In this document: one piece after another, positions 1 through 64,000 of the stretch
Numbering within the stretch: the stretch's first letter is position 1
How the letters are laid out: every line of letters starts with the position of its first letter
Assembly: GCA_903928015.1 (NCBI GenBank)
Contig: CAIYPF010000143.1
Span: 66,980 to 130,979, forward strand
DNA from: an uncultured Gammaproteobacteria bacterium
Lineage (GTDB): Bacteria > Pseudomonadota > Gammaproteobacteria > Pseudomonadales > UBA5518
DNA length: 64,000 bases
Direction: 5' to 3'
Program-made: the position numbers and the translations under genes
The notes under the pieces: model-generated
The model's input: the letters and a program-made list of their open reading frames with translations, nothing else
Databases searched by the model: none
What the model was told of the DNA's origin: nothing

Positions 1-2067
1 AACCGCATGATCGTGACCGCCATGGGCGTCAACTTCGGTGAAGACGACGGCGGGAGCGGCGAGCGAGTGCTCCACTACCACGAAGCACAGGCGCGCGGCG
101 GCGTGGCGCTGATCATCTCGGGCGCCTGCGGCGTGGCCTATCCCGTTGGCCAGGTGCAGCCCTGGCAGGTCGCGATCTCGGATGACCGCTACATCCCGGG
201 GCTGCGGAAAGTGGTAGAGGCCGTTCACAAGCACGGCGCGAAATTCGCCGTGCAACTTCATCAGGGCGGTCTGGTCGCAGGCGACGACACACGCGCCGGC
301 AGACCGCAGTGGTGTCCTTCGGTGCCCGAGCCCATGAAGGGGGATTTCGTCGATGGCTTCCTGCTGCCCGAGTTGCAGGCCTTCGCCAGCGCGGGAGTGC
401 CGAGCTACAAGGTGCTGACGCACGAAGACATCCAGGTGGTGGTCGGGCAGTACGCAGCCGGGGCGCGCCGCGCCAAGGAAGCCGGCTGCGACGGCGTCGA
501 GATCCATGGCGGCCACGGATATCTCCTCTCCTCCTTCCTCTCACCCAAGACCAACAAGCGCACGGACGAGTACGGCGGCAGCACCGAAAACCGCTCGCGC
601 TTCCTGATCGAAGTTGTGCGCGCCGTGCGCGCAGCGGTGGGCCCTGACTTCGCCGTCTGGGTGAAGCTCGACTCGCGCGAAGTGGGCAAGGAAGGCGGCA
701 TCACGCTGGAGCACGCCAAGGTCACGGCACGCCTGGTGGAAGACGCCGGCGCCGATGCAATCACCGTAAGCGCCTACCACGACACCGGCCAGGGCAAACT
801 GCACTCGGCCTCGAACATCCCGCACGAGCCCAACTGGAACCTGCCCGCGGCGCAGGCGATCCGCGAGCTGGTGTCGATTCCCGTGATCGCCTCCGGGCGC
901 GTGGAGCCCGCGCACGCCGACGCCGAAATCGCAGCCGGACATTTCGATTTCCTGGCCATGGGTCGCAAGCTGCTTGCAGACCCGGAATTGCCGAAGAAAC
1001 TCGCTGAAGGCCGCGAGGAGGACGTACGCCCCTGCGTCTATTGCTACACCTGCGTCAGCAAGATCTACACACTGGAAGCCACCTGCTGTGCGGTGCATCC
1101 GGAACTCGGCATCGAGTACCTGCGCCTCGACCCACCGAAGCCCTCCGTTGCCAAGCGCGTCGCCGTGATCGGCGGCGGCCCGGGCGGGATGGAATCTGCG
1201 CGGCGTCTGGCGCGGGACGGCCATCAGGTCGTGCTCTTCGAGAAAAGCGATCGTCTCGGCGGCACGCTGCGCTTCGCCTCGCTTGCCTACGCCGCGAACG
1301 AGCGCCTGCTCGACTGGCTGCGCGCACGGGTGGAGGAATCCAGCGTGCAGCTGCGCCTCTCCTCCGAGGCCACGCCCGCCGTACTCGCCGAGTTGCGCAT
1401 CGACGAAGTCGTAGTGGCCACGGGCGCGCGCCGCGACATGCCCGCCATCCCCGGTTCCGACCTGCCACACGTCTTCAGCGGCGATGACATGCGCCGCATG
1501 ATGCTTGGAGAGAACTCCGAGTCACTCGCGGGCAAGACATCGCTGCTGACGCGCATCGCCACCAGGGCGGGTGCTGCCACAGGCCTCACGGCAAACCTCG
1601 ATTTCGTGCGCAAAGCCACCCGTACCTGGATGCCGCTGGGCGACAAGGTCGTGATCATCGGCGGCGAACTGGTGGGGCTCGAGCTTGCGGAATTCCTCGC
1701 AGAGCGCGGACGCACCGTGACCGTGGTGGACGATCAGCCGCGCCTTGGCGCGGGGCTCACGCTGGTGCGCAGGCTGCGCCTGCTGACAGAGCTGCGTGAG
1801 CATGGTCTCGGCCTGCACGCGGGCGTGACGGGCATCCGCATCGAGGCGGGACGTGTGTGCTTCACGGCGAAGGACGGCAGCGAGAAGTCAGTGGACGCAG
1901 ACCACGTGATCGTGGCCAAGGGCGCTACAGGCGATCTGTCGCAGGCCGAGGCCTTCCGTGCCGCGGGCTTCCGTGTGCACGAGGTGGGAGACTGCCGCGG
2001 CGTGGGCTACATCGAGGGCGCCATGCGCAGCGCGATGGAGGCGGTGGATGCGGTGAACGCGGGCTGA
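1..2067 (+). CDS. NADH:flavin oxidoreductase / 2,4-dienoyl-CoA reductase-like flavoprotein (5' end outside window)
   Basis: Frame 1 is open to the window edge. It has the OYE-type TIM-barrel motif HGGHGYLLSSFLSPKTNKRTDEYGGSTENRSRF and the Cys cluster CVYCYTC..CC. Two Rossmann motifs follow (VAVIGGGPGGME and VVIIGGELVGLE), which is FadH-like architecture. Confidence 0.8.
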   Translation, partial: NRMIVTAMGVNFGEDDGGSGERVLHYHEAQARGGVALIISGACGVAYPVGQVQPWQVAISDDRYIPGLRKVVEAVHKHGAKFAVQLHQGGLVAGDDTRAGRPQWCPSVPEPMKGDFVDGFLLPELQAFASAGVPSYKVLTHEDIQVVVGQYAAGARRAKEAGCDGVEIHGGHGYLLSSFLSPKTNKRTDEYGGSTENRSRFLIEVVRAVRAAVGPDFAVWVKLDSREVGKEGGITLEHAKVTARLVEDAGADAITVSAYHDTGQGKLHSASNIPHEPNWNLPAAQAIRELVSIPVIASGRVEPAHADAEIAAGHFDFLAMGRKLLADPELPKKLAEGREEDVRPCVYCYTCVSKIYTLEATCCAVHPELGIEYLRLDPPKPSVAKRVAVIGGGPGGMESARRLARDGHQVVLFEKSDRLGGTLRFASLAYAANERLLDWLRARVEESSVQLRLSSEATPAVLAELRIDEVVVATGARRDMPAIPGSDLPHVFSGDDMRRMMLGENSESLAGKTSLLTRIATRAGAATGLTANLDFVRKATRTWMPLGDKVVIIGGELVGLELAEFLAERGRTVTVVDDQPRLGAGLTLVRRLRLLTELREHGLGLHAGVTGIRIEAGRVCFTAKDGSEKSVDADHVIVAKGATGDLSQAEAFRAAGFRVHEVGDCRGVGYIEGAMRSAMEAVDAVNAG

Positions 2068-2219
2068 GGCTGGCCGTCGTTTGACGGCTGCCCGCAGCCC
2101 GCCCAAACGGGGTGACGCCACGCCCCCCTCCGTGAGAAAGTTCCGCCCCGGGACGTCCTGCCCTCCCGCCGCCACCGGGAACGTCCCGATACCAAGACAA
2201 ACGCCGGAGATTGCGCCAC

Positions 2220-3386
2220 ATGATTCTCTTCCCCCGCCGACTCATCCCGGCGCTGCTGTGCATTGGCTTTATCGGCGCCTGCTCCCGCGGGGGAGCCCCT
2301 GAAGCACCAACGCCCGAGGTCTACGTCACGCCGGTGATCGCGCAGGACGTACCGGTCCACATGGAGCTGGTGGGCCAGACGCGCGGCTCTCAGGACGTAC
2401 AGATCCGCGCCCGCGTCGAGGGCTTCCTCGAGACCATGTCTTTCACCGAAGGCACCTTCGTCGCCAAGGGCACCCCGCTCTACCGCATCGACCCGCGCCC
2501 CCTCGAGACCGCAGTCGCGCAGGCCAAAGCCAACCTCGCGAGCCAGCAGGCCCACCTCGACCAGGCCTCGGTGGCATCCAAGCGCCTCAAGCCGCTCGCG
2601 GCCCAGGAAGCGGTGAGCTTGCAGGAGCTCGATAACGCGCTAGGCAACGAGAGCGCCGCCCTTGCCCAGCGTGATGCGGCCAAGGCGGCACTGGACAAGG
2701 CCGTGCTGGACCTCTCTTACACCAACATCACCTCACCGGTGGACGGCGTGGTAGGCACCACCATGGTGATGGTGGGCAACCTCGTCGGCCGCGGCGAGAG
2801 CACCTTGCTCACCACCGTCTCGCAGGTGGACCCCATCCTCTTCCGTGCCGGCATCAGCGAGTCCGAGTACCTCCGCTTCGCACGGCACTTCAAGGAGACC
2901 GGCACCAGACCCGGTGAAAACGACGTCCCCATCGAGCTTCTGCTTGCCGACGGGACCGTGCACCGCTATCCCGGCAAACTCGACGGCGTGGAGCGGGCGG
3001 TAGATGCCACCACCGGCACGCTGGCCTTGCAGTTCGCCTTCCCCAACCCCGAGCGTCTGGTGCGTCCGGGGCAGTTCGGACGTGCGCGCATCCAGTGGGA
3101 ACTGTTGCGCAACGCGCTGCTGGTACCGCAACGCGCGGTACAGGAACTCCAGAACCTCCACACCGTGGCCGTCGTCGGCAGCGACAACAAGGTCTCGATG
3201 CGCACGGTCAAGGTCGGACCACGCGTCGGCAGCCTGTGGGTCATCGAGTCGGGGCTGCAGGCCGGGGAAAAGGTTGTGTCCGGCGGCTTGCAGCGGCTTC
3301 GTGAGGGCGTGACCGTCCACGCGACGCCGGCGCCGGCGACGCCGGATGATTCCGGCGCAGAGCCCACCAGCGCGAGCGGGGGCTGA
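2220..3386 (+). CDS. RND efflux periplasmic adaptor (membrane fusion protein, AcrA/MexA-like lipoprotein)
   Basis: It has a lipoprotein signal with lipobox (LLCIGFIGAC) and a coiled-coil region rich in A/Q/L, with HlyD-like C-terminal barrel sequence. GGAG lies 10 nt upstream of ATG 2220; the track's TTG 2211 is less likely. It sits immediately upstream of the RND pump. Confidence 0.9.
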   Translation: MILFPRRLIPALLCIGFIGACSRGGAPEAPTPEVYVTPVIAQDVPVHMELVGQTRGSQDVQIRARVEGFLETMSFTEGTFVAKGTPLYRIDPRPLETAVAQAKANLASQQAHLDQASVASKRLKPLAAQEAVSLQELDNALGNESAALAQRDAAKAALDKAVLDLSYTNITSPVDGVVGTTMVMVGNLVGRGESTLLTTVSQVDPILFRAGISESEYLRFARHFKETGTRPGENDVPIELLLADGTVHRYPGKLDGVERAVDATTGTLALQFAFPNPERLVRPGQFGRARIQWELLRNALLVPQRAVQELQNLHTVAVVGSDNKVSMRTVKVGPRVGSLWVIESGLQAGEKVVSGGLQRLREGVTVHATPAPATPDDSGAEPTSASGG

Positions 3387-3393
3387 AGCAGCC

Positions 3394-6300
3394 ATGTCAT
3401 CCTTTTTCGTCGACCGCCCCATCGTAGCGATGGTGATCTCGATCGTGATGGTGCTGCTGGGCGCCGTTGCCATGTCGGGACTGCCTATCGCCCAGTACCC
3501 GGAAATCGTTCCGCCGATGGTGCAGGTGAGCACCAGTTTCACGGGTGCCAGCGCCACGGACGTAGAGGCGTCCATCGCCACGCCGCTCGAGCAGAAGATG
3601 AACGGCGTCGAAAACATGATCTACATGAAGTCGACCAACGCCAACGACGGCACCTTCACGCTCAAGGTGAGCTTCGAAGTCGGCACTGACCTCGACATGG
3701 CGAACGTGCTCACGCAGAACCGCGTATCCGAAGCCATGCCGGCGCTCCCGCAGGCGGTGAAGAACGTGGGCGTCTCGGTGAAGAAATCGCTGTCCTTCCC
3801 GCTGCTCATCATTTCCCTCAAATCCCCCAACGGGAGCTATGACAGCAGCTTCCTGTCGAACTACGCGAGCCTGAACATCACCGACAGCCTTGCGCGCATA
3901 CCTGGCGTAGGACAGGTGAACCTCTTCGGAGGCAGCGACTACGCGATGCGCATCTGGCTGCGCCCGGACCGCATTGCCAATCTGGGCATCACGGTGCCCG
4001 ACATCGTGAACGCGATATCGCTGCAGAACACGCTGAGCCCGGCCGGCCAGATCGGCGGGGCCCCGGCTGCGGCAGGCACCGAGTACACCTACACGGTGAA
4101 GACCCAGGGCCGTCTGCTGAACGAGGAAGAGTTCGGCAATGTGATCGTGCGCTCGAACTCCGACGGCTCGCAGGTGCTGCTGCGCGATGTGGCGCGCATA
4201 GAACTGGGCACGCAACTCTACAACTCGATCGGGCGCTACAACGGCAAGCCCGGCGCCATCATGGCGATCTACCAGATCCCCGGCACCAATGCGCTCGAGG
4301 TCGCGAACAAAGTCCGCGCCGAAATGGAAAACCTCTCCGGGACGTTCCCGCAGGACCTGGGCTACACGGTGTCGCTGGACACCACGCTGCCCGTGAGCGA
4401 GGGCATAAAGGAGATCGTGCACACGCTCTTCGAGGCCATCGTGCTGGTGATCCTCGTCGTGTTCGTGTTCCTGCAGAACTGGCGGGCCACGCTGATTCCG
4501 CTGCTTACGGTGCCCGTATCGCTCGTCGGCGCCTTCATGTTCTTTCCGCTGCTCGGCTTCTCGATCAACGTGCTCTCGCTGCTCGGCCTGGTGCTGGCCA
4601 TCGGCATCGTGGTCGATGACGCGATCGTGGTGGTCGAAGCCGTCATGCACCACATCGAGAAAGGCCTGTCGCCGCGCGATGCCACGCTCAAGGCGATGAA
4701 AGAGGTCTCGGGGCCGGTGGTGGCGATCGCGCTGATCCTCGCGGCGGTATTCATTCCCGTGGCCTTCATTCCCGGCATCACGGGGCGCTTTTACCAGCAG
4801 TTCGCGATCACCATCGCCCTGTCGGTTCTGCTGTCGGCGTTCAATGCACTCACCCTGTCCCCGGCACTCGCGGCCAAGTTGCTCAAGCCGACCCATGGCG
4901 AGAAGACCTGGCTCACGCCCTTCTACGATCGCTTCAACGCGATCTTCGGACGTGGCACCGACAGATACGTGGGCTTCACACGCGTACTCGTGGGCAAACT
5001 CGGGCGCAGCCTCTTCCTGATCGGCGGCATCGTAGCGCTGGTGGCGCTGCTCGCATCCCGGGTACCTACCGGCTTCGTACCGGACGAAGACCAGGGCTTC
5101 CTGCTGGTAAACCTCATGCTCCCCGATGCCTCGTCGCTGGAGCGCACCGACGCCGTGATGCGCAAGGTCGAGCAGGTGCTGGGAGCGGAGGAGAGGGTCC
5201 AGGGTTTCAACACCGTGACCGGTTTCAGCCTGATCGCAGGCTCCTATTCCCCGAACATGGGATTCGTCTTCGTGCAGTTGAAGGAGTGGGGGGAGCGACC
5301 CGGTCTGAAGAACCACGCGCTACTGATCGCGCAGGAACTGAACCGCCGCTTCGCGGCACAGATCCCGGAAGCGGTGGTCATGGCATTCCCGCCGCCGCCC
5401 ATACCCGGACTCGGCGTGGGCTCCGGTTTCACCATGCAGCTGCAGGACCGCGGCGGCCGTCCACCGCAGTTCCTCGCGGAACAGGCACAGCGGTTCATCG
5501 CGGCCGCGCACGAGCGCCCCGAGATCGGGCGCATCCAGACCGCCTTCCGCTCGAGCGTGCCGCAGATCTACGCCGAGGTCGACCGTGGCAAGGTGCTGAA
5601 AAGCGGCGTGCCGCTGTCGGATGTGAACACCACACTGGGCGCCCTGCTCGGCAGTTCCTACGTGAATGACTTCAACCGCTTCGGGCGCGTCTACAAGGTC
5701 TATGTGCAGGCGGAACCGGAGTACCGGCGTGACCCGGAACAGCTGGGCCTGTTCTTCGTGCGCAGCCAGAGTGGCCAGATGGTGCCGCTGGACACGCTGG
5801 TCAGTACCAGCCCCACCACCGGACCCGAATTCACCAACCGGTTCAACCTCTACCGCTCCGCGGAAATCACCGGTGCGCCCGCACCCGGCTACAGCAGCGG
5901 CGACGCGATGCGGGCACTGGAAGAAGTGGCTGCAGACGTGCTGCCGGACGGTGTCACGCAGACCTGGTCGGATGTCTCGTACCAGGAGAAGGTGGCCCCG
6001 AATCCGCTGCCCGTGTTCGCAGTGGCGATCCTGCTGGTGTTCCTGGTGCTGGCGGCACAGTACGAGAGCTGGTCCCTGCCCTTCAGCGTGCTGCTGGGCA
6101 CGCCCTTCGCGATCTTCGGCGCCTTCTTCGGGCTATGGGCCGCGGGCCTGGTCGTGCCGCCCATTTACGTGAACAACATCTTCGCGCAGATAGGGCTGAT
6201 CATGCTGATAGGCCTCGCGGCCAAGAACGCGATATTGATCGTGGAATTCGCGCGCATGCTGCAGCAGGAAGGTCGCGATGCCACCAGCGCGGTGCTCGAG

Positions 6301-6558
6301 TCCGCACGGCTGCGCTTCAGGCCCATCCTGATGACCGCCTTCGCCTTCATCCTCGGCGTGGTCCCCTTGCTCACTGCAGGCGGTGCCGGTGCGTTCTCCC
6401 GGCGCGTGATGGGCATGACGGTGTTCTCGGGAATGTTGTTTGCGACGATGCTCGGTGTGTGCCTGGTGCCGGTGCTGTATGTGATGGTGGAACGCCTCAC
6501 CGGCAGCAAGGACAATAAACCCGCAGTCCAGCCGGCCAGCACAGGAGGCCACCCATGA
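3394..6558 (+). CDS. RND multidrug/hydrophobe efflux permease (AcrB/MexB family)
   Basis: The N-terminus MSSFFVDRPIVAMVISIVMVLLG is typical of AcrB. It encodes about 1050 aa with two large periplasmic loops and 12 predicted TM segments. I chose ATG 3394; the track start 3346 overlaps the adaptor gene. Confidence 0.95.
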   Translation: MSSFFVDRPIVAMVISIVMVLLGAVAMSGLPIAQYPEIVPPMVQVSTSFTGASATDVEASIATPLEQKMNGVENMIYMKSTNANDGTFTLKVSFEVGTDLDMANVLTQNRVSEAMPALPQAVKNVGVSVKKSLSFPLLIISLKSPNGSYDSSFLSNYASLNITDSLARIPGVGQVNLFGGSDYAMRIWLRPDRIANLGITVPDIVNAISLQNTLSPAGQIGGAPAAAGTEYTYTVKTQGRLLNEEEFGNVIVRSNSDGSQVLLRDVARIELGTQLYNSIGRYNGKPGAIMAIYQIPGTNALEVANKVRAEMENLSGTFPQDLGYTVSLDTTLPVSEGIKEIVHTLFEAIVLVILVVFVFLQNWRATLIPLLTVPVSLVGAFMFFPLLGFSINVLSLLGLVLAIGIVVDDAIVVVEAVMHHIEKGLSPRDATLKAMKEVSGPVVAIALILAAVFIPVAFIPGITGRFYQQFAITIALSVLLSAFNALTLSPALAAKLLKPTHGEKTWLTPFYDRFNAIFGRGTDRYVGFTRVLVGKLGRSLFLIGGIVALVALLASRVPTGFVPDEDQGFLLVNLMLPDASSLERTDAVMRKVEQVLGAEERVQGFNTVTGFSLIAGSYSPNMGFVFVQLKEWGERPGLKNHALLIAQELNRRFAAQIPEAVVMAFPPPPIPGLGVGSGFTMQLQDRGGRPPQFLAEQAQRFIAAAHERPEIGRIQTAFRSSVPQIYAEVDRGKVLKSGVPLSDVNTTLGALLGSSYVNDFNRFGRVYKVYVQAEPEYRRDPEQLGLFFVRSQSGQMVPLDTLVSTSPTTGPEFTNRFNLYRSAEITGAPAPGYSSGDAMRALEEVAADVLPDGVTQTWSDVSYQEKVAPNPLPVFAVAILLVFLVLAAQYESWSLPFSVLLGTPFAIFGAFFGLWAAGLVVPPIYVNNIFAQIGLIMLIGLAAKNAILIVEFARMLQQEGRDATSAVLESARLRFRPILMTAFAFILGVVPLLTAGGAGAFSRRVMGMTVFSGMLFATMLGVCLVPVLYVMVERLTGSKDNKPAVQPASTGGHP

Positions 6559-7976
6559 GCGCGCGTCGTCGCGTGTGCCTGACGGCGGCCATGCTTTCGG
6601 GCCTCCTCACTGCCTGCACGCTCGGCCCGGATTACCAGCGGCCAGACGAGCCGGTGCCGGCGCGGTTCCGCGGGGCAATTGCCGAAGCAGACGCCGCCTC
6701 CATCGCCGATGCGGGCTGGTGGAGTCTCACCAAGGATCCCGTACTCCAGGCCCTGGTGCGCGAGGCCATTGCCAACAACCTCGATCTGGCCATGGCCACC
6801 GCACGGGTGACGGAAGCGCGCGCGCGCTACGGCATCGCCCGCTCGGCGCTGTTCCCCGAGTTGGGTGCAACCGGTGGCTACACCTCGCAGCGGAACTCGC
6901 GCATCACGGACCCGCCGCGCGGTGGCGCTGACCGGGCCTTCAACAACTACGACGCCGGACTGGCCGTGTCGTGGGAAGTGGATCTTTTCGGTGCCAATCG
7001 CCGCTCCTCCGAGGCCGCTCAGGCTGTCTATCTCTCCACCGAACAAGGTCGTCGCGCCGCGCTCGTCTCACTGGTAGCAGACGTCGCCTCCGCCTATGTG
7101 CTGATACGCGAACTTGACCTCCAGCTCGATGTGGCGAGAAAAACCGTCGCCGCCAACGAAGCGACCGTCGCCTACTACCGCAAACGCCTGGCGGGCGGGC
7201 TCTCGAACCGTCTCGAGGTCGACAGCGCACTCGCCAACCGTGCCCGCACTGCCGTACTGGTGCCGCAACTGGAACAGCAACTGGCATCTACCGAGAACGC
7301 ACTCAGCCTGCTGCTGGGACGCGTTCCGGGGTCAATCGACCGCGGTGTGGCGATGGAAGCCTTCGGCGCTCCGCCGGCGATACCTCCGGGGCTGCCCGCA
7401 GCGTTGCTCGAGCGTCGACCCGATGTACTCTCCGCAGAGCAGCAGTTGGTAGCGGCCAACGCCGACGTGGGCGCGGCGAAGGCGCTGTTCTTTCCGTCGA
7501 TCTCCATCACCGGTGTGCTGAACTCGGTGAGCGGTGATATCTCGGGGCTTCTCGACAGCGGTTCAGGCGCCAACCAGTTGCGTCCCAGCCTGTTCGCCCC
7601 GCTGTTCCAGGGCGGACGCATCCTCAGCAACTACGAGGCAACCAAGGCGCGACGGGACCAGGCGCTCTACGGGTACCAAGAGACGGCGCTGAACGCCTAT
7701 CGCGAGGTCGCGGATGCGCTGGTGGCCGTGGACAAACTCGCCGTCGCCAGGCGTGAGCTCGAAGGGGGTGTCACTGCACTCGAGGATTCCTCGAAGCTCT
7801 CGCGGGCTCGCTACGAGGAGGGGCTGTCGAGTTATCTCGAGATCCTGAACGCCGACCAGCAACTGCTCGACCAGAAGCTCAATCTCGCCTCCGTACGGGG
7901 TGAGGAATTGCGCGCAATGATCGACCTGTACCGCGCACTCGGCGGCGGCTGGCAAACCGAAACGCCAACTCCATAG
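6555..7976 (+). CDS. Efflux outer-membrane factor lipoprotein (NodT/OprM family)
   Basis: ATGA overlaps the pump's stop codon, and AGGAGG lies upstream. It has the lipobox LLTAC followed by TLGPDYQRP, the hallmark N-terminus of NodT-family OMFs. The sequence has a two-repeat TolC-like organisation. Confidence 0.9.
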   Translation: MSARRRVCLTAAMLSGLLTACTLGPDYQRPDEPVPARFRGAIAEADAASIADAGWWSLTKDPVLQALVREAIANNLDLAMATARVTEARARYGIARSALFPELGATGGYTSQRNSRITDPPRGGADRAFNNYDAGLAVSWEVDLFGANRRSSEAAQAVYLSTEQGRRAALVSLVADVASAYVLIRELDLQLDVARKTVAANEATVAYYRKRLAGGLSNRLEVDSALANRARTAVLVPQLEQQLASTENALSLLLGRVPGSIDRGVAMEAFGAPPAIPPGLPAALLERRPDVLSAEQQLVAANADVGAAKALFFPSISITGVLNSVSGDISGLLDSGSGANQLRPSLFAPLFQGGRILSNYEATKARRDQALYGYQETALNAYREVADALVAVDKLAVARRELEGGVTALEDSSKLSRARYEEGLSSYLEILNADQQLLDQKLNLASVRGEELRAMIDLYRALGGGWQTETPTP

Positions 7977-8009
7977 GGCCCGCGAGACAGGGCCACCCGG
8001 AGCACACAC

Positions 8010-8984
8010 ATGACCGCAGTACCCCACACCCACCGCGACATCCTCGAAACAGCCGTGCAGGGCATGATGAGCACCATACGCCATGCGGACGGGCTTATCT
8101 CGACCAACCCCGTAGGTTTCGACTGGGATGGAGAACACGTGCGTATCAGCACGCTCAAATCCCGGGTGAAGTACGCCAACCTGCGCGCCAATCCGCAGAT
8201 CACCTTCTGTGTGGTCGACCCCCTGGCACCCACGCGATATATCGAGATTCGCGGGCACGCGGAACTCATCGACGATCCGGGCGGCGAGTTGAACCGGAAG
8301 ATCTATCGCCGACACACGGGCCAGGAATTCAACCTCGACGCCCCCGACGCCGAACGGGTCATCGTCAAGATCATCCCCAGTCAGGTATCAGCGCCCACAC
8401 TTTACGGCGGCAAGTTGGACCGCATCGCCACCGAGGTGCAGGTGCCTGGCGCTCTCGCCAGCCACACCGGTGTCCCGCAGGGTGACCCGCTCGCTGCGCT
8501 GCGCGCCAAGGATGCGATCCGGGAACGCCTGCACGATTATGTACGCGCGATGGACTGCATCGACGACGATCTGGGACGCTCCGTCTTCCACCCTGACGCA
8601 CCCGCCGATTACGGCGCCATCTACCAGGGCACAGGACACGGCTTCATTGATTTCGTGCATGCAGCACATGTGGGCATGCTGGCACACCAGCACCAGCTAG
8701 GGAGCATCGGCATAGTGGTGGACGGCGAGCGCGCAGCGAGCGAAGCCTATGTCACGGTGACGCTGCGGATGCGCTCACTCGAGGGCGTGCTGCAGGATTC
8801 CCGCAGCCATGGCCGTTACCTGGATCAGTGGGAACAACGCAACGGCCGCTGGGCGATCAGCTCGCGCCGGTATGTGCATCTGTTCGACGATCTCTATCCG
8901 GTGCATCTGCAGCAGTTCGTCACCGAGGGCAGTCGAGACCGCGAGGATCCGAGCTACGCGCTGCTCGCCGGCCGACGCGTGTAG
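8010..8984 (+). CDS. Fusion protein: PPOX-class (pyridoxamine 5'-phosphate oxidase-like / F420-type) N-domain plus SnoaL/NTF2-like C-domain
   Basis: The N-terminal half (GMMSTIRHADGLISTNPVGFDWDGEHVRISTLKSRVKYANLRANPQITFCVVDP...YIEIRGHAELIDD) looks like the PPOX split-barrel family. The C-terminal half (IRERLHDYVRAMDCIDDDL...GRYLDQWEQRNGRWAISSRRYV) looks like a SnoaL-like polyketide-cyclase fold. GGAG lies 7 nt upstream of the ATG. Confidence 0.6.
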   Translation: MTAVPHTHRDILETAVQGMMSTIRHADGLISTNPVGFDWDGEHVRISTLKSRVKYANLRANPQITFCVVDPLAPTRYIEIRGHAELIDDPGGELNRKIYRRHTGQEFNLDAPDAERVIVKIIPSQVSAPTLYGGKLDRIATEVQVPGALASHTGVPQGDPLAALRAKDAIRERLHDYVRAMDCIDDDLGRSVFHPDAPADYGAIYQGTGHGFIDFVHAAHVGMLAHQHQLGSIGIVVDGERAASEAYVTVTLRMRSLEGVLQDSRSHGRYLDQWEQRNGRWAISSRRYVHLFDDLYPVHLQQFVTEGSRDREDPSYALLAGRRV

Positions 8985-9008
8985 GGCCGGCACCGCCCTC
9001 TGTGCCGG

Positions 9009-9308
9009 CTAGCTATCTCCCCCGAGCCTCACCTCGATCCGGTTATCCGCCCGCGATCCCAGCCCGACCATCTCGTCAAAAGCACTGGCATGCGTGAGCG
9101 TGATGCTGACTGCTCCCGCTGCGGCAAGCGCCTCGCGCGCGGCGCCAAGGTTGCGGAACAGGGCCCGGGTACGCGGGTCCGAACCCAGCCAGAAGGTTCC
9201 TCTGGCGGTGTCCAGTTCGACGATGTAGAGGCCGCCCTCCAGCGAGTGGATGCGCGCAGCACGCAGGCCGCAAGAGAGCAGATCAGCCGATATCAGATAC
9301 CGGGACAC
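9009..9308 (-). CDS. Small conserved hypothetical protein (about 99 aa; from memory it resembles the DUF6482-type family)
   Basis: It has a GTG start 8 nt after a GAGGAG that lies inside the end of the upstream gene. The motifs IHSLEGGLYIVE and THASAFDEMVG recall a small gammaproteobacterial protein family. This assignment is from memory only. Confidence 0.5.
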   Translation of the reverse strand: MSRYLISADLLSCGLRAARIHSLEGGLYIVELDTARGTFWLGSDPRTRALFRNLGAAREALAAAGAVSITLTHASAFDEMVGLGSRADNRIEVRLGGDS

Positions 9309-9312
9309 CGCA

Positions 9313-10233
9313 TCAACTCCTCACGCCGCGCGCAGCGACTGTCCACGCCAAAAGCAGGATCGCGATGATCACTCCGTAAGCAACGAAACCGTAGATCCCG
9401 AGCCCGGGCATCACCCACAACAACAAGCCATCGTTACCAGCCGGAATCGCATGCGCTGCGCTCTCCAGCACGAACCCACCCGCGAGGCAGCGCGCCGCAC
9501 CCCGCAACGTCGGGGCTTCCGGTGTCCACTGCCCGGCCGCCAGGCAACTTACCACCGCGCCCACGAGGAGGGCGCACGCAAGCAGGACGCTGGAGGTGTC
9601 GACAGGGGTGCGGCCTGCACACGCGAGCGATGCGAGCGCAGCGTTGTAGCCCCAACCCGGCATCCGGTGCATGAGAATGCCTGCGAGGATACCGGCGATC
9701 ACGGTGTGGAAAATACGTGAGTCCAATTCCGCGTCACGCGTGGCGCGCGCGGAGCGGACCGTTACAACAACACATGCGAGCCACGCGCAAACGACGATCC
9801 ACAGCACACCCGCCCCCGGCGCCTGCACGAGCCGCGCATGCGCGGCGATCCCGGCGTGCGTGACGAGATCGATACGGGCCGCAAGGGCAATGCCCAGCAA
9901 GGTGAACAGGAAGTTCGTCTTGCCCCTGCCGAGGTAAAGAATGCTGCCGAGATAACACCCTCCGTTCAGGAGGGCGCCACCGGCCATCACCGCAGCAGCC
10001 AAGGCGACCTGCGCCAGCGCCGCATCACTGCCCGGCAATAGCGCACCCGCACCCTGCCGAAGGCAGAGAGCGAGCAGCACGAGACCGGTAGTGCCCGCAA
10101 CAATGCACTGCATGCGCAAACCGATGGCCCGGCCGGTGGACACCGCCTCCTGTGTCGCCGCGACGGCGCACATGCTGGCACGCGCCAGACACCAGCCAAG
10201 CCCTGCGACGACGGGAATCGGCCACAACTCCAT
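9313..10233 (-). CDS. Polytopic membrane protein, YeeE/YedE-like (putative sulfur-compound transport family)
   Basis: I trimmed this from the 562-aa track ORF to MELWPIPVVAGLGW (ATG 10233, GGGAG upstream). The protein is very hydrophobic with about 8-9 TM segments and contains a GGCYLGS motif. Confidence 0.55.
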   Translation of the reverse strand: MELWPIPVVAGLGWCLARASMCAVAATQEAVSTGRAIGLRMQCIVAGTTGLVLLALCLRQGAGALLPGSDAALAQVALAAAVMAGGALLNGGCYLGSILYLGRGKTNFLFTLLGIALAARIDLVTHAGIAAHARLVQAPGAGVLWIVVCAWLACVVVTVRSARATRDAELDSRIFHTVIAGILAGILMHRMPGWGYNAALASLACAGRTPVDTSSVLLACALLVGAVVSCLAAGQWTPEAPTLRGAARCLAGGFVLESAAHAIPAGNDGLLLWVMPGLGIYGFVAYGVIIAILLLAWTVAARGVRS

Positions 10234-10253
10234 AACACGCGACTCCCGAGAAC

Positions 10254-10778
10254 TTACTTCACCACCACCCGCATCTGCCCGAGGAAATCGAGCTTGCCGA
10301 CGGAGAGCCCCTGCGCACGCAGGATGTCGTAGGCGGTCGTGGCGTGGAAGTGGAAATTGGGTTGCGAGAAAGACAGCAGGAAGTCCTCCGCGCGGAAATC
10401 GAGGCGGAAGTCGCCCACCTCGAAGCGCATCTGCTTGCCGATGAAGCGTTCCATTTCCGCCTCGGTGACGGTGAGCAGTGCTTCGCGCGCGCCCGAAATG
10501 CATTCGCGCAGCCCGGCGAAATCGGCCGGCGGCGCGCTGAAGTCCGGCGCAAACACCCCGGCGCGCACACCGGCGATGGCCTGCGCGGAATGCCACGCGC
10601 AGGAGGAAATCTGGTACGCGAAGGGCTGCATGTCGGGCGCCAGACGGGCACCTGTCAGCGCGTCCGGCGAGAGACCCTGTTGCTGGCAATGCGCCTCTGC
10701 CTTGTCGAGCAGAGCGGCAACGGATCCCAGGATCTGGAGTGCCGTCGGTATGGTGGCGGCATGAAGTGATATCGGCAT
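10254..10778 (-). CDS. DUF1993 family protein
   Basis: It starts MPISLHAATIPTALQILGSVAALLDKAEAH and ends PNFHFHATTAYDILRAQGLSVGKLDFLG, which matches the conserved DUF1993 signature. GGAG lies 8 nt upstream of ATG 10778. Confidence 0.8.
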   Translation of the reverse strand: MPISLHAATIPTALQILGSVAALLDKAEAHCQQQGLSPDALTGARLAPDMQPFAYQISSCAWHSAQAIAGVRAGVFAPDFSAPPADFAGLRECISGAREALLTVTEAEMERFIGKQMRFEVGDFRLDFRAEDFLLSFSQPNFHFHATTAYDILRAQGLSVGKLDFLGQMRVVVK

Positions 10779-10854
10779 GGTGTGATCTCCGCGGAGTGAT
10801 GGACGTGAGGGCATCACGGACGAAGCCGACAGCATAAACGAGATCCGCGTCGCG

Positions 10855-10941
10855 CCCGTGACGCTGCAACAGTTCCCGACCGAGGGCAGCCGCAGCCCCG
10901 AGGACCCCAGCTACGCCCTGTTCGCGGACGGGCGAGGCTGA
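10855..10941 (+). pseudogene. Relic 3' end of a paralogue of the 8010..8984 gene
   Basis: It translates to PVTLQQFPTEGSRSPEDPSYALFADGRG*. The end of the 8010..8984 product (nt 8898..8984) reads PVHLQQFVTEGSRDREDPSYALLAGRRV*. That is 20 of 28 residues identical, counted by hand. An in-frame stop at 10783 leaves no plausible start or N-terminal body. Confidence 0.6.
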
Positions 10942-10963
10942 GACCGACTGCCTGCGGGTCTCA
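10939..10963. terminator. Inverted repeat shared by the relic ORF stop and the convergent oxidoreductase stop
   Basis: The repeat is TGAGACC-N11-GGTCTCA. Each arm contains a stop codon of one of the convergent reading frames. There is no U-tract. Confidence 0.35.
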
Positions 10964-13900
10964 GGCCGCCTGTATCCGCACCGCCTGCGCCGGCGCATCA
11001 AGGCGCGCCAGCAGTTCCTCCTGCCGCGCCAGTGCGCGCTCGAGGTTGCGCTCCTTCACGTGACCGAAGCCGCGGACCATGAGCGGCAGCGCGGCGATTT
11101 CCACGACGCCGTCGAGGTTGGCCGCCGTGAGCCGTGACAGCAGGCGATCGAGCAGCGCTTCGTAATCCCCGATCAGACTCCGCTCCATGCGGCGCTCCGC
11201 CACGTAGCCGAAGGGATCGAAACGCGTCCCGCGCAGGAAACGCAGCCGTGCAAGAAGAGCAAAAGCCCGCATCATCCACGGACCGTACTCGCGCTTGCGA
11301 AGATGCCCCGTGACCGGATCACGCTCCGAAAAAAGCGGCGGCGCGAGGTGGAACTTCAGCGTGTAATCCCCTTCGAACTGCTGTTCCAGGGCACGCCGGA
11401 ACTCCCCGGAGGTGTAGAGCCGCGCGACCTCGTACTCGTCCTTGTAGCTCATCAGCTTGAAGAGCGAGCGCATCACTGCTTGCGTCAACGGCAGTTCAGC
11501 GTCATCGCCCGTGATCGCGGCTTCCGCACCGCGCACACGCGCCACCATGCCTGTGTAGCGCTCCGCCCAGGCGGGATCCTGATACTCGCGGAGGAAGCGC
11601 TCGCGATCAGCGATCTGTGCTTCCAGCGTGGGCTCGGGTGCTGGCTGTCCGCCGCCGATACCGGCAATCGCGCGCACCGCGGCCTCGTCGTGCGCGGCTC
11701 GGCGGCCCCAGAGGAACGCCTGCTGGTTGAAGCGCACCTGCACGGCATTGAGCTCGATGGCACGGGTGATGGCCTCTTCACCCACCGGCACCAGTCCGCG
11801 CTGGAAGGCAAAGCCCAGCAGGAACAGGTTGGCGGCGATGGCATCACCGAGCAGCGCGGTGGCGATGGACGTGGCGTCGACGAAGGTGGTCTTGCCGGCG
11901 CCAACCTCCTCGCGGATCTTGGTCTTCATGGCCTCGGTGGGAAACACAACGTCCGGATCACGCGTGAAGGCCGCGGTCGGCGCCTCGAAATCATTCACCA
12001 CCGCATGCGAGCGCGCATCGTGGAGCTTGGCGAGCGGGTCTTCGGCTGCGCTCACCACAAGATCACAGCCGAGCAGCAGATCGGCGTCGCCTGCGGCCAC
12101 GCGCACGGCGTGGATGTCCTCCTGTCTGGCGCCGATGCGGACATGGCTCACCACCGGGCCGAATTTCTGCGCGAGTCCGCTCAGGTTGAGCACCGTGCAA
12201 CCCTTGCCTTCAAGGTGCGCCGCCATGCCGAGGATCGCGCTCACCGTGAGCACACCGGTGCCACCGATACCGGTGATCACCGTGTTCCAGGGCGCGGCGA
12301 GCGAAGGCAGCGCGGGAGCCGGCAATTGCACGAAATCCGCAGCGCTGTCCGCTGCGCGGCTCTTACGCAGTTGCGCGTGCTCCACGGTCACGAAGCTGGG
12401 GCAAAAGCCCTTCAGGCAGCTGAAGTCCTTGTTGCAGGCGCTCTGGTCGATGGCGCGCTTGCGGCCGAATGGCGTTTCCTTCGGCAACACCGACAGGCAG
12501 TTCGACGCGACGCCGCAATCACCGCAGCCCTCGCAGACCAGTTCGTTGATGAAGACGCGACGGTCGGGATCGGGGAACTCGCCCTTCTTGCGGCGGCGGC
12601 GCTTTTCGGCAGCGCAGGTCTGGTCGTAGAGGATGAGCGTGCACCCGGACAACTCCCGGAACTCGCGCTGCACGGCCTCGAGTTCGTCGCGGTGATGGAT
12701 GCTGAGCCCATGGAAATGGCGCAGCTCGTGGGGGTATTTGTCGGGCTCGTCGCTCACCACTGCGATGCGGTAGACGCCCTCGCCGTGCACCTGCTCCACG
12801 ATCTGCGCCACAGAGAGCTGCCCGTCGATCGGCTGGCCGCCCGTCATCGCCACGGCGTCGTTGTAGAGCAGCTTGTAAGTGATGTTGACCTTCGAGGCGA
12901 CCGCCGCGCGGATGGCGAGCAGGCCGGAGTGGAAGTAGGTGCCGTCACCCAGGTTCTGGAAGACGTGCTTCGTGCTGGTGAATGGCGCCTGCCCGATCCA
13001 CGAGGCGCCCTCCCCGCCCATCTGCGTGAAGGTCTCGGTACGCCTGTCCATCCAGGTGACCATGTAGTGGCAGCCGATACCACCCAGCGCGCGACTGCCC
13101 TCGGGCACCACGGTGGAGGTGTTGTGAGGACAGCCCGAGCAGTAATGCGGCGTACGCTCGATGATCTCGCGGGGGGCCGCGAGTGATCGCTCCTTGCGGT
13201 CGAAAAAATCGAGGCGCTCCTGCATGTCCTCGGACTGGTAGTAGCGACGGATCCGGCTCGCAATCGCACGCGCGACCATCGCCGGCGTGAGTTCCGCTGT
13301 ATTGGGCAGCAGCGGCCGCCCTTCCTCGTCGAACTCGCCCACCACGCGCGGGCGGCGATCCACCGGCCAGTTGTAGAGCTGCCCGGTAAGCTGGTCCTCG
13401 ATGATGCTGCGCTTTTCCTCGACCACGAGGATCTCTTCCAGCCCCTCGGCAAAGGCGTGCGTACTCACGGGCTCGAGTGGCCAGGGCATACCGACCTTGA
13501 ACACGCGGATGCCGAGCTCTGCAGCACGGTTGCGGTCGATGCCGAGATCCTCGAGGCCCTGCAGCACATCGAGATAGGCCTTGCCCGTGCTGATGATGCC
13601 GAGTCGCGGACGGGGAGAGTCGATGGCCACGAAGTTGATGTTGTTCACCCGCGCGAACTCGCGCGCAGCGTAGATCTTGTAGTGGTTCAGGCGCTCTTCC
13701 TGCGCGAGCGGCTTGTCGGGCCAGCGCGCATGCACGCCGCCCGGTGGCAGCCGGAAATCCTCGGGCAGGCGCACGATCACCCGCGAGGGGTCGATGTCCA
13801 CCGAGGCAGAGGCATCGCAGTTCTCGGTGATGACCTTGAAGCCCACCCAGCAGCCGCTGTAACGCGAGAGCTCCCAGCCGAGCAGGCCAAGATCGAGAAT

Positions 13901-14434
13901 CTCCTGCACATTCGCGGGATTCAGGACCGGCGCGGATGCGCCCATGAAGGCGTGCTCGCACTGGTGCGGCAGCGTGGAGGACTTGCAGGCGTGGTCGTCG
14001 CCCACCACCGCCAGCACGCCGCCGAACTTCGATGTGCCTACCGCGTTCGCGTGCTTGAGCACGTCCATGCTGCGATCGAGGCCCGGCCCCTTGCCATACC
14101 ACATGCCGTAGACGCCATCGACACGCGCGCCAGGGAAGAGCGTGACCTCCTGCGTGCCGCGCACGGCGGTCATCGCGAGGTCCTCGTTCACACCCGGGCG
14201 GAAAACAACGTTGTGCGCGTCCAGATGCCCCCTCGCCTTCCACAGCGCCTGATCGAGTCCGCCGAGCGGCGAGCCGCGATAGCCCGAGACGAATCCCGCC
14301 GTATTGAGCCCCGCTGCACGGTCGCGCTCCTGCTGGAGCATCAGCAGGCGCACAAGCGCCTCGATGCCGCTCATGTAGGCACGACCGGACTGGAGTGTGT
14401 ATTTATCGTCGAGGCTCACCTCGTTCTGACGCAT
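10961..14434 (-). CDS. Indolepyruvate ferredoxin oxidoreductase family protein (fused alpha/beta 2-oxoacid:ferredoxin oxidoreductase)
   Basis: The start MRQNEVSLDDKYTLQSGRAYMSGIEALVRLLMLQ is typical of the family, and GGAG lies about 10 nt upstream of ATG 14434. It carries GYRGSPLGG, CSGCPHN and the ferredoxin-like CEGCGDCGVASNC motifs. The length computed from coordinates is about 1157 aa. The track ORF extends an artefactual 474 codons further. Confidence 0.9.
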   Translation of the reverse strand: MRQNEVSLDDKYTLQSGRAYMSGIEALVRLLMLQQERDRAAGLNTAGFVSGYRGSPLGGLDQALWKARGHLDAHNVVFRPGVNEDLAMTAVRGTQEVTLFPGARVDGVYGMWYGKGPGLDRSMDVLKHANAVGTSKFGGVLAVVGDDHACKSSTLPHQCEHAFMGASAPVLNPANVQEILDLGLLGWELSRYSGCWVGFKVITENCDASASVDIDPSRVIVRLPEDFRLPPGGVHARWPDKPLAQEERLNHYKIYAAREFARVNNINFVAIDSPRPRLGIISTGKAYLDVLQGLEDLGIDRNRAAELGIRVFKVGMPWPLEPVSTHAFAEGLEEILVVEEKRSIIEDQLTGQLYNWPVDRRPRVVGEFDEEGRPLLPNTAELTPAMVARAIASRIRRYYQSEDMQERLDFFDRKERSLAAPREIIERTPHYCSGCPHNTSTVVPEGSRALGGIGCHYMVTWMDRRTETFTQMGGEGASWIGQAPFTSTKHVFQNLGDGTYFHSGLLAIRAAVASKVNITYKLLYNDAVAMTGGQPIDGQLSVAQIVEQVHGEGVYRIAVVSDEPDKYPHELRHFHGLSIHHRDELEAVQREFRELSGCTLILYDQTCAAEKRRRRKKGEFPDPDRRVFINELVCEGCGDCGVASNCLSVLPKETPFGRKRAIDQSACNKDFSCLKGFCPSFVTVEHAQLRKSRAADSAADFVQLPAPALPSLAAPWNTVITGIGGTGVLTVSAILGMAAHLEGKGCTVLNLSGLAQKFGPVVSHVRIGARQEDIHAVRVAAGDADLLLGCDLVVSAAEDPLAKLHDARSHAVVNDFEAPTAAFTRDPDVVFPTEAMKTKIREEVGAGKTTFVDATSIATALLGDAIAANLFLLGFAFQRGLVPVGEEAITRAIELNAVQVRFNQQAFLWGRRAAHDEAAVRAIAGIGGGQPAPEPTLEAQIADRERFLREYQDPAWAERYTGMVARVRGAEAAITGDDAELPLTQAVMRSLFKLMSYKDEYEVARLYTSGEFRRALEQQFEGDYTLKFHLAPPLFSERDPVTGHLRKREYGPWMMRAFALLARLRFLRGTRFDPFGYVAERRMERSLIGDYEALLDRLLSRLTAANLDGVVEIAALPLMVRGFGHVKERNLERALARQEELLARLDAPAQAVRIQAA

Positions 14435-14612
14435 ATGACGCTCGCTCCACGGCTGGCTTGCGGATTCTGGCTGCCGGCAAGAGTCTAGGCTCGGGCCTGG
14501 GCAACAACCTTGTCTTTTTTCTTGCACCCGATTTGTTGCATGAGAAATCACGCCCCTTCCACTCGGGTGATGGCTGGCGCTAGAGTGTCGTGGGCTTCCC
14601 GAATGGCAGGCA

Positions 14613-14915
14613 ATGCAGTCATCACTCCGGATCGACACGCCGCTTCGCATCGCCGCCGTTCTGGCGCTGGTGCTGCTGCTGATCGACTTCTCGGCACGGG
14701 CGGCCCTTGACCAGCACGAGTTCGGCGCGCCTGCGGGCCACAGCCTGTGTGCGATCTGCGTGTACACCGGCGGCTCCGCGGGTCTCCCCGAAAGCGACTG
14801 GGTGCCCGCCCTGCCCCCGCAACGCCATGAAGCTCCGAGCGCCGCGCTCGCCTCCCACGCCCCAGCCTCTGCACGCTTCGGCGTCCGGATCCGCGCCCCC
14901 CCTGCCAGTTCCTGA
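14613..14915 (+). CDS. Possible small membrane-anchored Cys/His protein (DUF2946-like?)
   Basis: It has an N-terminal hydrophobic segment (LRIAAVLALVLLLIDF), then the motif H-SL-C-AI-C, and a C-terminal ..RIRAPP tail. These features recall DUF2946 proteins, which accompany outer-membrane metal receptors. The RBS is weak and the sequence is low-complexity, so coding status is uncertain. Confidence 0.35.
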   Translation: MQSSLRIDTPLRIAAVLALVLLLIDFSARAALDQHEFGAPAGHSLCAICVYTGGSAGLPESDWVPALPPQRHEAPSAALASHAPASARFGVRIRAPPASS

Positions 14916-15019
14916 TCCCTGACTCCGGCCTGCCAACGCCGCAGGCCACAGCACCACCGCATCCCGTGCGCAATCGTCGTGCGCTGCGGTCGACCCGGAA
15001 CCGTAAGGAGCAACAGCCC

Positions 15020-16444
15020 ATGAGCCGCGAGATACCCCATCTTGCACACGCCGCATTTGCGGCCGCGCTGGCCATCACGAACATGCCAGCGCTCGCCGCC
15101 AACACCGAAGCCGAACAACTCCGCGAGGAACTGCGCCAGACCCGCGAAAGCCTTGAGTCCCGCATAGCCGCACTGGAGGCGCGACTGGCCGCCACGCAAG
15201 CGCCAGCCGCAAAAGCACCGGTCGTCGAACGGCTCGACCAGTTCGAAAATCGCCTGAGCGCGGTCGAATCGATGCCACCACCCGAAGCTCCCCCGCAACC
15301 GGCCTCTGCGATGAACCCGCAGATGTCCCTGATCCTCGGGGGCACTTGGGCGAGGCTCTCGGAGAATCCCGACGATTACCTCTTGCAGGGCTTCGTGCCG
15401 GCTGGTGAAGAAGCCGGGCCGGGAGCACGGGGTTTCAGTCTGGGCGAGAGCGAGATGACACTCTCGGCCAACGTGGATCCCCTTTTCTACGGCCAGGCAA
15501 CCTTTGGCATATCTGCTGAAAACGACATCGAGGTCGAGGAGGCTTTCGTCAGGAGCTCCCTGCCAGAGGGTTTCACCTCGCGCGTCGGGCGCTTTTTCTC
15601 CGGCATCGGCTATCTGAACCAGCAGCATGCCCATGGCTGGGATTTCGTCGACGCACCGCTGGTCTACACGGCGATGTTCGGTGGCCAATACAAGAACGAA
15701 GGAGCCGAACTGCGCTGGCTCGCGCCGCTCGACACATTCCTTGAACTGGGCGCTGAACTCGGCAATGGCCGCGGTTTCCCCGGAGCGGATACCGGCAACG
15801 GCATCGGTGCCTGGACGCTCTTCGCCTCCGCCGGAGGCGATGTGGGTGAGAGCCACTCATGGAAGGCGGGCATGGCCTGGCTGCACGCAGATGCCACCGC
15901 GCGCAGCTACGAAGAACCTGATCTGCTGCTTGAGGACGTGTCCAACAGCACCGCCTTCAGTGGCGACTCGGATACCTGGAGCGTGCAGGGAGTGTGGAAG
16001 TGGGCCCCGGAGGGCAACAGCCACGAACGCAATCTCAAGCTGCAGGGCGAGTACTTCGGTCGCAAGGAATCAGGTGATCTCGTGCAGTCGAACGCCTCGC
16101 GCGGCGAGGGCCTGATGGACTACCGCTCCACGCCTTCGGGCTGGTATCTGCAGGGCGTCTACCAGTTCATGCCCGCCTGGCGGCTTGGCCTGCGCTACGA
16201 CAGCCTGGACTCCGGCAACAGCCGGCTCAGCTCGCAAGACGGCGTGCTGCGTCCTGCGGCATTCCCCACGCTGGCAGCGGCAGACCCTGATCGCTCGAGC
16301 ATCATGCTCGACTGGTCACCGACCGAATTCAGCCGCCTGCGGCTGCAGTTCGCGCGCGACGCAAGCCGCGAAGGACAAGACGACGACCAGATCTACCTGC
16401 AATACATCATGAGCCTCGGCGCCCACGGCGCCCACCAGTTCTGA
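15020..16444 (+). CDS. Outer-membrane beta-barrel protein with N-terminal coiled coil (porin-like, metal-cluster associated)
   Basis: AAGGAG lies 8 nt upstream of ATG 15020. It has a signal peptide (AAFAAALAITNMPALA) and a heptad-like segment (EAEQLREELRQTRESLESRIAALEARLAATQ). Alternating beta-strand-like sequence follows, ending in an aromatic terminal residue (..HGAHQF). Confidence 0.6.
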   Translation: MSREIPHLAHAAFAAALAITNMPALAANTEAEQLREELRQTRESLESRIAALEARLAATQAPAAKAPVVERLDQFENRLSAVESMPPPEAPPQPASAMNPQMSLILGGTWARLSENPDDYLLQGFVPAGEEAGPGARGFSLGESEMTLSANVDPLFYGQATFGISAENDIEVEEAFVRSSLPEGFTSRVGRFFSGIGYLNQQHAHGWDFVDAPLVYTAMFGGQYKNEGAELRWLAPLDTFLELGAELGNGRGFPGADTGNGIGAWTLFASAGGDVGESHSWKAGMAWLHADATARSYEEPDLLLEDVSNSTAFSGDSDTWSVQGVWKWAPEGNSHERNLKLQGEYFGRKESGDLVQSNASRGEGLMDYRSTPSGWYLQGVYQFMPAWRLGLRYDSLDSGNSRLSSQDGVLRPAAFPTLAAADPDRSSIMLDWSPTEFSRLRLQFARDASREGQDDDQIYLQYIMSLGAHGAHQF

Positions 16445-16454
16445 GGAACACCAC

Positions 16455-17366
16455 ATGAAACGACTACACAGGATTTTTCTTGCCGGCACGCTCCTGCTGG
16501 GCGCCGCAGCCGCACCTGCCCGGGCCGAACTCAAGGTGCTGGCCTGCGAGGCCGAGTGGGCTGCACTGGCAACCGCAATTGGCGGGGACGCGGTGGACGC
16601 GTCAAGCGCCACCACCGGCAAGCAGGACCCGCACCGCATCGAGGCACGCCCGAGCCTGATCGCCAAGGTGCGCAACGCTGATCTGCTTGTCTGCACCGGA
16701 CTCGATCTGGAAGCAGGCTGGCTTCCCGTACTGCTGCAGCAGTCGGGAAACCGCGCCATACAACCGGGACAGCCCGGGCATTTCCTGGCAGGCACCCTCG
16801 TGAAAAGGCTCGATCTCCCGAGCAGCCTCGATCGCTCGCAGGGCGACCTGCACGGCGGCGGAAACCCGCACATCCAGCTGGACCCCCACAACATCGCCAC
16901 CGTGGCAAAAGCGCTGGCTGCACGGCTGGCGGAACTCGATGGCGCACACGCAGCCGACTACAACACCAGACTCGCGGCATTCCTCGAACGCTGGAACGCC
17001 GCCATCGTGCGCTGGGAGGCCTCGGCTGCCCCCCTGCGCGGCGCCACGGTGGTCACCCACCACCGGGATATGGTCTATCTCACGCAATGGCTGGGGATGC
17101 GCGAGTTGGGCACCCTGGAGCCAAAGCCGGGGCTGGAGCCCACCAGTGGCCACCTCGCCGAGCTGGTGACGCAACTGGCCCAAGAGCACGCACGGATGGT
17201 GCTGCGCACGCCCTACCAGGCAGAGCGGGCCTCGAGCTGGCTGGCTGACCGGGTCTCGATACCGGCGGTGATGATCCCGAACACCGTGGGAGGATCGGAG
17301 GAAGCGACAGACCTGTTCAGCCTCTTCGACGACATCATCGCGCGGCTCACGAGGGCTCTGGCATGA
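16455..17366 (+). CDS. Metal ABC transporter substrate-binding protein (ZnuA/TroA cluster-9 family)
   Basis: It has a signal peptide. The candidate metal-ligand motifs QDPHRIEARPS, GGGNPHIQLDP and VVTHHRDMVYL sit at the positions expected for ZnuA-type His ligands. Confidence 0.85.
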   Translation: MKRLHRIFLAGTLLLGAAAAPARAELKVLACEAEWAALATAIGGDAVDASSATTGKQDPHRIEARPSLIAKVRNADLLVCTGLDLEAGWLPVLLQQSGNRAIQPGQPGHFLAGTLVKRLDLPSSLDRSQGDLHGGGNPHIQLDPHNIATVAKALAARLAELDGAHAADYNTRLAAFLERWNAAIVRWEASAAPLRGATVVTHHRDMVYLTQWLGMRELGTLEPKPGLEPTSGHLAELVTQLAQEHARMVLRTPYQAERASSWLADRVSIPAVMIPNTVGGSEEATDLFSLFDDIIARLTRALA

Positions 17367-18127
17367 CGGATTGGTCGACCACACTTTCAATCGTCGCCCC
17401 GGCCTTCCTGGCCGGTGTGCTCGTATTGCTCACGCACGTGCCGATGGGGATGCACATCCTGCGGCGGGGGATCGTGTTCATCGACCTCGCCCTCGCGCAG
17501 ATCGCCGCGCTCGGCGTGATCGTGGCCGGGCTCTCCGGCCTGGATCCCCAAGGGCTGGGCACACAGCTCGCGGCGGCGGGCGCGGCATTGGCGGGCGCGG
17601 CGCTGCTCACCTGGACCGAGTCGCGCTGGCCCGAGGTGCAGGAGGCCCAGATCGGCGTGCTCTTCGTGCTCGCGGCCACCGGTGGACTGTTGCTGCTCGC
17701 CCATGATCCCCACGGCGGGGAAAGCCTGCGCGATCTTCTGGCCGGCCAGATCCTCTGGGTGCGATACGAGCAACTACTGGTGCCGGCGGTTGGCAGCGTG
17801 GCGATCTGTGCTCTTCTTGCGGCGCGGCCCGGAGGCCTTCCTTCCTGGCTGTTCTACGTGGTGTTCGCGCTCGCCGTGACGGCCTCGGTGCAACTGGTAG
17901 GTGTGTATCTGGTGTTCGCCAGCCTGATCGTCCCTGGCCTCGCGACGCGGCGCTACGATCGCGGCAGACTGGCCGTTGCCTATGGCGTCGGGGTTGCGGG
18001 CTATGCGGGCGGGCTGCTGGCATCCACGCTCTTCGACCTGCCCTCAGGCGCAGTGGTCGTCTGGAGCATGGCGGCCTGCGCTATTGCTGCTTTCTGGCTC
18101 GGGCCGAAGGTAGCCCAGGGGCACTGA
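17363..18127 (+). CDS. Metal ABC transporter permease (ABC-3 / ZnuB-like)
   Basis: ATGA overlaps the SBP gene's stop codon. The product is about 254 aa, highly hydrophobic with multiple TM segments, and resembles ZnuB/TroC-type sequence. Confidence 0.85.
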   Translation: MTDWSTTLSIVAPAFLAGVLVLLTHVPMGMHILRRGIVFIDLALAQIAALGVIVAGLSGLDPQGLGTQLAAAGAALAGAALLTWTESRWPEVQEAQIGVLFVLAATGGLLLLAHDPHGGESLRDLLAGQILWVRYEQLLVPAVGSVAICALLAARPGGLPSWLFYVVFALAVTASVQLVGVYLVFASLIVPGLATRRYDRGRLAVAYGVGVAGYAGGLLASTLFDLPSGAVVVWSMAACAIAAFWLGPKVAQGH

Positions 18128-18152
18128 AGGGCACGTCGGCCAACATCTCCCG

Positions 18153-18188
18153 AAAAAAAAGGCGGGGCCCCGGGGCTCCGCCTTTTTT
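18153..18188. terminator. Bidirectional intrinsic terminator
   Basis: The structure is A8-GGCGGGGCC-CCGG-GGCTCCGCC-T6. It lies between the convergent permease and chemoreceptor genes. Confidence 0.7.
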
Positions 18189-18212
18189 GTGCCTGGGCAA
18201 ACTGCGCCAGAC

Positions 18213-20051
18213 CTAGAACTCCTCCCACTCGTCATCCTGCGCGGGCGCGGCCTTGACCTGGGGCGGTCGCTGCAGCGGCGGCGGACGTGAGGCCGGAACA
18301 GCGGCACGGGCAGCAGGCCGCTGCAAGGGACGCGCGACCGGACGTGGCCGCGGGGCAGCGGCGAGCTGCTGCGGCGCATGCGAGGCCCCGCCATCGCGAA
18401 CCCTGAAAGTACTCACCATCCCGTCGAGCTCGCGGGCCATTTCCTCGAGGGATTTGGCCGCGGCGGTGGACTGCTCGACAAGCGCCGCGTTCTGCTGCGT
18501 CATCTCGTCCATCTGGCTCACGGCCTGGTTGACCTGCACGATGCCGTCGGACTGCTCCTTCGAGGCGGCCGCGATCTCGTTGATCATCGTGGCGACGTTG
18601 GTGACGGCGCTGAAGATTTCAGAGAGGCTGTCACCGGTGCGGTTCACCAGGTCCGCGCCCTGATCGACCTTGGCTGTGGAGTCGCGGATCAGGTCCTTGA
18701 TCTCCTTGGCCGCTGTGGCGCTTCGCTGCGCGAGGTTGCGCACCTCGGTGGCAACCACGGCAAAGCCGCGGCCCTGCTCACCGGCACGCGCCGCCTCGAC
18801 CGCCGCGTTCAGCGCGAGCAGATTGGTCTGGAAGGCGATTTCGTCGATGACGCCGATGATGTCGGCCATGCGTTTCGAAGAAGCATTGATGGCTGTCATG
18901 GCCTCTACGGTCTGGGCAGAGACGTCACGTCCGTGCGTGGCACGCTGGCGCGCCTCGCTCACCAGCATATTGGCCTGGCGGGCATTGTCGGCGTTCTGCT
19001 GCACCGTCGTAGTCATCTCGTCCATGCTGGCCGCGGTTTCCTCGAGGCTCGCCGCCTGCTGCTCGGTGCGCGAGGAGAGGTCTATGTTTCCGCTGGCGAT
19101 CTCCGTGCTGGAACGCGTGAGTTCGGAAGTGCTGGACCGCACATTGCCAACCAGGGCGTTCAGGTTGGTGCTCATCGAGCGCAGGGCGGCCATGAGCTTG
19201 CCCACTTCGTCATCGGAGCGGACCTGGATCTCCTCGGTAAGATCGCCACCCGCAATGCGCTCGCAGATGCCCGCAGCGTTCGCCAAGGGCTCCACAAACA
19301 GCGTGCGCGAGAGGCGGTTCACGAACCACAACGCGAGCAGGAGCAGCGGCAGCACCGCGGCAGCTCCCGTGAAGACATTCCTGATCACGGCACTGTCTGC
19401 CTCGGCAAGCGGCTTGATCACCTCGAAGGCGCCATGAAGGTCACCAACCTGCTTGCCGTCCATCGCGAAGCCGGTGATGTCCTTGCCATCGTCACGGCCC
19501 CAGATGGTCGTGGATGTGCGGGGATCCCCGTGGCAGTTCATGCAGACTTTCTCGAGACGTACCGGACGGAAGTAGCGGATGGCGTTCTTCTCTTCGTCGA
19601 TGACGTAGTGCTCGGCAGCCTCGGGATTGTGATCGAAAAAGGCCAAGGCCTCCGCTTCAATGGGGTCGGGCTCGTTGGCGGGGTTCCGTGCGCCCTCCCG
19701 GGGAGTGCGGAACTCGAAACCACCTTCCTTGGCCTTGGCCTTGGCAGACTCCCAGGCTGCGACCACCGGAATGGCGGCGAGCATCTTCTGCTTGCGGAGT
19801 GCGGGATCGGTCTCGGTTTCGTTGATGCGGCGGATCTCGGTGGTGGAGAACAGCCCCAGATCCCACTTCTTCGCCATGTTTTCGCGCACTGACTCGGACA
19901 TCACGACGAGGTTACGCGCGGCGGCGACCTGGGATTGCACGATCACCCGCTGCTCGTTCAGAACATAGAGCCCGAAGATGACGACCACGATGCCGACCAG
20001 AATGAGGCCCACCCACGTCCGGAAACCCAGTTTGCGGATCAGTTCTCCCAT
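18213..20051 (-). CDS. Methyl-accepting chemotaxis protein with periplasmic CxxCH (c-type haem) sensor domain
   Basis: It has one N-terminal TM segment and a periplasmic domain containing VCMNCHGDP (DUF3365/Tll0287-like), followed by a second TM segment and a HAMP domain. The highly conserved MCP hairpin is present (EIAFQTNLLALNAAVEAARAGEQGRGFAVVATEVRNLAQRSA). A Pro/Ala-rich tail ends in DDEWEEF. Confidence 0.9.
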   Translation of the reverse strand: MGELIRKLGFRTWVGLILVGIVVVIFGLYVLNEQRVIVQSQVAAARNLVVMSESVRENMAKKWDLGLFSTTEIRRINETETDPALRKQKMLAAIPVVAAWESAKAKAKEGGFEFRTPREGARNPANEPDPIEAEALAFFDHNPEAAEHYVIDEEKNAIRYFRPVRLEKVCMNCHGDPRTSTTIWGRDDGKDITGFAMDGKQVGDLHGAFEVIKPLAEADSAVIRNVFTGAAAVLPLLLLALWFVNRLSRTLFVEPLANAAGICERIAGGDLTEEIQVRSDDEVGKLMAALRSMSTNLNALVGNVRSSTSELTRSSTEIASGNIDLSSRTEQQAASLEETAASMDEMTTTVQQNADNARQANMLVSEARQRATHGRDVSAQTVEAMTAINASSKRMADIIGVIDEIAFQTNLLALNAAVEAARAGEQGRGFAVVATEVRNLAQRSATAAKEIKDLIRDSTAKVDQGADLVNRTGDSLSEIFSAVTNVATMINEIAAASKEQSDGIVQVNQAVSQMDEMTQQNAALVEQSTAAAKSLEEMARELDGMVSTFRVRDGGASHAPQQLAAAPRPRPVARPLQRPAARAAVPASRPPPLQRPPQVKAAPAQDDEWEEF

Positions 20052-20225
20052 GTGCGCTCTCCCTACGACTCTTGTGTTAAGCAGGGCCTTTCGAGGGAAA
20101 ACGACTCTCCCAGTGCCCGAGGGGGCATTATGCGCGTGCGTCCCCGGATGTCCACCAATCCAGACGATTCGCCGACGGCCCCGACTCGCCTATGCTGCGC
20201 TTACAAGACCAACAGGAGGAACACC

Positions 20226-22370
20226 ATGAGCAGCACTGAAATCCCCACGTTCTGTCGCCTGTGCATGGGGCACTGCGGTGTCCTGGTGAAACTCGATGAT
20301 CATGGCCGCGTTGACTCGATCCGCGGCGATCATGAAGACCCCCAAACGCTCGGCTACGCCTGCTTCAAGGGCATGCGCTCCGGCGAGGCACACGCAAGCC
20401 CGGACCGGATACTCCATCCCCTCAAACGCCAGCCTGACGGTACGTTTGCGCGCATTCCCGCGGCGCAGGCTCTCGACGAAATCGCGGCACGCCTCGCTGC
20501 GATCCGCGCGCAGCACGGTGCCGAGGCCATCGCCGGATACAAGGGCGGCGGCGCCTTCTTCACCTCTTCCTCAAGCAAGATGCTGAACGCGTTTCTCGAC
20601 GCGATCGGATCGCCGAAGGCCTTTTCCTCCGTCACCATCGACCAGTCCTCCAAGGCCGTCGCGCTGGGGCGCATCGGCATCTGGCCTGCGGGACGCGATC
20701 CCTTCAACAAAGGCGACGTGCTGATGATCATCGGGGCGAACCCGCTGGTGTCGGTGTCGATGGGAGGCTTTGACACGCGCAATCCGCAAAAACGGCTGAA
20801 GCAGGCTCGCGATCGCGGGATGAAACTCGTGGTGATCGATCCCCGCCGCAGCGAGACCGCACGCTTTGCCGACGTTTTTCTGCAACCGCTCCCGGGCGAA
20901 GACTGCTCCATCCTCGCGGGCATCATCAGGATCGTGCTGGCCGAGGGCTGGGAAGACCGCGAATTCTGCGGCCGCTACGCCTCGCAAATGGCGGAACTGC
21001 GCGCCGCCGTGGACGGCTTCACGCCGGAGACGGTCGCCCGGCGGGCGGGCATCGACGCCGCGGACTTGCGCCGCGCGGCCGAGGTCTTCGCGCGCGATGG
21101 CCGACGCGGCGCCGCCGTGAGCGCAACGGGGCCCGACATGTCCCCGCATGCCAACCTCGCGGAACACCTGATCGAGGCATTGAACGTGATCTGCGGACGA
21201 CTGGTCCGTGAGGGCGAGCCCGTACAGAACCCCGGCGCCGTCAATGCTCGCTGGCCACGCAAGGCGGAGGTCATTCCCGCGCCACGCTGGTGGGAGCAGG
21301 GCTATGTCAGCAAGACGGGCTACGCCACCATCGACGGCGAATTGCCGAGCGGCGCGTTGATCGAGGAGATTCTGGAGCCGGGGCCAGGCCAGGTACGGGC
21401 CCTGCTCGTGCACGGCGGCAACCCCGCATCGGCCATCCCGGACCAGGACGGGATCGTGAATGCACTGAAGTCACTGGAGTTGCTGGTCACGATCGAACCC
21501 TTCATGACCATGACCGCGCAACTCTCGGACTACATCCTGCCGCCAACGCTGCAGTACGAGCGCCCTGACCTGCCGCTTTTCATCTACGAGACACTCGTGT
21601 CCATCGAACCCTACACGCGCTTCACACCCGCCATTGCCGCGGTGCCTGAAGGCGCCGAGGTACAGGACGACTGGACGTGGTTCTGGGAGCTTGCCCGGCG
21701 CCTGGGCGCGACGATAGAGCACTTCGGCCAGGCTCTCGACATGACGCGCAGACCCGGCACCGAAGACATCCTCGCGATCGCGGCACGCTTCTCTCCCCTG
21801 CCCTTCGAGACCATCCGAAGCGCGCAGCGCGGCGTTTACCTCGACGCGCTCACGCAGTTGGTCGAGCCGGGAGATCCGGAATCGCCGCACCGCTTTACGC
21901 TCATGCCCGCGGACGTGGCGGAAGAACTGGCCGCCGTGATGGCGGAGGATGACGGGGCAGGCGGAAACCGTGCCTACGCAGGCTTTGGCTACCGGATGGC
22001 ATCACGCAGGATGCGTGACGCGCTCAACTCCGCCTGCAAGGACCTCCCATCGGTACGGTCACGGGTGCCCACCAACCCGGCCTTCATCAACCCGGCCGAT
22101 ATGGCACGCGAGGGTATATCCGAAGGGCAACTGGTACGCATCGCATCCGATGCCGGAGAGATCGTGGTCCCGGCGAAGGCGGACCCGGATCTGCGCAGCG
22201 GCGTGATTTCGATCCCCCACGGGTACGGCGTGTTGCCGGGCGAGCCGGATGACCCCTTCGGCCGGGGCGCATCCACCAATCGCCTGATCGGCGCCAAAGG
22301 TCCGCGGGAGAGCATCAACGCGATGCCGCGCATGAGCGCGATACCGGTGAACATCACTCCACTTCTCTGA
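20226..22370 (+). CDS. Molybdopterin-dependent oxidoreductase (MopB superfamily, cytoplasmic type)
   Basis: AGGAGG lies upstream of ATG 20226. The N-terminal Cys motif is FCRLCMGHCGV...GYACFKG (CxxCxxxC...C). The C-terminal molybdopterin dinucleotide-binding domain shows INPADMAREGISEGQLVRI. No twin-arginine signal is present. Confidence 0.85.
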   Translation: MSSTEIPTFCRLCMGHCGVLVKLDDHGRVDSIRGDHEDPQTLGYACFKGMRSGEAHASPDRILHPLKRQPDGTFARIPAAQALDEIAARLAAIRAQHGAEAIAGYKGGGAFFTSSSSKMLNAFLDAIGSPKAFSSVTIDQSSKAVALGRIGIWPAGRDPFNKGDVLMIIGANPLVSVSMGGFDTRNPQKRLKQARDRGMKLVVIDPRRSETARFADVFLQPLPGEDCSILAGIIRIVLAEGWEDREFCGRYASQMAELRAAVDGFTPETVARRAGIDAADLRRAAEVFARDGRRGAAVSATGPDMSPHANLAEHLIEALNVICGRLVREGEPVQNPGAVNARWPRKAEVIPAPRWWEQGYVSKTGYATIDGELPSGALIEEILEPGPGQVRALLVHGGNPASAIPDQDGIVNALKSLELLVTIEPFMTMTAQLSDYILPPTLQYERPDLPLFIYETLVSIEPYTRFTPAIAAVPEGAEVQDDWTWFWELARRLGATIEHFGQALDMTRRPGTEDILAIAARFSPLPFETIRSAQRGVYLDALTQLVEPGDPESPHRFTLMPADVAEELAAVMAEDDGAGGNRAYAGFGYRMASRRMRDALNSACKDLPSVRSRVPTNPAFINPADMAREGISEGQLVRIASDAGEIVVPAKADPDLRSGVISIPHGYGVLPGEPDDPFGRGASTNRLIGAKGPRESINAMPRMSAIPVNITPLL

Positions 22371-22486
22371 AGCGAGCCACACCGCGGGCGACGCCGAAGC
22401 GGTGACAGTGCCGAAGTCCCCGCGTGACTGTCACGCGGGCAGCCGGCACAGTGTGCGTAACTGCAGCCACCTGCGGCAGACGTGCC

Positions 22487-24727
22487 ATGCCCCGACCAAG
22501 CCCCGTCCTTTTGATCCTCCTCCTCGCGTGCCTTTACGGCGCGCTACGGAGCAGCGACGCACACGCCGCCGATGTGCGAGAACGCCCACGCGTGGGTCTC
22601 GTGCTCGCCGGCGGTGGAGCACGCGGCATCGCGCACATCGGCGTGATCAAGTACCTCGAGGAGCAGGGCATCCATATCGATGCCGTAGCCGGCACAAGCA
22701 TGGGCTCCATCATCGGCGGGCTCTACGCCTCGGGCCTCACCGCGGCTGAGCTCGAGGAGACCGCACGCTCCATCGACTGGCGCTATGCACTGGACGATGA
22801 CACCCCGCGCGACCGCCTGCCATTCCGCCGCAAAGAGCAGGACTACGACTTCCTCGTAGGGGCCTCGCTGCGATTCAAGGACGGCGTGCTGAAGCTCCCC
22901 ATGGGTGCCATCGAAGGCCAGCACCTCAACTTCGTGCTGCACGACCTGGTCGCGCACGCCTCACGAATCCGCGACTTCGACAAACTTCCGATCCCCTATC
23001 GTGCAGTGGCCGCAGACATCGTCACGGGTGAAGCCGTGGTGCTGTCGAAAGGGGATCTCGCTCTCGCCATGCGCGCCAGCATGTCCATACCCGGAGTGTT
23101 CACGCCGGTGGACATCGACGGGCACTTGCTGGTCGACGGCGGCATCGCGATGAACATTCCCGTGACCGTTGCCCAGGCGATGGGCGTGGACCGCCTCGTG
23201 GTGGTGGACATCGGCACGCCGCTCGCGCCGCGGGAGAAACTCGACAACGTGCTGTCGCTGGTCGACCAGCTCACCAACATCATGACCCGCACCAACTCCG
23301 AGCTGCAGCTCAAACAGATGCGCGAGGGCGATGTGCTGGTGCGGCCGGCACTGGATGCAGCCGGGATAACGGCGACGAGCTTCGACCAACCGGAGGAGGC
23401 CATTGCCATCGGCTACGCCGCCGCAAAGTCGCTTGCCCCCGAACTCGCCACGCTCGCCGATTCGGACGAGGCACAACGACTCGCGAAGCGACCCCGCCTG
23501 GTGCTGCCGCGGATCGCGGAAATCCGCATCGACACCGACTCCAGCGTGCCCGAGAAGCTGCTGCGCAACATGATCACCCAGCCGATCGGCGAGCGCCTCG
23601 ACAGGGATCGCATCGAGAGCGACATCGCCGACATCTACGGTCTCGACGAATTCGCGCGGGTCGATTACGACGTGCTGAAGGAGGCGCACGGCTACGTCTT
23701 GCGCGTGAAGGCTACCCGCAATCCGCAGGGCGACAACGTGCTGAAGCTGGGGCTCAACTGGGATCAGGACAGCCGCGGAGAGAGCGAGTTCGGCGTCCGG
23801 GGCAGCTGGCACCAGCGCGGGCTGAACCGTTTGGGCGCCGAGTGGTACAGCGCGGGCCAACTCGGCGGGCACTCGTTCTTCCTCACGCAGTTCTACCAGC
23901 CGCTCGACACGGCGCGTCTCGTCTTTGCCGATGTCGCGTACCAGTACGAGCAGCGACAGCTCAATCTCTCGGACGACGGCGAACTGCGCGCGCGCGCGGT
24001 GGTCGACGATCACCAGCTGGAACTCGCCGGCGGCTACAACATCTCGAACGTGGCGCGCTTGCGCGCAGGCGCTTACCTGGGAACCGCCAACAACGACATC
24101 GAGATAGGCTCGCCCCTTCTCAGCTCCTCCAGCGAAGACGACGCTGGCTGGTTCGCGGAATTGAAGGTGGACACGCTGGACCGCGCCTATTTCCCGGGCA
24201 GCGGGCTGCGCTTCAGGACGCGCTTTTCCGAGGGCGAGGAGGCCTGGGGAGCGGAGACCGATTACCGCTCCTGGGAAACCGGATTCAGCGCGAGCAAAAG
24301 CCTCGGGCGAAACACCTTCACGCTGGGCGGACGCTGGTCGCAGATCGAACTGGACGAGCAGGCCAGCGGCGCGCGGATCCTCACGCTGCCCTCGCAGGCG
24401 TTCACGCTGGGTGGATTCCTCGCATTGTCCGGATACACCCGCGACTCGCTGGCGGGCAATTACCTCGGCTTCGCGAGTCTCAGCTGGTACCGGCGGCTAA
24501 CCGAACAATCGCTTTTGCCGGTAGACCTGCCGGTCTATGCAGGTATGAGCCTCGAGGCGGGAAACACCTGGATGAGAAAAGGCGAAGCCTCGTTCGGAGA
24601 CCTGATCCACGCGGGCAGCGTCTTTCTCGGGGTGGATTCTCCGCTCGGGCCGATCTACATCGGGCTGGGGCTTGGCGAGAACAACCAGCGGGCGATGTAC
24701 CTTCAGATCGGCCAGCCGCTGGACTGA
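22487..24727 (+). CDS. Patatin-like phospholipase fused to POTRA/Omp85 beta-barrel (PlpD-like, type Vd secretion architecture)
   Basis: It has a signal peptide (LLILLLACLYGALRSSDAHA). The patatin motifs GGGARG, GTSMG (GxSxG) and DGG are all present. The C-terminal half is beta-barrel-like with Omp85-type sequence. Confidence 0.85.
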   Translation: MPRPSPVLLILLLACLYGALRSSDAHAADVRERPRVGLVLAGGGARGIAHIGVIKYLEEQGIHIDAVAGTSMGSIIGGLYASGLTAAELEETARSIDWRYALDDDTPRDRLPFRRKEQDYDFLVGASLRFKDGVLKLPMGAIEGQHLNFVLHDLVAHASRIRDFDKLPIPYRAVAADIVTGEAVVLSKGDLALAMRASMSIPGVFTPVDIDGHLLVDGGIAMNIPVTVAQAMGVDRLVVVDIGTPLAPREKLDNVLSLVDQLTNIMTRTNSELQLKQMREGDVLVRPALDAAGITATSFDQPEEAIAIGYAAAKSLAPELATLADSDEAQRLAKRPRLVLPRIAEIRIDTDSSVPEKLLRNMITQPIGERLDRDRIESDIADIYGLDEFARVDYDVLKEAHGYVLRVKATRNPQGDNVLKLGLNWDQDSRGESEFGVRGSWHQRGLNRLGAEWYSAGQLGGHSFFLTQFYQPLDTARLVFADVAYQYEQRQLNLSDDGELRARAVVDDHQLELAGGYNISNVARLRAGAYLGTANNDIEIGSPLLSSSSEDDAGWFAELKVDTLDRAYFPGSGLRFRTRFSEGEEAWGAETDYRSWETGFSASKSLGRNTFTLGGRWSQIELDEQASGARILTLPSQAFTLGGFLALSGYTRDSLAGNYLGFASLSWYRRLTEQSLLPVDLPVYAGMSLEAGNTWMRKGEASFGDLIHAGSVFLGVDSPLGPIYIGLGLGENNQRAMYLQIGQPLD

Positions 24728-24815
24728 GGCACGCGTTTGCGATGGATATCCAGTTCACATAGGATGGATTCCCATGTCGCATACTCTGAATCGGTGATCC
24801 CGTGCGGGCAATTTG

Positions 24816-25946
24816 ATGAGCGTTCTCGTCGGGGCAATTCTGATAGCAGTGCTTCTGGCACTACTGGTTGTTATTCGGGCCTCCCGCAGCACACCCGTTA
24901 CACCGAAGAAGCGCAGCGTCGCGATGGACACCGGCCATCAGGCGCCAGCCACGGCCACTGCAGACAGTCCTTCTGCCGCGCAGCCGGCACAGGTGTCCAT
25001 CCCCGATGACCTCGCCAACTTCAGGATGGTGACAAGCAGCGACATCAGCCCTGCGCGTCAGGTCATCCTTCTCGAAGAAATGGAACGCATCTTCCTGCCC
25101 CCGCGCTCCCTGCGCGAACTGAGCGACCCCGATTTTTTCGCCTCCGGCAGCACCCGCGAGCTGGCAGATTTCCTGATGCGCGAGCCGGTGTTGGCTGCGC
25201 GCGTCCTCGGCATCGTCAACTCCCCCCTGCACGGCCTGCAGACCCCGATAGTCAGCGTGCAGCACGCGATCAACTTCCTCGGGATCAACTCGGTGAGGAG
25301 CATCGCGCTCCGCTTTCTGGTCGAAGAGTCATACCGGACTGAAACACCCAGCCTCCAAGGGCTGTACAGCCGCATCTGGGACGCCGGCACCATGGGGTCC
25401 GAGATATGTTCGCTGCTATCGCAGCGACTGGGCTTCAGCGATGTGAGCGCATCGGTCACGATCACCGTGCTCTCATTTGTGGGCGACTTCGCGGTACTTA
25501 CCCTGCTGCCGCCCGAAGAGGCACTCGAGACCTGGCAGCACGGCCTTTTCGACCGTACACGGATCCAGCAACAGAGTCTGGGCTTCAACGCGGGGGTCGC
25601 CGGGCAGCTGCTCCTCACGCAGTGGGGGCTGCCGGCGAGCATCGTCGCCGGCGTCGAGAAAATGAACTCGGTGCTGAGCACCCCTGCCGATAGTCAGGCA
25701 ACGCCTGAGATGCTGCGACTGGCGCTGTGCTACGCGAGCGCCCGTATCGGCGAGGCAATTGCCATGGGCCGGGTGCGTGAAATTGCCCACCTCAGCCTGC
25801 AGCCGGCCGGTCACCCGGAACTGGCATACCTGCAGGGTTATCTCTCGCAGCCCGCCTTTGCCCGGCTAGAGGAAATCATGCAGGCCCCGGACGTACGCAA
25901 CGCTCTGGCCCGGATGATCAGCGCGGCCGGCAACAGCAGACGCTGA
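24816..25946 (+). CDS. HDOD domain-containing signalling protein with N-terminal TM anchor
   Basis: It starts MSVLVGAILIAVLLALLVVI, a TM segment. The HDOD-like core is LADFLMREPVLAARVLGIVNSPLHGLQTPIVSVQHAINFLGINSVRSIAL. I prefer ATG 24816 to the track's TTG 24813. Confidence 0.75.
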   Translation: MSVLVGAILIAVLLALLVVIRASRSTPVTPKKRSVAMDTGHQAPATATADSPSAAQPAQVSIPDDLANFRMVTSSDISPARQVILLEEMERIFLPPRSLRELSDPDFFASGSTRELADFLMREPVLAARVLGIVNSPLHGLQTPIVSVQHAINFLGINSVRSIALRFLVEESYRTETPSLQGLYSRIWDAGTMGSEICSLLSQRLGFSDVSASVTITVLSFVGDFAVLTLLPPEEALETWQHGLFDRTRIQQQSLGFNAGVAGQLLLTQWGLPASIVAGVEKMNSVLSTPADSQATPEMLRLALCYASARIGEAIAMGRVREIAHLSLQPAGHPELAYLQGYLSQPAFARLEEIMQAPDVRNALARMISAAGNSRR

Positions 25947-25972
25947 GTCGCGGCAAAGGCTGAATCTGCGCT

Positions 25973-26407
25973 CTATTTGCCGTCGAAGTCGTCGGTATCG
26001 ACCTGACCGGTGAGACGACGCCACAGATGCGACCAGCTGAGCCCCAGCGCCAGCAACAGGCCCACGCAGACAATAGCGATCCAGCCAAACAAGGAACTCG
26101 AACCCTGGTGCAGCACACCGAGGTCGAAGAGCAGCCATACGCCCGCAGCGAGCAGCATCGCGCCAAGCGCAAGTCCCAGCAGCCCCAGGGAATTCAGCGT
26201 TGCCCGCAGCAGGATGACCCAGCCGATCAGAAGCACCACGCCGGTGAACGCGTGAACCGCGCCCAGGGCAGGCGCACCGCTGACCCAATGGACAAAGGAC
26301 CAGCCGCCAGGGTTCCAGGTGGCGAGCACCATGAGAAGAGCAGCCAGAAGGCGAACCGTGAATTCGCCAAAACCGAAGGGGTCGCGGGACGTGGCGGACG
26401 TGCTCAA
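25973..26407 (-). CDS. Small integral membrane protein (4 predicted TM), function unknown
   Basis: It has a TTG start with GGAG about 9 nt upstream and four hydrophobic stretches. I recognise no motif. Confidence 0.5.
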   Translation of the reverse strand: MSTSATSRDPFGFGEFTVRLLAALLMVLATWNPGGWSFVHWVSGAPALGAVHAFTGVVLLIGWVILLRATLNSLGLLGLALGAMLLAAGVWLLFDLGVLHQGSSSLFGWIAIVCVGLLLALGLSWSHLWRRLTGQVDTDDFDGK

Positions 26408-26435
26408 GGGAGTTCTCCAGACAGGATTGTTGTGA

Positions 26436-27302
26436 TTAGCCCCCAGCCCAGAGACTCAGCAGCGAGTGCGCGATCGCGAGCGGTGGAGGGGTCATGATAC
26501 GGGCACCCGGATCCCCGCGCAGCACTGCCCTCACCTCTTCCCTGCTGAGCCAGATGGCATCCTGCAACTCGACGGTATCGAGCGTAAGTGCATCGCTCCC
26601 GACAGGCGCAACACACCCGATCATCAGCGACGAGGGAAACGGCCACGGCTGGCTGAGCAGATAGCGCACCGACAGCGCCTTCACGCCCGCCTCTTCGTGC
26701 AACTCCCGACTCACCGCCTCTTCGAGCGACTCACCCGGCTCGAGGAAACCCGCCAACGCCGAGTACATGCGCGGCGGAAACTGCGGCTGACGCCCGAGCA
26801 ATACGCGGTCATCGTGCTCCGCGAGCATGATCACCACAGGATCGACCCGCGGGAAGTGCTCGGCCGTACAGCTCGCGCAGCGCCTGCCCCAACCACCCCT
26901 GAAAAGCGCCGTCGTCGCGCCACAGCGCGCGCAGAAGCCGTGCCGGTAATGCCAGTCCACCAGGCTGCGTGCGCCGCCGTAGAGAGCGACCTGTTCGGCA
27001 GGCAATCTGTGCAGCAACTGCAACACGGCCATCGACCCGCCACGGGGACCATCCCAGTCGAGTCTGGCGAAACGCGGAGCTCCCTCATCAAGCCCCAGGA
27101 ACAGCAGCTCGCCTCCCCGGTCGTCGGCATCGAGCAGCCGCCATGCAATGCCGCCATCGTCGCCCGCAACAGGATCCAGCCCCTTCAACACGAGTAGTCG
27201 TGCAGCCGGATCGCTGCGCATCCCGAACAGGGCTTCCTCGTTGTTGCGCAGATGATCGGCACGGTCGAGCGTGCTGCCGGTGAAGCCGGGTTGCAATGTC
27301 AT
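26436..27302 (-). CDS. nudC: NAD(+) diphosphatase (NADH pyrophosphatase, Nudix family)
   Basis: A zinc-ribbon motif (CARCGATT...CASC) is followed by the Nudix box GFLEPGESLEEAVSRELHEEAG and a downstream SQPWPFPSSLMIG motif. This combination is typical of NudC. Confidence 0.85.
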   Translation of the reverse strand: MTLQPGFTGSTLDRADHLRNNEEALFGMRSDPAARLLVLKGLDPVAGDDGGIAWRLLDADDRGGELLFLGLDEGAPRFARLDWDGPRGGSMAVLQLLHRLPAEQVALYGGARSLVDWHYRHGFCARCGATTALFRGGWGRRCASCTAEHFPRVDPVVIMLAEHDDRVLLGRQPQFPPRMYSALAGFLEPGESLEEAVSRELHEEAGVKALSVRYLLSQPWPFPSSLMIGCVAPVGSDALTLDTVELQDAIWLSREEVRAVLRGDPGARIMTPPPLAIAHSLLSLWAGG

Positions 27303-27410
27303 GGGAATCTCCGGGAAAAGAGCGGTTGATAGCCGCGCTCTACCGGTAGGGTGTGCGCGTCAGGCCGACGCGGATGGTAGACGAGAATGTGCCCACAGGT
27401 AACGGTGGGC

Positions 27411-28046
27411 TCAGAGGCCGCGACGACGCCGAAGGACTGAAATCAGGCCTAGCCCCGCAAGCAGCATCGGCAGTGTTCCGCCAATGGGCGTCTCCACCGG
27501 CTCGCTGCCGTAAAGGCTGAAGCCGAGCAGGTATTTCCTGGGCTCGGCACTGCCGCTGACCAGTGTGGGTGCGCCATTGCTGTAACGCCTGTCATCGCCC
27601 TCGTTCAGAATCCCGCCCCACTGGAATGCGTCCCCTCCCGCACCAAGGATGCTCAGCCAGTAATGCCCCGGCTCGAGTCTCCACTCCGGCAGCCCGACAT
27701 CAAGATAGCCGCCCGATCCCTGAAAGAGCGTGTAATCGCTTTTTCTCACGAGGGTCTGGAACAGGGGGCCACCGCTGTCCAACGGACTGCTCCACACCGA
27801 GACCGTGAAGTCTCCAAGGGAGCCCAGAGAGTTGTTGGCAGCAGCGAGCCTGGCACCATCGAGGACGGCGGAAGCATCCAGATCGAAAGAGGCGAACATC
27901 CTCGCGCCGGCCATGACCGAGCACGGAGAGCAATAAGCGGTGGGCGAGTTGACCCAGCTCGCAGGCAGGGCCTGCTCGACCACTGTGGCAGCGCCTGCCC
28001 CAGCGGAAACAACACAGAACACGAACATGCAGATCCGTTGCAGCAT
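27411..28046 (-). CDS. Secreted protein with PEP-CTERM-like C-terminal sorting signal
   Basis: It has an N-terminal signal peptide (FVFCVVSAGAGAA). The C-terminus is tripartite: EPVETP, then a hydrophobic helix (LPMLLAGLGLISVL), then RRRRGL. Confidence 0.55.
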   Translation of the reverse strand: MLQRICMFVFCVVSAGAGAATVVEQALPASWVNSPTAYCSPCSVMAGARMFASFDLDASAVLDGARLAAANNSLGSLGDFTVSVWSSPLDSGGPLFQTLVRKSDYTLFQGSGGYLDVGLPEWRLEPGHYWLSILGAGGDAFQWGGILNEGDDRRYSNGAPTLVSGSAEPRKYLLGFSLYGSEPVETPIGGTLPMLLAGLGLISVLRRRRGL

Positions 28047-28112
28047 GACATCACACCTCGGTGCGGGCGCCCGCCACTAAGGCACACGGGCATGCCGAGT
28101 ATGGCAGCCCGA

Positions 28113-28144
28113 GCGGATCCTGCCAGCCTGTGGGCAGGATCCGC
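28113..28144 (-). terminator. Perfect 12-bp stem-loop downstream of the thiolase gene
   Basis: The structure is GCGGATCCTGCC-N8-GGCAGGATCCGC. It has no U-tract, so it could be a factor-dependent terminator or an RNA-stability element. Confidence 0.45.
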
Positions 28145-28156
28145 CGCGTCATTGCA

Positions 28157-29395
28157 TCAGATGCGCTCGACGATGATCGCCGGCGCCATGCCCCCCGCCG
28201 CGCACATGGTGACCAAGCCACGCTTGAGATTGCGGCGCTCGAGTTCGTCGAGCACGGTGCCGATCAGGATTGCACCGGTCGCGCCAATGGGATGGCCCAA
28301 CGCCATCGCCCCGCCATTCACGTTGACGCGGTCGCGGTCGAGACCGAGGTCGCGGATGAATTTCTCCGCCACCACGGCGAATGCCTCGTTGATCTCGAAG
28401 AGATCGATGTCGTCGATCGTAAGGCCGGCCTTGGCGAGCACCTTGCGCGCCGCAGGCACGGGCGCATTCAGCATCAAGGTGGGCGAGTCGCCGACGTTTG
28501 CCATCGCCAGCACGCGCGCCCGTGGCGTCCAGCCCTGGCTGCGGGCATAGGCGGGAGAGGCAAGCAGCAGCGCCGCCGCGCCATCGACCACACCTGAAGA
28601 GTTGCCCGCGTGGTGAACGTGGTTCACCTCGAGCCCCGGATACTTCTGATGGATCAGGCCCAGATACGTCGTGCCACGCTCATCCAGCGGGTAACGCGCC
28701 ACCTCGGCGAAAGCAGCCTTCAGCTGCCCGAGGCTCTCTACCGTAGTGCCCGGGCGCGGAAACTCCTCGCGGTCCAGCGCCAGGCTGCCGTCTTCGCGAT
28801 AGACCGGCACAAGGCTGCGATTGAAGGCACCTTCGGCGATGGCCCGCGCGGCGCGTTGCTGGCTGACGAACGCCAGTTGATCGAGGGCCTCGCGGCTGAT
28901 GCCCTCGAGCGTGGCGATGGCATCGCCGCAGACGCCCTGATGCGGTTGCGGGTGCACCGAGCGCAGGCGGAGGTTGTCGTTGTCGATGAACATCGTGGGC
29001 GCGTTACCGCCCTGCCCGTAGTTCGACATCATCTCGGTGCCACCGGCGATCACCAGATCTTCCATACCCGACATGACAGAGGCCGCGGCCAGGTTGACGG
29101 CCGTGATTCCGGAACCGCAGAAGCGGTCGAGCGTGACGGCACTGGAGCGCACGTCGTAGCCGGCATCGAGTGCAGCCATGCGACCGAGGTCTCCGGACTG
29201 CTGGCCACGCTGGGAACTGGTTCCCCAGATGATGTCGTCAACGTCTTCGGTGCGAATGCCGTTGCGCTCGGCGAGCGCGCGCAGCACGGTGGCGCCGAGT
29301 TGCTGCGGGTGAATGCCAGATAGCGCTCCCTTGCCGGCCTTGCCGATGCCGCGCGGGGTGCGGCAGGCGTCGATGATCCAGGCTTCGTTGCTCAT
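28157..29395 (-). CDS. Acetyl-CoA C-acyltransferase (thiolase)
   Basis: It carries the thiolase signatures LDRFCGSGI (active-site Cys), NVNGGAMALGHPIGATG and GLVTMCAAGGMA. Confidence 0.9.
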   Translation of the reverse strand: MSNEAWIIDACRTPRGIGKAGKGALSGIHPQQLGATVLRALAERNGIRTEDVDDIIWGTSSQRGQQSGDLGRMAALDAGYDVRSSAVTLDRFCGSGITAVNLAAASVMSGMEDLVIAGGTEMMSNYGQGGNAPTMFIDNDNLRLRSVHPQPHQGVCGDAIATLEGISREALDQLAFVSQQRAARAIAEGAFNRSLVPVYREDGSLALDREEFPRPGTTVESLGQLKAAFAEVARYPLDERGTTYLGLIHQKYPGLEVNHVHHAGNSSGVVDGAAALLLASPAYARSQGWTPRARVLAMANVGDSPTLMLNAPVPAARKVLAKAGLTIDDIDLFEINEAFAVVAEKFIRDLGLDRDRVNVNGGAMALGHPIGATGAILIGTVLDELERRNLKRGLVTMCAAGGMAPAIIVERI

Positions 29396-29427
29396 GTGTG
29401 AGTCTCCAGTGTGAAACGGGGGGATGT

Positions 29428-30561
29428 TCAGGCGAGAACGCCGGCGCTGCGGAGTTGCTCGATGCGTTCGTCGGAATAACCTGCGTCGCGCAGCACGTCG
29501 AGGGTGTCACTGCCCGCCGGATGCGCCTGCACCGGCACTGGCGGCGCACTGCGACTGAAACGCGGCGCGGGAGCGGCCTGCACCACGCCCGCGATCTCGA
29601 CGAAGGAACCGCGGAACCGGTTGTGGGGATGCGAAGGCGCCTCCGTCATCGAGAGAACGGGAGCGAAGCAGACGTCGCTGCCTTCCATCAGCGCGCACCA
29701 CTCGTCCCGGCTCTTGGTGAGCATGACCGCCGCGAGCCGCTCGCGCATGGCGGGCCATTGCGCGGCGTCGTTCTGCGGCGTGAACTGCGCGGCATCGAGC
29801 CCGGCACGCTCCATCAGGAGCGCGTAGAACTGCGGCTCGATGGAGCCAAGAGCCACGTACTTGCCGTCGGCGGTCTCGTAGGTGTCGTAGAAATGCGCGC
29901 CGGTATCGAGGATGTTCACTCCGCGCTCGTCGCGCCATGCGCCCTGCGCTTTCATCGCGTACATCATGTGCATGAGCGTCGCGGCGCCCTCGACCATCGA
30001 GGCGTCGACCACCTGACCTTTGCCGGAACGCTGCGCCTCGAAAACGGCACACATCACGCCGAAGGCGAGGAACATCCCACCGCCGCCGAAATCACCCACG
30101 AGGTTGAGCGGCGGCACCGGCTTCTCACCGGCGCGCCCCATGGCGTGGAGCGCACCGGAAATGGCGATGTAGTTGATGTCGTGCCCGGCGGCTCCTGCGA
30201 GCGGGCCGGTCTGGCCCCAGCCTGTCATGCGGCCGTAGACCAGTCGCGGGTTGCGTGAGAGACAAACATCCGGCCCGAAACCAAGCCGCTCGGCCACACC
30301 GGGACGAAAACCCTCTATCAACACGTCTGCGTTGGCGCACAGCGCGAGCAGCGCCTCGACGCCCTCCGGGTGCTTCAGGTTGAGTGCAACCGTGCGCTTG
30401 CCGCGCTCGCTGATGCGATCGGCGCGATCCGCCGGCGAGGAGGCACGCCCCACCGTGATCACCTCCGCGCCCATGTCAGCCAGCATCATGCCGCAGAAGG
30501 GCGCTGGCCCCAGGCCCTCGATCTCGATCACTCTCAACCCCTGCAATGGCCCCACGCTCAT
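29428..30561 (-). CDS. CaiB/BaiF family III CoA-transferase (alpha-methylacyl-CoA racemase-like)
   Basis: The N-terminus GPLQGLRVIEIEGLGPAPFCGMMLADMGAEVI is typical of the family. The start is uncertain: ATG 30561 has a very short SD spacing, and the alternatives are 30600 and 30633. Confidence 0.8.
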   Translation of the reverse strand: MSVGPLQGLRVIEIEGLGPAPFCGMMLADMGAEVITVGRASSPADRADRISERGKRTVALNLKHPEGVEALLALCANADVLIEGFRPGVAERLGFGPDVCLSRNPRLVYGRMTGWGQTGPLAGAAGHDINYIAISGALHAMGRAGEKPVPPLNLVGDFGGGGMFLAFGVMCAVFEAQRSGKGQVVDASMVEGAATLMHMMYAMKAQGAWRDERGVNILDTGAHFYDTYETADGKYVALGSIEPQFYALLMERAGLDAAQFTPQNDAAQWPAMRERLAAVMLTKSRDEWCALMEGSDVCFAPVLSMTEAPSHPHNRFRGSFVEIAGVVQAAPAPRFSRSAPPVPVQAHPAGSDTLDVLRDAGYSDERIEQLRSAGVLA

Positions 30562-30704
30562 CCTCCGGTCCGGTCTGTTACAGCGGGCGCAATCGTGCAT
30601 GACAGAAGGCCCCGGCACAATCACTGCGGGCACGGCAAGGCTTTCGCGCGTGGCGCGATGTGCAGTAAGTTCCGGACCATCACATTCCCCGGAGAGATTC
30701 CACC

Positions 30705-31931
30705 GTGCACTTCGACCACAGCCCGGCCGTGCAGCAGCTTCGCGCCCGCCTCGAATCCTTCATGGACGAACACGTCTACCCGGTGGAGCACGTCTACGCC
30801 GAGGAGCTCGCGGCTGCGGAAAACCCGTGGCGTACACCTGCACGGATGGAGTCACTCAAGGAAAAAGCCCGTGCCGCCGGGCTCTGGAATCTCTTCCGCC
30901 CCAAGGATCACGGCGGCCAGCTGAGCAACCTGGAGTACGCGCCTCTCGCCGAAATCATGGGCCGTGTGATGTGGGCGCCGGAGGTCTTCAACTGCAACGC
31001 GCCCGACACGGGGAACATGGAGACTCTCATCAAATACGGCACCGATGCGCAGAAATCCCTGTGGCTCGAACCACTGCTCGCTGGCGAGATCCGCTCGGGC
31101 TTCGCGATGACAGAGCCCGATGTCGCCTCCTCCGACGCCACCAACATCGCCTGCCACATGCATCAGGAAGGCGATGACTGGGTGATCAACGGTCGCAAGT
31201 GGTTCACCACGGGCGGAATGCGCGAAACCTGCGCGGTGTTCATCGTGATGGGCAAATCGGATGCGGACAACGCAGACCGTCACCGCCAGCAGTCGATGAT
31301 CCTCGTGCCCCGGGACGCGCCGGGCGTGCGGATCCTGCGCTCCGTCACCACCCTCGGTTACCACGAGTATCCCTTCGGTGAGGCCGACATCCTCTTCGAC
31401 AACGTGCGTGTGCCGGCCGCGAACATGCTGCTCGGTGCCGGTCGTGGCTTCGAGATCGCGCAAGGTCGCCTCGGGCCGGGACGCATCCACCACTGCATGC
31501 GGCTTATCGGCTGTGCACAGCGGGCACTGGAGAGCATGTGCCAGCGCGCCGAGGAGCGCAGCACCTTCGGCAAGCGGCTGAGCCAGCACCAGTCGGTGCG
31601 GGAAGACATCGCCAAGTCCTATTGCGAGATCGAACAGGCGCGACTGCTCACACTCAAGGCTGCCGACACCATGGACCGCCACGGCAACAAGGTGGCGCGC
31701 GAGCAGATCGCTGCCATCAAGATCGTTGCCCCGCAGATGGCGATGAACGTGATCGACCGCTGCATGCAGATCCATGGCTGCGCCGGACTCACTGCGGATT
31801 TCTTCATGGCCGAGGCTTACAACTATGCGCGCCAGATCCGTCTCGCCGATGGCCCCGACCAGGTGCACATGATGCAACTGGGCCGGGATCTGACAAGGCG
31901 CCACGCCACTGTACCCGCCGCAGCACACTGA
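30705..31931 (+). CDS. Acyl-CoA dehydrogenase family protein
   Basis: It has a GTG start with GGAGAG upstream. ACAD-like motifs include GFAMTEPDVASSDATN, and the C-terminal helical domain shows QIHGCAGLT. It resembles the ACAD10/11-type dehydrogenase domain. Confidence 0.85.
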   Translation: MHFDHSPAVQQLRARLESFMDEHVYPVEHVYAEELAAAENPWRTPARMESLKEKARAAGLWNLFRPKDHGGQLSNLEYAPLAEIMGRVMWAPEVFNCNAPDTGNMETLIKYGTDAQKSLWLEPLLAGEIRSGFAMTEPDVASSDATNIACHMHQEGDDWVINGRKWFTTGGMRETCAVFIVMGKSDADNADRHRQQSMILVPRDAPGVRILRSVTTLGYHEYPFGEADILFDNVRVPAANMLLGAGRGFEIAQGRLGPGRIHHCMRLIGCAQRALESMCQRAEERSTFGKRLSQHQSVREDIAKSYCEIEQARLLTLKAADTMDRHGNKVAREQIAAIKIVAPQMAMNVIDRCMQIHGCAGLTADFFMAEAYNYARQIRLADGPDQVHMMQLGRDLTRRHATVPAAAH

Positions 31932-31955
31932 ACACGCTTCTGGAGAAACGCACAC

Positions 31956-32906
31956 GTGAACACCCGCCGATACGCCCTGGACCCCGAACTTCTGCCCATG
32001 GCAGACAGCCTGCCGACGGTGATGGAGCTCAGCAATCCCGCAGTGATCGCCGCCATGCGATCCGGCCCTGCAATGACCGGCGCAGCCATCCCCGACCGCG
32101 GCGATGTCCACAAGGAAGACCTGCTCGTACCCGGTCGTGCCGGCGACCCGGACGTGCCGTTGCGCGTCTACCGACCGGCCGGCACGAGCGATTCGCCGAG
32201 CGGCTGTGTCCTCGAGATCCACGGCGGCGGCTTCATGTTCGGCGATATCGCAATGATGGATCCCTGGTGCCAGGCAGTCTGCGGCGAACTCGGGGCGGTG
32301 GTGGTGTCGGTGGAATATCGCCTTGCGCCGGAGCACCGTTTTCCCGCTGCGCTCCACGACTGTCACGCCGCCCTGTGCTGGGTGTCGGCCAATGCCACCC
32401 GGCTGGGCATCGATCCGGCGCGCATCGTGATTGCCGGCCAGAGCGCCGGAGCGGCACTGGCAGCATCAACCGCACTTTATGCCCGTGACAACGGCGGACC
32501 CCTGCCCTGTTTCCAGTTGCTCGAGATCCCCGTCATGGACGACCGCCTCGACACCCCGTCGATGCGCGCCTTTACCGACACGCCCTTCTGGAACCTGCCC
32601 AACGCGGAATGGGGATGGAAGCATTATCTCGGTGCCGCCTGCGGAGGGGATGTATCGCCCTACGCCGCACCGGCTCGCGCCACGGATCTCGGCGGGCTGC
32701 CGCCGGCCTACATCTCCACCATGGAGTTCGACCCGCTGCGCGACGAAGGGATCCTCTATGCGCTGCGCCTGCTGCAGGCAGGAGTGGCGGTGGAACTGCA
32801 CTCCTTCGCGGGGACCTTCCACGGCTCATCAGTGATCAACACGGCGCGAGTTTCGCAGCGCGCCAGCGCAGAAATCATGACCGTACTGGCGCGCGCTCTG
32901 GGCTGA
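31956..32906 (+). CDS. Alpha/beta hydrolase (hormone-sensitive-lipase-type esterase)
   Basis: It has the HGGGF oxyanion motif (EIHGGGFMFGD), the nucleophile elbow GQSAGA, and C-terminal DPLRDEG with a following His. The start is GTG with GGAG 10 nt upstream. Confidence 0.8.
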   Translation: MNTRRYALDPELLPMADSLPTVMELSNPAVIAAMRSGPAMTGAAIPDRGDVHKEDLLVPGRAGDPDVPLRVYRPAGTSDSPSGCVLEIHGGGFMFGDIAMMDPWCQAVCGELGAVVVSVEYRLAPEHRFPAALHDCHAALCWVSANATRLGIDPARIVIAGQSAGAALAASTALYARDNGGPLPCFQLLEIPVMDDRLDTPSMRAFTDTPFWNLPNAEWGWKHYLGAACGGDVSPYAAPARATDLGGLPPAYISTMEFDPLRDEGILYALRLLQAGVAVELHSFAGTFHGSSVINTARVSQRASAEIMTVLARALG

Positions 32907-32918
32907 CGCGCCCGGGCG

Positions 32919-33662
32919 CTATTGCAGGCCGCCGTCCACGCGGAGCAGCGCAGAGCTCACGAAGCTGGACGCAGGGCTCGCAAGGAACAGCGCTGCCGTA
33001 ACGATTTCCTCGGGGTTTCCGGGGCGACCGATCACGGACGCCGCGCGCTTGCGGTGCTCCTCTGGCCAGGACTCCGAGATGTCAGTGAGGAAAGGCCCGG
33101 CGGCCAGGGTGTTGATACGCACTTTTCCGCCGAATTCCGCACCGAATCCTGCTGCCAGCGTGTTCAGGGCTGCCTTCGCGCCCGAGTAGGGAATGGCGTT
33201 CGCCAGTGGGCGCAGCGAGGCCGAACTGCTGACGTTGATGATGCAGCCTCCATCGCCCATGGCCATGCGCCGCCCGACGAGCGCGCAGAGCCGGAACGGA
33301 CCCTTGAAGTTCACTCCGATGATCTTGTCGAAGAGTTCCTCGCTCACGTCTTCCGGCGTGTCGGTGAGGGGTGACATGCCGGCATTGTTCACCAGCACAT
33401 CGACCCGGCCGAAGCGCGCGTACGCGGCCTCCACCAACCGGGCCGTGTCCTCCCAACGGGCGACGTGGCAGGCCACGCCGATCGCATCGCAGCCGAGAGC
33501 ACGGAATTCCGCTGCGGTCGCGTCGCAGGCTTCCTGCCGGCGGCTCGCCACCACAAGACTGGCACCGCGCTCTGCGAAAGCCCGCGCCATGCGGTAACCA
33601 AGGCCGCGGGTGCCGCCGGTGACGAGCACGACCTTGTTGCTGAAATCGAACAGGGGATCCAT
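32919..33662 (-). CDS. SDR family oxidoreductase
   Basis: The motifs are VVLVTGGTRGLG (TGxxxGxG), NNAG and the catalytic YSGAKAAL. I trimmed the start to MDPLFDF (ATG 33662). Confidence 0.85.
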   Translation of the reverse strand: MDPLFDFSNKVVLVTGGTRGLGYRMARAFAERGASLVVASRRQEACDATAAEFRALGCDAIGVACHVARWEDTARLVEAAYARFGRVDVLVNNAGMSPLTDTPEDVSEELFDKIIGVNFKGPFRLCALVGRRMAMGDGGCIINVSSSASLRPLANAIPYSGAKAALNTLAAGFGAEFGGKVRINTLAAGPFLTDISESWPEEHRKRAASVIGRPGNPEEIVTAALFLASPASSFVSSALLRVDGGLQ

Positions 33663-33745
33663 GCGGGCGCTTCCTGTGTAGAACTTGGGATCGCACGCGG
33701 CACGCCGCATAATCCGCGCCGCGCCACACACCGAGGATGCTACCC

Positions 33746-34921
33746 ATGTTGCCCCGCGATTTCACCGAGGAACAGCAGATGTTCCGCCAGGCTTACCGGA
33801 AGTTCCTGAGCACCGAGATCGTGCCGCACATGGAGGACTGGCGTGCAGCGGGCATCGTCGATCGCTCGGCATTTCGCAAGGCCGGCGAGCGCGGTTTCCT
33901 CATGGTGTGGCCGGAAGAGAAATTCGGCGGCAGCGGCGATGCGGATTTCCGCTTCGAACAGATCATCATGGAAGAAACCCAGTACGCCCGCGCCGGGGAC
34001 TGGTACAACACCCTCCACAGCAGGCTCGTAGGGCCCTACATCACCCGCTTCGGCAGCACGGAGCAGCAGGAGCGCTTCATGCCCGGCTGCGTTGCAGGGG
34101 AGACGATCCTCGCCATCGCCATGACGGAACCCGACGCGGGATCAGATCTCGCGGGAATGCGCACCCACGCGGTGGACAAGGGGGATCACTGGCTGCTCAA
34201 CGGTTCCAAGACGTACATCTCGAATGGCATCAACGCAGACCTCGTCGTGGTCGCAGCCAAGACCGACCCGGGCAACAACCCGCACCACATGACACTGCTG
34301 CTGGTCGAGCGCGGCATGGAGGGTTTTTCGCGAGGACGCAATCTCGTGAAGATGGGCATGAAGGCACAGGACACCGCGGAACTGTTCTTTGCCGACGTGA
34401 AAGTGCCCAAGCACAACGTGCTGGGCGAGGCCGGAAAGGGTTTCTATTACCTGATGGAAGGCCTTGCCGAGGAGAGGCTGCTCGGCGGCTGCGGTTACCT
34501 TGCCGCAGCCCAGCTCTCGTTCGATCTCACGGCCGCGTGGGTGAAGGAGCGCAAGGCATTCGGCAAACGCCTCGCGGAGTTCCAGAACACGCAGTTCAGG
34601 ATGGCGGAGCTGCGCACCGAGCTCGACCTCGCGCAGAGCTTCATCGACCAGTGCGTGCGCGCGTTCACTGCGGGCAAGCTGACCGCCGTTGATGCTGCCA
34701 AGGCGAAGCTCGTCAGCAGCGAATTGCAGGTGAAGTCCGCCGATCTTGGCGTGCAGCTGCACGGCGGCGCGGGATACATGGACGAGTACCCGATTTCGCG
34801 GCAATTCACCGACGCGCGGATCGCACCGATTTACGCCGGGAGTTCCGAGGTGATGAAAATCATCATCAGCCGCGATTGCCTGGGCAAGGACTACGAGCCC
34901 TTCAACACACGGAATTTCTGA
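33746..34921 (+). CDS. Acyl-CoA dehydrogenase
   Basis: It is a classical ACAD, with LPRDFTEEQQMFRQ, AIAMTEPDAGSDLAGM, YISNG and QLHGGAGYMDEYPISRQFTDARIAPIYAGSSEVM. GAGG lies 9 nt upstream of ATG 33746. Confidence 0.9.
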   Translation: MLPRDFTEEQQMFRQAYRKFLSTEIVPHMEDWRAAGIVDRSAFRKAGERGFLMVWPEEKFGGSGDADFRFEQIIMEETQYARAGDWYNTLHSRLVGPYITRFGSTEQQERFMPGCVAGETILAIAMTEPDAGSDLAGMRTHAVDKGDHWLLNGSKTYISNGINADLVVVAAKTDPGNNPHHMTLLLVERGMEGFSRGRNLVKMGMKAQDTAELFFADVKVPKHNVLGEAGKGFYYLMEGLAEERLLGGCGYLAAAQLSFDLTAAWVKERKAFGKRLAEFQNTQFRMAELRTELDLAQSFIDQCVRAFTAGKLTAVDAAKAKLVSSELQVKSADLGVQLHGGAGYMDEYPISRQFTDARIAPIYAGSSEVMKIIISRDCLGKDYEPFNTRNF

Positions 34922-34934
34922 GACGGGGTGTCTC

Positions 34935-35720
34935 TCAGCGCTGGGCCCGTCCGCGCGCCATGACCGCCTCGCGGCGGCGCTCGATGTCCTCGGCGGTGAC
35001 GGTGGCATTCCACGCGCTCGAGAACACGCGCTCGTACTCGATCGCATCGCGCAGCGAAAGTGAAGCCCCATTGCTCATGAGGAGTTCGTATTCGCGGATG
35101 AACTGCGGATCCACGAAAGCAATGGATTCCGCGAGCGCCAGCGCCTCCGGCAACAGTTGCGCCTGCGGCACCACACGGTTCACCAGCCCCCACTCGAGCG
35201 CTGTGGGCGCATCGATGAAACGGCCGCTGAAGCTCATCTCTCTCGCACGTGCGGGCCCGACGATGCGCTGCAGTTTCTGGGAGAGACCCCAACCGGGCAT
35301 GATCCCGACCAGCGCGTGGGTGTCGGCGAAGCGTGCAGTCTCGGAGGCGATCAGCACGTCGCAGGCCAGAGCGAGTTCGAAGCCGCCAGTGATCGCCACG
35401 CCATTCACAGCGCCGATCACGGGTTTGCCACAGGACTCTACCGCGCGCACCGGGTTGGAGCGTGGATCAGGATCGGTGGCCACGGCCAAGCCCGCGGCTC
35501 CGGCACCGAGCTCCTTCAGATCAAGACCCGCCGTGAAAGCACGCTCCCCTGCCCCGGTGAGCACGATCACACGCACGGAGGCGTCATCACGCAGCGCCGT
35601 CATGGCATCGTAGAGCGCGCCACGCAGCGACTCCGACAACGCGTTCATCGCCTGTGGCCGGTTCAGCGTGACCACGGCAACGCCGCTCTGATGGTGTTCG
35701 ATCAATATCTCGGCGGACAT
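34935..35720 (-). CDS. Enoyl-CoA hydratase/isomerase (crotonase family)
   Basis: The sequence GVAVVTLNRPQAMNALS...VIVLTGAGERAFTAGLDLKE...PVIGAVNGVAITGGFELALACD is typical of crotonases. I trimmed the start to MSAEILIEH (ATG 35720). Confidence 0.85.
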   Translation of the reverse strand: MSAEILIEHHQSGVAVVTLNRPQAMNALSESLRGALYDAMTALRDDASVRVIVLTGAGERAFTAGLDLKELGAGAAGLAVATDPDPRSNPVRAVESCGKPVIGAVNGVAITGGFELALACDVLIASETARFADTHALVGIMPGWGLSQKLQRIVGPARAREMSFSGRFIDAPTALEWGLVNRVVPQAQLLPEALALAESIAFVDPQFIREYELLMSNGASLSLRDAIEYERVFSSAWNATVTAEDIERRREAVMARGRAQR

Positions 35721-35871
35721 GGCTCGCGGGCTCGATGTGATTGGAGGCGGCAGTGTACGCGGGCACCACCGGTGCATCCATGCGGGGATGCCTTCGTCCG
35801 TCCGGATGAATCGCTTCCCGGGGCTCTCGCTACTCTGGACGCGGATCAACTTACTCCACACGAGGCGCAAC

Positions 35872-36333
35872 ATGCAGGCCGATGACTACTTCGCCATCCA
35901 GAACCTTCTGTTCAGCTACCCCTTCACGCTGGATCGGGGCGATTTCGACGCAGTCGGCAAACTCTTCGAGCATGCCGATGTGTACTCGGGCGGGGTGCTG
36001 ATGGCATCCAAGGATGCGGCCAAAGTCGCGGCGTCGTTTCGCGACTGGGTGCTCACCTATGACGGCTCGCCGAGAACGCGCCATTTCATCGGAAACGTGA
36101 TCATCGAGCCCGAGGGAGACAACCGGGCAACGGTGCGCTCCTACGTCATGGTCTTCCAGCAGACAGAGGCACTGCCACTGCAACCGGTAATCGGCGGGGA
36201 TTACCTCGACCGCGTGCAGAAAGTCGACGGGCGCTGGCGTTTCGTGGAACGGCACATGGGGAACGACCAGGTCGGCGACCTTTCGGCCCACGGGCGCGAT
36301 TTCGATGTGATCAGACCCTGCCGCGCAAACTGA
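35872..36333 (+). CDS. SnoaL-like / NTF2-fold protein
   Basis: It starts MQADDYFAIQNLLFSYPFTLDRGDFDAVGKLF and contains ..DRVQKVDGRWRFVERH, the pattern seen in NTF2-like (SnoaL_4-type) proteins. I trimmed it from track ORF 35719. Confidence 0.6.
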   Translation: MQADDYFAIQNLLFSYPFTLDRGDFDAVGKLFEHADVYSGGVLMASKDAAKVAASFRDWVLTYDGSPRTRHFIGNVIIEPEGDNRATVRSYVMVFQQTEALPLQPVIGGDYLDRVQKVDGRWRFVERHMGNDQVGDLSAHGRDFDVIRPCRAN

Positions 36334-37201
36334 GCCTCGGCCACAGGGTGTTGAGGACGAGTCCTGACATCACCAGCGCCGCCGCCGCGAGCTTCCAGGG
36401 TGGCAAGGCCTCGTGCAGGAAGATCGCGGAGGCACCCATGCCGAACACGGGCACCAAGAGGGACATGGGCGCAATGGTAGCCGTAGGGTAACGAGCCAGC
36501 AGCCAGCCCCACACCGCATAGCCGAACATGGTGTTGCCCACCGCCTGCCAGATCACGGCGATCCAGGTGGTGAGGTCGGCATTGCCGAGGCCCGCCCTGA
36601 TCGCCGGCCATCCCTCTACCAGCAACGACATGCATAACAGGGGAGGAACCGAGAAGGCACTCGCCCAGACCACGTAAGCCAGCATGTTCACGCCCGGCGT
36701 CTGCCGGGCAACCAGATTGCCACCGGCCCAGCCAAGCGCCGCCAGCAGGACGAGGGCAACACCGAGCGGGGTGGCAGAACCGTCGGTGCGGAGGATGATA
36801 AGCCCGATGCCTGCGCCAGCGAGTAGCAATGCCACCCACTGGAAGTGCCTTACCCGCTCACCGGTAAAGCGCATCGCAAGGCCGATGGTAAAAAAGACCT
36901 GTGTCTGAACCACCAGCGAGGCGAGTCCGGGCGAGATGTGCGAGGAGATGGCAAGAAAGAGCATGCCGAACTGTCCGGCGCCGATCAGCACGCCATAAGA
37001 GGCAAGGTAGCGCCACGGCACGGCAGGACGCCGCAGGAATAGCGCAGCGGGCAGGAAGGCGACACTGAACCTGAGCGCCGCGAACAGCAGCGGCGGGAGA
37101 TGGTCCAGACCGATGCGGATAACCACGAAATTCGAGCCCCACACCGCCATGACGGCGACCGCGAGCAGTGCGTGGCGGGGACTCAGGGCGGCGTTGTGCA
37201 T
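36311..37201 (-). CDS. EamA/DMT-superfamily transporter
   Basis: It has 10 predicted TM segments in two EamA-like repeats. The N-terminus reads LLAVAVMAVWGSNFVVIRIGLDHLPPLLFAALRF. Confidence 0.8.
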   Translation of the reverse strand: MHNAALSPRHALLAVAVMAVWGSNFVVIRIGLDHLPPLLFAALRFSVAFLPAALFLRRPAVPWRYLASYGVLIGAGQFGMLFLAISSHISPGLASLVVQTQVFFTIGLAMRFTGERVRHFQWVALLLAGAGIGLIILRTDGSATPLGVALVLLAALGWAGGNLVARQTPGVNMLAYVVWASAFSVPPLLCMSLLVEGWPAIRAGLGNADLTTWIAVIWQAVGNTMFGYAVWGWLLARYPTATIAPMSLLVPVFGMGASAIFLHEALPPWKLAAAALVMSGLVLNTLWPRLSLRGRV

Positions 37202-37233
37202 ACGCGGCAGGCTCCCGGGATGCCGGAATTCAG

Positions 37234-37267
37234 AAACAAGAACGCCCGCGCGAGGCGGGCGTCTTGT
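37234..37267 (-). terminator. Stem-loop downstream of tRNA-Pro
   Basis: On the minus strand the structure is ACAAGACGCCCGCC-loop-GGCGGGCGTTCTTGT (one bulge), followed by TTTCTG. Confidence 0.45.
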
Positions 37268-37291
37268 ATCGGCCGGTAAGGCCGAGGGGAT

Positions 37292-37368
37292 TGGTCGGAG
37301 CGGCGGGATTTGAACCCACGACCACCACCCCCCCAGAGTGGTGCGCTACCAGACTGCGCTACGCTCCG
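37292..37368 (-). tRNA. tRNA-Pro (anticodon GGG)
   Basis: I folded it by hand. The acceptor stem is CGGAGCG/CGCTCCG followed by A-CCA, and the D-arm is GCGC..GCGC. The anticodon arm is CCACT-CTGGGGG-GGTGG (GGG with G37), and the T-arm is GTGGG-TTCAAAT-CCCGC. Confidence 0.9.
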
Positions 37369-37458
37369 AAATGCCGTGGAGAACACTTTCGTGGCCTCCC
37401 TGACAGGCGGCGAATCATAAAGGATGCGCTGCCCGAATAGAACCCGAATTTGCTGTCC

Positions 37459-37809
37459 TCAGCGAAGCGCCTTCAGCAAGTCCTCGAGTTCGACGATCAT
37501 CTGGCGGATGAGCTGCCGGTAATGCGAGTCCTCCTTGCCCGACTCACCCTCCATCCGCTGGCGCGCGCCGCCGATCGTGAAGCCCTGCTCGTAGAGCAGG
37601 CTACGAATCTGCCGGATCATGATCACGTCCTGGCGCTGGTAGTAGCGGCGATTGCCACGCCGCTTGACCGGCTTGAGCTGGGGGAACTCCTGCTCCCAGT
37701 AGCGCAGCACGTGCGGCTTGACCGCGCACAGTTCGCTCACTTCACCGATGGTGAAGTACCGCTTGCCCGGAATCGCGGGCAGCTCGTTGTTGTTACTCGC
37801 CTCCAGCAT
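37459..37809 (-). CDS. MerR family transcriptional regulator (conserved partner downstream of ihfA)
   Basis: The helix-turn-helix region is [45 protein letters not shown]. The gene overlaps the ihfA 3' end by 17 nt. Confidence 0.8.
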
Positions 37810-38095
37810 AAGCCTCTACCTTTTGCTTCAGCTTCTGCCCGGGCCGGAAAGTGACCACACGCCGGGCGGAGATCGGGATCTCCTCGCCGGTCTTGGGATT
37901 TCGCCCCGGGCGCTGGCGCTTGTCGCGCAGATCAAAGTTGCCGAAGCCGGAGAGTTTGACCTGCTCGCTGCTTTCAAGCGCAGTGCGGATCTCCTCGAAA
38001 AAGGCTTCTACGATTTCCTTTGCCTCGCGCTTGTTGAGCCCGAGGTCTTCAAACAGTTTCTCGGCGATGTCCGCCTTGGTAAGCGCCTTGCGCAT
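37793..38095 (-). CDS. ihfA: Integration host factor subunit alpha
   Basis: The sequence is [90 protein letters not shown]. Confidence 0.95.
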
Positions 38096-38100
38096 GATCT

Positions 38101-40479
38101 TCAGTACCTTGGAACGGCCCCACACCGTGCGACAAGCGCCGCCACGATGCCCTCGACCACCGCTCCCACCTCGGCTTCGGTGAGAGTGCGGTCCTGCGCC
38201 TGCAGAACCACAGCAATGGCCATGCTCTTCTTTTTCAAATCAATACCTTGCCCGCGATATACATCAAACAACTTGAGATCTTTCAGGCAGGTTCCCGCAA
38301 CATCTCGGGCAACATCCAGAAGGACTCCGGCGGGCAGGTCTTCGTCTACCACCACCGCGATGTCACGGCGCACCTCAGGAAATCTAGATAATCCTTTGAA
38401 AGAAGGCAAAGTTTTTCTTCGGATAGCCTCAAGATCGAACTCGAATAGGTACACCGGACCGAGCAGATCAAGCGCGCTCAGGATCCGGGGATGCAACGCG
38501 CCCAGCACACCGCCGCACTCCCCATCACGCCAGATACTGGCCGACTGCCCGGGGTGGAGGGACGGGTGTTCACAGGGCTGGAATCCCCAGCCACCGCCAG
38601 TTCCGTCTCCCGTGTCCAGAAGCGCTTCCACGTCTCCTTTGATATCGAAGAAATCGAGTGCGGCGGCATCGCTGCCCCATCCTTCCGGCTCACGCGAGCC
38701 GCTGACGAGACCCGCAATCGCCATCGTCTGATGCAATCCATCCGCCTCCGGCAGGAACCGCAGCCCTGTCTCGAACAGACGGACTCGCCGCTGTTGCCGA
38801 TTCTGGTTGTGCTGAAGCGTCGACAGCAGACCTGCCCAAAGAGTAGTGCGCATCACCGCCATGTCGGCGGAGATCGGGTTCTGCACTGCTACGGGCGAGA
38901 CCCCGGGGGCCAGCAACTCCTGCAACCCGGGAGGCACGAAACTGTACGTGATGGCTTCCTGGTAGCCGAGCGTACAGAGGCGAGCTCGCAGATCCTTCAC
39001 CGATCGCAACGCCTCATCGTTGCGGCGAATGGGCACCTCGGCCGCCTGGACGCGCGCGGGAATGCGCTCGTAGCCCCAGACACGACCCACCTCCTCCGCA
39101 AGATCTGCCTCGATACGGATATCAAAGCGGAACGACGCTGGACTGACCTGCAATCCACCCTCGCAGGGGCGCGCCTCGAGGCCCAGTCGTGACAGGATCC
39201 GGAGTACATCCTCGTGCGGCACCTGAACACCCAACAACATATCGAGCCGGCTCGTGCGGAGCGTGATGGGCTGCAGGGCAGGCAAATTGGCTGGCGAATC
39301 GGCGTTGACGACCGGTCCTGCCTGCCCCCCGGCGATATCGAGCAAAAGGCGTGTGGCCCGCTCGATGGCCAGCGGCTGGAGGTTGAAATCGACACCCCTC
39401 TCGTAGCGCTGCGACGCGTCCGTCTGCATTCCGTAGGAACGCGCTTTGCCTGCCATTGGCTGGGGCGCGAAAAACGCGGACTCAAGGAACACGTCGCGGG
39501 TCGAGGCGCTGACGGCAGAGCCCTGACCACCCATGATCCCCGCAAGTGCGACCGCTCGCTCGGAATCTGCAATGACCAGCGTGTCGCTGCGCAATTCGAG
39601 TTCGCTGCCATCCAACAACGGTAGCTTCTCGCCCGATCTGGCCCGGCGGACGACGACCCCGCCCTTCAACTGCGCGAGGTCGAATGCATGCAACGGCTGC
39701 CCGAGCTCGAGCATCACAAGGTTGGTGATGTCCACGACCACGTCGATGGAGCGAAGACCGGCACGCCGCAAGCGCTCTCGGAGCCAGAGGGGGCTAGGGA
39801 CGGAGACATCAACGCCCTTGATAACGCGCCCGCAATATCGCGGACAGTAATCAGGCGCTTCCAGGGCTATGTCGAGCCGGTCGACGATAACAGCCGGCAC
39901 CGCGGAGAGATCAGGGCTGCTGGTGCCGACGCCGTAAAGGGCGGCCGTTTCGCGGGCAAGCCCCCGAATCCCGAGACAATCCCCGCGATTAGGGGTGAGT
40001 TTGAGGCCGATGACCCGATCGTCACGACCGAAAAGCGCACCGATATCAGCGCCCAGAGGCACCTCCTCGGGAAGTTCGATCAAGCCCTCTGCTCGCTGCT
40101 CCTGAAGGCCGATCTCGTCTGCCGAACAGAGCATTCCGAAGGAGTCCACGCCGCGGAGGCTTGCTCGGGCGATGGCCATGCCAGGCAGAACGGCACCGAC
40201 CCTGGCAAACGCCACTCGCAGCCCGGAGCGCACGTTGGCAGCCCCGCAGACCACTTGAACCTCCTCGGTGCCGTCGAAGACCCGGCAAACCCGCAGCTTG
40301 TTCGCATCGGGATGAGGGCTGACATCACGCACCTCTGCCGCGACCACACCATGGATCGCAGCGCCGGCAGGCTCGATGGACTCGACCTCCAACCCGGCCA
40401 TGGTGAGGCGGGCTGCCAGCTCCTCGGTGCTGGCAACCGGGTTGACCCACTCCCGCAACCACTGCTCGCTGATCTTCAT
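38101..40479 (-). CDS. pheT: Phenylalanine--tRNA ligase beta subunit
   Basis: The N-terminus [14 protein letters not shown] is canonical. The tRNA-binding, B3/4, B5 and FDX-ACB domains follow in order, and the gene sits after pheS. Confidence 0.97.
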
Positions 40480-40525
40480 GCTTGCACCGCCAACACCGGA
40501 TTCAGAACCTATATTTCAGATTAAA

Positions 40526-41587
<1,062 letters not shown>

Positions 41588-41602
41588 TCATTGCAAGACA
41601 GC

Positions 41603-41639
41603 AAAAAAAACGGGGAAAGAGCCAAGGCCCTTTCCCCGT
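41603..41639 (-). terminator. Intrinsic terminator / attenuator between rplT and pheS
   Basis: On the minus strand the structure is ACGGGGAAAG-N10-CTTTCCCCGT, a perfect 10-bp stem running into a run of 8 T. It is preceded by the palindrome GGCGGCGAATTCGCCGCC (41654..41671). Confidence 0.8.
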
Positions 41640-41679
41640 CCGGATACCACGAAGGCGGCGAATTCGCCGCCCTCCAGGC

Positions 41680-42036
41680 TCAGGCGAGCGCGGCCCGGGC
41701 CTTCTCCACGATGGCCGAGAACGCGATCTTGTCGTGCACAGCGAGATCCGCCAGCACGCGGCGATCAAGACCGATGGCGGCCTTGCGCAGTCCGGCGATC
41801 AGACGGCTGTACGTGAGGCCGTTCGCGCGGGATGCCGCGTTGATGCGGGTGATCCAGAGCGCACGGAATTGGCGCTTGCGCTGACGGCGGTCGCGGTACG
41901 CGTACTGGCCGGCCTTGATGACCGATTGCTTGGCAACGCGGAACACGCGGCTGCGGGCACCGTAGTAACCCTTGGCACGATCGAGAATCTTCTTGTGACG
42001 GCGTCTGGCGGTGACGCCACGCTTGATACGGGGCAT
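41680..42036 (-). CDS. rplT: 50S ribosomal protein L20
   Basis: The sequence begins [62 protein letters not shown]. Confidence 0.97.
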
Positions 42037-42063
42037 GTGTGATTCCTCAGTTCAGATGGGTGA

Positions 42064-42258
42064 CTACTTGTCGCGCAACATGCGCTCGACCCGTGGCTGA
42101 TCCACAGGGTCGAAGCCTGCCGTGCCGCGGAGCTGGCGCTTCCGCTTCGTGGTCATCTTCGTGAGGATGTGGCTCTTGTTGGCGTGCTTTCGCTTGTAGC
42201 CTGAGCCGGTTTTCTTGAAGCGTTTTGCCGCTCCGCTATGAACTTTCAACTTGGGCAT
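42064..42258 (-). CDS. rpmI: 50S ribosomal protein L35
   Basis: The sequence begins [46 protein letters not shown] trimmed the start from the track's 42267. Confidence 0.95.
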
Positions 42259-42306
42259 TTCTACCACTCCGCATTTGCTGTATCTGCAACGGTATGAAGT
42301 GACGGA

Positions 42307-42855
42307 TCACTTCTTCTTTTTGGGAGCTAGAACCATGGTGAGTTGCCTGCCTTCCATTTTCGCGTGCTGTTCCACCGCCGCATGCGGCTCGAGATCGGTT
42401 TCGATGCGCTTTATCAGCTCCATCCCGATCTCCTGGTGGGCCATCTCGCGACCACGAAAGCGCAGGGTCACCTTGGCTTTGTCTCCTTGCTCCAGGAAAC
42501 GTACCAGGTTGCGCAGTTTTACCTGGTAATCCCCTTCCTCCGTCCCTGGCCGGAATTTCACTTCCTTAACCTGAATGATCTTCTGCTTCTTCTTTGAAGC
42601 GTTACGTTGTTTCTTGGCTTCGTAGATGTACTTCCCGAAGTCCATGATCTTGCAGACCACCGGGTCTGCATCGGCCGCGATCTCGACCAGATCGAGTGTG
42701 GCCTGTTCGGCGGCCCGGAGAGCCTCCTCGATGGTCACGATGCCGAGCTGTGTGCCCTCTGCATCTATGAGTCGCACCTGACGGGCGCGGATTTCACCGT
42801 TTACGGCAAGCTTCTTGTTGCTCTCGGATTTCAAGTGCTGATCAACCTTCCAAAT
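42307..42855 (-). CDS. infC: Translation initiation factor IF-3 (start codon non-canonical and uncertain)
   Basis: The sequence [58 protein letters not shown] matches IF-3. There is an in-frame ATT at 42855 and a TTG at 42834. The track's ATG at 42876 would overlap thrS by 35 nt. Confidence 0.9.
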
Positions 42856-44767
42856 CAGTGCGGCCGCGACGGGCAACTACCGAAGCCAAATGCTCTTCGA
42901 ACCCCTGGAGGCTCATTGAACCCAAGTCTTCGCCATTACGAGCCCGAACGGCCACTGTGCCAGTTTCCATCTCCCGATCACCCACCACGAGGAGGAACGG
43001 GACTTTGTCGAGAGTATGCTCGCGAATCTTAAAGCCCACCTTCTCGTTTCTCAAGTCAGCAACGACTTTGAAACCGTTGTTTTTCAAGGATTCTTCCACA
43101 GCCTTCGCATAATCGTGCTGGGCGTCAGTGATATTGAGGACAACAGCCTGTACCGGAGCGAGCCAGGCCGGGAATGCTCCCTCGTAGTGCTCGACGAGAA
43201 TTCCGATGAATCTCTCGAAGGATCCGAGTATCGCGCGGTGCAGCATGACCGGCGTCTGACGGCTGCCATCCTCGGCCACATACTCCGCGTCCAGGCGGCC
43301 CGGCATAGAGAAATCGACCTGTATGGTGCCGCACTGCCAGACCCGTCCGATGCAGTCCTTGAGGCTGAATTCGATCTTGGGCCCGTAGAAGGCACCCTCT
43401 CCCGGCAACAGCTCCCACGGCAGGCCCTTGGCATCGAGCGCCTTGGCCAAGGCATCCTCGGCCTTGTCCCAGATCTCTTCGGAACCCACACGCTGCGGCG
43501 GGCGGGTAGACAGCCGGTAGATGATCTCGCTGAAGCCGAAGTCCGCGTAGACCTCGTGCAAAAGGTCGATGAAGTCGGCCACTTCCTGCTGGATCTGGGA
43601 CTCGGTGCAGAAGATGTGGGCATCGTCCTGCGTGAAACCGCGCACTCGCATGAGGCCATGGAGCGAGCCCGAGGGCTCGTTGCGATGACAGGAGCCGAAC
43701 TCGGCCAGACGCAACGGGAGGTCCCGGTAGCTCTTGAGGCCCTGATTGAAAACCTGCACATGGCAGGGGCAGTTCATGGGTTTGACAGCGAAGTCCCGGT
43801 CTTCGATGTGCAGCGAGAACATGTTGGCGCCGAACTTGTCAGCGTGCCCCGACCGCTGCCACAGGCTGAGATCCACCACCTGCGGGGTACGGATTTCCTG
43901 ATACCCGCGCAGGCCCAACTTGGCACGCATGTATTGCTCGAGGCCCTGCCACACGGCCCAGCCGCGCGGGTGCCAGAACACCATGCCCGGCGCCTCTTCC
44001 TGGGTGTGGAAGAGCTTCAATTTCTTGCCGATTCGGCGGTGATCCCGCCTTTCCGCCTCTTCGATGCGATGGAGATAGGCTTTGAGGGCCTTCGGGTCTG
44101 TCCAGGCGGTGCCGTAGATGCGCTGCAGCATCGCGTTCTTCGAATCCCCTCGCCAATAGGCACCGGCCACCTTGGTGAGTTTGAAGGCGCGGAGTTTTGC
44201 AGTGCTGGGCACGTGGGGACCCCGGCACAGATCGATGAAATCGCCTTGCCGGTAGAGAGATATGTCCTCGTTCGCAGGGATCGAGGCGATGATCTCTGCC
44301 TTGTAGGCCTCCCCCATGTCACGGAAGAACTGCACCGCCGCGTCTCGCGGCATGAGGCTGCGCTCGACCGGGAAATCAGCGGCAACGATCTCCTCCATGC
44401 GCTTCTCGATGGCGATCAGGTCATCGGGAGTGAATGTGCGTTCGAATGCGAAGTCGTAGTAGAAACCGTCTTCGATGACCGGCCCGATGGTCACTTGGGC
44501 AGAAGGGAACAACTGCTTCACTGCCTGCGCGAGCAGGTGCGCAGTGGAGTGGCGAATCACCTCCAGCGCGTCGGGAGATTTGTCGGTGATGATCTCGAGC
44601 GAGGCATCCGATGCCATGAGGCAGGAGGTGTCGACCAGATGCCCGTCAACGCGAGCAGCAAGTGCCGCTTTGGCGAGGCCGGGGCCAATGCTGGCGGCGA
44701 CATCGCGCACGGTCACGGCGTGGTCGAAATTGCGCTGGCTGCCGTCGGGCAGGCTGATCACGGGCAT
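42842..44767 (-). CDS. thrS: Threonine--tRNA ligase
   Basis: The start [20 protein letters not shown] (TGS domain) is typical of ThrRS, and AGGAG lies 8 nt upstream of ATG 44767. The length computed from coordinates is 641 aa. Class II motifs and the anticodon-binding domain are present. Confidence 0.97.
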
Positions 44768-44784
44768 GTTGCTGGCTCCTGCGC

Positions 44785-44819
44785 GGTGGTGGCCCTGACG
44801 AGAGGCCGCTTGCTCCACC
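44785..44819 (-). promoter_or_regulatory. Candidate ThrRS translational operator hairpin (anticodon-arm mimic)
   Basis: The minus-strand sequence is GGTGGAGCAAGCGGCCTCTCGTCAGGGCCACCACC. The outer stem is GGTGG/CCACC and the inner stem is GGCCU/GGGCC. The 7-nt loop is CUCGUCA. The hairpin ends 17 nt before the AUG, just upstream of the SD. Confidence 0.3.
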
Positions 44820-44933
44820 AGAATGGACATCGTATGAAAGCCCGTGCGGAGTACCGTCGGGCGGCGCGAGCCTAGCACAGTGATATCCTGCGATGACAAT
44901 CAAAAGACTGGCAACTCTGGACGCGTGGCCCTC

Positions 44934-47900
44934 ATGAAAAAGCTGCTTCTGGCGACCTTGCTGATCGCCCCTCCTTCCCTCTGCTCCGCAGATCCGGCAG
45001 AGCGGCCCTGGGACGTCTCAGCCCCACCCTTGGCTCTGCGCGAAATCCCGATCGACGTCGACCAGGGCACCTGGATGAACATCGATCTGAGCCCCGATGG
45101 CTCCCGCATCGCCTTCGACCTGCTCGGTGACATCTACGTGATGCCCTCATCGGGAGGCACGGCCACCCGCATAGCGGAGGGACTCCCGCTCGAGATGCAA
45201 CCCCGCTTCTCGCCCGACGGCAAACGCATTGCCTTCACCAGCGATCGAGCGGGCGGCGACAACATCTGGCTGATGAACGCGGACGGCAGCGACAAGCGAC
45301 AACTCACACACGAGGACTTCAGGCTCCTGAACGCCCCCGACTGGAGCCCCGACGGCCGCTTCATCGCGGCGCGCAAGCACTTCACGACCGAGCGCTCGCT
45401 GGGCACCGGTGAGATTTGGCTCTACCACGTCGGTGGCGGCTCCGGGGTCCAATTGGTGAAGCGGCAGAGCGAGGCACTCCAGAAGGAGCTGGGAGAGCCC
45501 GCCTACTCCGCGGATGGCGGCTCGCTCTTTTATTCGAGAAACACCACACCCGGCCCCATTTTCGAATATGCGCAGGACTCCAACGACGAGGTCTTCGGAA
45601 TCGAGAAAATCGATCTGGCAACGGGCGAGGTAAGTCCGGTCGCTGGTGGTGCCGGTGGCGCAGTACGGCCCACACCGTCCCCGGACGGCCGCAAGCTCGC
45701 GTTCGTGAAGCGCGAGCGCGGCGTGTCCGCCCTCTTCGTGCTCGATCTTTCATCAGGAAAAAAGACCCGCCTGTTCGCGCCGCTTGATCAGGACATGCAG
45801 GAAGCCTGGGCCGTGCATGGCGTCTACCCCGACATGGACTGGACGCCGGACTCGCGGAGCGTTGTGTTCTGGGCGGGCGGCAAGATCCACCGCGCCGGGC
45901 TCGATGGCAGCCAGACGGAGATCCCCTTCCGCGTCCGGGATACCCGCAGCATCGTCGACCCACCTCGCCCCCGCGTCGACGTCGCACCCGAGCACTTCTC
46001 CACGCGCATGGCGCGCCACGCCGACGTGTCCGCGGACGGCAGCCAGGCCGCGTGGGAGAGTGTCGGCAAGATCTGGATCAGACACCTTCCCGATGGAGAG
46101 CCTGCACGGCTCACGCACTCAGGTGATGGGGAGCTGGAACTCTTTCCTTCTTTCTCACGGGATGGCAAACGCCTTGCCTTCGTGGGCTGGACCGACTCTG
46201 GACTCGGACAGGTGAAGATCGTCTCCTCGTCGGGTGGCGGCATCAAACAGATAACGCAGGAACCCGGCCATTACCGACGGCCGCGTTTTTCTCCGGACGG
46301 AAAACTCGTGGTCTTCGAGAAGGGCAAGGGCGGGAAACTGCTCTCCGATGCATGGTCGCAGACCTCGGGCGTCTTTCGGGTGCCGGCTGTGGGCGGCGCA
46401 GCCACGCGTGTCAGCGCCGATGGCAGTTTCCCGCACTTCGGCGAGAGCAATGACCGCGTATACACGACCGTGACGGGGGAGCCCGGGCAGCAGTTGCGCA
46501 GCACCGACCTGAACGGCCAGAGCCCGCGCGTGCACGCAAGCGGCGAGATGGTGTCGGAGTATCAGGTCTCACCGTCCGGGGACAACGTGGCTTTCCGCGA
46601 CAACTACGCGGCCTGGGTGATGCCCCTCTTGCCCGGACCGCAGTCGATCGCGGCCGGCGCAGATGCCAAGGCAGTACCGGTGACGCGTGCGAGCGAGGGC
46701 GGCATAGGCTTCATGTCCTGGCGCGCAGACGGCAAGCATCTCGACTGGACGCTCGGCCCCACCCTCTACACCGCAGCTCTCGCGGAGATGATTCCGACCG
46801 CGCCCGCCCGGAAGCCCGCGGGCAAATCCGACGGCTTTGTGCCACCCGCTTCCGGCGTATCACTTGCGGTGACGGTGGTGGCGGAAAAACCCGCCGGTCA
46901 CGTCGCCATCACTGGCGCTCGCGTGGTGACGATGGCTGGTGCGGATGGCGGCATCATCGAGGATGGCGTGATTTTGCTTGATGGCCCGCGCATCGCTGCA
47001 ATAGGCCCTCGCGACAGCTTCAAGGTGCCTGCCGACGCGAAACTCGTCGATGCCTCGGGCAAGACCATCCTGCCCGGCTTCATCGACGCACACGCGCACG
47101 GGCCGTTCGGCGATGACGACATCGTGCCGCAGCAAAACTGGTCGCTGATCGCACACCTTGCCCTTGGCGTAACGACCATACACAACCCGTCCACGGTCTC
47201 GTCCGAGGCGTTCGAGGCCGCCGAACTGCAACGCGCCGGACGCCTTCTGGCGCCACGCAGCTTCTCGAGCGGGGAGATTGTCTACGGCGCGCGAGCACCG
47301 GGCCTCTATGCGGCGATCGACTCCTACGAGGGCGCCCTCGCACACGTGCGCAGGCTGAAAGCCCAGGGCGCGCTCTCGATAAAGAACTACAACCAACCCC
47401 GACGCGAGCAACGCCAGCAGGTGGTTGCGGCAGCGATCGCAGAGGGAATGGAAGTGGTTGCCGAAGGCGGCTCCCTGTATACGCAGGACCTCACGATCAT
47501 CGCCGACGGAAACACGAGCCTGGAGCACAACATCCCGCAGCGTGTGCTCTACGAGGATGTTCTTTCGTTCTTCTCGCAGACGAAGGTTGCCTACACACCA
47601 ACGCTGGTGGTGAGCTTCGGCGGCCTGGGTGCCGACCCCTACTGGCGTCAGGCAACGGATGTCTGGAGGCACCCCATACTCTCGCGCCATGTGCCGCCAC
47701 ACATCCTGCAGCCAAAAAGCGTGCGACGCGTGAAGGCGCCGGAAGAGGATTTTGAAGAGCAGTACATCGCACGGGAAGCAGGCAAGCTGGCAGCGCGGGG
47801 CGTGATCGTGAACACGGGCGCACACGGGCAGGAAGAAGGGCTCGGCACCCACTGGGAACTCTGGTCCTTCGTGCGCGGAGGCTGGACGCCACTGGAGGCA

Positions 47901-48137
47901 CTGCGCGCAGCGACGGTGAACCCGGCACGGCATCTGGGCATGGATGCGGACATCGGCACGCTCGAGAAAGGCAAGCTGGCCGACCTGCTGATCCTCGACG
48001 CAAACCCGCTCGATGACATCCGCAACTCCGACAAACTGAGCGGCGTGATGCTGAACGGGCGGCTCTACGACCCCCTGACAATGAACGAGCAGATCACCGG
48101 CAACGCGCGGCGTGCGCCTTACTACTGGGAGCCGTGA
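44934..48137 (+). CDS. Periplasmic TolB-like beta-propeller fused to amidohydrolase-superfamily domain
   Basis: It has a signal peptide (MKKLLLATLLIAPPSLCSA). Repeated PD40-like units appear (SPDGSRIAF, SPDGKRIAFTSDR, SPDGRFIAA, SPDGRKLAF, SRDGKRLAF, SPDGKLVVF). The C-terminal metal-hydrolase motifs are GFIDAHAH and VNTGAHG. I trimmed the start from the track's 44844. Confidence 0.8.
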   Translation: MKKLLLATLLIAPPSLCSADPAERPWDVSAPPLALREIPIDVDQGTWMNIDLSPDGSRIAFDLLGDIYVMPSSGGTATRIAEGLPLEMQPRFSPDGKRIAFTSDRAGGDNIWLMNADGSDKRQLTHEDFRLLNAPDWSPDGRFIAARKHFTTERSLGTGEIWLYHVGGGSGVQLVKRQSEALQKELGEPAYSADGGSLFYSRNTTPGPIFEYAQDSNDEVFGIEKIDLATGEVSPVAGGAGGAVRPTPSPDGRKLAFVKRERGVSALFVLDLSSGKKTRLFAPLDQDMQEAWAVHGVYPDMDWTPDSRSVVFWAGGKIHRAGLDGSQTEIPFRVRDTRSIVDPPRPRVDVAPEHFSTRMARHADVSADGSQAAWESVGKIWIRHLPDGEPARLTHSGDGELELFPSFSRDGKRLAFVGWTDSGLGQVKIVSSSGGGIKQITQEPGHYRRPRFSPDGKLVVFEKGKGGKLLSDAWSQTSGVFRVPAVGGAATRVSADGSFPHFGESNDRVYTTVTGEPGQQLRSTDLNGQSPRVHASGEMVSEYQVSPSGDNVAFRDNYAAWVMPLLPGPQSIAAGADAKAVPVTRASEGGIGFMSWRADGKHLDWTLGPTLYTAALAEMIPTAPARKPAGKSDGFVPPASGVSLAVTVVAEKPAGHVAITGARVVTMAGADGGIIEDGVILLDGPRIAAIGPRDSFKVPADAKLVDASGKTILPGFIDAHAHGPFGDDDIVPQQNWSLIAHLALGVTTIHNPSTVSSEAFEAAELQRAGRLLAPRSFSSGEIVYGARAPGLYAAIDSYEGALAHVRRLKAQGALSIKNYNQPRREQRQQVVAAAIAEGMEVVAEGGSLYTQDLTIIADGNTSLEHNIPQRVLYEDVLSFFSQTKVAYTPTLVVSFGGLGADPYWRQATDVWRHPILSRHVPPHILQPKSVRRVKAPEEDFEEQYIAREAGKLAARGVIVNTGAHGQEEGLGTHWELWSFVRGGWTPLEALRAATVNPARHLGMDADIGTLEKGKLADLLILDANPLDDIRNSDKLSGVMLNGRLYDPLTMNEQITGNARRAPYYWEP

Positions 48138-48160
48138 TCGCGTGACGACCGAGCGCCGAC

Positions 48161-48964
48161 CTACTGCTGCCAACCGCTGACGAGAAGATCGGTTCCCGTG
48201 ACGAAGCCTGCCGCGGGGCTGGCGAGATATGCAGCCGCGTGAGCGATGTCGTCAGGACGTCCGATGCGTCCCACGTGATTGGGCATGAAACCTTCGACGG
48301 CCTTGCGCTCGATCACGCCAAAGTCGTCACCCCAGCCGTTCGCCGTCGACAGTCCGCGCAGCCACGCTTCGACCGAAGGCGTGGCCACCAGGCCAGGGCT
48401 GATGGAGTTGGACGTCACGCCGGTTCTGGAGAATGTCTTCGCGAGGCCTTTGCTGAGGTTGATGATCGCGGCCTTTGCGGCGCAGTAATCGGGAATCACG
48501 GTGAGCGCATCGTGCCCGACCACGCTGCTGATCTGGATAAGCCGGCCCCAGCCGCGCTCCCGCATGGCGGGCGCGAATCGGTGGATCATCCGCACCATCG
48601 AGATCACGTTGTTCTGGTAGGTCGCAATCCAGTCATCGGGCGTCGCCTCCATCCAGGGGGCGTTTCCCGTACCGGCTGACTCTCCTCCCGCATTGTTGAT
48701 GAGGATGTCGACTCCGCCCCAAGCGGATTCCACGACGTCGGCCGCGGCTGCGGCGCCCGCGTCGGTAGCGAGGTCACCGATGGCAACGATCACCTCCACG
48801 CCGTGCCCCCGCGCCGCTTCGGCTACCGCCTCGGCGCGTTCACGATTGCGGCCATGCACTGCAACGGCTGCCCCTTCCCGGGCAAGCCGCAGGGCGATGG
48901 CCTCACCGATGCCTGAGCTGCTGCCGGTAACGAGTGCGCGCTTGCCTTCTAGATCGCGGGGCAT
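48161..48964 (-). CDS. SDR family oxidoreductase
   Basis: AAGGAGG lies upstream of ATG 48964. The motifs are ALVTGSSSGIGEAIA, NNAG and the catalytic YCAAKAAI. The track ORF's 5' extension runs into the tRNA-Val gene. Confidence 0.85.
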   Translation of the reverse strand: MPRDLEGKRALVTGSSSGIGEAIALRLAREGAAVAVHGRNRERAEAVAEAARGHGVEVIVAIGDLATDAGAAAAADVVESAWGGVDILINNAGGESAGTGNAPWMEATPDDWIATYQNNVISMVRMIHRFAPAMRERGWGRLIQISSVVGHDALTVIPDYCAAKAAIINLSKGLAKTFSRTGVTSNSISPGLVATPSVEAWLRGLSTANGWGDDFGVIERKAVEGFMPNHVGRIGRPDDIAHAAAYLASPAAGFVTGTDLLVSGWQQ

Positions 48965-49044
48965 GAGGCCTCCTTGAGCGCTGAAACGACAACGCCGCCC
49001 GAGGGCGGCGTTGATGTGGCTTCGCGTTGGGACGAAGCGCTTGT

Positions 49045-49121
49045 TGGTAGGCCCGAGAAGACTCGAACTTCCGACCTCCACCATGTCAAGGTGGCGCTCT
49101 AACCAACTGAGCTACGGGCCT
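49045..49121 (-). tRNA. tRNA-Val (anticodon GAC)
   Basis: I folded it by hand. The acceptor stem is AGGCCCG/CGGGCCT followed by A-CCA, and the D-arm is GCTC-AGTTGGTTA-GAGC. The anticodon arm is CCACC-TTGACAT-GGTGG, and the T-arm is GGAAG-TTCGAGT-CTTCT. Confidence 0.9.
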
Positions 49122-49173
49122 GCAGAAATGCAGGCGGGCATTATAGCCAGCAAGACTCCGGAAGCAACCGCTC

Positions 49174-51186
49174 TCAGGCAGAGGCGAACAACTGCTCCTT
49201 CAGAGCCGCAAGCCGGTCGCGGATGCGCGCAGCCTCCTCGAACTCCAGATTGCGCGCATGCTGGTACATCTGCTGCTCGAGGGCGGCGATCTCCTTGCCC
49301 ACCTGTGAGGGGCGCAGGTCTTCTGCCGGCGCATGACGCTGGGAGTCCGCACCCGACTTTCCGCGGGCGCGGTTTCGCCCCCCGCCCCCATGCGCGCCTT
49401 CCATGATGTCCATCACGCTCTTGACCACGCCCACCGGCACGATGCCATGGGCCTCGTTGTGCGCGAGTTGCTTGTCACGCCGACGGCTTGTCTCGTCGAT
49501 GGCCCGCCGCATCGAACCCGTCTCCTTGTCGGCATAGAGGATCGCTGTACCGTGCAGGTTGCGTGCGGCGCGGCCTATGGTCTGGATGAGCGAGCGCTCC
49601 GAGCGCAGGAAACCTTCCTTGTCGGCATCGAGGATGGCCACCAGCGAGACCTCGGGCATGTCGAGGCCTTCGCGCAGCAGGTTGATCCCCACAAGCACAT
49701 CGAACTCTCCGAGCCGGAGATCACGGATGATCTCGACTCGCTCCACCGTCTCTATGTCCGAGTGGAGATATCGCACCTTCACTGCGTGTTCGCTCAGGTA
49801 CTCGGTGAGGTCTTCGGCCATGCGCTTGGTCAGCGTGGTGACCAGCACCCGCTCCTTGCGAGAGACGCGCAGCCGGATCTCGGAGAGCAGATCGTCCACC
49901 TGCGACGACGCGGGACGCACAATGATCTGCGGATCGACAAGGCCGGTGGGCCTCACCACCTGCTCCACGACGCGGTCGGCATGTTCCTGCTCGTAGGCGC
50001 CTGGCGTGGCCGACACGAAAATCAGCTGCGGCACACGCTGTTCCCACTCCTCGAAGCGGAGCGGCCGGTTATCCAGTGCGCTCGGCAGCCGGAATCCGTA
50101 TTCCACCAACGTTTCCTTGCGCGAGCGGTCTCCCCGGTACATGCCGCCCAGCTGCGGAAGGGTCACGTGGGATTCGTCAACCACGACAATGGCATCCGGC
50201 GGGATGTAGTCGAACAGGGTGGGAGGAGCCTCGCCCGGGGCCCGTCCGGAGAGATGCCTCGAGTAGTTCTCGATGCCGTTGCAGTAGCCAAGCTCGCGCA
50301 TCATCTCGAGGTCGTAGCGCGTGCGCTGCTCGAGTCGCTGCGCCTCGACGAGCTTGTCGGCAGACCGCAACTGCGCAAGACGCTCCACGAGTTCCTCTGC
50401 TATCCGGTCTACCGCAGAGAGCAGGGTGTCACGAGGCGTGACGTAGTGGGTCTTGGGGTAGATCGTCACCCGAGGCAAGGGACGAAGCACCGCGCCCGTG
50501 AGCGGATCGAAGACCGAGATTTGCTCGATCGTGTCGTCAAAAAGTTCTATGCGCAGCGCTTCCTGATCCGAGTCTGCAGGAAAGACATCAATCACATCGC
50601 CGCGCACCCGGTAGGTGCCGCGATGGAAATCGATGTCGTTGCGCGTGTACTGCAGTTCCGCCAGACGCCTGAGCAGATGGCGCTGGTCGAGCGGGTCTCC
50701 GCGATCGAGATGCAGCACCATCTTGAGATAGGACGCGGGATCACCGAGACCGTAAATGGCCGAAACCGTCGCGACCACGATAACGTCCCGCCGCTCCAGA
50801 AGCGCCTTGGTGGCCGAGAGCCGCATCTGCTCTATGTGCTCGTTGACCGAGGCGTCCTTCTCGATGAAGGTATCCGACGATGGGACGTAGGCTTCGGGCT
50901 GGTAGTAGTCGTAGTACGAGACGAAATACTCCACCGCGTTATCGGGAAAGAACTCGCGGAACTCGCCGTAGAGCTGTGCGGCGAGCGTCTTGTTCGGCGC
51001 AAGCACGATGGCAGGACGCTGAACCGACTCGATGACGTGCGCCACGGAGAAGGTCTTCCCCGAACCCGTGACACCCAGCAACACCTGCCGCAACAGCCCT
51101 TCCTTGAGACCATCGACCAGCCCCGCAATGGCGGCAGGCTGGTCGCCTGCAGGCTGGAAGCTGGATTCGACCCGGAATCGATGCAT
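49174..51186 (-). CDS. uvrB: Excinuclease ABC subunit B
   Basis: The N-terminus reads [37 protein letters not shown], with helicase motifs downstream. The C-terminal UVR domain reads [32 protein letters not shown] chose ATG 51186 by N-terminal length comparison with E. coli UvrB; ATG 51210 is an alternative. Confidence 0.96.
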
Positions 51187-51279
51187 GGATGGTCCTGTAT
51201 GCCCCGACATGGCGGGGCTCGGCGTGGACAAGGTCTGGCTTGCTATTCTACGGCCCTGCCAGAGTCCCGGAGCAGCTTC

Positions 51280-51690
51280 ATGCGTTACGAGATCAGCATC
51301 CGTCCACGGGTGAGCGAGACCGACATGCTTGGCCACATCAACAACGTGGCCGTCATGGGATGGTTCGAAGAAGGCCGCTCCTACATGGTGCGCGAGGCGC
51401 TGGGCAAGCAACGCCGGCTACCGCCCTTTGTGCTGGCTCGCATGGAGACGGACTTCAAGGACCAGCTTTTTTTCGGCGAGGAAGCCCGGGTCCACACCGG
51501 CGTGGAACGCCTCGGGAACTCCTCGGTAATCGTGCGCCAGAGCATCGAGCAACGCGGAAGGATCTGCGCAGAAGCCCGCTGTGTGCTGGTCCACTTCGAC
51601 CACGAAACCCAGCGCCCCTCGCCCCTGCCGGAGGAGTTCCGCGAGGCGCTGTCCCGGTTCCACGACACATGGAACGAAGCCGCCTCCTGA
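51280..51690 (+). CDS. Acyl-CoA thioesterase (4HBT / YbgC-like hotdog fold)
   Basis: The sequence [33 protein letters not shown] shows the catalytic Asp and the HxNN pattern of 4HBT-type thioesterases. It forms the tail of a long artefactual ORF that runs antisense to uvrB. Confidence 0.75.
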
Positions 51691-51758
51691 CACCCGGGTG
51701 GATTTCCAGCGCTTTTAGGTTGACCGTCGGGAGGGGCGTCATTACTATCGCGCACCAT

Positions 51759-51834
51759 TCCGCCTTAGCTCAGTTGGTAGAGCAATTGACTGTTAATCAA
51801 TGGGTCGCTGGTTCGAGCCCAGCAGGCGGAGCCA
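51759..51834 (+). tRNA. tRNA-Asn (anticodon GTT)
   Basis: I folded it by hand. The acceptor stem is TCCGCCT/AGGCGGA followed by G-CCA, and the D-arm is GCTC-AGTTGGTA-GAGC. The anticodon loop is CTGTTAA, and the T-arm is CTGGT-TCGAGCC-CAGCA-like. Confidence 0.92.
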
Positions 51835-51855
51835 AATTCCGGAGTCATGTCCAAA

Positions 51856-51881
51856 GGGTTGCGAAAGCAGCCCTTTTTTTT
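51856..51881 (+). terminator. Intrinsic terminator after tRNA-Asn
   Basis: The structure is GGGTTGC-GAAA-GCAGCCC followed by 8 T. Confidence 0.65.
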
Positions 51882-52056
51882 GCCTGCCGGTAAGAGACCC
51901 AACCTGAACTCGGCATCAGGTTGATCGCTCCCCGGGACTAGCAGAGCGCAGCTACCCTGTCAGGGGATTTGGGTAATTGTCCGATTGGCGGCCACTAATG
52001 GGCCCCCGGCAAGACACCCTGTGAAGCGCCACTTGAGGAACCTGTTGCACCTTGCG

Positions 52057-52941
52057 ATGAAGACCGTCGTTGCACTGCTCATCATGATCGCTGCCGCCGC
52101 GGGCCATGCCGACCCTGCAACGTGCTGGGATGAACTCGTCTTCGAAGCGGGCAATGACTGGGCCACCGCGTCGAGCACGCTGCACTTCGGGCAGACGGAC
52201 GCGATGGCGACAAAGCTCGATCTCACGGGCGCGCCCTCAAAGGGACGACTGATGCCACAGGGCGCCTCGATAGGGGTGATCAGCGCCAGTGTCACGGCGA
52301 TGCGCAGCCACGGAGAACTGCAGACCTGGTTTGATCCGGTAAGTGGCGCTGCCCTCCAGAGCAGGCGCATCGGCTCCGGGCGTGACAGCCGGATGAAGAC
52401 ACACAGGTTTCTGCAGACGGGGGTCTGGCGAGAGAGGCGCACACCGGACGCCAGCACCCAGACCACCGCGCCCGAGACGTGGCCGCTTCGCTCTGCCGCG
52501 CAACTGAGCTATCCGCCCGACGTGAAGCGGGAGCCTGTGATCACGCCGCTCATGTTGCTGTCCCGGGCATCGGCGCTGGCGCTGCGCACCAAGCCCGGGA
52601 AGCTCGATTACGTAGTGCTGACCGATACTCAGTTATATCGCGTGGTGCTGGAGTCACGTCCCGACACCGTCATGCAGGCAAACGTGCAACTGGAGCCTGG
52701 CGCGAACGGGGCGGGGATACACGGCGAGCGCACCGTCCGCAGGGTCGATGTGCGACCACACCTGCTGGGTGAAGCACCCGAGGAGGAACCGTTCAGCCTC
52801 ATGGAACTCGAAGGCGAGACCGCATTGATGATCGACCGTGAGACGGGGCTTCCCCTGCAGATCCAGGGCCGGTGGATGCGCGTGGGCACTGTGACCGTAC
52901 CCCTTACGCGCGCAAGACTCCGCAGCGGATGCCGGCCGTGA
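52057..52941 (+). CDS. Secreted/periplasmic hypothetical protein (first gene of the envelope-lipid locus)
   Basis: It has a signal peptide (MKTVVALLIMIAAAAGHA). I recognise no motif with confidence. Its stop codon overlaps the start region of the next gene. Confidence 0.5.
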   Translation: MKTVVALLIMIAAAAGHADPATCWDELVFEAGNDWATASSTLHFGQTDAMATKLDLTGAPSKGRLMPQGASIGVISASVTAMRSHGELQTWFDPVSGAALQSRRIGSGRDSRMKTHRFLQTGVWRERRTPDASTQTTAPETWPLRSAAQLSYPPDVKREPVITPLMLLSRASALALRTKPGKLDYVVLTDTQLYRVVLESRPDTVMQANVQLEPGANGAGIHGERTVRRVDVRPHLLGEAPEEEPFSLMELEGETALMIDRETGLPLQIQGRWMRVGTVTVPLTRARLRSGCRP

Positions 52942-53897
52942 GCAAGAAGTTAGGCGTCATCAGCAATCCCCACAGCGGCCGCAACCGCCGGATGCTGGGA
53001 CATCTGCGCAACATTCTCGGAGCAGCCGGTGGCGTGCACCACGAAGTGACCGCGAGCGTGTCCGAGATTCCCGCTGCGTTGTCTCGTATGGCAGCGGCGG
53101 GAGTGGACGTAGTGGCAGTGAACGGTGGAGATGGAAGCGTCGCGCTGGTGCTGCAGGCCCTGCTTTCAGGGGATTCTCCCTTCGCGGCACAACCTCTGCT
53201 GTGCGCCCTTCCGGGCGGCACGACCAACGTGACGGTGGGCGACGTAGGTATCCGTGGCGCTCTGGACAAGGCTCTTCTCAAGCTGCTCGCCTGGCGCAAC
53301 GGCCGACTCGAGGCGCAGGTGATGGAGCGCGCGGTCATAGGGGTCAGGAATCGCGATGGCGAGGTTCTTGGGTGTGGGCTGGTATTCGGCGCAGGAGCCG
53401 TGGTGACCGGCATCGAATACTGGCAGGAATCGGTGCGCGCGCGTGGAATGCGCAGCGAGTACAGTTCAGGCGTTGCCATGACGCGCACCGTCTGGGGAAT
53501 GCTGCGAGGCCACGAGCGCTTCGCAGCCCCCATCCGCATGCGGCTGGATCTGCCCGGTGAAGCGCCGCTGGAGGCGGATTTCATGCTGCTTGCGGTAAGT
53601 ACGCTTGAGCGGCTTTTTCTGGGTATACACCCCTTCTGGGGCTCAGAGAGCGGCTCGCTACGGGTGACCGCCATCGAGCGCGGAGCGAGAGGATTTCTCG
53701 GAGCCCTGCCCTCCATACTGCAAGGGAAGTCTCCATCGCATGCGCGGAGGGACGGCTACCACAGCGCTCGCGTCGATGCATTCACCCTGGACTTCCACGG
53801 GAGCTACACGATGGACGGCGAACTCCACGCGACGCAGGCTGATGACGCACCGCTTCGCATCTTCACGGCGGGGCACGCCCGCTTCCTCCGGATCTGA
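52929..53897 (+). CDS. Diacylglycerol-kinase-catalytic-domain lipid kinase (YegS/LCB5/BmrU family)
   Basis: The N-terminus LGVISNPHSGRNRR..., the segment VVAVNGGDGSVALVLQAL (the GGDG motif) and LPGGTTNV are typical of the DAGK_cat fold. The start is ATG 52929, or GTG 52938 in a GTGA overlap with the upstream stop. Confidence 0.75.
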   Translation: MPAVSKKLGVISNPHSGRNRRMLGHLRNILGAAGGVHHEVTASVSEIPAALSRMAAAGVDVVAVNGGDGSVALVLQALLSGDSPFAAQPLLCALPGGTTNVTVGDVGIRGALDKALLKLLAWRNGRLEAQVMERAVIGVRNRDGEVLGCGLVFGAGAVVTGIEYWQESVRARGMRSEYSSGVAMTRTVWGMLRGHERFAAPIRMRLDLPGEAPLEADFMLLAVSTLERLFLGIHPFWGSESGSLRVTAIERGARGFLGALPSILQGKSPSHARRDGYHSARVDAFTLDFHGSYTMDGELHATQADDAPLRIFTAGHARFLRI

Positions 53898-53899
53898 CC

Positions 53900-54826
53900 A
53901 TGCATGACTTCGGCCCCCTGTTCCAGGGCGACGAAAAAGCGAACGCCGCGATTGAGGCACTGCTGGACGCACTGCGACGCCGGCATGGCGCTTCGCTGCG
54001 GAGCCTGATCTTCTACGGCTCCTGTCTGCGAAACGGCAACCTTGAAGACGGCCTGGTCGATCTCTACGCCATCGTCGACAACTATCGTCACGCCCACGGC
54101 AGTTCAATATCGGCTCTGACCAACCACCTGCTGGCGCCCAATGTGTATTACGTGGAGGCCGAATCCGGAGGACGGAAAATTCGCTGCAAGTACGCTGTTT
54201 TTTCCGAGCGGGAACTTGGGAAAGGCGTGTCTGCACGCCGCACCGAAAGCTATCTCTGGGGAAGGCTTTGCCAACCCGTAGCCATCGCCTGGGCCGCCGA
54301 CAACGCGGCACTTTCAACGGCTCGGGCTGCGCTAAGGCAGGCCAGCATCACGTTCCTGGACGAAGCGCTGCCACTGGCCGCGGACAAGGGCTATGTCCGG
54401 GAGATCTGGGCTACGGGGCTCGGTCTCAGTTACGCGACCGAGCTGCGCAGCGAGAGCCCCGACCGGGCCATCGGCATAGCGGATCAATCTGCCCTGCAAC
54501 TGATCGAGGCCACCGCCAGCGTGGCCCCTTCATGCCGCTGGCCACTGCATGTGGGCGGCGAGTTCTACACCTGCGTGATACCAGAAGATGAACGCCGGCG
54601 GGCAGCGCGCAAATGGGCGAGGCGCCGGGTGCAGGGTAAAGTCCTGTCGGTTTTGCGCCTGCTGAAAGCGCTTTTCACGTTTGACGGCGGACTCGACTAC
54701 ATCGCGTGGAAACTCGAGCGGCACACCGGAAGGCCCGTCGAGATCCCGCCTCACGTCCGCAGATTCCCCCTGCTCTTCGTGTGGGGCTTCATGTGGAAGC
54801 TCTATCGTCAGGGCTACTTCCGGTGA
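53900..54826 (+). CDS. Tam41/Mmp37-like nucleotidyltransferase (putative phosphatidate cytidylyltransferase type)
   Basis: The sequence LIFYGSCLRNGN..LVDLYAIVDNY...NVYYVEAESGGRKIRCKYAVFSEREL...SYLWGRLCQPVAI parallels the YGS.., D-x-D region, KYGV.S and Y.AGRLQKPV blocks I remember from Tam41. It starts 2 nt after the kinase gene's stop. Confidence 0.6.
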   Translation: MHDFGPLFQGDEKANAAIEALLDALRRRHGASLRSLIFYGSCLRNGNLEDGLVDLYAIVDNYRHAHGSSISALTNHLLAPNVYYVEAESGGRKIRCKYAVFSERELGKGVSARRTESYLWGRLCQPVAIAWAADNAALSTARAALRQASITFLDEALPLAADKGYVREIWATGLGLSYATELRSESPDRAIGIADQSALQLIEATASVAPSCRWPLHVGGEFYTCVIPEDERRRAARKWARRRVQGKVLSVLRLLKALFTFDGGLDYIAWKLERHTGRPVEIPPHVRRFPLLFVWGFMWKLYRQGYFR

Positions 54827-55869
54827 GCGCGCCCCGCATCTGGCTGGTACTGGGCGACAAGCCCGGAGACAACGCGCAGGTGGAAATCGTTGCCGATGCC
54901 ATCGGCCTGCCGGTGGAGCGCAGGCGCGTGATACCGAGGGCCGAATGGGTTCTGGGCAAACCACGTGTCGAGGCCTCGATCGCGCATCTGGATCCCGAGC
55001 GCTCGGATCGACTCGAAGCCCCATGGCCCGACCTCATCCTGACCATCGGCAGGCGACCGAGCATGGCAGCGCTGTGGATCAGGGAACAGTCGGGGGGACA
55101 CAGCAGAATCGTACTGTTCGGACCGCCAAAGCGTTGGCCCGAACGCTATTCGCTGATCGTGGCGCCCGCGCAATACCGGCTGAACAGCAACAGCAACCTG
55201 TTCCCCATACGATTCCCGCTCATGCGGAGCAACGCTGCAGACATCGAAGCCGCGCGCGCCACATGGAATGAGCGCCTCGCACAACTGCCGCGCCCTATCA
55301 CCGCGCTTCTGGTAGGAGGCCAGACAAAACCCTATCGGCTGGATGCGGACTTCGCCCGTGAACTGGCGGAACGCGCAGCAGCTCTCGCGCACCCGGGATC
55401 GCTCTATGTAAGCACGAGCAGGCGAACCCTTCCGGGCGCTGTGGCTGCGCTGGAGTCCGCATTGCCGGGCGGCACTCCGTTTTTCCGCTGGTCGGCGGAG
55501 GCCGCGGACAACCCCTATCTCGGCCTTCTGGCTCTGGCGGACCGATTCATCGTAACGGGCGACAGCATATCGATGATGGTCGAGGTTGCCCGTCTGGGAC
55601 GGCCGCTCGCCATTGCGGAACTGCCGTACCGCTCACGTCTTGCAGGCTGCATGCACGGCTGGGTGAATAGCGAAGAAGGATTGCCAGCAGCACTCCGCAA
55701 GGCGGGCTTTACGCGTGGCGCCCGCGATCTTTCCGCAATGCACAGGGTCCTGTACCACGAGGGGCTCGCCAGGCCACTGGACGCCGGCTTCCCTGCTGCG
55801 GGGGCCGGAGCCCTGGAGGACGAACTCCCGCGCGTCGCTGCTGCCGTACGGGCGCTGTTGCAACTCTGA
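54823..55869 (+). CDS. ELM1-family protein (Mito_fiss_Elm1 / COG3660; predicted GT-B-like nucleotide-sugar enzyme)
   Basis: The GTG start sits in a GTGA overlap with the upstream stop. The N-terminus IWLVLGDKPGDNAQVEIVADAIGLP matches the W.l.g.k.GdnnQ..LA..LG signature of bacterial ELM1 proteins. It is paralogous to 58750..59898. Confidence 0.65.
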   Translation: MSAPRIWLVLGDKPGDNAQVEIVADAIGLPVERRRVIPRAEWVLGKPRVEASIAHLDPERSDRLEAPWPDLILTIGRRPSMAALWIREQSGGHSRIVLFGPPKRWPERYSLIVAPAQYRLNSNSNLFPIRFPLMRSNAADIEAARATWNERLAQLPRPITALLVGGQTKPYRLDADFARELAERAAALAHPGSLYVSTSRRTLPGAVAALESALPGGTPFFRWSAEAADNPYLGLLALADRFIVTGDSISMMVEVARLGRPLAIAELPYRSRLAGCMHGWVNSEEGLPAALRKAGFTRGARDLSAMHRVLYHEGLARPLDAGFPAAGAGALEDELPRVAAAVRALLQL

Positions 55870-55961
55870 CAGTTCCTGCACGCTGGCAGCAGGCTCACCG
55901 GACTGCTACGGTTCCGGATGTCTACGCCCGCTGTCGGTGCGGGTGGACTCCGGAGTCCGCA

Positions 55962-56702
55962 ATGCTCAAGAAAATCCTCAAACGTACCCGCAACATCCTG
56001 CGCTACGGCCTGAGCGAAGAAGGTCGTGCCCGCAAGCGCGCCGACAAGGCCGCCGTACGCGACAAGCGCTTCGAGTCAGGCCTGTGGGAGCGTGACGGGG
56101 AACTCGCTCGGCGCAAGTACGCCTCCTACGAGGAGTACGTCGACCATCAGGCGGCCAAGTTGGACAACATCGTCCACCGCCTCGAGGAAACACGAAGTGA
56201 AGACTACGCGGACTTCGTCCGCCGCTTCGGGGGTTGCGCCCCGTTGCGCCGCGCTCGCAACGTGCTTTGCCTGGGTGCAAGGCTGGGCACGGAGGTCCAG
56301 GCCATGCACAGCCTCGGACTCTTCGCAGTGGGGATAGACCTCAACCCCGGCCCCGACAACCTCTACGTGGTCAAAGGCGATTTCCACGCCATCCAGTTTC
56401 CCGACGGCTCGGTCGATGCGGTCTACACGAACGTCTTCGATCACGTCTACGACATGGCGAAGATGATCGCGGAAATCGAACGCATACTGCCCACTGGAGG
56501 ATTGCTGGTGGCAGATGTGTTGAAGGGCTTCGAGGAGGGCTTCGTGCCCGGCGCCTATGAGGCCACGCACTGGAAGAACGTCGACGCGCTGCTCGCCGAG
56601 ATTCTTCGCCTCGGGCATTTCGACGTGATCGAACGCAGGGATCTGGGACAGGTTCGGCGCGACCACTGGATACAGTTGGTCCTGCAGAAGCAGGCGGCGT
56701 AG
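55962..56702 (+). CDS. Class I SAM-dependent methyltransferase
   Basis: Motif I is VLCLGARLGTEV and the post-I region is AVGIDLNP. Motif II/III reads FPDGSVDAVYTNVFDHV. GGAG lies 6 nt upstream of the ATG. Confidence 0.8.
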   Translation: MLKKILKRTRNILRYGLSEEGRARKRADKAAVRDKRFESGLWERDGELARRKYASYEEYVDHQAAKLDNIVHRLEETRSEDYADFVRRFGGCAPLRRARNVLCLGARLGTEVQAMHSLGLFAVGIDLNPGPDNLYVVKGDFHAIQFPDGSVDAVYTNVFDHVYDMAKMIAEIERILPTGGLLVADVLKGFEEGFVPGAYEATHWKNVDALLAEILRLGHFDVIERRDLGQVRRDHWIQLVLQKQAA

Positions 56703-56802
56703 ATATTCACTTTCCGGCCACAGGCAAAGTACCGCCAGCACGGGGTGGGGCCTCCACCGACCCGCTGGTAGACTCCCGCCCATTCAACTGACGGTTCATT
56801 CG

Positions 56803-57741
56803 ATGCAGACCGTTCTCAAGAAGATCACCCGCTTCGTGATCCTCGGCCTCTGCTTCTGGCTGCCCCGCGAGCGCAAGATCCGGCTCGAGCGATGGCTTCG
56901 CGGCAAGGAAGAGTTCCGTAAACTCGAACTCGCCGACTGCGTGATCGTCTCGTTCGGCAAGAGTGGCCGGACATGGCTGCGCGTCCTCCTCTCCCGCTTC
57001 TACCAGGTGCGCCACGGGCTTTCCGAGCGTCACCTGATCGGCTTCGACAACCTCAACAGCCGCAACGCGGCAATCCCCCGAATTTTCTTCACGCACGACA
57101 ATTATCTGAAGGACTACACCGGCCACATCGAGGACAAGCGGGACTACTACGGCAAGAAGGTCATCCTGCTTGCGCGCAACCCCCTCGACACCACGGTCTC
57201 CCAGTTCTTCCAGTGGAAATTCCGGATGCGTCCCGGCAAGAAATCCCTGAACGCCTATCCGGAACATGGCGCGGAGGTCGAACTCTTTCCGTTCATGACA
57301 GACCCTTCTGCCGGCCTGCCCAAGGTGATCGACTGGCTGAACCTTTGGGCTCAAGAGGCGCCGAAGTGCAAGGATTTCCTGTTGGTGCGCTACGAGGACA
57401 TGCGTGCCGACACCGCAGGCACCCTGTCAAAGATCGTGGAGTTCATTGGTACGCCCGGTACAGCGGAGCAGCTTCAGGCCGCAGTGGATTTCGCGTCGGT
57501 CGAGAACATGCGAAGCATGGAACTCAAGCGCACCTTCTGGCTCTCGGGCAGCAGGATGGTAGCCAAAGACAAGGACAACCCGAACTCCTTCAAGGTCCGC
57601 AAAGCCAAAGTCGGGGGCTATCGCGATTACTTCAATGACGCGGAAGTCGGCGAACTCGAACAGATCATGGCGCGGGATCTCGCGCCCTTCTACGCTTTTC
57701 CAATGGAAGACAACCGGCCTGCGGGTTCACACGCCGGATGA
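56803..57741 (+). CDS. PAPS-type sulfotransferase-domain protein with hydrophobic N-terminus
   Basis: The 5'-PSB-like loop is SFGKSGRTWLRVLLS and the 3'-PB-like region is LLVRYEDMRADTAGTLSKIVEFIG. The C-terminal motif is RKAKVGGYRDYF. The N-terminus carries a hydrophobic stretch, FVILGLCFWL. Confidence 0.8.
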   Translation: MQTVLKKITRFVILGLCFWLPRERKIRLERWLRGKEEFRKLELADCVIVSFGKSGRTWLRVLLSRFYQVRHGLSERHLIGFDNLNSRNAAIPRIFFTHDNYLKDYTGHIEDKRDYYGKKVILLARNPLDTTVSQFFQWKFRMRPGKKSLNAYPEHGAEVELFPFMTDPSAGLPKVIDWLNLWAQEAPKCKDFLLVRYEDMRADTAGTLSKIVEFIGTPGTAEQLQAAVDFASVENMRSMELKRTFWLSGSRMVAKDKDNPNSFKVRKAKVGGYRDYFNDAEVGELEQIMARDLAPFYAFPMEDNRPAGSHAG

Positions 57742-57791
57742 CACAAACCGCGCGCCCTCCCCGTGGCGCATCAGAACCGGAGGACTGCACC

Positions 57792-58739
57792 ATGCAGAAC
57801 TGTGTATTCATCCAGACCAACCACAAGCAATACACCGGAGCCCTCGTCGCGCAGCACGCGCTGAGGCGCTACTCCAGCCACAACGACAAGTTCGACATAC
57901 GCATCATCGACGCCCGGGACTACCCGTACTTCGATGCACGTGAGGGTCAGAGCTACCTTCGGGACGGCGTGAAGCGTGTCTGGCTTAACGATGACCTTCA
58001 ATCCTTCACGCTCACACGGTTCATGCCCCCGGAGTTGATGGGCTTCCAGGGCCGTGCGATCGTTATCGATCCTGATGTTTTTGCCTGTGCGGACATATGG
58101 GACCTGTTCTCACGCGACATGGAAGGAAAGGCGATCCTCTGTCGCCCGCGATCAGGCACCAAGGGCCTGATCGACAAGTGCCTCGCGACCAGCGTGATGC
58201 TCCTCGACTGCGCAAAACTCCGCGACTGGAAGGTCGAGGAACGCTTCCAGCGCATGTTCGATTTCAGCTTCGACTACATGGACTGGATCTGCCTCAAGAC
58301 CGAGGCCTCAGGCACGGTGGGGCTCTTCGAGAACGAGTGGAACGACTTCGACAAACTGAGTCCGGCCACGCGGATGCTCCACACGACGCGCCGCCGCACA
58401 CAGCCCTGGAAAACCGGACTGCCGGTGGATTACCGCATCGCCGAACGCTTCCGCCTATTCCCGCCCGCCGCATGGCTGATGCGCGCGCGGCGACATCTCT
58501 TCGGTGAATACGGGCTGATGGGAAGTTACAAGCAACACCCGGACATCAACCAGCAGCATCTGTTTTTCGGGCTTCTGAAGGAGTGCGTGGCCAACGGCAG
58601 CGTGACGGAAGCGTTCCTGCGGGAGGAAATGGCCAAGAACCACGTCCGGCACGACGCCTTCGAAATACTCGAGCAGACGCCGGACCTGCCTCCCGCACCG
58701 ATGCACCCCTTGTCGAGCACGGTATCCCGCGCTGCCTGA
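57792..58739 (+). CDS. Glycosyltransferase family 8-like protein (tentative)
   Basis: GGAGGA lies upstream of ATG 57792. The start is NCVFIQTNHKQYTGALVAQHALRRYS. The segment SFTLTRFMPPELMGFQGRAIVIDPDVFACADIWDLF shows a DxD-like IDPD in the position seen in RfaI/J-type GT8 enzymes. Confidence 0.5.
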   Translation: MQNCVFIQTNHKQYTGALVAQHALRRYSSHNDKFDIRIIDARDYPYFDAREGQSYLRDGVKRVWLNDDLQSFTLTRFMPPELMGFQGRAIVIDPDVFACADIWDLFSRDMEGKAILCRPRSGTKGLIDKCLATSVMLLDCAKLRDWKVEERFQRMFDFSFDYMDWICLKTEASGTVGLFENEWNDFDKLSPATRMLHTTRRRTQPWKTGLPVDYRIAERFRLFPPAAWLMRARRHLFGEYGLMGSYKQHPDINQQHLFFGLLKECVANGSVTEAFLREEMAKNHVRHDAFEILEQTPDLPPAPMHPLSSTVSRAA

Positions 58740-58749
58740 GTAGAGCGTC

Positions 58750-59898
58750 TCAGTTGCCGGAGGCATCTCCTGGAGGGTGGCCGGCGAAGAGCCCGGCCAC
58801 CGCCATCGCGGCAGCCATTGTGTCGTCATGCCGCATCTCGAGGCTGGCGCGCGCTGGCCCCGCGGAGCCCAGCCATGCCGCTCTCCCCTGCTTCACCAAT
58901 CCCTGCATCATGCCCTCGGCATCACGCCGCATGCGCGCTGGCCCTAATGTCGCTGCGAGCCGGTGCATAAGCGCATCGAACCGGTAGTTGTAGCGCCTCT
59001 TCCACCAGTCCGGCCCATCCTCGAGGCTGAAGAGATACACCGGCCGCCCGGTGAATTCTGCCTCGGCAACCATCGAGACACTGTCCGCTGTCACCACGAA
59101 CTGCTCCGCAATGGCCAGGTATCCGACATAGGGGTTCATCTCTCGTGGACCACCCCAGCGATGTGCGAGGACCGGCACGTCGATCGTGCCGAGAAAAGCA
59201 TCCAGCACTCCCACTGGTGTGCGCGCGCTGTCGGTAACCAACACCGAGCCACCGCGGGAGCGCGCGAGCCCGTTGACCATCTGACCGAGGAGGCGCGCCT
59301 TCGAGGGGGTGAATACATACGCACCGCTATTTCCGCCGAGCAAAACCGCAGTACGCGGCAAAGGCAGGGCGGAGAATTCCTGCTGCCAGCGTCTTCTTCC
59401 GGCAGAAAGCGTGCTCTCGTTCAGCCGGTGCATGGGCAAGGCATTCATCAATACGTTCGGAAACTCGGCGATGGGATACTGCGGAGTGGCCACCACCAGA
59501 TCGAAACAGCCCGGGTCAGCCCAAGGTCGCCCGACGTGCACGATGCGCGCCAGTCCTCCGGATTGGCGTTGTATCCACCGCGCCACAGGCTCGTTGCGGC
59601 GACCAGAACTGATCACCAGATCCGGCCACGGGGCCTGAAGCGGACTCGAGGCGGACCTGTCGATGCCCGCCAGCGTGACACCCAGCATCCGGTTGGCGAG
59701 CAACTCCCACGGGCGGAATACGATGTGCTTTTCCTCGCAGGGCCAGCCGAGGCGGTCGGCCAGGGCCAGCACCTGTGTGTTGTCTCCCGCCTTGCGCCCG
59801 AGCAGGAGCCAGACACGGGTGGCGGGAGGACGCTGGAAAAGGTCTTCGCGCACGGTGGATGAAGCTCCTCGCGCGATGGCGGGTGGACGATACTGCAT
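58750..59898 (-). CDS. ELM1-family protein, second paralogue
   Basis: The segment VWLLLGRKAGDNTQVLALADRLGWP...APWPDLVISSGRRNEPVARWIQRQSGGLARIVHVG aligns by eye with 54823..55869 (APWPDLILTIGRRPSMAALWIREQSGGHSRIVLFG). The start is uncertain: ATG 59898 lies only 14 nt from the divergent lptF ATG, and GTG 59853 is an alternative. Confidence 0.65.
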   Translation of the reverse strand: MQYRPPAIARGASSTVREDLFQRPPATRVWLLLGRKAGDNTQVLALADRLGWPCEEKHIVFRPWELLANRMLGVTLAGIDRSASSPLQAPWPDLVISSGRRNEPVARWIQRQSGGLARIVHVGRPWADPGCFDLVVATPQYPIAEFPNVLMNALPMHRLNESTLSAGRRRWQQEFSALPLPRTAVLLGGNSGAYVFTPSKARLLGQMVNGLARSRGGSVLVTDSARTPVGVLDAFLGTIDVPVLAHRWGGPREMNPYVGYLAIAEQFVVTADSVSMVAEAEFTGRPVYLFSLEDGPDWWKRRYNYRFDALMHRLAATLGPARMRRDAEGMMQGLVKQGRAAWLGSAGPARASLEMRHDDTMAAAMAVAGLFAGHPPGDASGN

Positions 59899-59912
59899 TA
59901 CAATACCAGCCC

Positions 59913-60986
59913 ATGCTAATCGAGCGTTACGTCACGGCGGAGATTGCCCGGCCCTTCGCTGCAGGTCTGGGCATTCTTGTCACGGTCTTCGTGACATTCA
60001 CCGCAGCCCTCAAACTCTCGGATGCAGCCGCCGGAGCCATTGCACCTGCGGCCGTGATGCAACTCGTGATACTGAGCACCCTTGTCGCGCTCGAAGTCCT
60101 AGTACCCTCTACTCTCTACATGGCCATCCTGTTTGCCATAGGCAGACTGCACCGGGACTCCGAGATGGCAGCACTCGCTGCGGCTGGAATAAGTGAACGA
60201 AGGGTACTGCGCGCGGTGATGCTTGTAGGCCTCTTGGCGGCGCTGCTGGTCTGGGCCCTGTCGGTGCACGTGCGGCCGTGGGCATATGCCAAGAGCTACA
60301 CGCTCGAGCAACAGGCGATGAGCCGCTTCGATCTGGCGAACATTCGCCCGGGCAGCTTCGTGGATCTGGGCCAAGGCGGCTATGTCCTTCAGGCGCAGGA
60401 AGTAGATCCCTCGGCTTCGGAACTGCGTTCGGTGTTCGTGCAAGTCACGCGCGGACGGCATACCCAGCTGATTTCAGCCGCGCGCGCGCGGGTACTCGAC
60501 CTGGATGCAGAGGGAGCGCGCGCGGTTGAGTTTGTCGACGGCTACAGCTACATGCTCGACGGTCAGGGAAATCAGGACGTCAGCATGCGTTTCGGTTCGT
60601 TCCTCGTGAGGTTCCCTCCCGAGGAGCGGATGCAGAAGTTCCGGCGCAAGGCGATAGACACACACACGCTCGGCACGTCACTCGAACCCAAGGACATTGC
60701 GGAGTACCAGTGGCGCACCACCACGCCGCTGGCAACGCTGTTGCTCGCCGTGCTCGCCGTTCCTCTTGCCCGCTCAGGCCCCCGCCAATCACGCTTTGGC
60801 ATCTTCGTGGTCGCGCTGCTCGCATACCTGCTTATATTCGTCGCGAGTGCAGTGGTGCGTAACTGGATCGAGAACGGCGATATGCCCCCATTCCCGGGTC
60901 TGGTCGTGGCTTACCTGCCCGCGTTTGCGGTGACGGCCTGGCTCCTGCGCTTCCCCAACACCAGAGCCGGATGGTGGCGCAGGTGA
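59913..60986 (+). CDS. lptF: LPS export ABC transporter permease LptF
   Basis: The N-terminus MLIERYVTAEIARPFAAGLGILVTVF matches the LptF/YjgP pattern. A large periplasmic beta-jellyroll insert lies between TM3 and TM4. lptG follows it. Confidence 0.85.
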   Translation: MLIERYVTAEIARPFAAGLGILVTVFVTFTAALKLSDAAAGAIAPAAVMQLVILSTLVALEVLVPSTLYMAILFAIGRLHRDSEMAALAAAGISERRVLRAVMLVGLLAALLVWALSVHVRPWAYAKSYTLEQQAMSRFDLANIRPGSFVDLGQGGYVLQAQEVDPSASELRSVFVQVTRGRHTQLISAARARVLDLDAEGARAVEFVDGYSYMLDGQGNQDVSMRFGSFLVRFPPEERMQKFRRKAIDTHTLGTSLEPKDIAEYQWRTTTPLATLLLAVLAVPLARSGPRQSRFGIFVVALLAYLLIFVASAVVRNWIENGDMPPFPGLVVAYLPAFAVTAWLLRFPNTRAGWWRR

Positions 60987-62080
60987 TACTGGGGCGTTAT
61001 CTGGGACGCGAATTGTTCCGTGGCTGGCTCACCGTGTCCGCTGCGCTCTCGGCCATGTTCGCGCTGCTGCAATTGGTGGAGGAAGGCGACAACCTGAGCG
61101 ATCGGTACCGTTTCCTGGACGCCCTCGCATACGTTGCCCTCAGCACGCCACAACGCGTGCTGGAACTGGCACCGGTTATTGCCGCACTGGGAACGCTGAT
61201 GGCCTTTGCGACATTGAGCCGCAACAGTGAACTCGTGGTGATACGGACTGCGGGGATATCCACCCGTGGCTTGTTGCGCATGGCGCTGGCGCCCACAGTA
61301 TTGCTGGTGCTCACGCTCGCCATGGCGAGCGAATTCATGGTGGCACCCATGCAACACCACGCCGAAACCCAACGCACGGTGCTGCGCAGCGGCAATCTGG
61401 ACCTGCTCGCAGGCAAGGGACTTTGGTCCCGGACGGGGCGGCAATTCCTGAACGTGCGAGAGCTTCCAGCGGGGCAGTCTCCTGAGGGCATATCACTCTA
61501 CGAATTCGACGAAAGCGGCAGGCTGCTGCGCGCCATAGAGGCGGAGCGAGCGGAGCTCATGCCCGACAGGCGCTGGCGACTCGTGAACGCACGCATCAAG
61601 GACTGGAGCGGAAACACCCGCCGCAACGAATCCTCTGCCTCGCTTGACCTGGGTCCGTTCTGGTCCGCCACCGAACTTCCCGCGCTCGGGCAATCCACCG
61701 CCGCGATGTCACCACGAGCGCTCTATCGCTACGCGGAACACTTGCGCCTCACGGGACAGGACGATCGCGACGTGCGCATGGCCTTCTGGGAGAAAGCCAC
61801 TCTCCCGCTGTCTGCCGCATCCATGGTGCTGCTCTGCGCGGTTCTGGGGATCGGATTCGGCTCCACCCGGAGCACGGCGTTCGGCTGGAGAGTGCTGGCA
61901 GGCGCGGTGATCGGAACCGGCTTCTATCTGCTCACCCGCATACTGCATACGGCGGGAAACATTCTGGGTCTGCAGCAGGCGTTGGTGGTGCTGTTGCCCA
62001 TCGCTCTTGTGGTCGCGCTTTCAGCCCTTATAGCCGCGCGCACACGCGGCCCACGCCGAGCCCGGGAGCCGCGCGCATGA
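60971..62080 (+). CDS. lptG: LPS export ABC transporter permease LptG
   Basis: The N-terminus ILGRYLGRELFRGWLTVSAALSAMFALLQLVEE matches the LptG/YjgQ pattern. It overlaps lptF by 16 nt. Confidence 0.85.
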   Translation: MVAQVILGRYLGRELFRGWLTVSAALSAMFALLQLVEEGDNLSDRYRFLDALAYVALSTPQRVLELAPVIAALGTLMAFATLSRNSELVVIRTAGISTRGLLRMALAPTVLLVLTLAMASEFMVAPMQHHAETQRTVLRSGNLDLLAGKGLWSRTGRQFLNVRELPAGQSPEGISLYEFDESGRLLRAIEAERAELMPDRRWRLVNARIKDWSGNTRRNESSASLDLGPFWSATELPALGQSTAAMSPRALYRYAEHLRLTGQDDRDVRMAFWEKATLPLSAASMVLLCAVLGIGFGSTRSTAFGWRVLAGAVIGTGFYLLTRILHTAGNILGLQQALVVLLPIALVVALSALIAARTRGPRRAREPRA

Positions 62081-63789
62081 GATTGATGCTGAGCTTTTAC
62101 CGGAGCTATCCGCTGCGGACACTGCTGACGCTACTGGCAATGTCGGTCGCCGGACTCGCGGAGGGCATCGGGCTCTCGGCTCTGCTCCCGTTGCTCAACA
62201 TCGCGATCGAGAGCGAAGCGGGATCCTCCTCGCCCTTGCCCGCCACGACCAGCAATGGTTTCGAGCAAGGCGTGCGAGAGGCGCTGGCCTGGGCAGGAAT
62301 CACTCCGGACCTGAACAACCTTCTCGTGCTGATCGTGGCCGCACTTACCCTCAAAAGCCTGCTGCTCCTCGTAGCGCAGGTGCAGGTGGGCTACAGCTCG
62401 GCGAGGCTCGCCACCGATCTGCGACTCGAACTTCTGCGGGCCATCCTTCTCAGCCGCTGGTCATACTTTCTGAACCAACCCGTGGGCAAGCTGACCAATT
62501 CGCTTGCCACCGAGGCATCACGCGCGGCAGAGGCATTCCAGAACGGCGCGACCGCCCTCACGTTCCTGTTCCAGGCGCTGGTCTATGGCGCCGTCGCGCT
62601 GGCCGTTTCCTGGCGCGCGACACTCGTGGGGATCATTGCCGGCGCAATCATCATCGGATTCTCCCACTCGCTGGTGCGGATCACGAAGAAAGCGGGCAAG
62701 AAACAGACGTCGGTGCTGCTGTCGCTGATGTCCACCATGACAGACACTCTCGCCTCGGTTAAACCGCTGAAGGGCATGGGCAGGGAGCATCTCGCGGGGT
62801 CGGTACTGTCCATGGAAACCGGCCGTCTCAACCAGGCGCTGGAGCGTCAGGTGCTGAGCAGCGCCTGGCTGGATTCCATGCAGCAGATCCTGTTCGCGGT
62901 GATCATCGCAGGCGGCATGTACGTGGCACTGGTCCGTAACGGGATGCCCCTCGCTACCGTGATGGTGCTGGTCGTGGTCATCGGCCAGATGGTCGCACTG
63001 TTAGGCAAGGTCCAGAAGCAGTACCAGAAGTCGACCATCGGCGAGAGCGCCTACTGGTCGATGCGCGCGACCATCGCCGAGGCCGCGGGCGAGGAAGAGG
63101 AACTGCCCGCGGGAGCGATCCCCTCGATAGGCACTGGCCTGAGCCTCGAACATCTGGGGTTCCGCTACGGCGAGAGGACGGTTCTTGACGACGTTGGACT
63201 GGAAATTCCGGCGGGCTCGCTGGTGACCCTGATAGGCCCCTCGGGCAGCGGGAAGACCACGATAGTGGACCTCGTGATCGGACTGCTGCGCCCTGACTCC
63301 GGACGGGTGATGATTGGTGGCGTCCCGCTCGCGGAGACCGACATTCGTCAGTGGCGTCGCGCCATTGGCTATGTGCCCCAGGAGACCTTGCTGCTCCACG
63401 AGAGCATTGCGCACAACGTGAGCCTCGGAGATCCGGAAATCCCCGTCGTGGATATCGAGCAGGCGTTGCGGGCCGCAGGTGCCTGGGATTTCGTAAGCGC
63501 TCTTCCGGGAGGCATGGACGCGAGCGTGGGCGAGCGGGGAGGAAAGCTCTCCGGAGGACAGCGACAGCGCGTCGTGATAGCGCGCGCTCTGGTACGCAAG
63601 CCGCAACTGCTGATCCTTGACGAGGCGACCAGCGCCCTGGATGGCGAAAGCGCGGAGGCTGTACGACAGACACTCCAGCAACTCCGGGGATCGCTCACGA
63701 TTCTGGCTATCACGCACCAGGAATTGCTTGTGGATATAGCGGACCGCGTCTATCGCCTGGATAACGGCCGGGCGCAGCTTCAAGGCTGA
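62077..63789 (+). CDS. ABC exporter, fused permease/ATPase half-transporter (MsbA-like type I exporter)
   Basis: ATGA overlaps the lptG stop codon. A 6-TM N-terminal domain is followed by Walker A (GPSGSGKTT), the signature LSGGQRQRV, Walker B (LLILDEATSALD) and an H-loop (ITHQ). Confidence 0.9.
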   Translation: MRLMLSFYRSYPLRTLLTLLAMSVAGLAEGIGLSALLPLLNIAIESEAGSSSPLPATTSNGFEQGVREALAWAGITPDLNNLLVLIVAALTLKSLLLLVAQVQVGYSSARLATDLRLELLRAILLSRWSYFLNQPVGKLTNSLATEASRAAEAFQNGATALTFLFQALVYGAVALAVSWRATLVGIIAGAIIIGFSHSLVRITKKAGKKQTSVLLSLMSTMTDTLASVKPLKGMGREHLAGSVLSMETGRLNQALERQVLSSAWLDSMQQILFAVIIAGGMYVALVRNGMPLATVMVLVVVIGQMVALLGKVQKQYQKSTIGESAYWSMRATIAEAAGEEEELPAGAIPSIGTGLSLEHLGFRYGERTVLDDVGLEIPAGSLVTLIGPSGSGKTTIVDLVIGLLRPDSGRVMIGGVPLAETDIRQWRRAIGYVPQETLLLHESIAHNVSLGDPEIPVVDIEQALRAAGAWDFVSALPGGMDASVGERGGKLSGGQRQRVVIARALVRKPQLLILDEATSALDGESAEAVRQTLQQLRGSLTILAITHQELLVDIADRVYRLDNGRAQLQG

Positions 63790-64000
63790 TCGAAAAGCGC
63801 CCGGACTCTGTGCACGGCCCGCTCCACGTCCGGCGAAGGCGCCACGCTCCGCAAGTGGTGCTCCTGACCGAGCCAGACCGCCCTGCCCTCCGACATCATC
63901 CTGTCGTGCACGAGGGAGATGTCACGACCGAGCCTGCGCGGCCCGCAGCGCAGCAAGAATCGGTAACCCATCGTGTCGGGACTGTGATCGCGCGCGACAG
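63780..64000 (-). CDS. 3' end of an unidentified gene that continues beyond the window
   Basis: The minus-strand frame is open from the window edge (VARDHSPDTMGYRFLLRCGPRRLGRDISLVHDRMM...ALFDQP*). Its stop overlaps the ABC gene's end by 10 nt. I recognise no motif. Confidence 0.35.
   Translation of the reverse strand, partial: VARDHSPDTMGYRFLLRCGPRRLGRDISLVHDRMMSEGRAVWLGQEHHLRSVAPSPDVERAVHRVRALFDQP

Follow-up and report, generated by a model that had tools for sequence, protein, structure and literature searches.

Which lipid is built and exported by the eleven genes that follow tRNA-Asn in this stretch of gammaproteobacterial DNA (the window, 64,000 nucleotides in full length), and how much of such a pathway is already known? 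A first-pass annotation of the window proposed that an envelope lipid is phosphorylated, CMP-activated, tailored and exported, and this general logic holds, with CMP-activation as a possible step. We present here the gene content, homology, folds, motifs, synteny and co-conservation of the eleven genes, which we think likely to be the half of a bacterial sphingolipid locus that serves head-group assembly and export. The product, at our best guess, would be an outer-membrane ceramide-phosphate lipid that is both glycosylated and sulfated.

Gene Order and Transcription Units

The cluster is bounded upstream by tRNA-Asn(GTT) (51759..51834, plus strand; called by ARAGORN, 70.8 bits with the Rfam tRNA model), and a terminator-like hairpin with a T-run lies 3' of it at 51853-51876. 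All eleven genes announced by the first-pass annotation are present downstream, and our own gene calls are the same as those stored with the source contig. The junctions between successive genes measure -13, +2, -4, +92, +100, +50, +10, +59, -16, and -4 bases (negative values are overlaps). The genes had been listed with the two ELM1 paralogues side by side. The true order is ELM1a on the plus strand, the methyltransferase, the sulfotransferase, the GT8-like gene, ELM1b on the minus strand and then lptF, so the methyltransferase, sulfotransferase, and GT8-like genes stand between the two paralogues. ELM1b (58750-59853) runs towards the GT8-like gene and away from lptF, and the eleven genes therefore fall into at least three transcription units rather than one co-directional operon. 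The earlier family calls were nearly all right, as judged by Pfam and NCBIfam searches and, for the Tam41-like and GT8-like proteins, by fold matches. The HMM searches recovered DAGK_cat, Mito_fiss_Elm1, Methyltransf_11, Sulfotransfer_1, LptF_LptG, and the ABC domains, while the Tam41-like protein stayed below the Pfam cut-off and the GT8-like protein gave no match.

Ceramide Genes Adjacent to the Window

Ceramide-synthesis genes begin about 1 kb past the end of the window on the same 202-kb contig and are found 1-7 kb beyond it. They were read from the contig that matches the window, every shared gene being 100% identical by tblastn. The window ends within a third ELM1 gene, ELM1c (355 aa in full; 3' end at 63780..64000, minus strand; Mito_fiss_Elm1 200.4 bits), and the translation of this end is the C-terminus of the ELM1c gene of locus L006. 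After the ABC gene the contig carries ELM1c, an acyl carrier protein, serine palmitoyltransferase, a metallophosphoesterase, and an NTP-transferase, and further along a 380-aa bCerS-like protein, a fatty acyl-AMP ligase, a CerR-like epimerase-type reductase, and a P450. The serine palmitoyltransferase scores 590.7 bits with NF047599 of NCBIfam (cut-off 500) and the fatty acyl-AMP ligase 810 bits with PRK09192; the bCerS, AasR, CerR, and Spt counterparts share 43-53% identity with the proteins of the annotated spt locus in E. coli.

Because serine palmitoyltransferase and the other ceramide genes lie so close, the lipid is most likely ceramide and not diacylglycerol, phosphatidate, LPS core, or lipid A. 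The first-pass annotation had favored a sulfated and methylated glycolipid or a decorated LPS core or lipid A; the ceramide genes could not be seen at that stage since they are outside the window. Ceramide would be made by the dedicated acyl carrier protein, the fatty acyl-AMP ligase, serine palmitoyltransferase, the bCerS-like N-acyltransferase, and the CerR-like reductase.

The association was found again in other genomes. Among 37 long loci (at least 18 kb), tailoring genes stand between the ceramide genes and lptFG in several different arrangements. The co-occurrence check proposed earlier bore out the linkage: of these 37 loci, 30 have ELM1, 23 the sulfotransferase, and 22 the GT8-like gene, and the kinase directly precedes the Tam41-like gene in 65 of the 72 loci over which this adjacency was counted. 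The tailoring set is conserved in dozens of gammaproteobacterial species, and we found no paper describing such a set. Pseudohaliea rubra DSM 19751, Thiogranum longum, and Ca. Litorirhabdus singularis are cultured bacteria with a locus of this type.

The Lipid Kinase and the Tam41-Like Protein

The lipid kinase (52929..53897, plus strand) has a DAGK fold (DAGK_cat 52.5 bits, cut-off 23.6). The next gene (53900..54826, plus strand) encodes a nucleotidyltransferase of the Tam41/Mmp37 fold, recognized by a weak Pfam match and by profile and fold matches. Its Pfam score is under the cut-off (17.8 versus 24), and a profile of its family finds Tam41 (6IG2) in the PDB at E = 4.6e-4. The best fold matches of its AlphaFold model (pLDDT 86.6) are the Tam41 structures 6IG4, 7ECD, and 6IG2 (E = 8e-10 to 1e-8), with the next fold at 4e-5 or worse. 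These mitochondrial and Firmicutes enzymes, which are CDP-diacylglycerol synthases, share with the window protein the fold (TM-score 0.49-0.60 over about 280 columns), a detectable profile similarity, and a G-S...D nucleotidyltransferase motif, but the identity is only 14-17%. Relatives of the protein are encoded in 287 species genomes.

Both proteins have counterparts on a Roseomonas replicon with the exact Caulobacter gene order: CpgD-like, CC_1153-like, bCerS, LptG2, LptF2, HIT, metallophosphoesterase, CpgA, kinase, hypothetical protein, Spt, and ACP. The kinase is 34% identical over its full length (E = 3e-30) to the protein at the CpgB position, and the Tam41-like protein 34% identical (E = 2e-42) to the hypothetical protein at the CpgC position. 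In the literature, the first of these positions is that of the ceramide kinase CpgB and the second that of CpgC, a protein with a Tam41 domain, and CC_1161 (CpgC) was reported to contain a Tam41 InterPro domain (PMC11324152, S1 Text). Judged by sequence, the kinase would be the counterpart of CpgB and would phosphorylate ceramide to ceramide-1-phosphate. The Tam41-like protein would be the counterpart of CpgC and would activate or extend ceramide-1-phosphate, most likely by forming CDP-ceramide with CTP, by analogy with Tam41, or by an equivalent step towards a phosphodiester head group.

In a glycerolipid route, which follows the line of the first-pass annotation, the kinase would act on diacylglycerol, the Tam41-like protein would form CDP-diacylglycerol, and a sulfated glycoglycerolipid would result. 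It is true that Tam41, the fold match, makes CDP-diacylglycerol and that CpgB also phosphorylates diacylglycerol in vitro (PMC11324152, S1 Text). We nevertheless give this route hardly any credence, as the kinase/Tam41-like pair matches the CpgB and CpgC positions and has spt, bCerS, and CerR nearby in almost all loci that are long enough to show them. Moreover, bacteria make CDP-diacylglycerol with CdsA, so that this compound is already supplied. Going by its genomic context, the Tam41-like protein would act on ceramide-1-phosphate rather than on phosphatidate.

Comparison with Known Sphingolipid Loci

The families of the cluster had been considered not known to work together, but several of them do so in Caulobacter, where CpgB, the Tam41-like CpgC, NTP-transferases, a metallophosphoesterase, and a second LptF/LptG pair cooperate in the ceramide-phosphoglycerate pathway (PMC9393093; PMC11324152 and S1 Text; PMC12275187; bioRxiv 10.64898/2026.04.12.717747). 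The Caulobacter crescentus locus CC_1152-CC_1168 (cpgABCD, lptF2/G2) makes ceramide phosphoglycerate (CPG) and ceramide diphosphoglycerate (CPG2). It has in common with the locus studied here the dedicated acyl carrier protein, the acyl-AMP ligase, Spt, bCerS, CerR, a DAGK-fold ceramide kinase beside a Tam41-domain protein, a metallophosphoesterase, an NTP-transferase of the CC_1153 type, and, within the locus, an LptF/LptG pair, and here too the expected product is an anionic outer-membrane lipid. In contrast to Caulobacter, CpgA, a CpgD-type cytidylyltransferase, the HIT protein, a Wzx-like flippase, and LptC2 are missing within the 31.7 kb that were covered, and three ELM1 genes, the GT8-like gene, the sulfotransferase, the methyltransferase, the ABC exporter, the orphan secreted protein, and the P450 are present.

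If the extra genes were unrelated or of minor importance, the locus could simply make CPG and CPG2, since CPG in Caulobacter requires only CpgB and CpgC, and counterparts of CpgB, CpgC, CC_1153, CC_1158, LptF2/G2, and all the ceramide genes are at hand. This appears very unlikely to us. The CDP-alcohol phosphatidyltransferase (CpgA) motif is absent from the window-type loci, the NTP-transferase is of the CC_1153 and not the CpgD type (155 versus 24 bits), and the six extra tailoring genes are tightly co-conserved, with the GT8-like protein 67-89% identical across loci. ELM1 is absent from all three loci that have a CpgA-like gene but present in 30 of the 34 others.

Gammaproteobacterial sphingolipid loci have been published for Azotobacter vinelandii and Pseudomonas luteola (PMC11324152) and for E. 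coli UTI89 (bioRxiv 10.64898/2026.04.12.717747), and these accounts treat all three as Caulobacter-like. They are contiguous spt loci with a second lptFG pair, as is probably the case here. The E. coli locus shares bCerS, AasR, CerR, ACP, Spt, and LptF2/G2 with ours (29-53% identity) but has neither the kinase nor the Tam41-like gene. The sulfotransferase, the GT8-like gene, and multiple ELM1 genes appear in no published description of those loci. The core sphingolipid pathway is already known, but the tailoring set that replaces CpgA and CpgD is new, and so is the head-group chemistry predicted for it. The set consists of three ELM1/KdoT-like GT-B transferases, the GT8-like enzyme, the sulfotransferase, the methyltransferase, the ABC exporter, and the orphan secreted protein.

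ELM1 Transferases and the GT8-Like Protein

The three ELM1 paralogues belong to the ELM1/KdoT family of GT-B transferases. ELM1a (54823..55869, plus strand; Mito_fiss_Elm1 176.5 bits) starts within the stop of the Tam41-like gene (GTGA) and keeps the TSRRT motif, of the type defined for the family in PMC12856342; in most loci of the Thiogranum and Thiohalobacter types, a gene of this kind comes next after the Tam41-like one. ELM1b (367 aa; 197.7 bits) has the motif DSART with the key arginine retained, and its position and strand are the same in relatives. KdoT (A1S_2903, Acinetobacter baumannii), the sole characterized bacterial member of the family, is an inverting GT-B transferase using CMP-Kdo. 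It shares with the paralogues Pfam PF06258, the GT-B fold family, and the S-R-R-T-type motif, the second arginine of which (that of S-x-R-T) is kept in all three. By this analogy, the three likely use CMP-linked donors, ELM1a being a candidate user of such a donor. KdoT transfers Kdo from CMP-Kdo onto Kdo2-lipid A and is encoded in a lipooligosaccharide core cluster, whereas the ELM1 genes here sit in a sphingolipid locus; their acceptor, and possibly their donor, is therefore predicted to differ.

The GT8-like protein (315 aa; 57792..58739, plus strand) has no match in Pfam, NCBIfam, or PDB sequences and is a GT8-like glycosyltransferase by predicted fold only. The top of the list of fold matches to its model (pLDDT 81.5) holds only GT8 or GT8-like structures, namely GlyE, 3TZT, LgtC, LARGE1, XXYLT1, and glycogenin (E = 1.5e-8 and weaker), and D93-P-D95 and H197...TQPWK are invariant. 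GT8 enzymes are retaining. The gene is the most conserved accessory gene and is paired with the sulfotransferase in 21 of the 37 long loci. In L088, a Pseudomonas plasmid sphingolipid locus, a natural fusion joins a GT8-like domain to an ELM1 domain.

These two families could also fit a cluster for LPS core or lipid A decoration, with the sphingolipid genes as mere neighbors of a canonical lptFG. ELM1 would then resemble KdoT in attaching Kdo-like sugars to Kdo2-lipid A, the GT8-like enzyme would extend the core like LgtC/WaaO-type enzymes, and the sulfotransferase and methyltransferase would decorate it. KdoT does act on lipooligosaccharide, and GT8 enzymes are common in LPS cores, LgtC being one of the fold matches. 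However, the sphingolipid genes lie on both sides of the tailoring genes and remain linked to them in different families despite several rearrangements, the start of ELM1a overlaps the Tam41-like stop, and the plasmid-borne locus L088 with the fusion is not surrounded by LPS genes. The scanned window genes and the loci showed no lpx, waa, or kds genes. If the tailoring genes instead serve the ceramide lipid, its head group would be assembled on the cytoplasmic side of the inner membrane by the three ELM1/KdoT-like GT-Bs, the GT8-like transferase, the PAPS sulfotransferase, and the methyltransferase; these enzymatic steps, like all others in the pathway, their order, and the structure of the product are what we infer from the genes.

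The LptF and LptG Permeases and the ABC Exporter

The LptF-type permease (59913..60986, plus strand; LptF_LptG 189.6 bits; TIGR04407 281.9, cut-off 230) and the LptG-type permease (60971..62080, plus strand, overlapping lptF by 16 bases; LptF_LptG 198.6 bits; TIGR04408 265.9, cut-off 240) both exceed the NCBIfam equivalog cut-offs, as a canonical LPS pair would. Yet the second, spt-linked copies in E. coli also bear these names in the annotation by the NCBI pipeline, and the window LptF is much nearer to spt-locus copies: in BLASTP, canonical E. coli LptF gives 70 bits, and the spt-locus copies of E. coli and of the Pseudomonas plasmid give 171 and 195. From these scores the window LptF is most likely the sphingolipid-locus paralogue LptF2. 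The scores of the window LptG (112 bits to canonical E. coli LptG versus 142 and 126 to the spt-locus copies) weakly favor LptG2. Taken with the gene neighborhood, this leaves decoration of LPS core or lipid A an unlikely function.

The last gene (62077..63789, plus strand) encodes a 570-aa ABC half-transporter (ABC_membrane and ABC_tran), which had been called MsbA-like. It is indeed of the exporter type but is not an MsbA orthologue (TIGR02203 only 249 bits, cut-off 602). It is kept beside lptFG or spt in L008, L033, L056, L080, L083, L085, and L088 (45-85% identity) and is a candidate flippase for the finished lipid. In the proposed sphingolipid pathway, it would flip the anionic lipid across the inner membrane, and LptF2/LptG2 would extract it towards the outer membrane, probably making use of LptB and the other parts of the Lpt bridge, as happens in Caulobacter, where transport of anionic sphingolipid needs LptF2/G2.

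Secreted Protein, Methyltransferase, and Sulfotransferase

The first of the eleven genes (52057..52941, plus strand, from the gene call) encodes a secreted protein of an orphan family (294 aa), in which a signal-like segment at the N-terminus precedes a conserved W-x-E-L motif. It had no Pfam or PDB match, even when the family profile was used. Homologues are directly upstream of the kinase in 13 of the 37 long loci, and we would guess that it is a periplasmic partner of the pathway. The SAM-dependent methyltransferase (55962..56702, plus strand; Methyltransf_11 43.9 bits) is an accessory gene restricted to a few relatives; only L008 and L034 have it in this place.

The PAPS-type sulfotransferase (56803..57741, plus strand; Sulfotransfer_1 81.3 bits) has a hydrophobic N-terminal segment. 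Its best solved relative is the hydroxysteroid/bile-salt sulfotransferase SULT2A1 (E = 2.4e-11), with the PAPS-binding motifs of which its GKSGRTW and RNPLDTTVS align. In one relative, a fused ATP sulfurylase/APS kinase gene is found beside the locus.

Gene Organization of the Cluster

The cluster lies 3' of a tRNA-Asn(GTT) gene (51759-51834) that is followed by a hairpin with a T-run (51853-51876). The eleven genes that the first-pass annotation had placed after this tRNA agree with the gene calls stored for the source contig, and searches with Pfam and NCBIfam models confirmed the kinase, both ELM1-family proteins, the methyltransferase, the sulfotransferase, LptF, LptG, and the ABC exporter. 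A secreted protein of 294 aa (52057-52941), a DAGK_cat kinase (52929-53897), a Tam41-like protein of 308 aa (53900-54826), and ELM1a (54823-55869) are followed on the plus strand by the methyltransferase (55962-56702), the sulfotransferase (56803-57741), and a 315-aa protein that is GT8-like by fold (57792-58739). LptF (59913-60986), LptG (60971-62080), and the ABC half-transporter (62077-63789) are likewise encoded on the plus strand. The two ELM1 genes had been taken to lie side by side on that strand, but ELM1b (58750-59853) is a minus-strand gene that separates the 315-aa gene from lptF. A single eleven-gene operon is therefore ruled out, and the cluster comprises at least three transcription units. 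A third gene of the family, ELM1c, also on the minus strand, extends from 63780 past the window end. Scans for sigma-70 promoters and terminators inside the cluster gave no more than expected by chance, and an Rfam search returned tRNAs only. The source DNA is about 65% G+C, and the Tam41-like protein is 66-71% identical to its relatives in the closest species genomes.

Genes upstream in the window (2211-7976, 10961-15856, and 22424-24727) are unrelated to the cluster. They include an RND efflux system (membrane-fusion protein, AcrB-type pump, and outer-membrane factor), a 1631-aa 2-oxoacid:ferredoxin oxidoreductase-like protein with DUF6537, a ZnuA-type binding protein, a molybdopterin oxidoreductase, a 767-aa patatin-like phospholipase, an HDOD protein, and a thiolase.

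The Kinase and the Tam41-Like Protein

Two of the earlier calls, Tam41-type nucleotidyltransferase and GT8-like glycosyltransferase, stand on the basis of fold and not of curated sequence models. The Tam41-like protein scored 17.8 bits against Pfam PF09139, under the gathering score of 24; some of its relatives have a precomputed match to this model. A profile of 22 relatives matched S. pombe Tam41 (6IG2) among PDB sequences (E = 4.6e-4). The AlphaFold model of the protein (pLDDT 86.6) was compared with solved structures using Foldseek, and the top five matches were Tam41 structures (6IG4, 7ECD, and 6IG2; E = 7.7e-10 to 1.1e-8, TM-scores 0.49-0.60), the next fold being that of aminoglycoside nucleotidyltransferases at E = 3.8e-5 or worse. 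The predicted structure is thus that of Tam41, a nucleotidyltransferase with a C-terminal helical domain.

In Caulobacter, ceramide is phosphorylated by the DAGK-fold kinase CpgB (CC_1160), and the adjoining CpgC (CC_1161) converts ceramide-1-phosphate to ceramide phosphoglycerate; CC_1161 homologues have a Tam41/Mmp37 InterPro domain (supplementary text of PMC11324152). Searched exhaustively with its profile, the Tam41-like family comprised 1486 representative clusters at E ≤ 0.001; the best 150 hits were all close relatives, and Caulobacter CpgC was not among them. The comparison with the Cpg pathway was made through a Roseomonas haemaphysalidis replicon, found by tblastn of plasmid records, whose locus has the exact Caulobacter gene order and stood in for the Caulobacter proteins. 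Over nearly their full lengths, the window kinase and the CpgB-position protein of that locus shared 34% identity (E = 3e-30), as did the Tam41-like protein and the CpgC-position protein (34%, E = 2e-42). The two window genes are separated by 2 bases, and by homology they appear to be an adjacent pair of a CpgB-type DAGK-fold kinase and a CpgC-type protein with a Tam41 domain.

The resemblance to Caulobacter did not extend to the whole pathway. There, the CDP-alcohol phosphatidyltransferase CpgA and CpgD, which makes CDP-glycerate, add a second phosphoglycerate, with further contributions from the NTP-transferase CC_1153 and the metallophosphoesterase CC_1158. The window-type locus has neither CpgA nor CpgD among the genes in view. 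A six-frame scan of the loci for the CpgA motif found it in L037, L047, and L082 only and in none of the window-type loci, and no match to PF01066 was found among the genes called on the two source-contig stretches L004 and L006. As for CpgD, the sole NTP-transferase in view scored 155 bits against the CC_1153-position protein versus 24 bits against the CpgD-position protein, so that identity with CpgD was rejected in favor of a CC_1153 type, and no CpgD-type CTP:phosphoglycerate cytidylyltransferase (CC_1152) was found among the genes in view.

Ceramide Genes Adjoin the Cluster

The window is part of a 202-kb metagenome contig. Directly after the ABC gene, this source contig continues with ELM1c, an 80-aa acyl carrier protein, a 395-aa aminotransferase, a metallophosphoesterase, the NTP-transferase, a 380-aa protein without family, a 600-aa AMP-binding enzyme, an epimerase-type reductase, and a P450. 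The aminotransferase passed the serine palmitoyltransferase equivalog NF047599 of NCBIfam with 590.7 bits (cut-off 500). The acyl carrier protein matched PP-binding with 39.3 bits, and the AMP-binding enzyme is a fatty acyl-AMP ligase (PRK09192, 810 bits). These three genes, coding for Spt, a dedicated acyl carrier protein, and an acyl-AMP ligase, lie 1.1-5.5 kb beyond the window end. For bCerS-type and CerR-type proteins there is no dedicated Pfam or NCBIfam model. The 380-aa protein was 46% identical to E. coli YghO and 44-48% identical to proteins at the bCerS position in the Roseomonas and Pseudomonas loci, and the reductase, of CerR type, was 39-43% identical to its counterparts. Judged by these similarities, the genes past the window are the ceramide set AasR, AcpR, Spt, bCerS, and CerR known from Caulobacter and its relatives.

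LptF, LptG, and the ABC Exporter

LptF and LptG both passed the NCBIfam equivalogs (281.9 bits versus a cut-off of 230 and 265.9 bits versus 240, respectively). Passing these models does not discriminate the canonical permeases from their paralogues, because the pair linked to spt in E. coli bears the same product names. That pair is found in L087 (NZ_CP028320.1), a locus between glcC and yghS with yghO (bCerS-like), an acyl-AMP ligase, a reductase, an ACP, and a second lptG/lptF pair named as LPS permeases in the one record opened; it contains no kinase or Tam41-like gene. An spt gene is annotated in 1707 of 5426 complete E. coli genomes.

PDB comparisons alone did not separate canonical LptFG from the paralogues; using both E. 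coli pairs as references separated them partly. By BLASTP, the window LptF scored 70 bits against canonical E. coli LptF, 171 bits against the E. coli spt-locus copy, and 195 bits against the copy of a Pseudomonas plasmid spt locus; its phmmer score against canonical P. aeruginosa LptF was 127 bits. LptG leaned only slightly the same way, with 112 bits against canonical E. coli LptG versus 142 and 126 bits against the spt-locus copies. We read the pair as probable LptF2/LptG2, located inside a sphingolipid locus and, clearly for LptF and marginally for LptG, nearer in sequence to the spt-locus copies. In Caulobacter, the second LptG/LptF pair (CC_1155/CC_1156) is required for anionic lipid transport. 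Genes called LptF and LptG in such loci are probably not LPS permeases, and their annotation should be treated with caution.

The half-transporter had been described as MsbA-like. It scored far under the cut-offs of the MsbA models (249.2 bits versus 602 for TIGR02203 and 190 versus 867 for PRK11176), so orthology with MsbA was rejected; the ABC exporter architecture is all that it has in common with the lipid A flippase.

Candidate Tailoring Enzymes

The three ELM1 proteins matched Mito_fiss_Elm1 (PF06258) with 176.5 (ELM1a), 197.7 (ELM1b), and 200.4 bits (ELM1c). A conserved S-R-R-T motif with a functionally important second arginine has been defined for the ELM1/KdoT family (PMC12856342). 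The motifs here are TSRRT (ELM1a), DSART (ELM1b), and TSSRT, in which S, R, and T are invariant across the three paralogues. KdoT, the one characterized bacterial member, is a GT-B enzyme of the inverting type; its donor is CMP-Kdo, its acceptor is Kdo2-lipid A, and it needs the second arginine. Because KdoT uses CMP-Kdo and this arginine is invariant here, donors with a CMP leaving group are expected for the ELM1 enzymes. By analogy, such donors could be CMP-ulosonic acids, an NDP-activated acid from the CC_1153-type enzyme, or CDP-ceramide itself. The gene context argues for a sphingolipid as the acceptor.

The 315-aa protein had no sequence match in Pfam (Glyco_transf_8), NCBIfam, or the PDB, and a family profile found none either. 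In the fold comparison of its AlphaFold model (pLDDT 81.5), the 50 best matches were all GT8 or GT8-like, among them GlyE, 3TZT, LgtC, LARGE1, XXYLT1, glycogenin, and UGGT; the best E-value was 1.5e-8 and the TM-scores were at most 0.54. D93-P-D95, the DxD motif, is invariant in 34 of 34 sequences, and an H...TQPWK motif is also invariant in the family. The model thus predicts a GT-A fold of GT8 type.

The sulfotransferase scored 81.3 bits against Sulfotransfer_1 (cut-off 22), and its best solved relative was SULT2A1. The 5'-phosphosulfate and 3'-phosphate motifs of the two proteins correspond, GKSGRTW to PKSGTNW and RNPLDTTVS to RNPRDVLVS.

A natural fusion of a GT8-like protein and an ELM1 protein was seen in L088, a Pseudomonas plasmid locus, where a 780-aa 'ELM1/GtrOC1 family putative glycosyltransferase' is encoded at 16533-18875. 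The N-terminal segment of this protein is similar to the GT8-like protein of the window (E = 1e-7) and the C-terminal domain to ELM1b (39% identity), which suggests that GT8-like and ELM1 enzymes work together.

The secreted protein had no match to Pfam, NCBIfam, or PDB sequences, again with the family profile included, and it defines an orphan family. Past the signal segment, W24, L27, R104, G108, R112, K114, R125, R127, and W142 are invariant in the family alignment (A5), and in the closest relatives the mature protein starts with Cys-Trp-x-Glu-Leu.

Conservation of the Gene Neighborhood

A relative of the Tam41-like protein was found in 287 species genomes. The best 80 of these carriers are, as labelled, nearly all Gammaproteobacteria, with Pseudomonadales (broad sense), Halieaceae, Porticoccus, Thiogranum, Thiohalobacter, Sedimenticolaceae, and Woeseiaceae represented; cultured carriers include Pseudohaliea rubra and Ca. 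Litorirhabdus singularis. The conservation on which the first-pass reading depended was borne out, since 65 of 72 loci have the kinase gene immediately 5' of the Tam41-like one and ELM1 genes are present in 30 of the 37 long loci (at least 18 kb). Sulfotransferase genes occur in 23 of these 37 long loci, GT8-like genes in 22, and both together in 21. Ceramide genes were seen in 23/37 and lptF/G in 15/37, both counts being limited by the 10-kb flanks. Several different arrangements were seen in which the tailoring genes lie between the ceramide genes and lptFG, and this speaks against their being neighbors by chance.

In the three loci with the CpgA motif (L037, L047, and L082), this motif of CDP-alcohol phosphatidyltransferases lies in an ORF of 401-418 aa just 5' of the gene for the Tam41-like protein (e.g., 8599-9855 in L047). 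ELM1 genes were found in none of these three CpgA-like loci versus 30 of the 34 other long loci (Fisher's exact p = 0.0045, uncorrected for relatedness), a distribution that hints at replacement of the CpgA function by ELM1.

A Proposed Pathway

From homology, we derived a possible order of reactions, from the kinase through to sulfation and methylation. Ceramide would be phosphorylated by the DAGK-fold kinase, and the Tam41-fold enzyme would activate or extend the ceramide-1-phosphate, CDP-ceramide being the simplest product by analogy with Tam41. The three ELM1 enzymes would add head-group units and the GT8-like enzyme a sugar. GT8 enzymes are retaining, so retention of configuration is expected for this step. 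A hydroxyl would be sulfated by the sulfotransferase, and the methyltransferase would carry out methylation. Since PAPS and nucleotide donors are cytoplasmic, the tailoring should precede flipping. The next steps would be flipping of the lipid by the ABC exporter and its extraction by LptF2/G2.

We put forward, as a tentative reading to which we would give a little less than an even chance, that many Gammaproteobacteria make a sulfated, glycosylated ceramide phosphate of the outer membrane, an undescribed lipid class. It would be assembled via CDP-ceramide, itself the product of the Tam41-like enzyme, with ELM1 enzymes and CMP-linked donors replacing CpgA/CpgD and with a sulfated sugar added by each GT8-like/sulfotransferase pair, and be exported by a dedicated ABC flippase and LptF2/G2. 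The makers would include Halieaceae, which are the marine OM60/NOR5 clade (PMC10100682), Porticoccus, Thiogranum, Thiohalobacter, Woeseiaceae, and freshwater Pseudomonadales.

Ceramide synthesis, CpgB/CpgC-type activation, and LptF2/G2 export are already known, and contiguous gammaproteobacterial sphingolipid loci have been noted in the literature. In a search that covered few subscription journals, we found no paper describing the module of ELM1, GT8-like protein, sulfotransferase, methyltransferase, ABC exporter, and secreted protein, nor the absence of CpgA and CpgD in such loci; searches for literature tying bacterial sphingolipids or the carrier taxa to sulfotransferases, ELM1, or serine palmitoyltransferase found nothing relevant. 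In Caulobacter, sphingolipids with anionic head groups can partly replace LPS, and their transport borrows the Lpt machine. This type of locus would extend such biology to many Gammaproteobacteria, some of them marine or freshwater, with a head group that would differ from that of Caulobacter and probably contain sulfate. If so, the negative charge of the outer membrane could come from sulfate instead of phosphate. The bacterial ELM1 family would gain a second biological context besides KdoT, and more than 5,000 'hypothetical' proteins would be recognized as one GT8-like family. Cultured carriers would allow the role of the Tam41-like CpgC enzyme and the flipping of sphingolipids across the inner membrane to be tested.

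Variant Loci

Around the kinase/Tam41-like pair of five loci from Halieaceae, Cellvibrionales, and Pseudomonadales (L060, L063, L071, L075, and L086), we observed up to three GT8-like and up to five sulfotransferase matches (up to four in Halieaceae), as well as 2OG-Fe(II) oxygenases. This content suggests a multiply sulfated head group. In the minimal locus of L003/L014 (CP070821.1), only two genes come after the kinase/Tam41-like pair, for an Asp/Arg hydroxylase (LpxO-like) and for a sulfotransferase; within 10 kb, ELM1 and GT8-like genes are both absent. This locus is flanked by a gene for a fused ATP sulfurylase/APS kinase (323-2065 and 11097-12820), which supplies PAPS.

In L001, L002, and L013 (about 12200-17000), an alternative cassette is present where the methyltransferase would be, adjoining a divergent ELM1a. 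It codes for a 543-aa HMGL-like aldolase/synthase, a CTP_transf_3 cytidylyltransferase, a HAD phosphatase, a 314-aa protein, and a 2OG-Fe(II) oxygenase, and it resembles a route for making a CMP-activated acid donor; L057 has its first two genes only.

The closest full synteny match to the window cluster was L008 (CAMAXE010000013.1), with 58-91% protein identity. L008, L011, and L073, all with relatives of the cluster, come from genome bins that go under the names Klebsiella pneumoniae, 'uncultured Klebsiella sp.', and 'uncultured Enterobacteriaceae bacterium'; these taxonomic labels look wrong.

A complete sphingolipid locus was present on the IncP plasmid pPNP1 of Pseudomonas sp. JS425 (L088, NZ_CP073662.1, 1500-22000), a few kb from a class 1 integron with sul1. 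It contains genes for an ABC exporter, Spt, ACP, CerR, AasR, bCerS (with an IS5 element interrupting or flanking it), an NTP-transferase, LptF, LptG, the kinase, the Tam41-like protein, a metallophosphoesterase, ELM1, an Asp/Asn hydroxylase, CpgA, and a CpgD-like protein. Sphingolipid synthesis may therefore move between bacteria on plasmids.

Follow-up and report, generated by a model that had tools for sequence, protein, structure and literature searches.

The window analysed here is a 64,000-nt stretch of a contig from an uncultured gammaproteobacterium. A sphingolipid locus starts at window position 52057, spans about 21 to 30 kb and runs beyond the window end (Table 1). A tRNA-Asn gene and a terminator-like hairpin (51759 to 51876) are the upstream boundary of the operon.

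Table 1. Features of the locus (window positions), with the evidence for each.
Feature	Position	Strand	Evidence or remarks
tRNA-Asn	51759-51834	+	ARAGORN
Terminator-like hairpin	51853-51876	+	Terminator scan
U1	52057-52941	+	294 aa, N-terminal signal-peptide-like segment; stop overlaps kinase start
Lipid kinase, DAGK_cat type, CpgB-like	52929-53897	+	Pfam DAGK_cat, E 4.7e-14; GGDG motif
Tam41-fold nucleotidyltransferase, CpgC-like	53900-54826	+	Foldseek, profile, conserved residues
ELMa, ELM1/GtrOC1 family, GT-B fold	54823-55869	+	PF06258 (Mito_fiss_Elm1), E 9e-52
Class I SAM-dependent methyltransferase	55962-56702	+	Methyltransf_11, E 3.9e-11
PAPS-type sulfotransferase	56803-57741	+	Sulfotransfer_1, E 1e-22
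U2	57792-58739	+	315 aa, unknown protein, invariant D93-P94-D95
ELMb, second ELM1/GtrOC1 protein	58750-59853	-	PF06258, E 3e-58
LptF	59913-60986	+	NCBIfam LptF, 281 bits
LptG	60971-62080	+	NCBIfam LptG, 266 bits
MsbA-like ABC exporter (TMD + NBD)	62077-63789	+	Pfam; 50-59% identity in related loci
ELMc, third ELM1-family gene, 3' part	63780-64000	-	Cut by window end
ACP, Spt, metallophosphoesterase, NTP_transf_3, bCerS-like GNAT (380 aa), FAAL, CerR-like SDR, P450			Past ELMc on same contig; contig gene table and BLAST to reference loci

Gene junctions were read from the sequence. The U1 stop (TGA, 52939 to 52941) overlaps the kinase frame, in which ATG 52929 and GTG 52938 are both in frame, the latter within a GTGA overlap with that stop. 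Public gene calls for this contig place the three starts at 52929 (ATG), 53900 and 54823; the kinase may instead start at GTG 52938. The kinase stop (TGA, 53895 to 53897) and the Tam41-like ATG (53900) are separated by 2 nt, and the Tam41-like stop (TGA, 54824 to 54826) overlaps the GTG of ELMa (54823) as GTGA. These are exactly the junctions given by an earlier sequence-only reading, which described a coupled chain of three genes; the coupling is real, but the chain has four members, since U1, lying upstream, is coupled to the kinase as well. Family searches matched U1 to no known family. U1 was found in 26 to 27 of 81 non-redundant loci, and its junction with the kinase overlaps in 21 of 27, often by an identical GCCGTGAGC junction.

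The family calls of that reading hold for the kinase and ELMa by Pfam and for the Tam41-like protein by fold. Against Pfam Tam41_Mmp37, the Tam41-like protein scored under the gathering cutoff (E 0.0022; 17.8 bits versus 24). Its AlphaFold model (pLDDT 89) was searched with Foldseek, and the four best PDB matches were all Tam41 structures, including 6ig4, 6ig2 and 7ecd (E 1e-9 to 1e-8), with TM-scores of only 0.47 to 0.59 and only 14 to 18% identity to true Tam41; a profile of the protein matched 6ig2 at E 0.0011. Residues Y39, G40, S41, D54, K97, R122, Q125, P126, Y178, E181 and R183 are invariant in the family. Among these, YGS...D, K97, R122-x2-Q-P and S-Y-x2-E-x-R align with the KYGV/GRFQKP/SYLGDIR region of Tam41, whose motifs we take to be CTP-binding. 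The Tam41 fold is present, and the G-S...D motif is kept with a single invariant Asp, as in true Tam41, which is catalytic though only one of its three acidic residues is kept. The C-terminal third (W239-R303) is strongly conserved, basic and aromatic, ends in an amphipathic helix and matches nothing in the part of Tam41 that was aligned.

Downstream genes differ in how widely they are shared. The methyltransferase is restricted to the closest relatives, whereas the sulfotransferase (motifs GKSGRTW and RNPLDTTVS) occurs in 29 to 31 of the 81 loci, often as several paralogues. U2 is the best-conserved gene of the cluster (68 to 89% identity; 31 of 81 loci); a family search gave a weak GT8 hint (E 0.1) and nothing more, and the protein may be a GT-A glycosyltransferase. 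ELMa (AlphaFold pLDDT 92.6) matched generic GT-B structures (SenB, UDP-GlcNAc 2-epimerases, MGD1, MurG); the expected GT-B fold is there, but the comparison showed no specific likeness to LpxB, which had been proposed as a reference, or to TagF. The window ELM1 proteins score 176 and 198 bits against PF06258, and ELMb is kept adjoining LptF in related loci. ELM1 genes were present in 40 to 53 of the 81 loci and absent from about half, and lie directly next to the Tam41-like gene in about 12 to 20 (tightly in 8), so the coupling of these two genes, although real here, is confined to a subclade.

The Lpt genes (30 to 31 of 81 loci) pass the NCBIfam LPS equivalog cutoffs. The window LptF shares 36% identity (195 bits) with a plasmid-borne Pseudomonas LptF versus 23% (62 to 70 bits) with that of Escherichia coli, and the pair is possibly of the sphingolipid-locus type, LptF2/LptG2, published as sphingolipid exporters. 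The ABC exporter was rejected as an MsbA equivalog (it scores 249 bits with NCBIfam MsbA, whose cutoff is 602) and is a candidate flippase.

The setting of the operon became clear beyond the window end, where 1 to 6 kb further on the same contig encodes an ACP, a serine palmitoyltransferase (Spt; 590.7 bits against NF047599, the NCBIfam equivalog, cutoff 500), a bCerS-like GNAT, a fatty acyl-AMP ligase (FAAL) and a CerR-like reductase. The other proteins of this downstream set (ACP, metallophosphoesterase, NTP_transf_3, GNAT, FAAL and SDR) share 41 to 71% identity (BLAST) with the corresponding proteins of reference sphingolipid loci. There is strong support for a full ceramide gene set (Spt, dedicated ACP, acyl-ACP synthetase/FAAL, bCerS-like N-acyltransferase and CerR-like reductase) beside the kinase, Tam41-like and ELMa genes, and because these genes adjoin them on one contig, the three lie inside a sphingolipid locus. 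Ceramide markers were found within 10 kb on either side in 29 of the 81 loci, and loci of Thiogranum, including the cultured T. longum, carry both gene sets in one stretch.

At least 596 species have the kinase and Tam41-like genes as a pair, in that order. In 75 of the 81 loci the kinase gene immediately precedes the Tam41-like gene, with an overlap or a gap of at most 3 nt in 39 of those 75, and one natural kinase::Tam41-like fusion is encoded beside a CDP-alcohol phosphatidyltransferase gene. The arrangement is more than chance. The proposal of the sequence-only reading that the Tam41-like protein receives its substrate from the kinase is sound, because the families are correct, the Tam41 fold is kept and the genes co-occur beyond this genome. 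A metallophosphoesterase gene lies near the pair in 38 of the 81 loci and an NTP_transf_3 gene in 29.

On Roseomonas plasmid p546-2, the order CDP-alcohol phosphatidyltransferase, DAGK, Tam41-like, Spt, ACP matches Caulobacter cpgA-cpgB-cpgC-spt-acp, which places the pair in the cpgB-cpgC position. Pseudomonas plasmid pPNP1 carries Spt-ACP-CerR-FAAL...LptF-LptG-kinase-Tam41-like plus ELM1, and Azotobacter vinelandii Avin_44330-44370 are published orthologues, with order kept, of CC_1155/56, CC_1159, CC_1160 and CC_1161; in all three genera the pair takes the cpgB-cpgC place. The window kinase shares 33% identity with the kinases encoded in the Roseomonas and Pseudomonas loci. Synteny, the published orthologue tables and the 32 to 36% identity of the Tam41-like protein to cpgC-position proteins (34 to 36% for those two loci) strongly support the pair as predicted counterparts of CpgB and CpgC. 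For Caulobacter CpgB, ceramide kinase activity is proven, and nearly all cpgB-bearing genera encode sphingolipid synthesis; the window kinase is a probable ceramide kinase. CpgC turns ceramide-1-phosphate into ceramide phosphoglycerate; a Tam41 domain was noted in it in 2024, and homologues with the Tam41/Mmp37 domain are reported from gamma- and deltaproteobacteria. Since the pair takes the cpgB-cpgC place and CpgB and CpgC work on ceramide, ceramide is the most likely substrate, rather than diacylglycerol or phosphatidate.

We propose that the kinase and Tam41-like protein belong to a sphingolipid pathway in which they act on ceramide, which we consider very probable, and that the three genes are a head-group module of a sphingolipid biosynthesis and export locus, which is probable. 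By analogy with Tam41 (PA + CTP to CDP-DAG), the membrane-peripheral Tam41-fold enzyme would convert ceramide-1-phosphate and CTP to CDP-ceramide and PPi, a product that we assign tentatively, at somewhat short of even chances; the term CDP-ceramide was used by no paper in the literature searched. An alcohol acceptor would then displace CMP to leave a phosphodiester-linked head group. A separate transferase for that step is not demonstrably required, because Caulobacter needs no more than CpgB and CpgC to make ceramide phosphoglycerate, and ELM1 is quite unlikely to be the enzyme consuming the CDP-lipid. In this clade the three ELM1-type GT-B enzymes, the DxD protein U2, the sulfotransferase and the methyltransferase would yield a glycosylated, sulfated head group; on balance, it is likely that ELM1, U2 and the sulfotransferase all modify one and the same lipid. 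No paper in the literature searched connected ELM1 with bacterial sphingolipids. The MsbA-like exporter would flip the product, and the adjacent LptF/LptG would extract it towards the outer membrane.

The sequence-only reading had envisaged a glycerolipid: a diacylglycerol kinase making phosphatidate, a CdsA-independent CDP-diacylglycerol synthase, and ELM1 transferring the phosphatidyl group or a sugar. Tam41, whose fold the window protein has, is indeed a proven CDP-DAG synthase, a Firmicutes homologue makes CDP-DAG too, the kinase is a member of the DAGK_cat superfamily, and CpgB reportedly phosphorylated both ceramide and DAG in vitro. The operon is nevertheless embedded among ceramide-synthesis genes, in many lineages, as on two plasmids, the pair follows genes for Spt, bCerS, CerR or LptF2/G2-type proteins, Caulobacter genetics puts the homologous pair on the route from ceramide through ceramide-1-phosphate to ceramide phosphoglycerate, and identity to true Tam41 is low. 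We regard this route as highly improbable; its logic carries over as a hypothesis of CDP-ceramide formation, and its link of Tam41 and ELM1 to mitochondria is one of names only. The Tam41-fold protein might also catalyse something other than cytidylyl transfer, such as direct transfer to ceramide-1-phosphate from an NDP-activated acid that the CofC/MobA-like NTP_transf_3 protein would make (in a LicD-type manner), or serve as a non-catalytic, lipid-presenting subunit of the kinase. The single conserved acidic residue, the distinct C-terminal third, the accompanying NTP_transf_3 and metallophosphoesterase genes and the description of the CpgC mechanism as "unidentified" in 2025-2026 papers favour such a role. 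True Tam41 is nonetheless catalytic with one acidic residue, the shared residues lie in the presumed CTP-binding motifs, and Caulobacter mutants without CpgC build up ceramide-1-phosphate, which fits an enzyme that consumes it; we consider this alternative rather unlikely.

A further alternative keeps the pair on ceramide and assigns the three ELM1 proteins, U2, sulfotransferase, methyltransferase, LptF/LptG and ABC exporter to LPS core synthesis and export, with the GTGA overlap as operon packing. Such a role for the ELM1/U2/sulfotransferase block could be envisaged because ELM1/GtrOC1 proteins are conserved in the Acinetobacter LOS outer-core locus and GT4 and Wzy_C (O-antigen-ligase-like) genes lie within the block in Thiogranum; the equivalog scores of LptF and LptG and the patchy occurrence of ELM1 beside the pair agree with it. 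The block is, however, flanked on both sides by ceramide genes in the window contig and in a second locus (L026); ELM1 is fused to U2 in a 780-aa protein of the pPNP1 sphingolipid cluster, which is without LPS genes; and in one locus (L001) the pair is directly followed by a sulfotransferase and an LpxO-like hydroxylase with no glycosyltransferase. Moreover, the window LptF resembles the plasmid paralogue more than it does E. coli LptF, published sphingolipid loci include LptF2/G2 paralogues, and no waaA, GT9 heptosyltransferase or lpx gene is among the annotated neighbour genes and families, a set outside which many neighbouring ORFs fall. We judge this division of labour unlikely and prefer a single sphingolipid locus.

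The closest known system is the ceramide phosphoglycerate pathway of Caulobacter crescentus (CpgB, CCNA_01218/CC_1160; CpgC, CCNA_01219/CC_1161). Both loci have an adjoining kinase and Tam41-domain gene among spt, acp, bcerS, cerR, aasR and lptF/lptG paralogues, a GGDG-bearing DAGK_cat kinase, a MobA-like NTP transferase (CC_1153 type) and a metallophosphoesterase (CC_1158 type). Unlike Caulobacter, which has no ELM1 and uses CpgA and CpgD to attach a second phosphoglycerate, the window locus lacks a CDP-alcohol phosphatidyltransferase (CpgA) and a CpgD-type cytidylyltransferase, has three ELM1/GtrOC1 proteins, U2, the sulfotransferase and the methyltransferase, couples the putatively secreted U1 upstream of the kinase, and encodes an MsbA-like exporter in place of the Wzx-like CC_1166. 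We therefore expect a final head group different from CPG2, and this combination of genes predicts a new decorated phosphosphingolipid.

Tam41/Mmp37 (PDB 6IG2, 6IG4 and 7ECD) shares with the window protein its fold, G-S...D with one acidic residue, the motifs K-Y-x-V, G/W-R-F-x-Q-P and S-Y-x-x-D/E-x-R, and a probable C-terminal membrane-binding helix; the window protein differs in sequence, in its separate, highly conserved C-terminal region and in its genomic context, which is one of ceramide rather than phosphatidate. ELMa shares with plant mitochondrial fission ELM1 and Acinetobacter GtrOC1/14/19/22 (all PF06258) the Pfam family, GT-B fold and an envelope glycolipid link, the activity of all members being predicted; unlike them, it lies in a sphingolipid locus and overlaps a Tam41-like gene, and its family is elsewhere fused to U2. 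The Caulobacter exporter LptF2/LptG2 (CCNA_01213/01214) likewise lies as a pair inside a sphingolipid locus, whereas the window pair also passes the LPS equivalog cutoffs.

The kinase, Tam41-like and ELM1-like (ELMa) genes are chained by minimal junctions, in a locus that runs into ceramide-synthesis genes past the window end. These junctions had been described in the sequence-only reading, and they hold both in the sequence and in publicly available, independently made gene calls for this metagenomic contig, where the boundaries are identical (322, 308, and 348 amino acids [aa]). The kinase frame offers two starts, ATG and GTG, the latter in a GTGA overlap with the stop (TGA) of U1, the preceding open reading frame (ORF). 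The kinase stop (TGA) lies 2 nt before the Tam41-like ATG, and the Tam41-like TGA overlaps the ELMa GTG.

Coordinates of the features discussed (window positions unless a locus is named)
Feature	Position	Strand	Description
Oxidoreductase-like ORF	10961-15856	-	1,631 aa; TPP-binding, POR, and DUF6537 domains
Secreted protein	44844-48137		1,097 aa (1,067 aa as called); Tricorn-like/PD40 beta-propeller domains and C-terminal amidohydrolase
U1	52057-52941	+	Secreted 294-aa protein without known family; stop TGA 52939-52941
Kinase	52929-53897	+	Starts ATG 52929 or GTG 52938; stop TGA 53895-53897
Tam41-like gene	53900-54826	+	Start ATG 53900; stop TGA 54824-54826
ELMa	54823-55869	+	Start GTG 54823
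U2	57792-58739	+	DxD-type protein
Cytochrome P450	L089:20351-21586		About 8.4 kb beyond the window end, on the window's own contig
P0291	L092:4390-6378		662-aa metagenomic fusion protein
Wzy_C protein	L016:14087-15472		Thiogranum; O-antigen-ligase/polymerase-like membrane protein
Wzy_C protein	L090:16360-18752 (with adjacent GT4)		Thiogranum; O-antigen-ligase/polymerase-like membrane protein
Plasmid sphingolipid cluster	L088:1-17921		Pseudomonas sp. JS425 plasmid pPNP1 (NZ_CP073662.1)

The coupling of kinase and Tam41-like gene is conserved. Across 81 non-redundant related loci, the kinase lies immediately 5' of the Tam41-like gene in 75, with an overlap or a gap of ≤3 nt in 39 of these 75. 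U1 and kinase overlap in 21 of 27 junctions; because several loci use the window's own GCCGTGAGC junction, the GTG is favored as the true kinase start. Tam41-like and ELM1 genes are adjacent in only 20 of the 81 loci (tightly in 8). The gene directly following the Tam41-like gene is ELM1 in about 14, GT2 in 10, and U2 in 4. In the protein P0291, a complete CpgB-like kinase is naturally fused to a complete Tam41-like protein; the P0291 gene is directly 3' of a CDP-alcohol phosphatidyltransferase gene, and the P0291 cluster comprises two proteins, encoded on JGI contigs of 20 and 60 kb.

The kinase matched Pfam DAGK_cat (E value, 4.7e-14), and its translation shows NGGDGS, containing the GGDG ATP-binding motif, and no CxxxCxxC motif; these are the domain and motif features of CpgB-type ceramide kinases (PMC10331486). 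It is predicted to be a ceramide kinase of the CpgB type, converting ceramide to ceramide-1-phosphate.

The Tam41-like protein scored below the gathering threshold of Pfam Tam41_Mmp37 (PF09139; E value, 0.0022; 17.8 bits; threshold, 24), and about one-quarter of its listed homologues have a precomputed PF09139 match. Its AlphaFold model was confident (pLDDT, 89.4; pTM, 0.87), and the best four PDB matches found with Foldseek were all Tam41 (6ig4_A, 6ig2_A, 7ecd, and 6ig4_B, from S. pombe and Firmicutes; E values, 1.8e-9 to 1.6e-8; TM, 0.47 to 0.59), followed by aminoglycoside nucleotidyltransferases (ANT(4'); from E value 3.6e-5). The model thus has the nucleotidyltransferase and winged-helix fold of Tam41. 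A total of 1,059 homologues, all unnamed, were found (E value, ≤1e-3), and 36 were aligned (A1). The family profile also reached Tam41 by sequence (6ig2; E value, 0.0011); this alignment, which spans residues 82 to 202 only and with a review supplied the active-site mapping, places KYAV, W-G-R-F-x-Q-P, and S-Y-x-x-E-L-R opposite KYGV, GRFQKP, and SYLGDIR of Tam41. Residues invariant in gamma-, alpha-, and deltaproteobacterial members include Y39 G40 S41, D54, K97, R122, Q125, P126, Y178, E181, and R183, and the basic and aromatic C-terminal third is strongly conserved. The sequence-only reading had staked this call on a nucleotidyltransferase fold with catalytic acidic residues. The structural comparison that it proposed returned that fold, the G-S loop and D54 are invariant in the sequence alignment, and a single acidic residue is likewise found in true Tam41 (PMC11646218). 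Its three family calls (DAGK_cat kinase, Tam41-like, and ELM1) stand.

Upstream of U1 are a tRNA-Asn gene and a terminator-like hairpin. On the forward strand, U1 and the triad are followed by genes for an S-adenosylmethionine (SAM) methyltransferase, a PAPS-type sulfotransferase, and U2, and then come a second ELM1 gene (reverse strand), LptF, LptG, an MsbA-like ABC exporter, and the beginning of a third ELM1 gene. None of spt, acp, cerR, FAAL, bCerS, or a CDP-alcohol transferase gene is present within the 64-kb window. Directly after the third ELM1, past the window end, the contig encodes an 80-aa ACP, a 395-aa alpha-oxoamine synthase (Spt), a metallophosphoesterase, an NTP_transf_3 protein, a 380-aa GNAT-type protein, a fatty acyl-AMP ligase, an SDR/epimerase-type reductase (CerR-like), and a P450. 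The ceramide-locus genes are 41 to 71% identical to their counterparts in reference sphingolipid loci, and the families are those of the published ceramide set (Spt, AcpR, bCerS, AasR, and CerR) plus CC_1153- and CC_1158-type genes; the spt, acp, bcerS, cerR, and aasR surroundings expected of a cpgC gene are therefore present. Equivalog confirmation applies to Spt only (serine palmitoyltransferase, 590.7 bits; cutoff, 500), as NCBIfam holds no named bCerS, CerR, CpgB, or CpgC models. The P450 gene, which closes the sphingolipid locus directly after the gene for the CerR-like reductase, may encode a lipid hydroxylase; in its place, other loci have LpxO-like (Asp_Arg_Hydrox) or 2OG-Fe(II) oxygenases.

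Elsewhere the window encodes unrelated housekeeping functions (RND efflux, oxidoreductases, MCP, patatin, beta-oxidation, Phe- and Thr-tRNA synthetases, and uvrB). The 1,631-aa ORF is an indolepyruvate/2-oxoacid:ferredoxin oxidoreductase-like fusion of ordinary metabolism, and the large secreted protein is encoded between thrS and an SDR gene; neither is related to the triad.

Both ELM1 proteins scored far above the PF06258 cutoff (176.5 and 197.7 bits; cutoff, 27; ELMa E value, 9e-52), and the ELMa model (pLDDT, 92.6) has a GT-B two-Rossmann fold with 122 PDB GT-B matches (E value, ≤1e-3). LpxB and TagF use lipid- or polyol-nucleotide donors. The sequence-only reading had suggested comparing ELM1 with LpxB, and a LpxB/TagF-like enzyme was considered; the matches were generic (SenB, UDP-GlcNAc 2-epimerases, and the lipid glycosyltransferases MGD1 and MurG; E value, approximately 1e-5; TM, 0.4 to 0.5), with no particular likeness to LpxB or TagF, and leave that assignment unsupported. 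ELM1 and U2 profiles gave nothing significant against PDB sequences. In bacteria, the ELM1 family has been described only as putative GtrOC1/14/19/22 of the Acinetobacter LOS outer-core locus, and our literature search found no link between ELM1 and bacterial sphingolipids.

Within the cluster, conservation is highest for U2, which shows 68 to 89% identity across Gammaproteobacteria families where the Tam41-like protein has 43 to 57% and carries an invariant D-P-D; Pfam and NCBIfam gave only a GT8 hint for U2 (E value, 0.1) and no match for U1. A 780-aa ELM1/GtrOC1 protein on pPNP1 joins an ELM1 domain to a U2-like domain, which suggests that ELM1 and U2 act together. U2 paralogues occur in L039, L045, L056, L063 to L069, L078, and L079, and Halieaceae loci have two or three of them beside two to four sulfotransferase paralogues. 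The sulfotransferase has its PAPS-binding loops. In one locus (L001), the kinase/Tam41-like pair is directly followed by genes for a sulfotransferase and an LpxO-like hydroxylase; a PAPS synthase gene is close by and a glycosyltransferase gene is absent, an arrangement that points to sulfation of the lipid itself. U1 could be a periplasmic lipid-handling partner.

The export genes might be a housekeeping pair for lipopolysaccharide (LPS), as both exceed the NCBIfam LPS equivalog cutoffs (LptF, 281.3 bits, cutoff 230; LptG, 265.9 bits, cutoff 240); these models cannot separate canonical LptF/G from sphingolipid-type pairs, because PGAP names the plasmid paralogues alike. LptF2/G2 paralogues in alpha- and gammaproteobacterial sphingolipid loci are reported to export sphingolipids using LptB. 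The window LptF clearly resembles the plasmid protein (36%, 195 bits) more than E. coli LptF (23%, 62 to 70 bits), and the same comparison is ambiguous for LptG, so that on sequence similarity LptF favors the paralogue type. At 249 bits (cutoff, 602), the ABC exporter does not qualify as an MsbA equivalog.

When one genome per GTDB species was scanned, a relative was present in at least 596 species, mostly uncultured Gammaproteobacteria (Halieaceae, Thiogranum, Woeseiaceae, Porticoccus, Salinisphaera, and Litorirhabdus) but also Desulfobacterota, and an exhaustive HMMER search gave 1,495 clusters at 50% identity (576 with E value ≤1e-30). The expectation that the three families co-occur beyond this genome is borne out: besides the kinase, ELM1 lies within ±10 kb of the Tam41-like gene in 40 to 53 of the 81 loci. 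Within the same distance are a metallophosphoesterase (38 loci), U2 (31), LptF/G (30 to 31), a sulfotransferase (29 to 31), NTP_transf_3 (29), any ceramide-synthesis marker (29), and a CpgA-like CDP-alcohol transferase (6). In none of the 81 loci are ELM1 (40 loci) and the CpgA-like CDP-alcohol phosphatidyltransferase (6 loci) both present within ±10 kb, while pPNP1 has both ELM1 and a CDP-alcohol transferase; the two may be alternative second-step enzymes. Thiogranum loci, including that of cultured T. longum, carry, over both strands, CerR, FAAL, bCerS, NTP_transf_3, metallophosphoesterase, kinase, Tam41-like, ELM1, sulfotransferase, U2, second ELM1, and LptF/G genes, plus GT4 and Wzy_C. The Wzy_C gene lies inside the ELM1/sulfotransferase block, adjoining the GT4 gene in L090, and reflects either interleaved LPS core genes or periplasmic glycan ligation onto the sphingolipid.

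In the proposed pathway, ceramide-1-phosphate from the kinase would react with CTP on the Tam41-fold enzyme to give CDP-ceramide and PPi, and an acceptor alcohol would then displace CMP. ELM1, U2, the sulfotransferase, and the methyltransferase would add further glycosyl, sulfate, and methyl groups, after which the ABC exporter would flip the lipid and LptF/G extract it. The sequence-only reading had proposed a CdsA-independent route from phosphatidate to a CDP-activated lipid; its kinase-to-Tam41 logic stands, and the lipid does not, since the locus and the cpgB-cpgC order place the pair in a ceramide-1-phosphate context. The predicted CDP-ceramide step is that logic moved to ceramide-1-phosphate. 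The term "CDP-ceramide" appeared in no paper found in our literature search. With the Tam41 fold of the second enzyme, a CTP:ceramide-1-phosphate cytidylyltransferase becomes a concrete, testable mechanism.

In a more far-reaching reading, which is unlikely, many Gammaproteobacteria of marine and sediment habitats (Halieaceae, Thiogranum, Woeseiaceae, Porticoccus, and relatives of this MAG) would make an LPS-like glycosylated, sulfated phosphosphingolipid from Tam41-fold-made CDP-ceramide, with an ELM1-family GT-B enzyme, together with U2, performing the first transfer onto or from CDP-ceramide. If true, this would give ELM1/GtrOC1 its first biochemical function, settle the CpgC step, and add a new nucleotide-activated sphingolipid intermediate. 

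Anionic sphingolipids of bacteria can partly take over from LPS, and in Caulobacter they are what colistin targets. The CpgB/CpgC-type pair has a very wide distribution (at least 596 species and about 1,500 clusters at 50% identity) and tight coupling, with fusion in some cases. Sphingolipid loci here also contain ELM1/GtrOC1, highly conserved U2, and PAPS sulfotransferases, and on this basis a new class of decorated sphingolipids is predicted for the outer membrane, whose carriers would be abundant environmental bacteria. The uncharacterized ELM1 family gains a context for study, and CpgC mechanism and ELM1 function are directly testable.

Plasmids carry related loci. With the window Tam41-like protein, tblastn found 17 replicons, and the proteins that Roseomonas and Pseudomonas loci encode at the cpgC position were 34 to 36% identical to it (E values, 1e-40 to 1e-55). 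Roseomonas haemaphysalidis p546-2 has the order CDP-alcohol P-transferase, DAGK, Tam41-like, PLP aminotransferase, and ACP, with LptF/G paralogues, FAAL, and cytidylyltransferases nearby. The order on pPNP1 is Spt-ACP-epimerase-FAAL...NTase-LptF-LptG-kinase-Tam41-like, then metallophosphoesterase, the 780-aa protein, Asp beta-hydroxylase, CDP-alcohol transferase, and cytidylyltransferase. This complete synthesis, head-group, and LptF/G cluster, on an IncP-type plasmid, adjoins genes for an IS5 transposase and for the integrase of a class 1 integron, a setting that suggests mobility of the entire pathway.

The Caulobacter genes cpgA (CDP-alcohol phosphatidyltransferase), cpgB (kinase), cpgC, spt, and acp follow one another without interruption. 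The ΔcpgB mutant lacks ceramide-1-phosphate, and the ΔcpgC mutant keeps it and loses ceramide phosphoglycerate (PMC9393093, PMC11324152); the ceramide kinase activity of CpgB has been proven biochemically (PMC10331486). Published tables list Avin_44330 to Avin_44370 as LptF/G, CpgA, CpgB, and CpgC orthologues, with CC_1161 corresponding to Avin_44370 and gene order conserved, and three of our loci (L030, L051, and L059) match that order. As in Caulobacter, the window's CpgC-type gene is directly 3' of a CpgB-type DAGK_cat kinase, so by synteny and these tables the pair can be read as cpgB-cpgC counterparts. On gene order, the core pair belongs to an already known system of recent description, for which the Tam41 domain of CpgC and a wide spread of cpgB are already published. 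In Caulobacter, CpgB and CpgC suffice to produce ceramide phosphoglycerate, which means that this chemistry does not generally involve ELM1 as a partner; the window locus, in contrast, combines the pair with ELM1, U2, a sulfotransferase, and a methyltransferase and has neither CpgA nor CpgD, a new combination that predicts a new head group.
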